This document shows, one piece after another, positions 1 through 39,540 of a stretch of DNA of 39,540 nt. Each line of letters opens with the position of its first letter. Position 1 is the stretch's first letter. The stretch is taken from NCBI GenBank assembly GCA_026026165.1, contig JAPEUD010000020.1, positions 310,001-349,540 of the forward strand. The letters are read 5' to 3'. This DNA is from Sarea resinae (taxonomy: Eukaryota). A model generated the notes under the pieces. That model made no database searches. It was not told the origin of the DNA and saw only the letters and a list, made by a program, of their open reading frames with translations. The translations under genes and the position numbers were made by a program.

Positions 1-2281
1 TCCTCCATGCGTGTCTCATCATCATCCGTGCCACTGGAACCCGGGACGAGCTCAAGCTCAACATGGTTGGCCGCAGCTACGTCGCTATCATCGCCGCGTT
101 GGATCTCTTTCATGCTGACATAATCGTAATTCTGCCGTCCGAAAGCATATGTAAAGATAGGGATGTAAACAAGTGGCGAAAGCAGTGCAGCAACATTGCC
201 TGCCAGCATCGGATTGCTAATCATCTGTGTTAGCTGTGAAAGTACTTCCTGGGTGTTGAGCTCACTTTGCTCCGGTACTCTCGACAGTAAGCGTACCATA
301 CTGCTTCTTGGCCGTTACGAGCCAGGCAATTAGCGAGGTTGCCAGTCCAAGGATAGGACTGACAGCTGCGGCGATCATATTTTGGTCCTTCCACAGAAGA
401 GTGAGACTAGCTGGAAGAACGGCAGATGAGATGATAACACCCATAAGGAGATAGAGATAGCCCATCGAGACACCAGCCTGGGAGGAAGTCAGCAAGCATA
501 CCTATGCATTGATGAAACGCGTAGCCGGACATAGTAGAGACCAGTAGAAAATCCTGCCATTATAATAGCGAATACAACGACACATGAGTGTGCCATGTAG
601 ATGAGCCTTTTGCCGCTTGCTTTAGGATTGAAATATGCCTTATAGATGTCGTAAGTAAAGATGGAAGACACGGCGATCAATTCCTAGATTGACTAATTAG
701 TCGAATTCTTTTCCGACTCCGAGAATCCAAACCAACAGCAGAAGTTGCAGAGGTCACTGCCATAAATATTAACAATAGTGTACATGCTGCTCCGCCTTTA
801 CCGAGTAAAGCGACTGCAGCATCAGGAAGTACGAGGCCAGCCGTAACCTGACTCAGGTCAGCATAAGCAGGTAGCTGGAACCAGGGACATACATCAGAGG
901 GAGACATCCTATTCGGATATGTGGGAAAAGCAGGATTTGTTTCCAAGGCGAGTGCAGCAAGTCCCATAGTAGTAGCAGCGAGCCAAGGAATGGCAAACCA
1001 GCTGAGACCACCCATCACGTAGCCTGGGAGCGCAGAAACGGGGTGCGCAGCTATAGCTTTGTTGTAATATCCACAGTCTAAGAAGACGGTGCCGAAGTTG
1101 CCCACAATGTTGATCACGAAGAAGATAGCACCCTCCTTCGACCTCATGGTGAGGTAACTCCCTTGTGCGTTTCCGGACACAGGGTGAGCTTTTCCTGCTT
1201 CCACAAGGAGGTCATAAACTCTGGCGGGGCTCCCTAGGACATTACTTGTCGCATAGGCTGTGAAGGCAAATATGAATATGATGACGAGAATTATCACAGT
1301 GTGGATATAGTCCGTTATAAATGTGCTTTTGATGCCTATTCAGTATAAGCTGGGTTCATGCGAGAAAATCATCCTACTTACCTCCAAAGATGGTATACGC
1401 AACAACACCAATGCTGATAATTAAAGTCGTTCCGTCAATAGACTGCAAGATATTCCGATAATATTACTTAGATAGAAGAGACTTACGGAAGCAAGAAACA
1501 AGCGGCTGCTGTCGGCATACCAGTCAAGGTATTTACTACAGCGGAGCCCCCAGTGAGAAGCATTGCGGTGACGAGAATGTTCGTCATCAACCCAAAAACA
1601 ATGAAGACAATATGGGTGCATGCTCCGTATCGTGCTCGAATAACCTCCAAGAATGTATGGGCGTTTGGAGCTCTGCGCTTTAGCTCGATTGCAAGGGTAG
1701 CAAAGAGCAGAATCTGAACTGTCGCCCCGGAAGCGTACTTTGGACGTTTAGAATCTTGCTTGATCGAGAAGAATTGCTAGTTCAGCCTACCCAAAATGGC
1801 CCAGATACCCCGTAACGGTAGGCCACTCCCGAAGATTGCAGGAGAGTGGCTGCCCAGGTCCAAGACGACACAACTGCAGAAGCTACCAAGCCGGATTTGA
1901 CGGTTCTCCCCGCTGTGCTGAACATCTCACTTGTTTGGACCTCGTTTCGGTACCTAGGTCGGCTCGTCAGTGTATGCTCACTGGTCTTTTCTTTCGTGGA
2001 AGAGAACGAAAGAATAAGCGGTGTTTTCAAGCATTTGAATAAAGCAAAGTCAATTGTCTCGATCTGCTTGAAGAGGGTATTTGGAACGTGAGATCGATCA
2101 CTCTGTATTTCCAGAAGTGGGTTCCGACCGCATGTATTCGTCGAGACATTTGGAAAATATTTTCTGCCTCGCACCTCTTTAAGATAAAAGTGATCAGCAT
2201 CATGCCTAGCGCAAAGCCGAATCCTAAGCCCAGAACAATGCCATAGCCAAGTCCCTGGCTCAATGGCGGAGCAGCGGCCAT
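1..2281 (-). CDS. DUR3: Urea active transporter (sodium:solute symporter family), multi-exon, 3' end beyond window
   Basis: ATG at 2281. Exons 2281-2175, 1953-1791, 1737-1487, 1413-1382, 1335 onward are joined by GT-AG introns. Peptides include [72 protein letters not shown] and [19 protein letters not shown], all typical of DUR3. Confidence 0.95.
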
Positions 2282-2544
2282 CCTGAATGAATAGGATGGC
2301 AATCAGAAGACGACAGGTGATGCAACGCGAGAGAGACAGCTACATTAATAGGAATGTCGAGCACATAAAACGTGGAAAACAGGCAATCTAATATACTGCG
2401 GACGACGACTATGATATTGCTGCAGGATATATGGGAGAATATATCGCATCACCGCCTCACTAAGTAGACGCGATATGAGCCCAGAAGCGGAGCTCGAACA
2501 TGCACCGATCGACGACACATGGTTTGGCAGCGATGACAGTGTGT

Positions 2545-2922
2545 GATAAGAACATCAAAATGATCCTTGAGTACCGAGCATGGCAGAAGTTCCTGATAAC
2601 GATCGTACCGACTTCGGAGCGGCGTGTTGACGGCGAAGGCCTAGGAAAGCCCCGCGGAGGCTCAGACCCTGAGATAAAGCAGTACAGGTAGCGAGTACCA
2701 AGCGAATCTCGTCAGAGTACGAGAAATTCATACATGCTGTAAAATTTCATCTGTCTACGGAACATATTAATGTTCTTTACTTCAAATACTGTGAACCATA
2801 TCGTTATCTAAGGTAAGGTACCTAATATACTAGGCTAGTAGTTAGTAGGCAAAGGGCGTGGTAACAAGGTTTCGAGCGACATCCACCCTTAGAAAGGTAC
2901 CTTAGTACTCGTAGTAGATAAG
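2545..2922. promoter_or_regulatory. GATA-site cluster upstream of DUR3 (candidate AreA/NIT2 nitrogen-regulation sites)
   Basis: GATAA at 2545, 2595, 2673 and 2917 and TTATC at 2804, lying 260-640 bp upstream of the DUR3 ATG. Urea transporter genes are typically under nitrogen metabolite repression. Confidence 0.45.
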
Positions 2923-5900
2923 TAGCCGTGGGGTAAGTGGCTTTTCTCGGCGCTTCCCGTGCTTCTACTCCGTAGTATTGTAGAGTACCTTGTACCTACT
3001 GTAGGTAAGGTATCTGTAGACCTATCTCCTAGGTTAGCAATGCTGCATTGGTGAGGGAACTGTGAAACATAACTTTCGCTTTAGCAACCTTTTTCATGAG
3101 GACACAGTACTTCTACATATCTGTAGACAGCTAATAGCATCCGTACCTACTACCAAGCTGATTCAGGAGATAGGTGAATAATATTTTGTACGATACACGC
3201 CGCTGTAGAGTAACTCAATTTCACAAATCAACAATACAGCCAAATGGATTATCCGATCAAGACTTATCATTCTAGAAAGTGTCTGGGGGTCGAAACAATA
3301 ACGAGCATTCATGCGCGGAAAACTTCTCGTAGCTCTTCTACCTGTAATTTCCATCTCCGAATATATCGATCGGAGTATTGGTTCTAAGTATCATAACACA
3401 GCACAATGCCGGCATCAAAAAAGGCCAAGGTCCACCGTCCACCGAGTTGAAAGAGAAAATTTTCTATATCTTTTGGGCGTAACCAGATACACCGTTTCTT
3501 TCAAGAAAGAGCCACACGGGAATGATATCCTTGAAAGACATTGATGTTGCAACCTTATGTGAAGAGCCTTCTCTACTTATATCGAGGTGGATTTGGTGCT
3601 GGGCCTTGGCTTGGATGAAAGCTTTGCGTGGCAGTCAGATTTCGTATTGACGCTTGTTGAGATTGCACATCAGGACGGTATCTGTTGACACAGATCATCA
3701 ATACTGGCTCCCCTGACTCGTCTGATATCTTACATACTTTAAATCTTGCATGAAATTGCAGATAGGGCAAGCGACCTCCTGATCAGTCCGAAGGATCAAC
3801 GACTAATCTGATGGAGCTTTCAAGAATCAACTTATGAACAGCATACCTGATAGGGATGAATTGATAATGGTATCAATGGCTATTATCATCATTAATTCAT
3901 ACTACCTCCGCGTTTTGGTCAGCCCGACTCACAATAAAGCAAACAGTCACCCATGACCTGTCTATTATAAGCACATAGTCCCCTTCGTGGAATTTTCTCA
4001 CCAACCATCGCTTGATGCAATGAGCTGGAATGTATGTCAACAGGTGTCGGACAAGCGCTGGATGAATGCGGAAGGCTCAAACGACTGACCCGACCAGTTA
4101 CCACCTTTTTGAGACAACGTAAGTATTCGATAGCCTTGGCCCCTTCACGAGGGTGTTCAAAAAGGGCCAGGTAGGAGTAACAAACAATTCTGACATTGCG
4201 CCTATTTTTCGGTGAGGATCCTGTCTTAAAGTAGATAGTAAAGAACCAGAAGAAAACGAACAATGACGCTATCATATCCCTTCAATGGAGAATTGAAATC
4301 TAGCAGAACTATCAGTCATAAGTACCTTCAATAACAGATATGAATAAGTTCGCACCGTGAGTCCCGAACGTGATAAAGAAGCACATATTCTGACCGGACC
4401 AGAACTTGCAGGATATATATTTAGTCTTTCAATTGCAAGATGGATTGAAATGTCATGAGACACGCGTCTGGTTGAAGTAGACTACCAGGTACTGCGTACA
4501 CCCATTGGAGATTAGTTGGGCAACCTAAGGTACCTATCATCCCTCCCGCCATTGAAGTACTCCATACCTGATAACCGAAATTCATACTGTTAAGCCTTCC
4601 GTTACCTAAGGTACCTACCTACCGTACCTTAATTATCTGCTCTAGAAGGACCCCAGTACTCGAACATCCTCGCGCGTATGAAGTAGTCTGTACCTTACGC
4701 AATACTTCTGATAAGGTACCTACCTCAGGTAAGGAGTGCCAATCTCTGTTGATTGAAGATGCTCCGCCTTTACCGGTGGCTGATGCCAACGATGGAGGAT
4801 ATTTTCCAGGCTAATTTGAAGACATCACGGTAAGCCATTATTGAACTACTAGGAGGGTCAAACGGTTGAAAGGTGTTTAGAGAGGAACTTGGTTCCAGAT
4901 ACATCCTCGAGGGTCCAGATCAAGCATATGAAAGACCGAAACGTTCGGACTCCCAAGGCCTATTCCAACCGCCAGGCATCAATCCCAGATGGATGTCTTT
5001 CGATTGAGATACGAACAAATAAGATGATTGATCAGCGGTTTAAGTCCCTAGTCTCGAGCCATTCAAACGTATTCCTGTGGAGGTGACCTTCTCACGAAGA
5101 GACCCATAATGGGAACACGGGAATTATAGTCATCTGAAAGCGTATATTTTGTCCCGAATCGTTAGGAATCCAGAGCTCTTATCACAGGGAAGAGTGTGCA
5201 CTTCGTATACCCGCAGCTGCACTTCATTGCGGGTAATAGCATGATATAGAACGGACCATATTTCTGTAACCCTCTACTGCGTCTTGAAAAGTAATATGGC
5301 AGTACGACCGAGATAGAAATAAATGAAATGCTTCGTTTCTTCATATTGTCAGCGGCTTCCGCAGCCATGTCCACTAGAGTATGCTCACCGTGGGTAACGA
5401 AGCTTCCAAAATTTGTTCCCACTATACAATGCCATGTTGCGCCTTTTCGCAGGTCGAACTAATTTTCGTCAGACATTGCCTACCCCAGCTATTCGAGCAG
5501 ATCCTGAGAATATCAGAATGACTAGTACCTGTTTCTTTATGTACTCGGCGATCTCCTGAAAAGGCATCAAGTCAATCATTGTAGTGGGTGGGTATTGAAT
5601 CTTACGAACCTTTTCGACTGTGAATTTCCCCATAGCTTCGGTGGCTGGAATTTCATTAGATCCAACTCTGCTGCGAGTATATCGCCTTTGCACTCACCAA
5701 CGTCAACAGCTTCTTGCTGCATGTCCTCGTTCTTCACCAGGTCAGCTATAAGCATTAATTGAGGGGTTATGGAGACGCACCATATCAAAGGACTTGATCT
5801 GCACTGCGATGATAGAATCAGCTGTCATTCTAGGTAGCTTCCATTCATATGGTCTGGGTGTAGTACATACCCTCCAGCCTATCCTTCTTCTCGCTCGCCA

Positions 5901-6303
5901 TCTCGTCTTAGGGCGCCTTGTTGGAGGAGATTGGAGGCCTTGCCCGATTTCTTGTATGATATTCGAAGTTTTCAGATCGACCTGTGGCCTAGAAGCTTGC
6001 ACTGCCAGCGTCCGACTTTGCTGTCTACAGATTCGAGAACCTCGAGATGTTGGATGTGGTGGCACTAGAATAAGGTACGAAGTACCTTCTCTTCGTAATC
6101 TGAGCATCCACCAAGTACGAAGTACCTCGTACTTCGTGCCTTCGTTCCTTTGCCAGGTACCTTAGCGAGTCCCGCCCGCGTAAGTCTGCAATAGGCCCGG
6201 AGCACGAAATCATTTCAGCAAATTTTTGCCTTCTCCGTTCCTATAATTTTCAGAAGCCTACCAACGCTAGAGACAGCGAGAGTAGGAGCGGCGTCTGTCT
6301 GTG

Positions 6304-9206
6304 ATGGAATCGTCTCGAGTCTTTGTCCGCGGACTGCCGCCGAACATCTCAGAACAAGAATTCAAGAAGCATTTCTCAAAGCTGCATCCTACTACAGATG
6401 TGAAGCTCCTCTCTCATCGTCGAATTGGATATGTTGGATATAAAACGATTAGCGATGCCACAGCCGCGATCAAATATTTCAATAAGTCATTTATTCGAAT
6501 GTCCAGGATTGCAGTAGAGGCTGCTCGACCGGTAAGCATCTTCTGGAGACAATATTTCGAATTCCTGGATACGTCTTGCTCATATGCTAGCTATCAGGCC
6601 ATCCACGATGATTCGAAGGACCCAAGCCAGACCGCGCAATTAAGATCACAATCCAGATCCGATGTTTTCGTTCCTGATTCTAGTGAGGAAGTAACTGGCA
6701 ATAAGCTGAAGCGGAAACGAGATGACGATGAGGGAAGAGCTCCAGTGGGGGCAGACGGTAAGCTACAGGAAATACTGGACATCATGCAACCGTCGAGCAA
6801 ATCAAGGACATGGACGAACGAGGATGTCTCCCGGTCTGTGCCGTCCGTCAAGGTGTCTGTCAACCATTCTCTTTCTGAACGAGAAGATGAGCAAAAAACC
6901 GTCAAGCGGTCAAAGAAATCCGCAATCGAGAGTACGGCGAACATTGCTTCACCGCAAGCTGATGTCAAAGATCAATCCCGCAATGATCGGCAAGAGGCTG
7001 ATGAGCACAGTCAATCGCATTTGTTTGAGAAATTTCCCGTCGATAATGACTTCGGCGAATCGATAGCTCTTCCGAGGAAAGTGCCTGAGGAGGCAGCTGC
7101 TGTGTCTGATGCTGATTGGCTACGATCGCGCACCAGCAGACTTCTAGATTTAGCGGACCAAGGAGAAAGTCCCGGCGTTGTGGCAGCGGCAAATAAGGAC
7201 TGTGATTTGCATAATCCTCCAGATTCCGTTGCAAGCGCTTCGCCGGTCTCGGGAGATAGACCTGCAGAAATCGAGCGGGAGAGACCATTCTCTCGTGAGG
7301 GGCACGAAAGTGAGCTAGACCGAAATTTGGCGGCTATCGCAGAAACTGGCAGACTGTTTATACGGAACCTTCCGTACGACACTTCAGAAGATGATCTGCG
7401 ACCGATCTTCAGCATAGGTGCAATCCAAGAGGTACGATCTCGACGTTTTATATCACTACGTTTCATTATTTTCATTATTTGTTATGATGAATATCCTGAT
7501 AGGGACAGCTTATGCTTTGCAAATGATGCTGTTTTCAGGGAGGTTATTTTAGTAGATGCTTCTCATTTCTGAACATTTCGAGTACAGCCTTTTCTCAAAA
7601 CCAGTTTACTTTCTTCTATTCAGTCACTGAAATAGACAATCTAGGTGCATCTCCCGATAAATGCTTCGACCGGGACGACAAAAGGTTTCGCTTATATTCA
7701 ATATGCGGATCCTGGTTCAGCGCAACAGGCCTACAGAGAATTAGATAAAAAAGTTTTTCAAGGAAGACTGTTGCACATTCTCCCAGCCGCGGCCAAAAGA
7801 AATAGTAATTTTGACGAGCATACGCTTGCTAAATTACCCCTAAAGAAGCAGAAGCAAATAAAGCGCAAGGCTGAAGCTGCTTCTTCGGTCTTCAATTGGA
7901 ATTCGATGTATATGAATGTATGTGTACTACTGCTCAGTTCACATGTGGATATAAAGCTGACTTGGAGGAATAGAGCGACGCTGTAATGTCGTCGATCTCC
8001 GACCGGCTCGGCATCTCGAAATCAGACTTATTGGACCCTACCTCTTCGGACGGGGCAGTCAAGCAAGCTCACGCCGAGACTCATGTCATTCAAGAGACAA
8101 AATCATATTTGACTTCCAATGGTGTTGACCTTCAAACATTCGAAAGCCGCGAGCGCTGTGATACCACAATCCTTGTAAAGAATTTTCCGTACGGGACTTC
8201 TCGGGACGAAATCAAAGTACTCTTTCAAGAATTTGGTCAAGTTCAGAGACTATTGATGCCTCCGGCGGGTACAATTGCTATCGTGGAGTTCTCGCACGCT
8301 CCGCAGGCACGAACGGCATTCGGCAGTCTAGCATATCGGCGCTTCAAAGATTCCGTTCTGTTTCTAGAAAAAGGGCCCAAACATTTATTCAAGCTAGGTT
8401 TTAATACTTCCGGAGACTTCTCCGAGATGAGAGCGAAAGAAATCAGACCTGATCAGCAACCAACCTCATTAGAGTTGCTGAAAGCAGAGTCATCTGAGGC
8501 CAATGTCGAGACTAACACACTATTCGTTCGCAACCTCAATTTTAGCACCACCACGGACAGACTCACTGAAGTATTTCGACCTCTTGATGGCTTCATGTCG
8601 GCAAGGGTGAAAACAAAATCTGACCCCAAACGACCGGAGCAAACCCTCAGCATGGGTTTTGGCTTCCTTGAGTTCCGCTCCAGGGAGCAAGCTCAGGCAG
8701 CGTTGTCAGCGATGAATGGATATAATCTTGACGGTCATCAGCTTACAATTCGGCCATCAAATAAAGGCCTGGACACTGCTGAAGTGGATCGGAAAGCGAT
8801 CAAGGCCAAGACGGCCAGCGGAGCAAGAACCAAAATTATCGTCAAAAATCTTCCTTTCGAAGCGAGCAAGAAGGATGTGCGATCGCTATTCGGGGCTTAT
8901 GGTCAACTTCGCTCTGTTCGCGTGCCAAAAAGATTCGACAGTTCTAGTCGAGGTTTTGCTTTCGCGGACTTCATTACACCGAGAGAGGCTGAGAACGCCA
9001 TGGATGCATTGAAAGACACCCATCTCCTGGGCCGCAGGCTCGTGCTAGATTTTGCTGCTGCAGATCCTGAAGATGCTGAAGCAGAGATCGAGATGATGCA
9101 GAAAAAGGTCGGTCGGCAGTTGAGTAAAGTGGCGTTGCAGCAACTAGCGGGTTCGGGTCGTAAGAAGCTTAATCTTCGAGGGAATGAGGATTTGGGCGAT
9201 CAATAG
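6304..9206 (+). CDS. MRD1: Multiple RNA-binding domain protein 1 (five RRMs, pre-rRNA processing), about 855 aa
   Basis: Exons 6304-6531, 6598-7431, 7645-7917 and 7974-9206 with GT-AG introns. Motifs SSRVFVRGLPP, TGRLFIRNLPY, FQGRLLHILPA, FNWNSMYMN/SDAV, AVKQAHAETHVIQE, LSMGFGFLEF and HLLGRRLVLDFA. Confidence 0.95.
7480..7575 (+). ncRNA. snR64: Intronic box C/D snoRNA, snR64/SNORD74-like (guides LSU rRNA Cm2337, yeast numbering)
   Basis: Lies in MRD1 intron 2. Box C ATGATGA 7484-7490; guide GATAGGGACAG 7498-7508, complementary to LSU rRNA CUGUCCCUAUC; D' CTTA 7509-7512; C' ATGATG about 7523; box D CTGA 7569-7572; short TGT/ACA terminal stem. Confidence 0.85.
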
Positions 9207-9405
9207 TCTTCAATACTAGGAGCAAAGGAGGTATTTCCGAGTGTTCTGATCGCTCTCATTTAACCCGCGGCTCCCTTGGCTGCTCCTTGCTTTGGGATCA
9301 CCAAATTCCAGAACCCCTTCGTCAACGCGAATCTATGCTCGCGCTTCACCTGGCTAATATCCTAGCGCTATGATTTGACTGACAGCGCGATATGTAGATA
9401 TCGTG

Positions 9406-10105
9406 CATTCTCTCATGCTGATAAGCATTATTTATATTGATTGTCATGGAAGACGCATTGACTTCTACTGCTAACTACTTCACTTCATCAATCATGACTG
9501 CGTCATTAATAACGATTTTTTTTCTTATTCCTGATTAAACAAATCATATGTATCTCATCGAGGACTTTCAAAGTCAGAAGGAAAACAGTTGGGGTCTCGA
9601 TTGACTTAAGTCGAACCCCGCGCGACGCCTGTCAATGCAATGCACGGAACATTCTCGTGCCTGTGTTCATCCCTGGCACGAGGATCTCTCATTGCGGGCC
9701 AACCACGACCGCGGGATGCACCAACCCATTACAACTGTTCTCTCAATGACTTAAAGACTCGAGGCCCCTTGCTTCTTACTCCTCGGGAGTTGCGATTCCT
9801 TTTCGACATTGACGCGACCAGATTGCCTAAGGAAATCATCGCCCAATCTCCTCTTTACGATACCCTAGATCACTCTGATTAACCGTGAGCGCTAATACCG
9901 GTCATCATTTGCATCATTCATTCTGAGCTGCTTTGTCAGGGCCGACCCCGCCCTGCATTGCTGTAGTCCATAGTATCCTTTGATCGTGGAGGACGCGTTC
10001 AATGGACTCCTTTATAATAAAGAGCTATGTGCTCCTACATTCTCCTGCTGGCTTGACAACATTCTTTTTTGCTTGAAATTTTGCTACCGTTGACGGTCCC
10101 ATTCC
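9406..10105 (+). promoter_or_regulatory. Cluster of six CATTCY AbaA/TEA response elements upstream of the abaA-like gene
   Basis: CATTCT at 9406, 9650, 9919, 10038 and 10060 and CATTCC at 10100, all on the + strand. TATA-like TTTATAATAA at 10011. Confidence 0.65.
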
Positions 10106-10272
10106 TTTCTCATACCTCGCTACGTTCCTTAACAATTGTCTGAAGCCATCTACAGAGAGCAGCTCGACTCTTTTCAATATCTGACATCTAGACTGCCTCT
10201 CTTTTTCATAGCCTCGATACTCTCGCCCGTTGATACCATTTTCGAATTTGCTTTGAGCCAGTCGGCAAGCTT

Positions 10273-12337
10273 ATGGAGCCTCGTCAGAGCCTTTGCATTC
10301 TTCCTTCCAACGCACCACTACACAATCAAGAGTCTGGGTCTCTACCTCATTCCATTCCTAGACGAGTCCTTCAGGATACCTCTGGCAACGTCCAAAATTC
10401 CGTCCTGGAGGCCTCCCAGATAGGCCACGCAAAACTTGCCACCAATGTGGCGAATATTCGGGGCAAGCGGGTTTCGCCTGTCAATGCTCAGCCTACGATT
10501 GCGTCCCGTTTAGAGCTGAAGAGAAGAGAGCGGATGCGTATTCGTGCGGGCTCCCAGCTGCCATTGATCACTCGAAAGCAGATCGCCAGTCCAGAGTATC
10601 AACAGTATCGAGCTCGTCAATGTCAAAATGGGGGCGAGGATGGTGAGCCTAAGTGGCCGGATGATGTGGAGGAGGCTTTTCTCGAAGGTAAATTCCTAAA
10701 CCCAAGAAATAGTCTCTAAATTTGACCCATCCTGGATTCGAACAGCTCTCCTTCTTGAGATCGCTCCAATTGGACGGAGAAAAGTATCGCAACATGGCAA
10801 GCCTTGTGGGAGAAACGAGCTTATATCAGACCATATAAAAAGGAGGACCGGAGTTCATCGCAGCAGGAAGCAAGTCTCCAGTCACATCCAGGTACTCAAA
10901 CAATTTTTCAAGAAAGATCCCGAGTGTTTGTGAATCCGCTCTTTTCATCCGTTGCACTTTACTTATGTCTGAGTAGTCATGGATCGAGTCACTGCGAAGG
11001 ACTCTACCAGTAATCCTTTTGCGACTCGGGAGGACCTCCTGCGATGCTTAGCTAGCAGCCAGCACGGCCCCAGTGCCCATGCGCCCCAAAGGAAGAGCCA
11101 TGAGAATCCACTTTCCACTGACATTGACTTCCTATCTCCTCTGTATGGAGATGTCGCTCCCAGCCTGCCGTCTTTTGCCCAGAATAGTGTTCACGATCTG
11201 GACTTTGGTATGTGGGTACAACCTCGCGATCAAGACAAATCCGTTGGTCGGGCCATTCATGTGTACTCCGCGCTACAAGCTGGCAGCCGTCTTTCTCCGG
11301 CTCCGCTGAAAAATCTCAGACATTGGCAATCTAGATTTCCTCAAGTCGAGTCTCTTCACCGTCAAGGCGCTCTCGACTGTGAGATAATACTCTTGGAAGC
11401 CTCCATCGATCCCTTAACAGACTATCCAATGTGCGACTTGCTCTTTGGGACGAACCTTGAGTTAAAGATCGGAAATGGGTCAAATTATGATGATTGGGAG
11501 TGCGTCACGAACCTTTATTCGACAAGCCAGCCGACAGAAAATCGCTCGAAACCCAGAGTTAGTCTCAATGTCGATAGTACGGCCACTGTTACTCTTTCCT
11601 TCTTGACGGACTTCTGGGTGGGTTTATTCACCGGCATTGCGACAAATTGGCGAGCACACAAAGATCATGGCGATGGTGAAAGTCTTCGGCATGAAGTCGA
11701 GAAGGCGAGAGCATTCGTTAGGAGCATGACAGCTGTGCAAGAGTTATACGCAAGCTCTAAGAATGGCTGGGCATCCCAACAAAGAGTGGCACTCTTGCTA
11801 TGGAAGTTTAGACTTGCTTCCCCTGGTGAAGCAGGTATTACCACGTGGCGAAATGTTATCCCGCCACCTAGGAGTATGCTCACAACCTCTCCAATCTTAA
11901 TAGCACCGCAGATGGCTTCGGCAAGCAGTCAACGAACATTATCCGACGACAGCAATTATCCTTCCACGGATGCCACGGATAATCTCAATCCACCCAATTT
12001 CGATCTGCTTGGGATTCACTCGTTGCCATTATCTCGGGCCCCACAGCTAGCAGATCACTCTGTCTCTCAATCCATTGACATGGCTCATGATGGTTGTGCC
12101 GGCGATTTCAGCGGCGGCCCAATCAATCTTTATTATGAACCCCCTACGATTCCGAATTATGATCAAGAGCCACAATACTTCTCGCCGGCGACCGAATCTC
12201 AACCGTACGAGGTGACCCAGTGGTCTGGCTATAATCATCTCTTTTCGGACACAGGCTTACAGCACCAATCATTTGGAGAGGGAGAGGTTGATAGATCAAA
12301 CGAACCGGAGCACGATCACGCCCTTTCTTATCAATGA
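10273..12337 (+). CDS. abaA: TEA/ATTS-domain transcription factor, AbaA-like (about 651 aa)
   Basis: Exons 10273-10687, 10746-10925 and 10977-12337. Spliced TEA domain reads [67 protein letters not shown]-terminal ALLLWKFR...[11 protein letters not shown] is typical of fungal AbaA. Confidence 0.85.
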
Positions 12338-12783
12338 ATTTTGGTTGGCCCACTTCTTCGTTTATCTCCGTTACTGCTCTGTCGCGAGGAACTTTATATC
12401 TGTTTTAAAAGGATGTATTGAATTCCAAGAGTTACGTTTGTAAGGCTGAGGGCTTGTGCCTGCATTAAGCTTTCTTGTTCAACGACTTGTGTAAAGACGG
12501 TGTCTATTCCTAATGGTAGTGACGGCTAGAAAAGTGATGCGTGAATAATAGATAATATATTCTTATAATATAGACCCTACCTTATCTATGTAGAAGTTTA
12601 GAGGAACATATATCTCGATACAACTTAATAGAACTAAGAACTTTTAAATATAGATTTGCTTCTAGATAGGTATTAAATAAACATAAAGGGATAGATTGCT
12701 TGCCTTAAATTGGAGAACTGCCTACTAACTTAAAGCAATAGAATTAGATAAGAGTTATGCAACTCTTTCTTATAAAGTATACA

Positions 12784-13251
12784 TGTTGGAATGATAACCT
12801 TAATTTGAGTCACTTATAAGTATATAGACTGTTACAGACTGTTACAAAACAGTATAGATACTTGTAGAAGCTTCTACACACCTATAGAAGCCAATAGAAT
12901 GTAGTAGAACCCTATAGAGAGTTTTAGAACATTCTAGAATAGTTTAAAGCTGTCTAGAAGTCTATAGAACTTCTTAGACACCTATAGAACTTCTATAACA
13001 TAAGATTTATATAACTTTAAGGTTAATATCTCTTAACTTTCTTATAAAGCATATGTTTTTGTTAGTTTATTAGTTACAAATCACTTATGTTATTAATTGT
13101 TACTAGAAGTTTCTAGTAAGTTAATTATATCTATATACTGACTGCCTTACACCTTTATAGCTAGAATCTCTAAGTTTAAAATATATAATTATTCTATACT
13201 ATACTTCTTTAGCACCTTCCTCTACTTATATCTTTGTACTACTTTCTAACA
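12784..13251 (+). repeat. 5' LTR of the copia element
   Basis: TG...CA ends. Homologous to the LTRs at 13674-14214 and 16049-16588 but lacks their 21-bp triplication. Followed by a PBS-like sequence. Confidence 0.9.
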
Positions 13252-13673
13252 GGTTGTAAGCCTTAATAGCCTGCTAAAGAAGCCTATCCTCCTATAATTT
13301 CATAGCCTTTTCACCTATAGCCACTGAAATTCCTTTAAAAAAGAGTTAAGCTTTCTCTTTTTCACCTAAAAAGACTAGGTCCTATAGTCTTTATAGTCCC
13401 TAGGTAGTTATTTAGCTTTTAGATATATAACTTAGCTTGCAGTTAAGAACCACTTACAGTAGACTGCTTATATTAAGCCTATACTTATAGACATTAGGTG
13501 TATATATACTTAATAAAGATTTTCCTAATCCTTTGTGCTGCCTTATAGGTAAGTGCTTAATATATGCTGCCTTTACCTAGTCCTATAGTATCTATAGCTT
13601 GTGTCTATAGAACTATAGCATATCCTTAGCAGCTTGTGTTCTATAAAACAGCCTTTGTGCTAACCTTTTATGC

Positions 13674-14214
13674 TGTTAGAAGGCAGCACAAAGATATAAG
13701 TAGAGGAAGGTGCTAAAGAAGTGTAGTATAGAATGATTGTGTATTATAAACTTAGAGATTCTAGCTATAGAGGTGTAAGGCAGTCAATATATAGACTTGA
13801 CTAACTTACTAGAAACTTCTAGTGATGACTAATTACATGAGTGATTTGTAAGCAATAGGCTGACAATGACATAGGCTTTGTAAGAAAGTCAGGAGATAGT
13901 TGTGTAACCTTTATGTCATAGAGTTCTATAGATATCTAAGAGATTCTATAGACTTCTAGACAGTTCTAGAACATTCTAGAAAGTTCTAGAAGGTTCTAGA
14001 TGCTTAGTCAGCATATAGTGATGCTTAGTCAGCATATAGTGATGCTTAGTCAGCATAGCTATAGAATCTTCTAGAATGTTCTATAAGATTCTATAGAGTT
14101 CTATTAGCTTCTATAGGTCTGTAGAAGCTTCTAGATGTATCTATACTGTCATATGACATTCTGTAACAGTCTAGATACTTAAGAGTGACTAGAATTAAGG
14201 TTATAATTCTAACA
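13674..14214 (-). mobile_element. Solo LTR (copia family), inverted orientation
   Basis: TGTTAG...CTAACA with 5-bp TSD TATGC at 13669-13673 and 14215-14219. Near-identical reverse complement of 16049-16588. Confidence 0.92.
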
Positions 14215-15020
14215 TATGCATCTATAGAACTTGTAATAGTGGTGCAAAAGCATAAGACACTCTTTGTGCAGCTATTTCACATATCTATAGAACTTCTAAG
14301 TTCTATAGGTGTATAAAAGTCATACTAGTGTGATTCTACTACTTGCAGTAGAATACACCTAATAGCTAGTAGTCCTTTTCTCTGAAATTAGGTAGGAGAT
14401 TAGTAATCACAGCTATATCTAATCCTGCATATAAAATCCCTAAGCTGCAAGGCAGCTCTAATTAGGATTTCTAGTCTATAAGGATAGAATCCCTGCTTAT
14501 AGAGAAGGGCTATTTTAAAGTCATGTTAAAAGACTCTAATAATAGTACAGATTTAGATTCAGACTATTTTAGGGCAAAATCTGTAAAAGCTCTAGCCTAT
14601 ATTAGGCTTGCTCTAGCAGATAGCCTATTACTAAAGACTAGATATCACACTAATCTATAAAAATTATAGGCTAGTCTGTAAGATCTCTATAAATCTAAGG
14701 GATTTAATTCTAAATTCCTAATTTATAGAGAGTTGTTTAGTACTATAACTCTTAAAAAAAATGCAAGGATCTAGAAGTTATATCACAAAAACTAAGCAGC
14801 TAAATAATAAGCTAAGGGCTAGAGATCCAATTCCACTTAATAAATTTATAGCTGTGTAGACTCTAAACAACCTTACTAGTAACTATAATAATATAGTTAC
14901 TATTATTACACAAACAATTAACAAAAGCAAAGACAAGGATATTAACCTAGGGAAAATCTTTGCACAGCTAATAGATAGTAACTCTAAGAGATTTAAGGTC
15001 TCTAAGAGCACTAGCACTAG

Positions 15021-15573
15021 TAACTATCAGCAAAAATGTAAAATGTTTCATGCACCTATAGTGTTACAACATGAGACTATAGTGACTTCCTAATGTTTCT
15101 GTTTACTATGTATTTTTATGACGCTACTATATAGCCTTATAATGCTACAAGTAAGGTAGTGATACTTTATAATAATTCGCTAATCGCTTACATAAGCGAA
15201 AAATTAAGCGGAATTAAGCGGAATTAGCTCTAGCGCTATAGGCATCAACGCTATAACTTCCTAAATAGGAAACTATGAAAATTCATGAAAATTCACTTTG
15301 TAATTAGCAAGCGCTCACCCTATAGCCCTATAGGCTAGGCATGCTAGAACTACCTATAAGTGCTAAGTTCGCGAAGTTGCACTAGTGGCATGAACAGGTC
15401 ACCAGAGTACGTACCTAGCGTCAAAGGCTTCTAGAGTTATTAGAAGCTACCTTAGTAGCTCTATAGAATAAGCAACTCTATAAGAGGCTAAAACTTCTAT
15501 AGGCTCTCTAGACTATCCTAGCCTTCTAGAGTCTCTAGGAGCAGTTCGCAATTTTTGCTGATAATAATAGTTA
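15021..15573. mobile_element. Non-autonomous TIR element with 9-bp TSD (Mutator/MULE-like MITE)
   Basis: TSD TAGCACTAG at 15012-15020 and 15574-15582. TIRs TAACTATCAGCAAAAATG.. / ..CAATTTTTGCTGATAATAATAGTTA. Removal restores the gag frame (SKSTSTSKDIEVAL). Confidence 0.8.
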
Positions 15574-15957
15574 TAGCACTAGCAAGGATATAGAGGTAGC
15601 TCTTACCTCTAAGAGCAAAAAACACTGTGATTATTAAAGGCTAAATAATTATAATAAGTCTATATGCTTTAAAAAGCACTTTAAGCTAAGGAAAAGCAAA
15701 AAGCCTAATGCTAAAAAGCATTGTGCTAACTCCTCTATAGTAGAGGAACTATAAGAGGAAAAGAGCTTTATAGCTATAAGCTCTAATTCCTATAGATACC
15801 CTAAATCAGTGTTAGAATGCACTGTTATAAGCACAGTGTTAGAATGCACTGTTATAAGTATAGTCCTAGAGAGAACTGTTACAAAGCTATAAAAAGGCAC
15901 TACTACACCTAAAGCTTTATATAGCTGTATAAAATTCAAGCTAAAATGCATTGTTAC

Positions 15958-16987
15958 TAGGGTAGCTGCTCTAACTAGATTTTCTAATCTAATAGTTCTG
16001 CAGATAAGGCTTACAGACTAGATAAGGCTAGTCTAGTAACCCATTAACTGTTAGAATTATAACCTTAATTCTAGTCACTCTTAAGTATCTAGACTGTTAT
16101 AGAATGTCATATAACAGTATAGATACATCTAGAAGCTTCTACAGACCTATAGAAGCTAATAGAACTCTATAGAATCTTATAGAACATTCTAGAAGATTCT
16201 ATAGCTATGCTGACTAAGCATCACTATATGCTGACTAAGCATCACTATATGCTGACTAAGCATCTAGAACCTTCTAGAACTTTCTAGAATGTTCTAGAAC
16301 TGTCTAGAAGTCTATAGAATCTCTTAGATATCTATAGAACTCTATGACATAAAGGTTACACAACTATCTCCTGACTTTCTTACAAAGCCTATGTCATTGT
16401 CAGCCTATTGCTTACAAATCACTCATGTAATTAGTTATCACTAGAAGTTTCTAGTAAGTTAGTCAAGTCTATATATTGACTGCCTTACACCTCTATAGCT
16501 AGAATCTCTAAGTTCATAATACACAATCATTCTTACTACACTTCTTTAGCACCTTCCTCTACTTATATCTTTGTGCTACCTTCTAACATTAACCAATAGT
16601 GTGTTAGTAGAACAATAGTCAACCCAACCTAGGATAATCCATTTTAATCCAACATGTAATTTTCAGCACTGTTACATACTGAGAACACACCTATAGGTGC
16701 TGTTTATATGTCTTACAGCATAGTTTCACGCACCTATAGGATGTAACAGTAACAACAAGAGGTAACGCTCTTTTTATTATATAGGAAATTGACTTTTCTT
16801 AGTGTTTATACACCCTAGACCTACGATTACATAAGCACTATGTCACGTGCAGTAGTGCCAAGAAAAAACCGACTAAACTTACAATTGGGTTGGATTTTAT
16901 ACTCTATAACCTATTCACTCTAGAAACCCACATAGGGTTAGTGAACCCTAACCCTAATCCGTTCAACCCAACCTATATGCCAGCCTA
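15958..16987. mobile_element. Non-autonomous hAT-type MITE (about 485 bp net) carrying a solo LTR
   Basis: 8-bp TSD ATTGTTAC at 15950-15957 and 16988-16995. Ends TAGGGTAGC / GCCAGCCTA. Subterminal AACCC/GGGTT repeats. Confidence 0.82.
16049..16588 (+). mobile_element. Solo LTR (copia family) inserted in the hAT MITE
   Basis: TGTTAG...CTAACA with 5-bp TSD TTAAC at 16044-16048 and 16589-16593. Confidence 0.92.
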
Positions 16988-17629
16988 ATTGTTACAGAGT
17001 AGATTCTTAACTTAGGTGTAACAACATATATCTGCTATAAGAGAGAACTTTTTAACAATCTTAGACCCTATAGTACTACTATAGCAACATGTATAAAGGA
17101 TATTAAACTAAGATTTACTCTAACAAATTAGGTAGTAAATATTAGAGATATCCTATATATCTCTAACTTTAGTGTAAACCTACTATCTCTAGAGGCAATT
17201 ATAAATAAGGGCTATAAAGTCAACTTTAGCTATAAAATATCCTTATCTAAGATAATAAGGGTAGTCTTACTACTAAAGAGACCTATACTACATTAGTAAA
17301 AAGAGAAGAGGTCTATGTAGATATAGTGTAGATACATAGTATGTAGTACTAGTTCTATGTAGATAGTAGTGCTACAGTATATCTACAGTGTTGTATAGCA
17401 ATATTGTAGTATATATACTTGTCTACTAGTAGATATAAAGGTAAATACATCTCTATATAGATATACATTGTCTTCTATGTACTTGTTATTAGGTTATATG
17501 TAGTAGATACTTGTTATAATATCTCTATAGAACTTATACATACTATCTATACTACATAGTGTCTACTAACAGCTACATAATATTAGGCAGTTGATTTTGT
17601 ACTACACAAGCTATATAAGCTATATAAGC

Positions 17630-20600
17630 TACACTAGAACTTCTATTAAACTTCTAAAATCTATTTAGTGAAGTATATTTCCTAGTTAATATATTTGTTT
17701 ACTAGAAAACGTTCTTTATAATCTAAGCTGTTAGAAGGTATCTTAATTACATAACTTAGCTCTATTATATCTTTAACGTGTATAATACACTCCTTATTAG
17801 TTATTAGATAGCCTTTACTATAAGCAGCTATATTGTCTAACCTTTTAATAATAGGTAGACAATGTATTATATTCTAACTCTCTAGTTGTTTAGCTTATAC
17901 CTAAGTGATTAAAGCTAGTAATATTAGAGCAAACCCTAGTATAGTAAGACTAAATAGAAATTAATATTAAGCTAATAAATAGGTGCTAACTAGCGCCTAT
18001 CTATTAGCTGTACTATATCTCTCTAGATAGTATACATTGTCTTTTACCTAAACCTAATTGTTTCTTCTACCTACACCTTGCTACAATGTTATACATTAGA
18101 TAGTTAACTCTAACATATCCTTATAGTTGTTATTTACCTCTTAGAAACACATTATAGAAGATGCTTTATCTATAAGCTAGCTACTTATATATAAGTTTAA
18201 TATTTGCTAGTTAATATTTAGCTGACTATGTTTACTAAACAATGTTTTAACAAATATTAGCAAGGCAATTATAAAGTCTAGTAGACCTAGTTTTACAATT
18301 TGTTCTAATAATTGTAATAGATATCTATTAAAACCTTTAAGGATAGGCAATCTAGTATTTAATATCTGTACTATATTAAGAGATAATAGCCTCTCTATAG
18401 CTATCTTACACGCCTTAAAATAGAAACATTAGTTATAGTATTTTAATATCTATAGAGTAGCATGTTAATAATTTAATGCTTACTAGCTTAACTTTACTAT
18501 TATTTAGTAGAGAGCCTCTAAACAGTTAGTAGAGAAGCTATAAAGAGACTTAAATTATCTGATTATAGATATATAGTGACTAATAATATGTATCTTAAGG
18601 AAGTTAAAATATGCACCTGCTTTTAGAGCCTCTTCTCTTATATAATCCTTTGCCTACTATATATTATCTTCTTTTCTCTAACTCTTATTAGAATATACAC
18701 TGTATTTCTGCTTTTGCTTTCTATTAGCTGTTAGCTAAGAAGCTCTTTATAAAGCTCTTTATAACACTATAGCACGTGCTGTTTAGGATACTAAGCGCGC
18801 TATAGCTACTATTCCTTTATTAGTATAAAATCTCTAGAAAATAGCTTTGTGTTTATAGAAGACACTTAGTAGAAGGTCTATACACTTAAGGGTTTTATTG
18901 TTATAAGTATATAGTTATATAAAGAAGATAAAGTTAATAAAGGACTGTATATATATTATTGCTTGCTTAAAATCCTAGTGCTGTTATACAAATAGATTTG
19001 CTAATAATATAGCTGTAATAAGGACTAGGAATTTTACTACATTCTGTATTTCTTTCTCTTACTACTATAATATCTAGAGATAGGTCTTAGTTAGCAGACT
19101 AAAAATTAGATACACTAGTATTACAGTCTATAGAGAGTTAAAAGTGTCTAGTTATTTGTATAGAAGTAGGAATGCTGCTAGCTAGTTTAGAAGGTGCTAT
19201 AGTATACCTATATAAACTTAATGCAGTAGATCTAGTTTTAGCAGATTGTAGATATTAACACTTAGCAGAAACTAGAGGCTATTAAGTGTCTTTCTAACAC
19301 CTTTCTACTCTAGCGTTTATATATTACTCTTCTTTAGAAGTTGCTAGTAGTTTGCTAAGTCTCTTACTATCTAGTTATTGTCTTCTAGATAACAACTAAG
19401 GTTAGCCTATAGATATTTATATACTAGATAGTAGCCTTATATAATATTGTATATTATAACAACCTCTTTATAGTTAGCTACTTACTTAGTAAGCTGTAGA
19501 AAACAATTCTAAGTATAACTATCTATATATAGTATCTATATACTATTCTCTCCTAGCTTTCTAAGTGTCTAAAGAGCCTAATCTAGTCTATTATAGTATA
19601 GTTAATAATAATAATTCTGCTTTTAAACGTTATTCGCTTTAATTTGCTTTAGATAAACTAGTAGAAGACCTAAGAGAATAGTTGCTTGCAATAAAGGTTT
19701 AGCTTAAAGCGTGCTTAGTAAGATACTAATTATAAGATATATTAGCTATATATACTTATCGCCTAAGAAATTAGTTAGATAAGTTTTATTAGACATATAG
19801 ATTAATAGGACTAGTGATAAGTTTTTAGGCAGTGTATCTTAGTAGATAGTTAGCACTATATCTAATACTAGATAAGTGTGATTTATATACCTAAGTCTGC
19901 TACTACTAATTCCTAGTATATATATCTAAGTATAGTTAAGTATTTTGTTCTCTATACAATTTTATAGGCGAATATACAAGCGCCTCTTTAAACTGTAAGT
20001 GTCTAAGTAGAAATAAAATACATCTTAAGAGATCTTTAAGATATATCTATATCTTTTTATTATAATACCCTAAGAAAGATATTTCTTTCTATTCTCTACC
20101 TAGCGTTCTAAGTATAGTTAATATCCTATCTAATTTTTAACGCAGAGTATATACAGATTAGAAACTAGAGCAGTCTTATCTTATAATGTTGTTATTAAAG
20201 AACTTATTAATTGCAGTTAAGGTAATATTGTTCTGTAGAAACTACTACGCTAGTCTATAGTCTTTAATAGTATTAAACAACGCTTAAGATTAACTAAGGT
20301 ATATATTATGTCTTTTATTTAATTGATTAGGCAATTTATATAGTTTGCCTACTAATAGATAAGCTATTAACTAGATAGCTATAAGCTTTGCTAGCGATTA
20401 TATATATAGTGTAGTCTTATAAGCTACTTTATCTAACAACTAACTACTATTATAATCTAGTTAATCTTTAGCGTAGTTAATATCTATCTTGCTATAGATA
20501 TCTGCTAGAATATTGCAGTTAGTATAGCTATTAGTGTTGTTGTTAATTGTAGAGCTAATATCTGCTATTTTACCTTAGTGTTTATTGCGTTTCTTAAATA

Positions 20601-20682
20601 ACAGTAGATTATAGCGTCTTATATATAAAGTTAACTATAGAGAGTGCGTTGTATTATAACTATATATATAGCATTTTAACAT
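17630..20682 (-). pseudogene. Plavaka-family transposase with N-terminal C2H2 zinc finger (RIP-inactivated)
   Basis: De-RIP reading: ATG 20682 with CxxC-x12-HxxxH; NPWAPFDTIEDYRLAWWF; MHTGNWWWQTQ|intron|DTLP...PLICMSDKTHLTNFSGDKHVWPMYLTIG about 19790; PDLLHQVYMG about 19230; SQWQGKEMRN about 19060; C-terminal FLVNKYIDW about 17690. End coordinate approximate. Confidence 0.88.
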
Positions 20683-21629
20683 TGCAATATCCTCTAGTAG
20701 TTGTTGCTATACATATAATAGTGTAGGTAATTGCTTTACACATTATATTTATAGAGGCGAGTTTAAAAGTCTAAAGAGTGACTAAGTTATTAGTTAGGTG
20801 ATATTAGTGTTAGTATATAGGCAACCTATACATTTATACTAATATAGGTAGATAAGGTAGTGATTTCTATTTCTACACATATATTAATTAATATACACCT
20901 TTATATTAAGCTTATATTAGGATAGGACTTCCTAAGCATAATTATTATATTGCTCTTACCTAGAAAAAGCATAAACTCTAGCAGACCTATATAGTACACC
21001 TAATTCTATAAGATTAGCACCTTACTAACTAAAGAGACTTAGTAGAGAAAAGTACCTTATTAGCTAACTGCTAGTAGCCTTTATTATCTACTCTCTAGTC
21101 CTTTAAACTAACTGTCTAGGTGATCTAAACAATTGTCTTATTATTAGCTATTAGATATATATTATACTCTTAATCTAACAAATAAAAGCAAGGCAGTATT
21201 ATAACGTTGTATAAAACGCATTGCAAGTTAGTATAAGATATATAACACTGTCTAAGCAAGGGCTAAACAAGTTAATAATTTAATTAGAGATATAATCTAG
21301 CAGGTAGACTTCTCTTTAGCCCTAGCAGATTACTTTAGATAACAACCTTAAAGATAGGCAGACTATTAGGAATACTTATATATTGTTATCTAAGATTGTT
21401 ATAAAAAGGAGCGAGATTAAAAGAAGAGAGAATATAGTCCTCTTATAGCAGATAGTGACACAACTAATAATAATAATAGAGAAGGCAAAGATAATAGTAG
21501 TACACTACTATCTACTAGCGTAGTAGAAATATTAACTTCTAGTATAAAGACTCTAACTAGTAAGTAATATCTAATACCTATTTAATATCTATATCCTTAT
21601 ATACTAGATAGTTAAACGTTATATTATCT

Positions 21630-22700
21630 AGGATATATACTATAAAGAGAACGCCTTTAAATCCTAGATACACTCTTTTCTATCCTCTTTAATAGAATCT
21701 ATCTAATAAGTTGTTAGACGCTATATACCTAGCTATAAGATAGTTTAGATAGACTTAGATATTAACTACTAGACGTTTTAGATTAAATATAATAGTGAGC
21801 TAGAGTCTGCCTTTAAACTTTTTCTAGAAGAAACTATACGTTTAAAAATTATAAGTGTAGCCTATAATATAACACTATAACTATTTAATAATATATGTCT
21901 AGATAACTAGACTATCTTTACCTAAGAGATAATTATCTACTAATTGTTATTATCTAGCATTACTAAAGAGATATATATCTGTATAAAACCTAATAAACAG
22001 ACAGATTACAGAAATTTACAATTTAGAAGAAGAGTAAGCAGATAGTATATCACTTAATTGTAGGATTAGACCTAAACTAATAATGTAGGACTCTTATCCT
22101 ACTAAGTACCTCTTATTACTAGCCCTAAACATGCAAGTAAAAGTAGTTTGCCTTAGAAGAGGCTATTATCTTGCTACCTAAGTAGTAGTAAGTAGATATA
22201 CTATACATATCTATTAGATATTACTAAGAGATAACTGTTGTTATATATCAGATAAAATTCCTATCTGCTTTGCTAATAAGATTATATACACAGATAAATA
22301 CAGCATACTAGAAAGACTAAAGAGGCGCTCTTATTATTGTGTATTAGATAGTTTAATTAATTATAATAAGCGTGTCTAGCGTGATAATAAAAGCATCTCT
22401 ATAATATATAACTATAATAAGATAGTAGGTGTTTAGCAGAAGCTTTCTCTAGTCCTTAGTAAAGAAACCTAATTATCTACTGCACTTTCTTTAGAGGTAG
22501 TTATATAACGTTCTATTATATAAACTATATATTAGTATCTGTTTTAAGTCTATTATATTATCTATATAATAAAAGTCAACTAATAGATAACACTATACAC
22601 TAGTCTAAATATCTAATTAGCTTTGTATAGTAGGTTAGCTACTCTAATTAGCGTTTAAGTGATTTAAAGACCTACTTTAGCTAAAGATACAGATAAATTT
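21630..22700 (-). pseudogene. Unidentified RIP-degraded cargo gene
   Basis: One minus frame over about 21630-22050 has only RIP-type stops and protein-like content (..IRPFIGFHTDVYLFGNAG..RRGWKGVYPGFEGVLF..). 5' extent is a guess and no family was recognised. Confidence 0.3.
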
Positions 22701-25304
22701 AGTGATAAACTAGACTTAATTTGTATGCAAATAAGATAATCTACTAATTGTATTAGTTATTAATCTGCTTCTATATAGTACTATATACTCTAGTCTATTG
22801 TTAAGGACTACTATAGCACGATATTATAGTAAGGTACTCTTAAGTATATTTATATATCTCTTAGTATACTATTATATAGTAGCTATATAAATCTAAGTAG
22901 ACTATAACTACCTACTATGTTATAGTCTAAGATATACCTAGGTAGGTACTATATCTACTATAGTACCTTACCTACCTAACTACCTAGTACATTGCTTATC
23001 TATTATATAACATAAGGTAGTGCTTCTAATATATGTTGCATGTATATAGTAGCTATTAGCTAAAATGCAGATTTTATATGCAGTGTTACTCTACTATTCT
23101 TACTCTACCTCTTTATTTAATATTAAAATGCTAGATATACTACAGTTAATACTCTATTATAAGACTCTATCTTAACATTATATTAGCAGACAGTTTACTT
23201 AAGTAGTAGACTAACTATTAGACTTTTATCACTAAGTAGACACTATACAAGTAGTGCTGCTATTTATATTGCTTTAACCTTACTCCTACACTAATAGCTA
23301 TCTAAAACATAAGCAAACTATTATCTATATAATATATTGTATATTAGATATAATATTAGTTAGAGGTGCAATATTACGCACTAGATATACTAATAGCATT
23401 AAGTGCTAATAGCTAGAAACAGTTAATAATAGCAACGTTTCTTTATCTTCTTTCTTATATATTATAATGTTATTATTCTTTGTTCTATTTAGTTAGCTCT
23501 CTATTTACCTTATATCTCTATTTACTTCTGCTACTCTTATTTGCTGCTGCTACTCTTATTTACCTTACGCTATGCTAACGCGTTATTTATCTAATATTAA
23601 AGCTATAAAACCCTTACTACCTAGTCTAGCCTAATTAAGAATTCCTACTAGATATAACCTTACTTTATTACTAATTCAGATAATTATTCTATTAAGATAT
23701 TAACTTTATCTCTAGCCTTATTAGCTCTTTACTTATATTCTCTTATGTTATTATCTTTTAGCTTGTTATATCTCTCTTAGTCTAGCAGCCTAATTATTCT
23801 TATTATACTAAACTTAAGTTTAGTGCTATACTTTTAGCCTTAATTACTTTCTACTTATTCTCTCTACTAGTTATCTCTCTACCTCTTAATATATTATAAC
23901 AATCTAGCTAAGTAAGCTACTCTCTTATTATACAACAGATATAACTAATAAGAGATATAATAGGATGTAGTTTGTTAACTAGAATAAGAGACAGTTATAA
24001 GACCTAATCCTTAAGTATAAGAACTTATAAAAGAGAGGCTATTAGAAGTGTACCTAAATCTAGGTGTTATATTAAACAAAGCTAAGACTAGATTATAAGA
24101 GGCTATCTAGCAAGTATTATCTAACTATAGCTGCACTAACCTTTAAGCAGCAGGAAATTATATAGTTAACACTATAATAGAGGACATGATATAATCTACT
24201 AACTTTCTAATACTATCTGCAGACTAAATTAGAAGACAAGCTGCTAGATAGAGCTATAATTAGGAACACCTATTTATTATTATATAAGATATCTATAAGA
24301 AGCTATAAGATAATATAAAGAAAGAACTACAATCTAAAAGTAGAACTCAATTATTGCTCTTATCTAACACCTCTAGTACTTTAGCTACCTCTTACTAGCT
24401 AGCTCTCTCTTAGTAGAAAGCTACTAAACAGATATTGCAGCAGCTTATAGAGATATCTATAAGTAAGAGACATATAATTATATTGATTAAATAGCACTTG
24501 CTAACAGCTAATAGACATTTAATCTAACTCTAATACCTTTCTACCTAGTAGCCTTACTACTCTTTATACACTAATACCTTCTTATCTACTAACTATCTAT
24601 ATAGCACCTCCTCTTATAGAACTACTAATAGGTAAGAGGTATATATATTTATCTATTAACTAATATTTGCTAATAGTTAATAGATAACTAACTAGCTAAA
24701 TAGTATATAACAATAGATAATAAGATAAGCACCTAACTTTTCCTACTATTATCTCTAACTATAGATAGTATCTGTAATATTATTGCTAGGTTTATCCTAT
24801 AAGCAGCGATTATTAATAAGATTAAGACAGATATAGAGAGAGAGAGAATTAGATTAGAATACAATAAAGAGGTTATACTAGTACTTAAGTTAGGCCTATA
24901 ACTAATTGTATTCTATGTTATAAGTGTCTCCTTATAAGAGTATATTAATTTCTAGTTGTTAACCTTATATAGGATGTAAAACGCAGAAACCTTAAGCAGG
25001 CTAGTAACAACTTAGTTTCTATACAGATAAGACCTAGACTAGGTATATACACTGTCTGCTATAAGGTATTATGTCTAGTCCTAATACAGTTGTTAACTGT
25101 CTAGTGCAACAGACTGTTTAATTATCTAACTAGAGACATATTATACAAACCTAAATGTAATAACACTAAATACTACTTTACTCTCTACTACTAAGACTAG
25201 CTAACACTTACTAAAGAGTTAGTTGTTAGGCCTTATAGCAAGTGTTAGCTAGTCTAGTAGCACACCTAAGTTGTTGTAACCTCTGCTATAAAAAACTTAA
25301 CAAC

Positions 25305-25430
25305 TATCTAAGAGTTAGTTGCTAGGCTTATCTAAGAGTTAGTTGCTAGGCTTATCTAAGAGTTAGTTGCTAGGCTTATCTAAGAGTTAGTTGCTAGGCT
25401 TATCTAAGAGTTAGTTGCTAGGCTTATCTA
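25305..25430 (+). repeat. Perfect 24-bp tandem repeat x5.25, between two ~115-bp direct repeats (about 25160-25275 and 25475-25590)
   Basis: Unit TATCTAAGAGTTAGTTGCTAGGCT, in frame with the SNF2 N-terminus. Confidence 0.95.
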
Positions 25431-25920
25431 CAAATAAATTGCTAGTTATAGATCTAGAACAAGACTGTTTGCTAATAACACTAAATATAACCTTACTCTC
25501 TACTACTAAGACTAGCTAACACCTACTAAAGAGTTAGTTGCTAGGCCTTATAGCAGGTGTTAGTTAGTCTAGTAGCACACCTAAGTTATTACTATATTAG
25601 CTAAAGGAAACGCAACGTCTGTTACTAGTTCCTAAGCTAGGTCGCTATAACGTTAAGCGTAAGCTGCTAGACTTAAACGCAGTACTATTCCTTATTACTA
25701 TAGAGCTAACTCCTTATAGACCTATCACTGCAAATTAAAGATAACATTTTTAATAAGCTTATATATAACCTAATAAGAGATAAGGCTAATAAAGAAGACA
25801 TTAATAGCAAGGATACTAATAAAGAGGATGTTAAGGATAAAGATAACAACAAAGATAATATTAATAATAATAATAGCAACAAAGATAACGTTAATAACAA
25901 GGATTATCTACCTGTTAAAA

Positions 25921-26070
25921 ACAATAATCTACTGCCTAATAATCCTCTAAATAATAATCTGCTACCTAATAATCCTCTAAATAACAATCTGCTACCTAAT
26001 AATACTCTATATAATAATCTGCCACCTAATAATACTCTATATAATAATCTGCCACCTAATAATTATCTAT
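25921..26070 (+). repeat. 30-bp tandem repeat x5 (Pro/Asp-rich peptide repeat after de-RIP)
   Basis: Unit approximately ATAATAATCTGCYACCTAATAATMCTCTAW, following an acidic tract. Confidence 0.9.
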
Positions 26071-29000
26071 ATAGCATAGAACATTGTCTGCCTAGTAAGT
26101 ACTAGAATAATAGGTAATAACCTCTACTAACTTTTGTCCTTACTTTATAGGCCTCTAAGACCTTAGTGCTTTTGCTAGCAAATAGTATAACAAATTAGAG
26201 AGAGTAGATAACCTAATTAAGAGAATAAACCTAGTGATAGCAAAACGCTAAACAGTTATTTAAAATAGTCTAGCAATTTAACATAACACACTCTAAATGT
26301 AGAAGGATATAGCAGCTATATTCCTTATTTCTAAACATATTGTATTAACAACCTAAATACCTATAAAGCTACTGTTCCTTTAAGCACCTATTTAACTACT
26401 ACTATATTAAGCTACAGCTATTATGTTTATATTACGCAATAAAAGCAACAGAATTAGAGAGGGGTTTTTAGCAGATAGAATAGGGTTTAGAAAGGTGTGT
26501 GTCTGCTGTAATATCTCTTTAATATGTACTTAAATTAATAGCTAATGCTTAATCTACTAGCAGACACTAATAACGTTAGCTCTTATTACTACTTTATAGA
26601 CCTTATACTATAATCACTTAGATATAATAAAGAGTTAGCAAATCTATAACAGAAGATATCTAAGGGCTAGTAGTAGGTATTATCTGTATAAGACTTTAAA
26701 TATTATATAACATTTTACTTACACTTATATTTGTTAGACAATATAGATAACAATACTAAATACAGCGTTAAGTGTTCTAGTAACAACTCTTATAAGATAT
26801 AATGCCTATATTAACTAGGATCTATAACCTCTTAAATCACTGTAGATAAAAGAGTGAATATAGTTATATACCTAGTATATCTTACTTGTATATAGGTAAT
26901 AGAATACTAAAAGTCGTTCACTATATAATAGATTGCTAAGAACCTAATAGTTCTTAAGCATAGCTAATAGGAATATAAGTTTACAGACTTAATAGAAACA
27001 GACTCTAGTAGCAAACACATAAGATTAAATATTATCCTAGTGATATTGTTTAAGTGTTTATAACTTTGCTGCAATTTGTAGGCAGAAACTTGATTTTAGC
27101 AGATAGTAGTAAATAAGGCGCATATTATTAAATTAAAGAACACTAACCTAATCTAAGACCTAACTACCTTAAGACAAAGCTATAAGGAACACTAGCCTAT
27201 AATGTAGTTCCTCTCTAGCACTCTATTTATTATGCCTAGAGACTTAAGAGAGAAGGTAAATATTCTTATATATACTTAATAGATAACTAATCTCTCTTGT
27301 ATTAGATAAAAATGCTTGCCTAAAAAGTTAGACTTTATTAAAAGTCAGTACAAAAATCTATTTAATTGTATAGCAAAACCTAACAGACTATAACTGCCTC
27401 TTACTAATAAAGACTTTAATTAATATGCCTAGAATTTTATTAGCTTCCTTAGTGTGCTAATAATCTAATAGGATAAAAATGCAGTTAACTTAGATAGCTA
27501 CCTGCTAATTAACCTCTTACTATTCTACAGATATAAATTATTAGTCTAGTTTAGCAATAACTGCTAGAAGATAGTATACAAACAACAACAAGCTATTATA
27601 GTAGTAAGAACAAACTAAATTCTAGAGTTAAATAAAGGATAACGCATTACTTTAATAATATATTTCTAATATATATAGCGACTACAAATTATCTCTTTAT
27701 TCCTAGGCCTTACCTACTCTAATCTAGCTAGGTTAGACTAGAGCTTATTAAGCGTTAGGTCTATAGCTACTAAGGATTAGGAATTATATCTGTTGTATAA
27801 TAATCTAGAAATACTTAGCTAGTTATTCTCTAAATTAAAAGTACTAGATAATCTTATTAATAATATAGGAGTGAATTTAAGGATAGAGAGTAAAAAGATA
27901 GTTATCTTTACTATATTCCTAATCACAGCCTTTATTATTATAATAGTAAGTAGTATTTATCTACTAGATAATATACTTAGGCTAATAGCAGATATATAGT
28001 AGATAAAATATATTAGATACAAGCTAGTTGCTCTATTCTATAGTAGAATCTCTATAGCAAAGCGCTTAAGGTTAGTAGAACAATTCTAAGGCACTATAGA
28101 TATATTCTCTAGCTTAGAACCTTTTTACTTAGTTAGGACAATAGGTATAATATTACTAGGCTTAACCTTAATTCGTGCAAATCTAGCAGTTGTCTTTAAA
28201 CCTAATTATATAGACACCTCTAAGTAATAAGCACTTAATAGAGTTTACTATATTAGCTAGTATAGCAAGGTGAGTTTGTATTAATTTATTAACACTAAGT
28301 CTGCAATTAAGAATATACTTATAGCTACCTAGAGGTTAAGAGGTATCTTAAATAACATAGCCTTAAAGAAGAACAATCTGCTAGTTCTGCTACAAGTTAA
28401 AGTTAAGATTAGTAATAAAGATAATATAGATACTAAAGATAATAACCCTTACTATTAACCCTATAATATATAAAGAAGATAAAGACAAATAGAACATGTA
28501 ATAAACACAGCTAACATAAGTTTTTATTTAATTATAGACAACTTTATAATACTAAAAGCAGTAGATATATATGTCTACTACTCTTAAGACTATTATCGCC
28601 TACTCTTCTACTATACTCTATTCTAGCAGCCTAGTAAGGATTGCAGCAATAGTTAGTTCTAAACTATAAGTGTCTTCTAGATAACTTTAATAAGGTATAG
28701 AAGCTAATATCTGCTAATCTACTTTAAGTTAGTCTCTTTTATTCTATTTAGTGTTGTTTTAATTAGTCTAAGCATGTATAAATCTAAATTAATTATATAA
28801 GTTGTCCTAATAGCAATATAATTGTCTGTTAATTTGTAAAGATATAATTTAAGTAATAATACTTATCTCTACTTAGACTAACAATTCTCTCTCTCTTTAA
28901 ATTCCTATTTAACACTAATATCTCCTACACACTAAACTCTTAGCTATCTAAATCTACTCTATATAGAGAAGCTAGTAACTTTTACAATGCCTCTTAAACA

Positions 29001-31363
29001 ACTCTAGACTTATTCCTAGCAAGATATTTAGTCTGCTAAGGAATAAAAACTTAACTACTTTACTAATAGTAATACTTATTTCTATCTCTACTTATCTAAT
29101 CTATGCTAAACAAAGTAGTTGCCTTCTATAATACTTGCACTTAATAAAAGACTACTACTAAAGGACTAAATATAGTTTAAATCTAGTGATTGCTACTACT
29201 ACTTCTCTAGTCTAAGAGCAACTATAGCTAATGTTATTAGATAGCAATAAAGAGAATTATAAGCGAGCTATAATATCTCTAATATAAAGCCTACCTAGTT
29301 AGTTATCTAATGTTAGCGCTATATCTGCTGCTAAAAACGCAGAAGATAGTAATAATTCACTTAATCTAATAACATAGAATACACCTACTTAGAGAAGAGG
29401 ATATTAGTTAGACAGCACTAAGGGTCTAGAAAGTTAACTTATACTAGCAACTCCTAATAGCTAGATAAGTACACTAATAGATAAAGAAGTATCTAGGCGC
29501 AATTGTCTGCCTAGAAAGAATCTAAATAAATAAGAGTGTCTTTATATAATAAGAAGACAAATAATAAGCCTTAAGCTAAATCATATTAAAGTGAACTTAG
29601 TTAATTGCAAAGAGAGTACACTAATAAGCAGACAATATATATCTAATAACACCTAGGCTACCTTATACTTAGTAGAACAGCAATAAATAAGTAGTAAGGC
29701 AAATTAAACTGTAAGAGAATTACCTATAAGATTCTAAGATCTTCTAATAGATAGACATCCTATATATAGGTCTACTACTAGTTAGAAGGCAGCAAAACAA
29801 ACTAACTAAAGAGATATCCTTTAGAAGCTTAACCTTTTTAACAGATAACTACTAGAAAAGCTTTATATATAAGATCTATTAACAAACACTTTCTAGAACA
29901 GATTATTAATACTACCTCTACTATTATTAGCAAGTCTTACTCTTAGAGTACTTGTTTTTAATTTTACTTATAGATAATAGGTTCTAAGTAATAATAAAGG
30001 ACTCTTATCCTCTAGTCTCTATTCTAGAGCAGTTAGTAATAACTTAGACTCTACCTCTACACATGTTTTTAATAAGATAGACACACTAAGAACGCTACAC
30101 TAATTATCTAGCACTCTATAAACGTTTATAAATAATTAGAGTGTAGGTTTAAGTTAGCTTCCTACACTAGATATAAGAGCATATGTAAAGGTTTAAGTGT
30201 ATTTAAAAGAGTGCTATCTACACTATAGGTATTAAGATATTTATCTAATAGCTAAAGTAATAATAAAAATATATGTTATTACTTAGAACTCTTTCTTAAA
30301 AAGCAATAGTATAGCTACTATCTATGCTAATATATAGGACTAGGCTTATATAAAGGCAAAGGCAATTAAGATAGAGTATTAATTTCCTTATCCTATTAAA
30401 GACTCTAAACAATATAAAATAGAGCTGCCTGTATATATTAAACCTATAGTAAGTAAGACTATTAAGTAATATTTCTACTATCTACCTACTAACTCTAAAT
30501 AATTAAATCTTATTAGCTATTAATTAGAATAAGCTAGTAATAAAGATATATTGTATTATAGTGTTATTAACTAGTAGTAGACCTGTATAATCTGCCTCTT
30601 ACTAAACTAGAACAACTTAAAAGGAAAGTAAGTCAACTACTAGATTAAGATAGTTTTAACTGTTAGAATATATCTATTTATATACAAATCTCTCTACTTG
30701 TTTGTTAGACCGCCTCCTAGACTTCTAGCTATAGTAGAGTAGGTAGGAATAGCATAATTAAATAGGCTAGTGCACTGCAGCGTGCTAGCGTCACTCTAGC
30801 GATGCAGAACTAATACTATAGATATAGATATTGCTAGTAGGCACTGACTTTGTAATTGCACTAAACGCTAGCCCTAATAGCTAGCGCCTCTATTAATCTA
30901 TATAACTAATAACCCTGCTTAGCTTACCTAAACGTTGCTGAACCACACTAGGTGGTTACCCTGCGCTGCGCTAAGCTGCATACAGCACCCTTATTAGTAG
31001 TAGCCTTTACAATTACCTTCTCTCCTAGGACCTAGTCCTCTAGGTCCTTTGTTCGCGATGTATAACATTATAGTGTTAAGTCTTTGTCTTGCTAGCGCCT
31101 TAGTGGCGTTGCTATTCGCTGCAAACAGTGAATTTGTGTAGATAACAAAGAGAGTTCTTTGTCCTATTTGCTTAGTTTACTAAACGCTGCGCTAGGGTGG
31201 TAGCAGTGAATAGATAGAGTGAATGCTTTAAACTGTCTGCATTAGGCATTCTCTCTATCGCTTAGAGGTCGCTTAGCTATAGGTGTGTAGGTATAAAACG
31301 TAGGTGATCTAGTGCGCGCGCGCATAATCAAACTTTTTGCACCACGTTTTAGGTACATTCTAT

Positions 31364-32061
31364 ATGCCTATTATAAATCCTAGACGCTTTGCCGCGCCTC
31401 TACCACGTGTGAACCAGCCTGCCGCCGCCCTCTAAAAGCCTGTAGAACTGAATCAGGACGTCTGCCTCTGCTACGCTAAGGTTATTAGGTCTACGCTAGA
31501 TATTGTCTGTACAAAGGCCTTATTAGCTGCAAAGTGCACACAATATACTTAGTTGCATAAGAAGTGTAGTTAGGTAAGTGACTCCTACATAGTGCTAGCC
31601 AGGCTCTAACCTAGCGTGCTAAAGGTGCCTACAGTCTTCTGCAAGCGCCTGAACTAGCTTACTAAGGCGGCTAATGTAGTGGTTAGCTACGCTAATAACA
31701 ACTCTACTAAGGAGCTGTTAGCCGCTGCGCTCTGCGATCTACAGAGGCGATTCACTTGCTAGGTCAAAGTCTATATAAACGCTGCTAACAAGCACCTGTC
31801 TAATAACGCGCTCTATATAGCTATAGCGACAGAACGACTTGCTAATAGCGTTAAAAGCCTTAATAATATCCTCTAGTTTGCTGTAAGTCGCATGTAGAAC
31901 GCTAGCAATGCGACAGCGCTAACCTAGTCATCTAGTTCGATTTGCTATCTGTTACACGCGCAGGTAAGAGTGACAATAAGGATAATAACAATACAACTGC
32001 GCCTCTAGAGAGGTCTAGCAATCAGGCTAGTCAGGGCTAGGCAGGGCAGACTAGTTAGTGA
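31364..32061 (+). pseudogene. Antisense spliced accessory gene in the gypsy 3' region, Zn(II)2Cys6-like
   Basis: ATG 31364. Pattern C-x2-C-x11-C-x8-C-x2-C-x6-C from 31463 (two Cys read TAC/TAT, RIP-type). Phase-0 introns 31574-31624 and 31883-31935 with GTAAGT donors and CTAAC branch points. Acidic tail. Confidence 0.7.
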
Positions 32062-32619
32062 TAGGATAGTAGTTCTTTCTGTTTCCTTTGTATACTAGAT
32101 AGCTTTAGGTTCGCGCTAGGACAGCGCTAGAGGTTAATTTCACTTTTCTTTTCTATGACTTTATCTCCTCTTATAACTGTAGCATTGTAGCCCTATAGCC
32201 TAATAGCCTTCTACAGAGACTGTACGCTGTTAGCATACAATCGCATCGCAGGCCTACCCCTACATTAGCTCGCTAAAACCACCTAAAAACCTTTGTAGGT
32301 AAAAGAGGTAGAAAGAGTTCTAACAGCAGCTCCTTACTAGTGCTGCAACAGCGTGTCCTTTCTAGGACAGCTGCAAGGTCTCTTTCTTGCAATCACCTAC
32401 AGCTTTAGGCTATACTTCTATAGCCTTCCTTGTAGGCGTTTCGTTACTAGCATCTCTAGGCTAGCTAGGGGTTCCTTATAGGGTAGTAGATTCTTCCTTA
32501 GGCAGCCTCTTAGCCTCTTAGCTGTCGCCTCTACAGCGCTATCACTAAGCAGTCGCTTCCTTAGTTAACTGCAAGGCTTAGTTAACAGCACACTAGCATC
32601 CTATTCCTTGTTCGCTAGG

Positions 32620-35600
32620 CCTCTATGCTAGTTAGAGAGTAAGTGCTGTTTATAATCCTATACTAGGTCTATAGCGTTTGCTAGGTGCTCTGCTAGCTCC
32701 TAGCTAGTATTATCTACTAGAGCTCCTTTCTACTTAACTAGATATTGTTGTTCTCTCTTAAGTACTCTATAGCCTAGGATTTTCTTAACAATCTACTTAA
32801 CCTAGCTATTAACTAGCTTAAAGTGCTAGTGAAAGGTATTGCTGTCGCTGTAGTAGCGCTTAAGCAGCGACATATGAAATACAAGGTAGATAGATCTATA
32901 AGCCTTAGAGAGCTATAACTAGTAGGCTTGCTTGCCTATAGAGTTAAGTACTACAAATAGGCCTATATAGCAGTGCTCTAACTTCTTGCTCAGGCGTATA
33001 GTGCTAAGGTTGCGCGCTGACAGCATAACTCTGTCGCCTCTTTTGTATTGCATTAGCTTATGTTTCTTATTATACCACTTAGCTTAGTACTGCTATGCCT
33101 TAGTAAGATCCTCTTCTAGTCTTTGTCTTACCTCTTAGAGGACGTTAAGGCGCTTGTTCGCCGCTAGCACCTCTCTCTCTATAGCATTGTCTGTGATATT
33201 AAGTTGCAGATCTAGGTTATAGCTATATAGGGCATAAAAGAGTGACATTCCTATAGATAAATGTATGCTATTATTGTATGCATACTTAGCTATAGGTAAC
33301 AGCAGAGCCTAGTCGTCCTAGCAGCTGCTTATATAGCACTGCAGGTAGTGTTCTAACGTCTAGTTTTGCCTCTTAGTCTAGCTATCTGTCTGCAGGTAGA
33401 AGGCAGTGCTAAGCTAGTTCTTAATTCGCATTTAATAGCATATCGCTAACTAAAACTTGCTTGCAAATACACTGCCTCTATCTGATACAATGCGCTTCAG
33501 ATTGCTATACGCTGTTGTCACAACGTCGACAAATATATCTGCAAGCATAGCAGCATTTAGATTTGTTTGGCATAGAATATATTTCGCTATCTTTGTATAG
33601 CAGTCAACTACTACTATTATTATGTCACAGGCCTTGCAATCTCTTATGTTGCTTAGCAGCAGGCCTGTCACAAAATCTATAGTGATTTCTTTAAACAGCT
33701 AGTAGGGCATAGGTAACGACTGTAGCTCGCTATATAGGCGATGCCTAGGCACCTAGACCCTTTAACATATATTGCACTCATTGATATATTCTTTGACATC
33801 CTTAGCTAAATTAGTCTACTAGTATTTACGCTAGATCACCTCTGTCGTTCTCTTAGCGCTAAAGTAGCTACTAAACAGGTTATTATAGTTTATCCTTATA
33901 ATTTCTAACCTAATAGCCGCATCACGCGGCATATATACTTTGCCTTCTAGGTGTAGCAGGCCTATAGAGTCTATTTTCCACTTTTCTTAGCCTGTAACCT
34001 CCTTAGTAGGAATGCTTTTAATCTTTTCCTTAGCGAAATAATCTTTCTACTAAGTCCTAAGGATAACGTTAAGCAGCTAGCCTGTTAGCAGGTTGTACGC
34101 TCTTTTATTAGCAGCTGCTTTATACACTGCTTGTCTTATATAGAGGTGTTTAAACTCATCTCTTAATGCTGGCTCATTAGCATTGTTATTTAGGCTAGGC
34201 CTAGGTGTCACTCTAGTGCCTCCTTATCGCTCTTTAACATTAGGCTAGGTTTTATCCTATAACCTAGAAGGGGTTTTAATCCTTTGTAGATGCATATTAT
34301 CCTTTGCGCTTAGACTAGGTGTTATCCTAGCGCGCTGCTGTCGCTTATTAACAGTAGGCAGAGTGTTATCCCCTAACCTAGAGGGGTTTTTAATCCCTTA
34401 TAGATGCACATTATCCTTTAGCGTATTAGCGCCTATTTTGCCTAGATGCTTATTATCTGTTCTAGCAAGAAGGTTTTAGATCACTAGCGTAGTGCTGTCT
34501 CTCTTTAACATACGCAGGTTCTGCAGCTTCTGCTGCAGAGTAAGAAGCATTACTTCTAGACCCTGTGTCTTTACCTTGTAATCAGGGCGCCACAACAGCC
34601 TGTCAGCTAGATTAGCTTTCCCTGCTCTATATACAAGTTTAAAATCATACGCTGCTAGCTGTTCAGCCTATCTAGCCTAGCAATAGGTTAACTCCTTTGT
34701 TGTTATAAAGTAGCGTAGATTTGCATAGTTAGTTAAGACCTTAATAGGGTAATTAGCCTCTTCTAAGTAATAGCGCCATTGCTTAAAAGCTATTACAATA
34801 GCTAGCAACTCTAAGTCATGCACTTTATATCTCGATTCAGTATTAGTAAGCTTTCTAGACTAGTATGCAACTAGGTGCCACCTTAACGCTGTTGTCACGC
34901 CTTGTTTATCCTTGACTAGCTAGGATAAAATTGCTGCAACAGCAAATCTAGAAGCGTCTGTTTCTACTTGTATCTGCCTCTTTAGATTGTAGTAGCGCAG
35001 TATAGGCGCCGTTGTAAAAGCTTCTTTTAGGGCTTTAAATACTTCCTTAGCTTCCTTAGGGAAGTAGAATAGACTGCTTTTCTTTCTGTTCTTACTCCTA
35101 GCAAGCAGGCTAGTTAACAGCAGCGCTTTAACAGAGTATTTCTCTATAAACTGTTAGTAGAAATTCGCGAATCCTAGGAAGACTTAGAGGTTATAATAGG
35201 TCTTAGAGGCTAGCCACTCTTTTATAGTGTCTACCTAGCTCTTCTCTATCGCGATACTATTAGTCCTAATAACAAATCCTAAGAAATCAACTTCCTACAC
35301 TCTAAAGACACATTTTAAGGGCTTTGCATATAGGCTATAGGTTGATAGCTGTTTAAGGACCTAGCGTACATGCTTCTTATACTTATTAGGTGAATTAGAG
35401 TATATAAGAATGTTGTCTAGATAGACAACGCAGCAGACGTTAACTAGGCCTTATAACGCATAATTAATATAGCTCTGAAATGTAGCAGGTGCATTAGCTA
35501 ATCTAAAGGGCATAACCTTATATTCGAACTAGCTGTAACAAGTGCAGAACGCTGTCTTATACTTGTCGCCTTTGCAGATCCTTATGCAGTAGTAGGTATC

Positions 35601-37733
35601 TCTTAGGTCTAGTTTCGAAAAAACTTTAGCACTGCTTATTTAGTCTATAAGCTTAGAAATAAGGGGTAATAGGTATTGATTCTTAATAGTGACCTTGTTT
35701 AACGCCTAGTAGTCGACGCAAAGTCGCAAGCTACTATCCTTCTTAGGCACAAACAAGATTAGCGCACTAATAGGGCTTATAGAGAGGGTAATCTACCCCT
35801 TCGCTAAGCTGTTGTCTAGGTAGGTCTGTAGGATACCTAATTCTTTCTAGGATAATAGATATATAGGACTATAGAGAGGGTCTTTACTCTCTAACTTAAT
35901 AGTATAGTTAGCTAGGCTATGCTTAGGAAGCTAGCTAGCTTCCTCTTTACTAAAGACAGAAGCAAATTCCTTATACTATTTAGGTATCTCGTCACTAGCG
36001 CTGACCTAGCGAAGCTTCACTGCCTCTACAGGTTTAGGCACTACTATAATCCCTTAGCAGTTTAGCTGACGTTTCTTCTAATGTTCCTTGCTAAGCCTAG
36101 GCTTATCTATAGGCTTAACATAGCTGAATTTACCTTCTAACTAACGCATATTGTAGCGGTATAAGGACAGCTATAGATACCTAAGCAAGAATAGAGGACT
36201 ATTAAAGTCGCAGGCAAGGAACTAGCACTACACTGTCTTCCTTATGCTATTACTATTAGCGACTTGTATTTCTAATTAGTGTTAGCTGTAGATCGCTACT
36301 CGCAAGCCGTTCACTATTACTGCGCTAGGTAGCTGCCTAAGCTTAGCCTTAGAGATCCTATGCTCCTTAATCTATGATTGCAAAACTAGAGAAGCTTCTA
36401 CTCCTAAGTCAATTAAGGCAGTGCTATCTGCTGTACTACTAGGGGTGCAAATAGTTAGCGACGTCTCTAATTTCAGGGTTAGAGCTTCTTAAGGTTCTCT
36501 TACACTAAGATAGCAAATAGTGTAGGGTTCTAGCTCTAGTTATAAAGCTAGCGTAGGCCTGTTGTTGCGTTTGTTCTTGCAAGTAGAAGCAAAGTAGCTC
36601 TCTTAGCTACAGTTTAGGCAAAGGTTGCCTTCTTACTTGCAGCAATACTCCTTGTTAGGGAGCTGTTAAGGCCACTGTATAGACTTATCGCCTTTATTAT
36701 CCTTAGGCTAAGCAGAAGTTTTTTGTTCTTACAGAGGTAGGCTTTTGCCCTTGCGTTTAGTAGGATTAAACTTTTGTTTAGTTCCTTGTTTGTTCTAACT
36801 CCTTCCTTTCTCTGCGCTATCGCTATGCTGTCGCTTATTGTCTAGCTTAGATAGATTAGAGTTCTTATTCTTATTCCTTTTATTGCTTATACAAAGGAGT
36901 TCCTCTACTTGATTTGCTAACGCTACAGCAGCGCTCTACTTTTGTAGTATTAGCAGGGTTTAGAGCAGTTCCTAGTAAATTTCACTTTAGATCTTAGTAT
37001 AGAACAAGTTGCATCGCTGCTCTTTAGAGATGTCTTATCCTCCTAGCACTTCTAGTTTAATCTGTTCTAGGAAAGCTGCAAAGCTATTAATACTCTAGTG
37101 CAGCGCCTGCGTAGCGTTATAGTATAGCTATGATATTAAACCACCTTGATTTACTAGATCTTCTACTTAGTCTAGCAGGAATAAGACAAATTTATCCTAG
37201 GTATAGGTGTCTTTTCTAGTAGATTCTTTAACCTAGTGCTACGCTAGCGCTGGTTTGTCTTTCAGGTACTGCATAGCATATAGCACCTTTGCTACATTAT
37301 CACTTTTGTCTGCAATAGCACCTAGTTAGAACGCTATCTTATAGGATCAGACAAATTCATTATACTCCTTAATTGTCTTGCCTGTAAATAGCTCTAGAGC
37401 TTGGATTTTAGTCTAGTTAGTGATGCAAGGTGCTAGCGTAGCAGCTGCAAGGCCCTGTTCTAGCTGCAATGCTTACGCAAGTGCTTGTAGTTGCTGTTCT
37501 GCATAGAACTAGGCTATCTCTCTCTAGAGTTAACAATATTAAGCCTGCTGCTCTTTAGCGTCACGCTCTTGCTGTATTTAGTCTAGCAATTAATTAGTAA
37601 TCTAGTTAGAGACAGGCTCCTTAACCTTACCTTCTGCCTAGCTCGCTACTGTCTCGCTATTATCTCTATTAGCTCTCTTACCTAGCAGAGTATTAGGAGC
37701 CCTTATAGTATTACATGTATTTATTGTCGCTAT
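32620..37733 (-). pseudogene. Gypsy gag and pol relics
   Basis: Zn knuckle CLNCGQEGHFASTC about 36600; protease ALIDSGA about 36410; RT VYLDDILIYS about 35415; RNase H VETDASGFAV about 34960; integrase IVSDRGSVF about 33480; chromodomain QYLVKWKG about 32740. Confidence 0.92.
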
Positions 37734-39078
37734 CTCGCCTAGTCTACTGCTGTGTTAGTAGAGCGTTTAGAATTGTTAGACCGCCTCCTAGACTTCTAGC
37801 TATAGTAGAGTAGGTAGGAATAGCATAATCAAATAGGCTAGTGCATTGCAGCGTGCTAGCGTCACTCTAGCGATGCAGAACTAATACTATAGATATAGAT
37901 ATTGCTAGTAGGCACTGACTTTGTAATTGCACTAAACGCTAGCTCTAATAGCTAGCGCCTCTATTAATCTATATAACTAATAACCCTGCTTAGCTTACCT
38001 AAACGTTGCTAAACTACACTAGGTGGTTACCCTACGCTGCGCTAAGCTGCATACAGCACCCTTATTAGTAGTAGCCCTTACATTGTTTTAGTTATCTAAT
38101 AGTTTTTAGAGAAAGAAAGAGAGATTATTCTACCTAGTAATTGTATGTGTTATACTTAAAGAGTTCTTTAACAAGGTCTAAAAACTAGCAAATATTAGTT
38201 ATATATTAGATGCTTTTAAACAGATCACCTATTAGCTAATATATATTATATCTACTGCACTCTATTACACTCTCTCTAAATAAGAAGAAAAGAGCTTTAC
38301 TTCTTAAGATTTTACTAGAGATAGTGTAAGTAGTAAGTAACTAGCTAGATATAATAGCTAATAAATAATATAACAGCTAATAAACACTTAGAGGTCTACT
38401 AGCGCTAGGTAGCTACATAGAATTTTCTAAGCAGTTAGTAATAAGAGGCTATCCTTCTACTAATAAAGAAAGCTATTAATAATAGCAATACTTTAACTCT
38501 TAGAAAAGTCTATATTCTAATAGAAGGGTTCTACAATAATAAAGAAGAGGATCTAGAGGATCTAGGCCTATTATCTAAAGAACAAGTTAAATTACAAACC
38601 TAATTAGCTAGAGCAGATACTAGGTAGTATATTAATAGTTTACATTATTATTAACTAACTAACCTATTCTCTTAGTTAGTAGATTTGCTGTATAATTAAC
38701 ACTATTTTTTGCACTATATAGACTCTATATAATAAGTTATTTATGCTATATAGTAGCTACTAAAATACATGTGTATTCTGTATTTATTAGTAATACAGTA
38801 GGTGTCTACATGTATTTTATCTAATCTCTAGAGATTAGTAAGTATAACTACTAGAATCTATTATAGTCTACTAGTAGGTAAAAGAATAGTTATATAGTTA
38901 ACACTAATATATTATGTAGAAGATATATAAAGTCAGTGTATTCTATATAGTACTATAGTAGCTGCTACCTAAACTACTATACATGTAGCGCTACAGCGTT
39001 AACTGTTTATAACATAGGTAACATAGGTTACACAACGCACTTGTAGTTACCTATAGCACACCTCTCTTTTTGCTAATA

Positions 39079-39404
39079 TAATAAGCTTAGTGTCTTTTAG
39101 ACTAAGGCTATACTTATAGTGCTAAATAGCACTATAGAGGATAATAGCCTAGATATATAGCATAGAAGACTAGGATATATAGAGGAAAGTGCTTTAAAAA
39201 GGCTAGAGAAGAATATAGAGCTTAGGTAGTGTTAAGTCTAAAGACTTAGATATTAAAGACTATACTATCTGCTTAGAGGCTAAATTTACTAGAAATACTA
39301 GTAAACCCCTTGTAGAAAAGCCTAAGGAATACTTTAAAATTGTCTATAGTAATATAGAGAGTCCTATAAAACCCCTAACACCTAGTAGTAATAAATACTA
39401 TATT
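39079..39404 (+). pseudogene. Copia pre-integrase/integrase relic resuming after the giant insertion
   Basis: De-RIP DIWHRRLGHI at 39152, CTICLEAK about 39260, IVHSDIGGPIKP.T.GGNKYYI about 39340-39404. Confidence 0.88.
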
Positions 39405-39540
39405 CTTAGGTACCTACTCTATATATCCTAACACTGTGTTATTACAGTATTAATAGTATCTAACACCTTCTATAGGTGTTAAGACAGTGTTGTAACAGTG
39501 TTAAAACTAAAGTAGGTGTTAAGACCTAGTAGTAACTGTA
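39405..39540. mobile_element. Probable left end of a further insertion into the copia integrase
   Basis: Integrase similarity stops abruptly after KYYI and is replaced by non-coding sequence rich in GTGTT/AACAC repeats. The other end is outside the window. Confidence 0.4.

Follow-up and report, generated by a model that had tools for sequence, protein, structure and literature searches.

Results

Organization of the locus

The window analyzed here, a stretch of 39,540 nucleotides, holds a Ty1/copia retrotransposon relic mutated by repeat-induced point mutation (RIP) and split at 17290/39079 by 21,788 bases of inserted DNA (17291-39078). Within this insert we found a Plavaka-type transposase relic, a putative SNF2-type ATPase relic about 6 kb from it and in the opposite direction, and a younger retrotransposon nested further to the right. 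The features are listed below.

14773-17290, plus strand: Ty1/copia relic, RIP-mutated, left-hand portion from gag to Pol_BBD, interrupted after 17290
17289-17290: TA, left copy of a putative 2-base target-site duplication
17291-17308, plus strand: left terminal inverted repeat, CATTAGTAAAAAGAGAAG
17742-20892, minus strand: Plavaka DDE transposase relic (PF18759; two frames with a switch near 19830-19893; 82 in-frame stops)
25158-26105, plus strand: internal repeat block (tandem array, direct repeats, periodic array)
26521-28380, plus strand: putative SNF2-type ATPase relic (one frame, 49 in-frame stops; C-lobe match to solved structures)
30698-30702: TTGTT, left 5-base target-site duplication of the gypsy element
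30703-38082, minus strand: nested younger Ty3/gypsy LTR retrotransposon of 7,380 bases (Pfam domains, LTRs, duplication)
38083-38087: TTGTT, right 5-base target-site duplication of the gypsy element
38088-39060: right subterminal part of the Plavaka element, gene-free by search, with the same RIP indices as 17291-30700
39061-39078, minus strand: right terminal inverted repeat, reverse complement TATTAGCAAAAAGAGAGG
39079-39080: TA, right copy of the putative 2-base target-site duplication
39080-39540, plus strand: copia relic continued (GAG-pre-integrase region), extending past the window end

To the left of the insert, the copia relic gave a weak Pfam match to Retrotran_gag_2 (14773-14991, E 0.08) and a match to Pol_BBD (17006-17215, plus strand, E 5.5e-05). 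Directly to the right of it followed a match to gag_pre-integrs (PF13976, profile positions 18-44, at 39131-39211 on the plus strand, E 2.1e-05), the protein there reading ..NKLSVF..DI*HRRLGY. This order of domains, with gag and Pol_BBD on one side of the insert and gag_pre-integrs on the other, fits Ty1/copia, the window ending before the integrase and reverse transcriptase. It also confirmed what an earlier note on this DNA had proposed, namely that a copia pol gene is split by the insert.

The nested element has two TG..CA LTRs (30703-31011 and 37774-38082, 97.7% identical), a 5-base target duplication and pol domains in the order reverse transcriptase, RNase H and integrase, which together identify it as Ty3/gypsy. 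The corresponding Pfam matches were RVT_1 at 35268-35750, RNase H at 34647-35057, Integrase_H2C2 at 33756-33917 and SH3_Tf2-1 at 32853-33038. Contigs from a public sequencing run (X1) bridge the site of this insertion, joining about 30703 to about 38089, and because both sides are thus joined, other copies of the Plavaka element lack the gypsy. With the Ty3/gypsy element nested inside and therefore subtracted, the transposon proper comes to 14,403 bases, in agreement with the size of about 14.4 kb given before.

Termini and insertion site

When bases 17291-17308 (CATTAGTAAAAAGAGAAG) were compared with the reverse complement of 39061-39078 (TATTAGCAAAAAGAGAGG), 15 of the 18 positions were identical and the remaining three were transitions, just as the earlier note had described for the two junctions. 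This 18-base inverted repeat sits precisely where the copia reading frame breaks, and the chance of such agreement at the purine/pyrimidine level, at fixed positions, is about 2^-18. The insert begins and ends with CATTAG..CTAATA, having TA on both sides.

The termini of PlavakaB elements are CATCA..TGATG, with target duplications of 2 or 3 bases, as given in the available text of PMC12730594. The ends found here, CATTA..TAATA, are those of PlavakaB after CpA>TpA and TpG>TpA changes, a match that requires RIP transitions to be allowed; all terminal mismatches are C>T or G>A transitions at CpA/TpG, where RIP preferentially acts. Against the 11-base start of Plavaka-11_AB from Agaricus bisporus (CATCAGCAAAA, as excerpted from the supplement of PMC12730594, Kojima 2025), the left end shows a C>T at CpA as well as a T at position 7 of the inverted repeat, where the right end has kept a C.

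The TA on either side is by itself weak evidence for a target duplication, because TA makes up 17% of the local dinucleotides. A 3-base duplication was considered and found to be a misfit (CTA versus TAA). Upon removal of the element together with one TA, the copia frame lies one base off that of Pol_BBD.

The transposase relic

The transposase was recognized on the minus strand as two segments matching PF18759, both above its cut-off of 26.3 bits. Profile positions 110-325 aligned at 19179-19817 (76.1 bits, E 3.7e-21) and positions 25-98, in the other frame, at 19894-20085 (32.9 bits, E 5.4e-08), while the Pfam scan with stops read as X gave E 7.5e-15. According to the part of PMC8290104 available, a match to PF18759 serves to define autonomous Plavaka elements. 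The gene is oriented toward the left end of the element, with its outer limits at 17742 and 20892 set from stop density; its stops (56 + 26) are every one TAA or TAG, accompanied by many missense changes, and a protein search with this RIP-mutated sequence returned no relatives. The PF18759 match and the PlavakaB-like termini together bear out the previous assignments of a minus-strand Plavaka transposase and of a DDE transposon of the Plavaka group having these ends.

Multiple copies and RIP

Comparing the contigs of run X1 with window positions 16900-30750 gave 4056 contig pieces, which span the whole 13.4 kb evenly and comprise thousands of variants. The summed contig depth was 5752-9700 in 28 of 28 interior bins versus 360-426 for each of the eight pieces listed, a measure that is not a copy number and cannot show both genes in every copy. 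At 612 places the contigs differed from the window, by 601 transitions and 11 transversions, and since the variants thus differ almost only by transitions, the family is multicopy and RIP-mutated, as had been suggested. A fraction of 0.01 of the contig pieces continued into unlike sequence, and among the run X1 contigs listed none crossed the element ends into other flanks, nor did a second copy with these ends turn up at a different locus. Two further runs of the same study, from other organisms (X2 and X3), gave four and three short low-complexity pieces, respectively, and are uninformative with regard to presence or absence.

RIP-like indices and GC contents were uniform over 17291-30700 and 38101-39078. 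The uniform heavy RIP claimed earlier hence applies to these two parts but not to the nested gypsy element, having a GC content of 0.407 versus 0.27-0.28. The presence of RIP, the only indication available here, makes a Pezizomycotina ascomycete the probable host, as opposed to a mushroom.

Evidence for a putative SNF2-type ATPase

A query covering 27841-28380, searched against solved structures, gave 11 matches that were all SNF2-family C-lobes (E 0.01-0.97), every one aligning at the same domain, the helicase C-lobe at 28012-28320; with a 700-aa query of the SNF2-like stretch, Rad54 was the sole match. Of five control stretches, four gave no match and one gave two, both to unrelated phosphatases. 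By eye, motif IV could be placed at 27892, and in the same frame, at 27103-27225, we noted NKAH followed by SSTL, which is what RIP would be expected to make of the SNF2 motifs DEAH (II) and TGTP (III). A RIP-degenerate pattern for motifs II and III, written post hoc, was confined to this single place among 54,278 codons and came up in none of 100 shuffles, the place lying 263 codons upstream of motif IV.

Several other searches with this stretch were negative. In Pfam, with E values up to 10 allowed, neither SNF2_N nor Helicase_C matched; phmmer, run against 1.84 billion representatives, gave 0 proteins at E up to 0.001, and a word-based protein search gave 0 matches at E up to 10. As for the N-lobe, neither 26521-27420 nor 26521-26970 gave a match among solved structures, and the only two chains matched by 26971-27330 were unrelated phosphatases; no convincing copy of Walker A (motif I) was seen by eye in the relic.

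These negative profile and large-database searches, together with the E values of 0.01-0.97 against solved structures, are what would be seen if there were no SNF2 gene at all, the likeness having arisen by chance in AT-rich, RIP-mutated DNA of an element made up of a transposase and long non-coding sequence. We regard that explanation as improbable, in view of 11 out of 11 matches falling on one domain of one family, a pattern lacking from the five controls, and of the independent DEAH/TGTP-like pair, which shares the frame and is spaced as expected. The evidence thereby suggests, with moderate strength, that an ATPase gene of the SNF2 family (Rad54/ERCC6/INO80-like) is present in the element as a relic. 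The SNF2 gene announced in the earlier note is accordingly retained for its family-specific though weak structure matches (best E 0.01) and its motif pattern, with Pfam and protein searches standing empty against it.

Remaining interior of the element

The internal repeat block contains a 24-base tandem array (25281-25469) between direct repeats of 118-144 bases, and a 15/30-base periodic array that is the only ORF of at least 80 aa (25710-26105). No further genes were recognizable at 21-26.4 kb or 28.4-30.7 kb using Pfam, nor by comparing the low-stop stretches with solved structures, and the several kb of other gene-like relics thought to lie here found no support in any search. A low-stop stretch at 22691-23590 (plus strand) was T-rich and matched nothing, as did 28991-30340, picked up in a stop-density scan. 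Missing TGA stops were discarded as a mark of former ORFs, since TGA is scarce whichever of the six frames is read (0.16% of codons).

Pfam scanning of both strands over 16501-39540 gave no match of the tyrosine recombinase/DUF3435 type, in line with the earlier statement that no such recombinase was seen, and on both strands neither Tet_JBP nor domains of the PAG1-3 type (methylase/SET, ParB/2OG oxygenase) matched at E up to 0.01-0.1; RIP damage could hide any of these.

Relation of the SNF2-like relic to the transposon

Among the run X1 contigs, the SNF2-like stretch is repeated to the same degree as the transposase and the remainder of the element; it was thus amplified together with them and belonged to the Plavaka family. 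We found no signs setting it apart as a separately nested element, a case raised before as one that would speak against a single unit. At the purine/pyrimidine level, five internal inverted repeats of at least 24 bases were found versus 6.2 expected, those flanking the SNF2 region being low-complexity AAT runs, and no long direct repeats bound this part.

Alternatively, the SNF2-like gene could have come with another mobile element, unrelated to Plavaka and perhaps lacking inverted repeats, that had inserted into the master copy. This could account for the long parts without a recognizable gene (21-26.4 kb and 28.4-30.7 kb) and for a loose end at 24439 in four contigs, a structural difference in some copies. 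We nevertheless consider this origin highly improbable, given inverted repeats no more frequent than chance, the lack of long direct repeats, the lack of Pfam matches to a reverse transcriptase, a second transposase, Helitron or tyrosine recombinase domains, and the equal RIP indices and similar contig depth (28 of 28 interior bins) along the element.

CACTA-type elements capture host gene fragments, and Pack-MULE elements likewise pick up host sequences. The SNF2-like stretch could similarly be a host gene or fragment taken up accidentally by the Plavaka master copy and passively amplified without any role, which would be equally compatible with the even contig depth. Such uptake is established for CACTA-type elements, and protein searches gave no relative of the SNF2-like sequence, so that there is no evidence for a transposon-borne SNF2 clade. 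We find accidental capture rather unlikely, since the DEAH-like motif and motif VI share a single frame that runs through about 620 codons without a frame change, which looks like a whole intronless gene rather than a fragment, and since working accessory genes are present in other Plavaka families.

Considering all of these analyses, we conclude that 17291-39078 is probably one inactivated member of a multicopy family of cut-and-paste DNA transposons, belonging to the PlavakaB lineage, 14.4 kb long and carrying the relic of an SNF2-family ATPase. Nothing in this copy is functional today.

Discussion

The PlavakaB lineage is part of the EnSpm/CACTA-related 'CMCT' group, and the present element ends in inverted repeats of the CATCAGCAAAAAGAGAGG type. 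A likely history of the locus would begin with the insertion of this transposon into the copia retrotransposon, whereby TA was duplicated. A Ty3/gypsy element would later have landed within it, and RIP (C>T/G>A, mostly at CpA) would have put stops throughout all copies. The SNF2 protein would, as far as can be inferred, have been encoded by an accessory gene of the transposon.

Published elements are compared here as far as the available portions of the cited sources describe them. The element resembles PlavakaB of Agaricomycotina (PMC12730594) in its Pfam Plavaka transposase, its CATCA..TGATG ends before RIP, its putative 2-base target duplication and a passenger gene beside the transposase, but differs in that the host shows RIP, that the passenger is SNF2-like instead of TET/JBP and that all copies seen are mutated. 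Plavaka elements with 2-base target duplications are known from an ascomycete, the Chinese white truffle (Tuberaceae; PMC12581995), and share with the present one, whose host is probably an ascomycete too, the length of duplication and a CATxx terminal motif; theirs, however, is CATAC, and the accessible part of that report mentions no SNF2 passenger. Giant Plavaka elements of 17.4-19.1 kb with three accessory genes occur in the red algae Bostrychia and Chondrus (bioRxiv 10.1101/2025.02.11.637652), being likewise large and multicopy with internal tandem repeat arrays. Their accessory genes, PAG1-3 (N6-adenine methylase + SET, ParB + 2OG oxygenase), for which an action on chromatin or DNA marks has been suggested, have domains that were not found here; they also belong to another kingdom, and only one passenger is recognizable in the present element. 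Helicase-encoding DDE transposons of fungi and animals, KolobokH and AcademH (PMC9587614, PMC10045372), similarly combine a cut-and-paste DDE transposon with a superfamily-2 helicase-type motor as second function. They belong, however, to other transposase superfamilies (Kolobok and Academ), and KolobokH has a RecQ helicase fused downstream of its transposase, whereas the motor here is of SNF2 type and encoded on the opposite strand.

With Plavaka elements carrying passengers, giant Plavaka, ascomycete Plavaka and helicase-encoding DDE transposons all published, the architecture cannot be called unprecedented, as had been surmised. The SNF2-bearing Plavaka is a variant on the published passenger-carrying ones and no new class; as judged from the portions of those sources available, no passenger of SNF2 type had previously been described from this group of transposons.

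Accessory genes are seldom found in transposons, those known being TET/JBP (fungal Plavaka, KDZ), PAG1-3 (red-algal Plavaka) and VANC (VANDAL), and all seem to target host silencing marks. For the TET/JBP and PAG passengers, a role against silencing or on chromatin has been proposed in the accessible parts of PMC12730594 and bioRxiv 10.1101/2025.02.11.637652. What the SNF2 protein did can only be inferred, and by analogy it may have served as a DNA translocase or chromatin remodeller, opening chromatin for transposition or countering host silencing. We tentatively suggest that a Plavaka lineage in a RIP-competent ascomycete recruited an SNF2-type remodeller or translocase as a standing accessory gene. 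If true, it would be the first known case of a DDE transposon with its own Snf2 motor, one that might break into silenced chromatin or let the element escape from it, as a counterpart to the anti-silencing passengers TET/JBP, VANC and PAG of other transposons, adding a mechanically different tool, namely nucleosome or DNA translocation, and the range of PlavakaB would extend to a RIP-active ascomycete. Because the copy is dead and the SNF2 identity is based on weak matches, the value of these findings is that of a lead, whereby the same family, or unmutated relatives in fungi without RIP, could be sought.

Starships, which use a tyrosine recombinase 'captain' and reach tens to hundreds of kb, are likewise mobile in filamentous ascomycetes and carry passenger genes. 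Unlike these, the present element has a DDE transposase, short inverted repeats and no recombinase domain, and its 14.4 kb lies within the range of CACTA-type elements, far below Starships.

A PlavakaB transposon inserted in a copia relic

The stretch between 17291 and 39078 is a real and well-bounded PlavakaB transposon, now dead and belonging to a multicopy family; its SNF2-like passenger is probable, if only weakly proven. The features on which this reading is based were as follows.

Features of the element and its neighbourhood (window positions)
17291–17308: left terminal inverted repeat, CATTAGTAAAAAGAGAAG
17742–20892, minus strand: transposase relic
25281–25469: 24-base tandem array, between direct repeats of 118–144 bases, inside 25158–26105
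25710–26105: 15/30-base periodic array, N/L/P-rich, forming the element's sole ORF that reaches 80 aa
26521–28380, plus strand: candidate SNF2-type ATPase remnant (SNF2 relic)
30703–31011 and 37774–38082: LTRs (TG..CA, 97.7% identical) of a nested gypsy element
39061–39078: right terminal inverted repeat, reverse complement of TATTAGCAAAAAGAGAGG

To the left of the element, copia Pol_BBD was found at 17006–17215 on the plus strand (Pfam E 5.5e-05), preceded by a weak match to gag; to the right, NKLSVF..DI*HRRLGY is read in frame directly past 39079, and a GAG-pre-integrase domain was matched at 39131–39211 (E 2.1e-05). In copia polyproteins GAG-pre-integrase is the domain next after Pol_BBD, and since it resumes right after the insert, the copia relic is indeed broken by 21,788 bases, as an earlier note made from the sequence alone had claimed.

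The same note had described the two junctions as an 18-bp inverted repeat differing only by transitions, and this held: of the 18 bases 15 are identical and 3 differ by transitions, and beyond them the likeness is lost. According to Kojima 2025 (PMC12730594), PlavakaB families have 5'-CATCA..TGATG-3' termini and 2- or 3-base duplications, and in its supplement Plavaka-11_AB from Agaricus bisporus begins CATCAGCAAAA. The ends of the present element, CATTA..TAATA, are the exact product of CpA>TpA and TpG>TpA changes in CATCA..TGATG, and both ends combined read CAT(T)AGCAAAA. The TA at 17289–90 and the TA at 39079–80 fit a 2-base target duplication, which is weak by itself because TA accounts for 17% of the dinucleotides in this region; a 2-base duplication is reported for truffle Plavaka (PMC12581995). 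A duplication of three bases would not match, the flanks then being CTA and TAA.

With stops read as X, Plavaka (PF18759) was matched on the minus strand at a Pfam E of 7.5e-15. Reading TAA as Q and TAG/TGA as W, profile positions 110–325 aligned at 19179–19817 (76.1 bits) and positions 25–98, in a different frame, at 19894–20085 (32.9 bits), the curated cut-off being 26.3 bits. Judged by stop density, the gene probably began near 20.9 kb and ended near 17.7 kb, reading toward the left end; it now has 82 in-frame stops.

RIP decay and the nested gypsy element

Ordinary genes occupy 6286–9203 and 10234–12337, adjoining the repeat block, with two RRM-domain ORFs (Pfam E 9.5e-18 and 3.9e-43), an ORF that weakly matches TEA/ATTS (E 0.0074) and a 454-aa ORF without any Pfam family. 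GC is about 0.47 in the first 12.4 kb and 0.27–0.41 from there to the window end, where TpA/ApT is 1.59–2.25 (versus 0.72 in the gene part) and (CpA+TpG)/(ApC+GpT) is 0.38–0.87 (versus 1.29), both of these usual RIP indices thus lying far inside the RIP range. Indices and GC were alike across 17291–21000, 21001–26000, 26001–30700 and 38101–39078.

The nested Ty3/gypsy retrotransposon (30703–38082) has TTGTT on either side of its LTRs and, at 32853–35750 on the minus strand, Pfam matches to RVT_1, two RNase H models, Integrase_H2C2 and SH3_Tf2-1. Its GC of 0.407 indicates that it is less mutated and younger; its indices are nevertheless RIP-like (TpA/ApT 2.01) and its pol contains 40 stops, so RIP must have continued after its insertion. 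Removing it together with one TTGTT leaves 14,403 bases, in agreement with the 14.4 kb proposed earlier. Two contigs from X1, a public sequencing run, pass from 30703 directly into sequence like 38089 onward (2 of 30 bases differing), showing that other copies lack the gypsy element and that the right-hand kilobase is part of the Plavaka element. In the order of events shown here, a PlavakaB-type transposon inserted into copia and the gypsy element came later, with RIP decay; cut-and-paste transposition with a 2-base duplication would be expected from the family.

A multicopy family

Run X1, which may be the source sample of the window itself, contains 61% of the sampled words of 19000–28999. 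When its contigs were placed on 16900–30750 at ≥80% likeness, 4056 pieces were obtained (1745 at ≥99%, 1450 at 95–99%, 772 at 90–95% and 89 at <90%), with a depth of 360–426 for each of the eight pieces listed. Depth summed over contigs, which is not a copy number, was 5752–9700 in each of 28 interior bins, the transposase and SNF2 parts being alike. Only 87 pieces lay partly on this region (share continuing into unlike sequence, 0.01), and 601 of the 612 places differing from the window were transitions, 11 being transversions. The contigs thus point to numerous copies, collinear over the full 13.4 kb, that have diverged and been mutated by RIP, bearing out the suspected multicopy family. Among the contigs listed none crosses the ends into another locus, and summed depth cannot tell whether each copy has both genes. 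The element is a multicopy, RIP-decayed PlavakaB-type DDE transposon with inverted repeats.

Pfam gave no other transposase, reverse transcriptase or recombinase domain within 16.5–30.7 kb, and no long direct repeats were found within the element. Inverted repeats of at least 24 bases at the purine/pyrimidine level were at chance level (5 found, 6.2 expected), and the pair flanking the SNF2 relic is a low-complexity run rich in AAT. Four X1 contigs diverge from the window just before 24440, their loose end being absent elsewhere in the window; parting at 24439, they indicate that some family copies differ in structure there.

The probable SNF2 relic

The proposed SNF2 gene was missed by Pfam (plus strand of 20001–39540; 26401–28500 or shorter pieces at E up to 10), by a search of 1.84 billion representative proteins at E up to 0.001 and by a word-based protein search, but it gained support from solved structures (177,635 distinct sequences). 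A 700-aa read-through had a single match there, zebrafish Rad54 (E 0.075), and the 180-aa piece at 27841–28380 had 11, every one an SNF2-family motor aligning through the helicase C-lobe (Rad54-like, RAD26, three INO80, RAD5 and five ERCC6; E 0.01–0.97). Of five further stretches of this DNA, four had no match and one had two, both to tyrosine phosphatases.

Upstream of the C-lobe piece, in the same frame, stands IVVNKAHIIK...FLSSTL, the form that the family's DEAH and TGTP motifs would take after RIP (D>N, E>K, G>S, P>L). The RIP-degenerate pattern occurred at one site in 54,278 codons (six frames, 12400–39540) and in 0 of 100 shuffles, as support rather than proof since it was written after the sequence had been seen. 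No convincing Walker A motif was found in the relic. Over some 620 codons the frame is kept and interrupted by 49 stops, a density about equal to that of the transposase relic. Judged from sequence, the relic can be placed to family level, very probably in SNF2.

The tandem and periodic arrays (25158–26105) sit just upstream of the relic, and tandem arrays also adjoin an accessory gene in red-algal Plavaka (bioRxiv 10.1101/2025.02.11.637652). No match in Pfam or solved structures was obtained for 20.9–26.4, 28.4–30.7 or 38.1–39.06 kb, leaving the further gene-like relics, suggested to span several kb, unsupported; these parts are not thereby proven gene-free, because even the SNF2 relic escapes Pfam owing to RIP.

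The SNF2 protein might have aided the element by opening chromatin or countering silencing, acting as a DNA translocase or remodeller. Comparable roles have been proposed for TET/JBP passengers in fungal Plavaka (PMC12730594) and for PAG1-3 in red-algal Plavaka (bioRxiv 10.1101/2025.02.11.637652); the main rival explanation is a host gene passively captured by the element. From Agaricomycotina there are already descriptions of the termini, duplications and TET/JBP passengers of Plavaka (PMC12730594), Plavaka is known from an ascomycete truffle (PMC12581995), and helicase-bearing fungal DDE transposons include KolobokH with RecQ and AcademH (PMC9587614, PMC10045372). In one red alga, a third of the genome consists of giant Plavaka of 17.4–19.1 kb that carry three accessory genes (bioRxiv 10.1101/2025.02.11.637652). 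Neither a Plavaka nor an EnSpm element carrying an SNF2 gene came up in the literature searched, though Iyer et al. 2014 may mention one.

Structure of the copia copy

With the element and one TA removed, the right-hand copia sequence continues the 14503 frame, whereas Pol_BBD sits in the 14501 frame, a mismatch. As the 75 bases between Pol_BBD and the junction (17216–17290) have no anchoring match, a one-base indel would explain it; either such an indel (17216–17290 or 39079–39130) or another duplication length is needed.

A repeat of about 540 bases occurs three times, at 12783–13252, 13674–14214 and 16049–16588. Copies 2 and 3 are mutually inverted and 98.9% identical over 541 bases, amid otherwise RIP-mutated DNA, and copy 1 is about 82% like them. 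An X1 contig connects 15951 straight to 16990, so that 15952–16989 is extra in this copia copy.

Follow-up and report, generated by a model that had tools for sequence, protein, structure and literature searches.

A RIP-degraded SNF2-family ATPase gene beside a Plavaka-type transposase relic in a many-copy block of the Sarea resinae genome

The stretch of DNA analysed here, hereafter the window, comprises 39,540 nucleotides of a Sarea resinae contig, and its part from 12.3 to 39.5 kb has been subjected to RIP. In all 11 sub-regions of this part the TpA/ApT ratio lies between 1.26 and 2.94 and the (CpA+TpG)/(ApC+GpT) ratio between 0.44 and 0.88, against 0.72 and 1.29, respectively, in the host part. 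Depth, GC content and RIP indices mark, within it, a RIP-mutated repeat block (16589-30702) that contains a transposase relic on the minus strand and an SNF2 relic on the plus strand. Neither gene of the present copy can work, as stop codons abound in both. Every stop codon is reversible by RIP correction, and for this reason an open frame obtained after reversal is no test of coding. A Gypsy-type LTR retrotransposon on the minus strand (30703-38082) is inserted in the block and does not belong to the SNF2 element; it has LTRs of about 309 nt that are 98% alike, a 5-bp target duplication (TTGTT) and matches to RVT_1, RNase H and Integrase_H2C2. The target duplication indicates that positions 30702 and 38088 were once contiguous and, as the RIP indices also indicate, the RIPed block resumes past the Gypsy element, from 38088 to the end of the window (39540).

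The plus-strand gene is confirmed as a RIP-degraded member of the SNF2 family of SF2 ATPases. The region 24915-28490, which the initial annotation had already ascribed to an SNF2-like ATPase, has a GC content of 26-32%, and that identity is borne out by structural database matches, by a core HMM, by motif ranks and by profile alignment. In particular, the C-lobe (27811-28347), translated with stops as X and without RIP reversal, was compared by phmmer with 177,635 PDB sequences and returned two matches at E<=10, both of them SNF2 proteins: zebrafish Rad54 (1z3i, E=0.039, 17.5 bits) and yeast Rad26 (5vvr, E=1.6, 12.2 bits). Plain phmmer of the N-lobe against the PDB found no SNF2 match, and Pfam detected no SNF2 domain at E<=1. 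An SNF2 core HMM made for this analysis from 63 of 120 prokaryotic ORFs was then used in a plain hmmsearch of 306 stop-masked six-frame tiles covering the whole window. Three tiles scored E<1 (9.4e-6, 0.002 and 0.026), all on the plus strand within 26251-29250, and the next tile followed at E=5.4. A RIP-aware profile alignment places the Q motif and motif I at 26273-26494 (profile positions 31-98, 56.4 half-bits) and blocks Ia to VI at 26860-28404 (profile 117-522, 141.6 half-bits), with the C-lobe tiles scoring 118.4; as controls, the best unrelated tile-frame reached 39.5 half-bits and the median of all 72 was 31.9. Mutation-aware profile alignment can still read gene content from heavily RIPed DNA.

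To locate individual motifs, about 54,400 positions of 12300-39540, both strands included, were scored in RIP-aware log-odds scans. Motifs I, II and VI each rank first and stand in the correct order (26468, 27112 and 28228). Motif I, or Walker A (26468-26497, consensus ..GLGKT), reads LADRIGFRKV, scores 26.7 against 20.3 for the next of 54,424 positions and is preceded by the Q motif in the profile alignment. Its last residue is V instead of T, a change for which RIP alone does not account. Motif II (27112-27135, consensus DEAH followed by x-I-K-N) reads NKAHIIKL and leads 54,436 positions with a score of 20.2 against 15.9; in four contigs from other copies a G at 27112 replaces the N by the D of DEAH. 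Motif IV lies near 27892 in the profile alignment, and motif VI (28228-28260, consensus Q-A-x-D-R-x-H-R-I-G-Q) reads *ALNRVYYIS*, the asterisks being stops. The initial annotation had also listed motifs III and V as recoverable after RIP reversal. For motif III (consensus L-T/S-G-T-P-x-Q-N) there are two candidates, neither of them clean: one at 27211, in frame with motif II in the profile alignment, and one at 27180, second in rank in the scan and in a different frame. Motif V can be recognised only in part and falls outside the top four positions of the scan. The distance from motif III to motif IV is about 227 codons, introns included, some 65 above the prokaryotic profile. A place in the Rad5/16-like subfamily, whose members have a large RING insertion between these motifs, was set aside on account of this spacing, the size expected of the insertion being general background, not a computed value.

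The gene would begin with an open first exon (25710-26094, plus strand), rich in N, K and D and acidic after RIP reversal, which has no stops in 128 codons, belongs to the sole ORF of at least 90 aa in 12.3-39.5 kb and shows the top coding likelihood of the six frames in a RIP-aware track. A 30-nt repeat, that is 10 codons, occurs five times inside it at 25923-26073. It is followed by a predicted 56-nt intron (26095-26150) of canonical form, GTAAGT...TACTAAC...TAG, read from the letters; once it is removed, exon 1 (frame 0 mod 3) reads on into the frame of motif I (2 mod 3). Profile alignment and motif scan place the Q motif and motif I in the next exon (26151-26497). Between motif I and block Ia the alignment breaks for 360 nt (26498-26859) and the frame passes from 2 to 1 (mod 3); this gap may reflect one or more introns, an indel or inserted DNA, and a DNA comparison for an internal duplication across it stayed at null level. 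The core blocks Ia to VI (26860-28404) then run in a single frame, with 38 stops in 515 codons, as traced by profile alignment, phmmer and hmmsearch. Beyond the end of the profile alignment at 28404 there is a low-complexity tail (28405-28490) with a 9-nt repeat at 28413-28445.

Upstream of the first exon lies a repeat-rich stretch (24915-25709, plus strand) that the initial annotation had read as part of a continuous low-complexity N-terminus of about 400 codons with Q/H/P-rich, acidic and Pro-Asp repeats. That reading survives for 25710-26094. For the remaining two-thirds it lacks support because of an excess of stops, the worst coding likelihood and a letter-perfect 24-nt array. Specifically, the proposed frame has 38 stops in 265 codons, and the other two plus-strand frames have 25 each, with a six-frame background stop rate of 11% as reference; in the coding-likelihood track it comes last of the six at 25140 and at 25380. 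The stretch is therefore probably non-coding. It contains a 144-nt direct repeat (25158-25301 and 25473-25616, 86% alike) on both sides of a 24-nt minisatellite (25305-25430) of 5.2 units. The units are 100% identical and each retains an unmutated TpG, from which it follows that the array was expanded or homogenised after the last RIP.

The second gene is a relic of a Plavaka-family (CACTA/EnSpm-related) transposase domain on the minus strand (19188-20061), assigned to the Plavaka-type DDE transposases by its match to Pfam PF18759. The match covers profile positions 118-322 of 325 at 19188-19793 (E=6.5e-14, 52.3 bits with a cut-off of 26.3), and a weak colinear piece in another frame (profile 41-98, E=0.01) extends it over 19894-20061. 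The relic has 18 stops in 204 codons and lies 5.6 kb from the SNF2 gene, on the opposite strand. The 5.3 kb between the two genes yielded no recognisable content by Pfam in six frames, and no other transposase-like Pfam match appeared in the six frames of 19.7-25.8 kb and 28.4-30.7 kb. An Academ/AcademH origin was considered and rejected: the helicase is of SNF2 type and not of RecQ type, and the sole transposase signal is that of Plavaka, with the reservation that an Academ profile may be absent from Pfam. The earlier statement that Academ elements carry a RecQ-like helicase agrees with the accessible part of PMC3627910.

Abundance of the block was gauged from the summed depth of contigs at least 80% alike in one sequencing run of the same organism (run X1), the sole run containing the stretch. 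By the method's own warning, summed contig depth is a proxy and does not equal copy number; moreover, the run may be the source sample of the window itself and is to that extent not independent. The depth is 6074-10176 in 21 of 21 bins (16703-30699) and 351.8 in three bins of unique flank (10700-12700), a ratio of 17-29. SNF2 bins reach 6074-7640, and 10176 over repeats, level with the transposase bins (6798-7534), and there is no step between the two genes. Sites that differ between copies among these contigs comprise 760 transitions and 50 transversions (760 of 810 transitions), which matches the expectation for RIPed copies. In the SNF2 part an alternative base is found in up to 11 contigs per site, for example 4 at 27112 and 11 at 26077. 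Structural variation is seen on the left side, where 15952-16989 is bypassed in three contigs that derive from other copies and additional joints occur. The block is, accordingly, a many-copy family in the same organism, judged from contig depth and not from mapped dispersal. Since the depth of the SNF2 segment equals that of its neighbours, the segment is not one-off, and the single capture restricted to this copy that had been envisaged as the contrary case was not seen.

The window disclosed no element ends, neither terminal inverted repeats nor a 2-3 bp target duplication; short motifs are blurred by RIP, and the right end of the element may be outside the window. Units of the form TGTTAGAA..TTCTAACA, at first suspected to be element termini, are solo LTRs with 5-bp duplications. 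The proven nested insertions, three solo LTRs and the Gypsy element, lie elsewhere in the block. The initial annotation had described the SNF2 gene as transposon-borne and as an insertion within another transposable element. The former is supported by the depth and by the transposase relic nearby, which is Plavaka and not Academ. The latter lacks support, as no boundaries were found at 24915 or 28490 and, among the 25 inverted-repeat pairs listed of 45 found, none stands out as enclosing the gene.

Taken as a whole, the locus is probably a dead copy of a large Plavaka-type (CACTA/EnSpm-related) DNA transposon family that carries an SNF2 gene, in a host that would be a RIP-proficient filamentous ascomycete. 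The window would hold at least about 13 kb of this element, with a transposase gene on the minus strand (about 20.1-19.2 kb and beyond) and, divergent from it, an intron-containing SNF2 ATPase gene on the plus strand (about 25.7-28.4 kb) whose N-terminal exon is acidic and bears repeats. The two genes would form one mobile unit and the SNF2 protein would be its accessory factor; as the element ends were not found, their unity is argued from level depth and adjacency only. The preferred role for this protein would be that of a DNA-translocating motor that keeps the chromatin of the element accessible or counters silencing. Other Plavaka elements have epigenetic accessory genes, and by analogy such a role could well apply if the protein was functional, at slightly under even chances. 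Rad54-like repair at the excision or insertion site, again if the protein was functional, is a second and distinctly less likely choice.

The missing element ends and the 5.3 kb of unrecognised sequence between the genes would also suit two unrelated repeats, the SNF2 gene belonging to another mobile element or repeated segment that abuts or is nested with Plavaka. The block is elsewhere a nest of insertions, and the accessible part of PMC3627910 attributes SNF2 helicases to the 'Inton and Enton' transposons, which could be an example of the element concerned. Nevertheless, this arrangement seems unlikely, as the depth remains level over the 21 bins without a step between the genes, no second transposase signal turned up in six frames to the left or right of the SNF2 gene and no bounding inverted repeat stands out among the pairs listed. 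Doubtful, too, is a host SNF2 gene taken up with its introns as a passenger by transduplication and spread without serving the family. CACTA-type elements do capture host fragments, and the gene has at least one predicted spliceosomal-type intron in a host-like layout. On the other hand, what is preserved is not a fragment, the core blocks from Q motif to motif VI being all present and colinear; the SNF2 segment matches the other parts of the block in abundance; and the known Plavaka accessory genes, in the accessible parts of the sources, encode whole chromatin- or DNA-modifying enzymes. Such a passenger departs from the Plavaka element with an accessory SNF2 gene in function alone.

RIP can extend from repeats into the unique DNA beside them, and a single, non-mobile host SNF2 paralogue could in principle have been mutated by leakage from neighbouring repeats. 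This is highly improbable, since contigs at least 80% alike over the SNF2 part amount to the same 17-29 times the unique flank and the alternative bases come from several contigs. The contigs that contradict it are taken to be the same organism's.

The combination fits a pattern reported for other Plavaka elements, as far as the accessible parts of the sources go. Fungal Plavaka elements carry TET/JBP genes (PMC12730594) and share with the present block the Pfam Plavaka transposase, a fungal host, a multi-copy family and a second gene for a chromatin- or DNA-directed enzyme beside the transposase. Here, in contrast, the accessory gene encodes an SNF2 ATPase and the host is taken as a RIP-proficient ascomycete; none of the termini described for Plavaka (TGT..ACA, CATCA..TGATG or CATAC, with 2-3 bp duplications) turned up in the window. 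In red algae, giant Plavaka elements (bioRxiv 10.1101/2025.02.11.637652) are similarly large, 17-19 kb there and at least about 13 kb here. Beside a DDE transposase they place the three accessory genes PAG1-3, which span several kilobases and encode domains of epigenetic type that modify DNA or histones. Their domains differ (N6-adenine methylase and SET; ParB and 2OG oxygenase) and, in the accessible text of that preprint, 'helicase' occurs 0 times and the single 'SNF2' concerns host gene families, not Plavaka. Plavaka is present in Ascomycota, namely in Tuber (PMC12581995, accessible part).

Other transposons combine a transposase with a helicase. 'Inton' and 'Enton', which the accessible part of PMC3627910, citing Kapitonov et al., says encode an SNF2 helicase, can be compared through that one-sentence description: they are eukaryotic DNA transposons with an SNF2-type helicase as non-transposase protein. 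AcademH elements, which occur in fungi (PMC10799480) and have target duplications of 9-10 bp (PMC10045372), are likewise DNA transposons with an SF2 helicase as second enzyme, according to the accessible parts of these sources. Theirs, however, is termed RecQ-type (PMC3627910), whereas the present block combines an SNF2-type motor with a Plavaka transposase. With cellular Rad54 and Rad26/CSB, the sole PDB matches of the C-lobe and weak in score, the gene shares, in the profile alignment, the order of the motifs (Q, I, Ia, II, III, IV, V, VI, with III as a candidate and V partial); it differs in that the copy here is repeated, dead and placed in a transposon block, not at a host locus. In the literature searched, no Plavaka element is described as carrying an SNF2 gene.

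The present copy is an inert relic, with no direct biological effect beyond that of ordinary repeat DNA. Its wider interest lies in the fact that transposon-borne enzymes acting on chromatin or DNA marks reveal how mobile DNA fights host silencing. With an SNF2 cargo, the list of Plavaka accessory genes would extend to an ATP-driven remodeller or repair translocase, a candidate means for a cut-and-paste element to reach or keep open chromatin or to repair its excision site. A more speculative and, at present, rather unlikely extension is that a lineage of large Plavaka transposons in filamentous ascomycetes permanently keeps, among its accessory genes, one for an SNF2 motor acting in chromatin remodelling or repair. 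If true, epigenetic 'counter-defence' cargo would comprise a third class, next to the TET/JBP dioxygenases and the methylase/SET/2OG modules, and intact, possibly active members would be expected in relatives with weaker RIP.

From 12.3 kb to its end the window is AT-rich, and the left ~12.3 kb is gene-bearing, with a GC content of ~47%. The TpA/ApT ratio is normal in this host part (0.72) and strongly RIP-like in all 11 later sub-regions (1.26-2.94), while the (CpA+TpG)/(ApC+GpT) ratio passes from 1.29 to RIP-like values of 0.44-0.88, again in 11 of 11. Host genes on the + strand, at 6286-9206 and 10234-12337, adjoin the repeat block. One of them, for a multi-RRM RNA-binding protein, is split into two open pieces; the host part also shows a weak TEA/ATTS-domain signal, and a 454-aa host ORF without a Pfam family stops exactly where the RIPed DNA begins. 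All conclusions draw on the window itself, on public libraries and on a single public run of sequencing.

Judged from the sequence, the relic of a SNF2-family ATPase gene at this locus is real. The identification made in the initial annotation is borne out by four concurring approaches, namely a phmmer search of the PDB, an HMM of our own, a RIP-aware motif scan and a RIP-aware profile alignment. By eye, in the three + frames, degraded forms can be read of motif I (LADRIGFRKV at 26468), motif II (NKAHIIK at 27112) and motif VI (*ALNRVYYIS*, with a stop codon at each end, at 28228). When the C-lobe reading 27811-28347, unchanged except for stops written as X, was compared with the whole PDB, the two matches at E≤10 were both SNF2 proteins, Rad54 (E=0.039) and Rad26 (E=1.6), which weakly points to these as the nearest solved proteins. 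The HMM was derived from prokaryotic genes with the pattern DEAHxIKN (120 stretches, from which the surrounding open frames were excised); the 63 of 120 frames in which a Walker A preceded and a motif-VI pattern followed this site gave a model of 532 positions. When the whole window was searched as 306 stop-masked six-frame tiles with plain hmmsearch, this model produced three matches at E<1 (9.4e-6, 0.002 and 0.026), all from + strand tiles within 26251-29250, the next match having E=5.4.

To score mutated codons, a log-odds scheme was used that sums over the codons that could have stood there before RIP (C to T and G to A changes at rate 0.5); an earlier maximum-score scheme showed positive drift and was dropped. 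Five motif consensus strings were scanned with it across both strands of 12300-39540, ~54,400 positions in all. Motifs I, II and VI each ranked first, in the correct order on the + strand, and motif III ranked second, in a different frame; motif V was absent from the top four of these positions. The same RIP model was combined with the HMM emissions in a local alignment of 72 tile-frames covering 12.3-30.7 kb, where the + frame with 26860-28404 reached 141.6 half-bits and the other SNF2 tiles 118.4 (C-lobe), 74.6 (N-lobe) and 56.4 (motif-I frame), against 39.5 for the best unrelated tile-frame and a median of 31.9. The traceback places profile positions 31-98 (Q motif and motif I) on 26273-26494 and positions 117-522 (Ia to VI) on 26860-28404. 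Other searches were negative: Pfam gave no SNF2 domain at E≤1 in the stop-masked frames of 24.0-30.0 kb, two N-lobe readings matched no SNF2 protein of the PDB with phmmer, and the stop-masked SNF2 reading found 0 matches among 8000 scored candidates of a word-indexed protein search and 0 in an exhaustive phmmer search of 1.84 billion representatives. A RIP-aware pairwise alignment against E. coli RapA had no power to discriminate, its scores being 30.8-39.3 in all six frames.

The gene had also been credited with a continuous low-complexity N-terminus of about 400 codons. Any frame can appear continuous after reversal, because all three stop codons can arise by RIP. Between 24915 and 25709 the proposed frame holds 38 stops in 265 codons, the other two + frames holding 25 each, and stop frequency is 11.0% in the six-frame background and 7.4% in the verified SNF2 core; stop density as such is too weak a profile for finding genes. 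The coding-likelihood track, usable for frame comparison alone, places this frame at the bottom of the six at 25140 and 25380 and at the top at 25620 and 25860. Moreover, 25305-25430 is occupied by a 24-nt minisatellite of 5.2 units, flanked by a 144-nt direct repeat (86%) and lying in a bin with ~1.4 times the depth of its neighbours. As this array is letter-perfect and keeps an unmutated TpG in each unit, amid RIPed DNA in which about half of the C/G sites are mutated, it appears to have grown or been homogenised after RIP, hence after the death of the gene. Stop counts, frame likelihoods and the post-RIP array together lead us to accept ~128 codons of low-complexity N-terminus, those of an open exon, and to set aside the part at 24915-25709.

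This exon, a 131-codon open frame at 25710-26105, is the sole ORF of at least 90 aa in the RIPed part. It is rich in N, K and D (in D and E under RIP reversal) and contains five copies of a 30-nt repeat. A predicted canonical fungal intron, with GTAAGT at 26095, TACTAAC and a TAG ending at 26150, would bring it into frame with the Q motif and motif I, which supports its reading as the true N-terminal exon. Further downstream, a frame change falls within the 360 nt that separate motif I from block Ia; a 293-nt internal duplication as the cause was ruled out by DNA comparison. An intron at ~27254-27305, our first guess, was not borne out, since the profile alignment treats part of this stretch as coding sequence. 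In the same alignment motifs III and IV span ~227 codons, presumably leaving no room for a RING insertion of the Rad5/16 type.

The copy number of the region was approached through sequencing depth. One public run of the same organism, possibly the window's own sample, contains the stretch, and its contigs were placed on 10700-30699 at a likeness of at least 80%; two further runs contain next to none of it, and no RNA run is listed as containing it. The three unique bins have a summed contig depth of 351.8. Each of the 21 bins of 16703-30699 lies at 6074-10176, or 17-29 times the unique flank, and depth does not jump from the SNF2 part to its neighbours. Among contigs listed singly in the block, depth is 360-426, near that of the unique flank. 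With the reserve that summed depth does not equal copy number, as the tool itself warns, the depth suggests a family with some twenty diverged members. Transitions account for 760 of the 810 places of difference among copies, and another base is carried by 11 contigs at 26077 and by four at 27112, where the alternative base brings back the D of DEAH. A one-off host SNF2 gene is excluded by the many-copy depth together with these contigs.

The coding-likelihood track, read as a comparison of frames, suggested a gene on the minus strand at 17.7-19.7 kb, whose stop-masked reading matches the Pfam family Plavaka (E=6.5e-14, 52.3 bits, profile 118-322); a colinear piece (profile 41-98, E=0.01) lies in another frame at 19894-20061. 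This reading found no match among 624 candidates of a protein search and none in the PDB with phmmer. The transposase and the SNF2 gene are divergent and 5.6 kb apart in a block of level depth, and it is this proximity, with the many-copy depth of the whole block, that supports the earlier proposal of a transposon-borne ATPase. Between both genes, 5.3 kb of the many-copy block (20100-25700) has no Pfam match in six frames and may hold further cargo or regulatory repeats; six-frame Pfam searches of 19.7-25.8 kb and 28.4-30.7 kb revealed no further family. The ends of the element were sought within the window and not found, and among the 25 of 45 inverted-repeat pairs listed, none stands out as bounding the SNF2 gene. 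Downstream of it, a 22-nt inverted pair (29763-29784 and 30568-30589, 95% complementary, 783 nt apart) could be a small inserted element.

Other insertions lie beside the block and within it. Three units of 468-541 bp (12784-13251, 13674-14214 and 16049-16588) have ends TGTTAGAA..TTCTAACA and probably represent solo LTRs; their family is very abundant, with summed contig depths of 13,000-73,000 compared with 352 for unique DNA. Two of the units are 99% alike, in opposite orientation, with perfect 5-bp target duplications of their own (TATGC and TTAAC). The inverted ~540-bp units at 13.7 and 16.0 kb were rejected as terminal repeats of the element because their TG..CA ends and own duplications mark them as probable solo LTRs. 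Three contigs from other copies join 15951 straight to 16990, skipping 15952-16989, so that some copies lack ~500 nt next to the solo LTR. At 37% GC, 16589-16989 is less AT-rich, and a telomere-like (CCCTAA)2 at 16946 is not significant, being matched in 24 of 100 shuffles. On the other side, a minus-strand Gypsy-type LTR retrotransposon (30703-38082; LTRs of ~309 nt, 98% alike; target duplication TTGTT) matches RVT_1, RNase H and Integrase_H2C2, is moderately RIPed (GC ~41%) and has no ORF of at least 90 aa. It is inserted in the block, which resumes after it up to the window end.

The copy in the window is dead and inert. We consider it moderately likely that the transposase gene and the SNF2 gene belong to one element, in which case the SNF2 protein of a living element would be cargo; another possible explanation is that the SNF2 gene is a captured host gene without function. 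Plavaka is described in PMC12730594 as a CACTA/EnSpm-related lineage with ends TGT..ACA or CATCA..TGATG and 2-3 bp duplications, some families carrying a TET/JBP dioxygenase thought to counter methylation. Red-alga Plavaka elements, as summarised in bioRxiv 10.1101/2025.02.11.637652, are 17-19 kb long and have three accessory genes, namely one unknown, one for an N6-adenine methylase with SET, and one for ParB with a 2OG oxygenase; PMC12581995 places Plavaka in truffles. According to one sentence of PMC3627910, the transposons 'Inton and Enton' encode SNF2 helicases and Academ encodes a RecQ helicase. Full-text searches yielded no description of Inton or Enton, and no report of a SNF2 gene carried by an element of the Plavaka or EnSpm type.

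Since other Plavaka elements carry epigenetic cargo, the role favoured by analogy for the SNF2 protein would be that of a motor keeping the chromatin of the element open or countering silencing. Alternatively, it might act in repair, for example in the homologous repair of the excision gap, restoring the donor copy, a role kept in consideration by the weak resemblance to Rad54 and Rad26 as nearest neighbours. As for the favoured chromatin role, Plavaka elements elsewhere bear TET/JBP or methylase, SET and oxygenase genes, whereas the cargo candidate here is a SNF2 ATPase. If both genes form one element, SNF2 would represent a further kind of Plavaka cargo.
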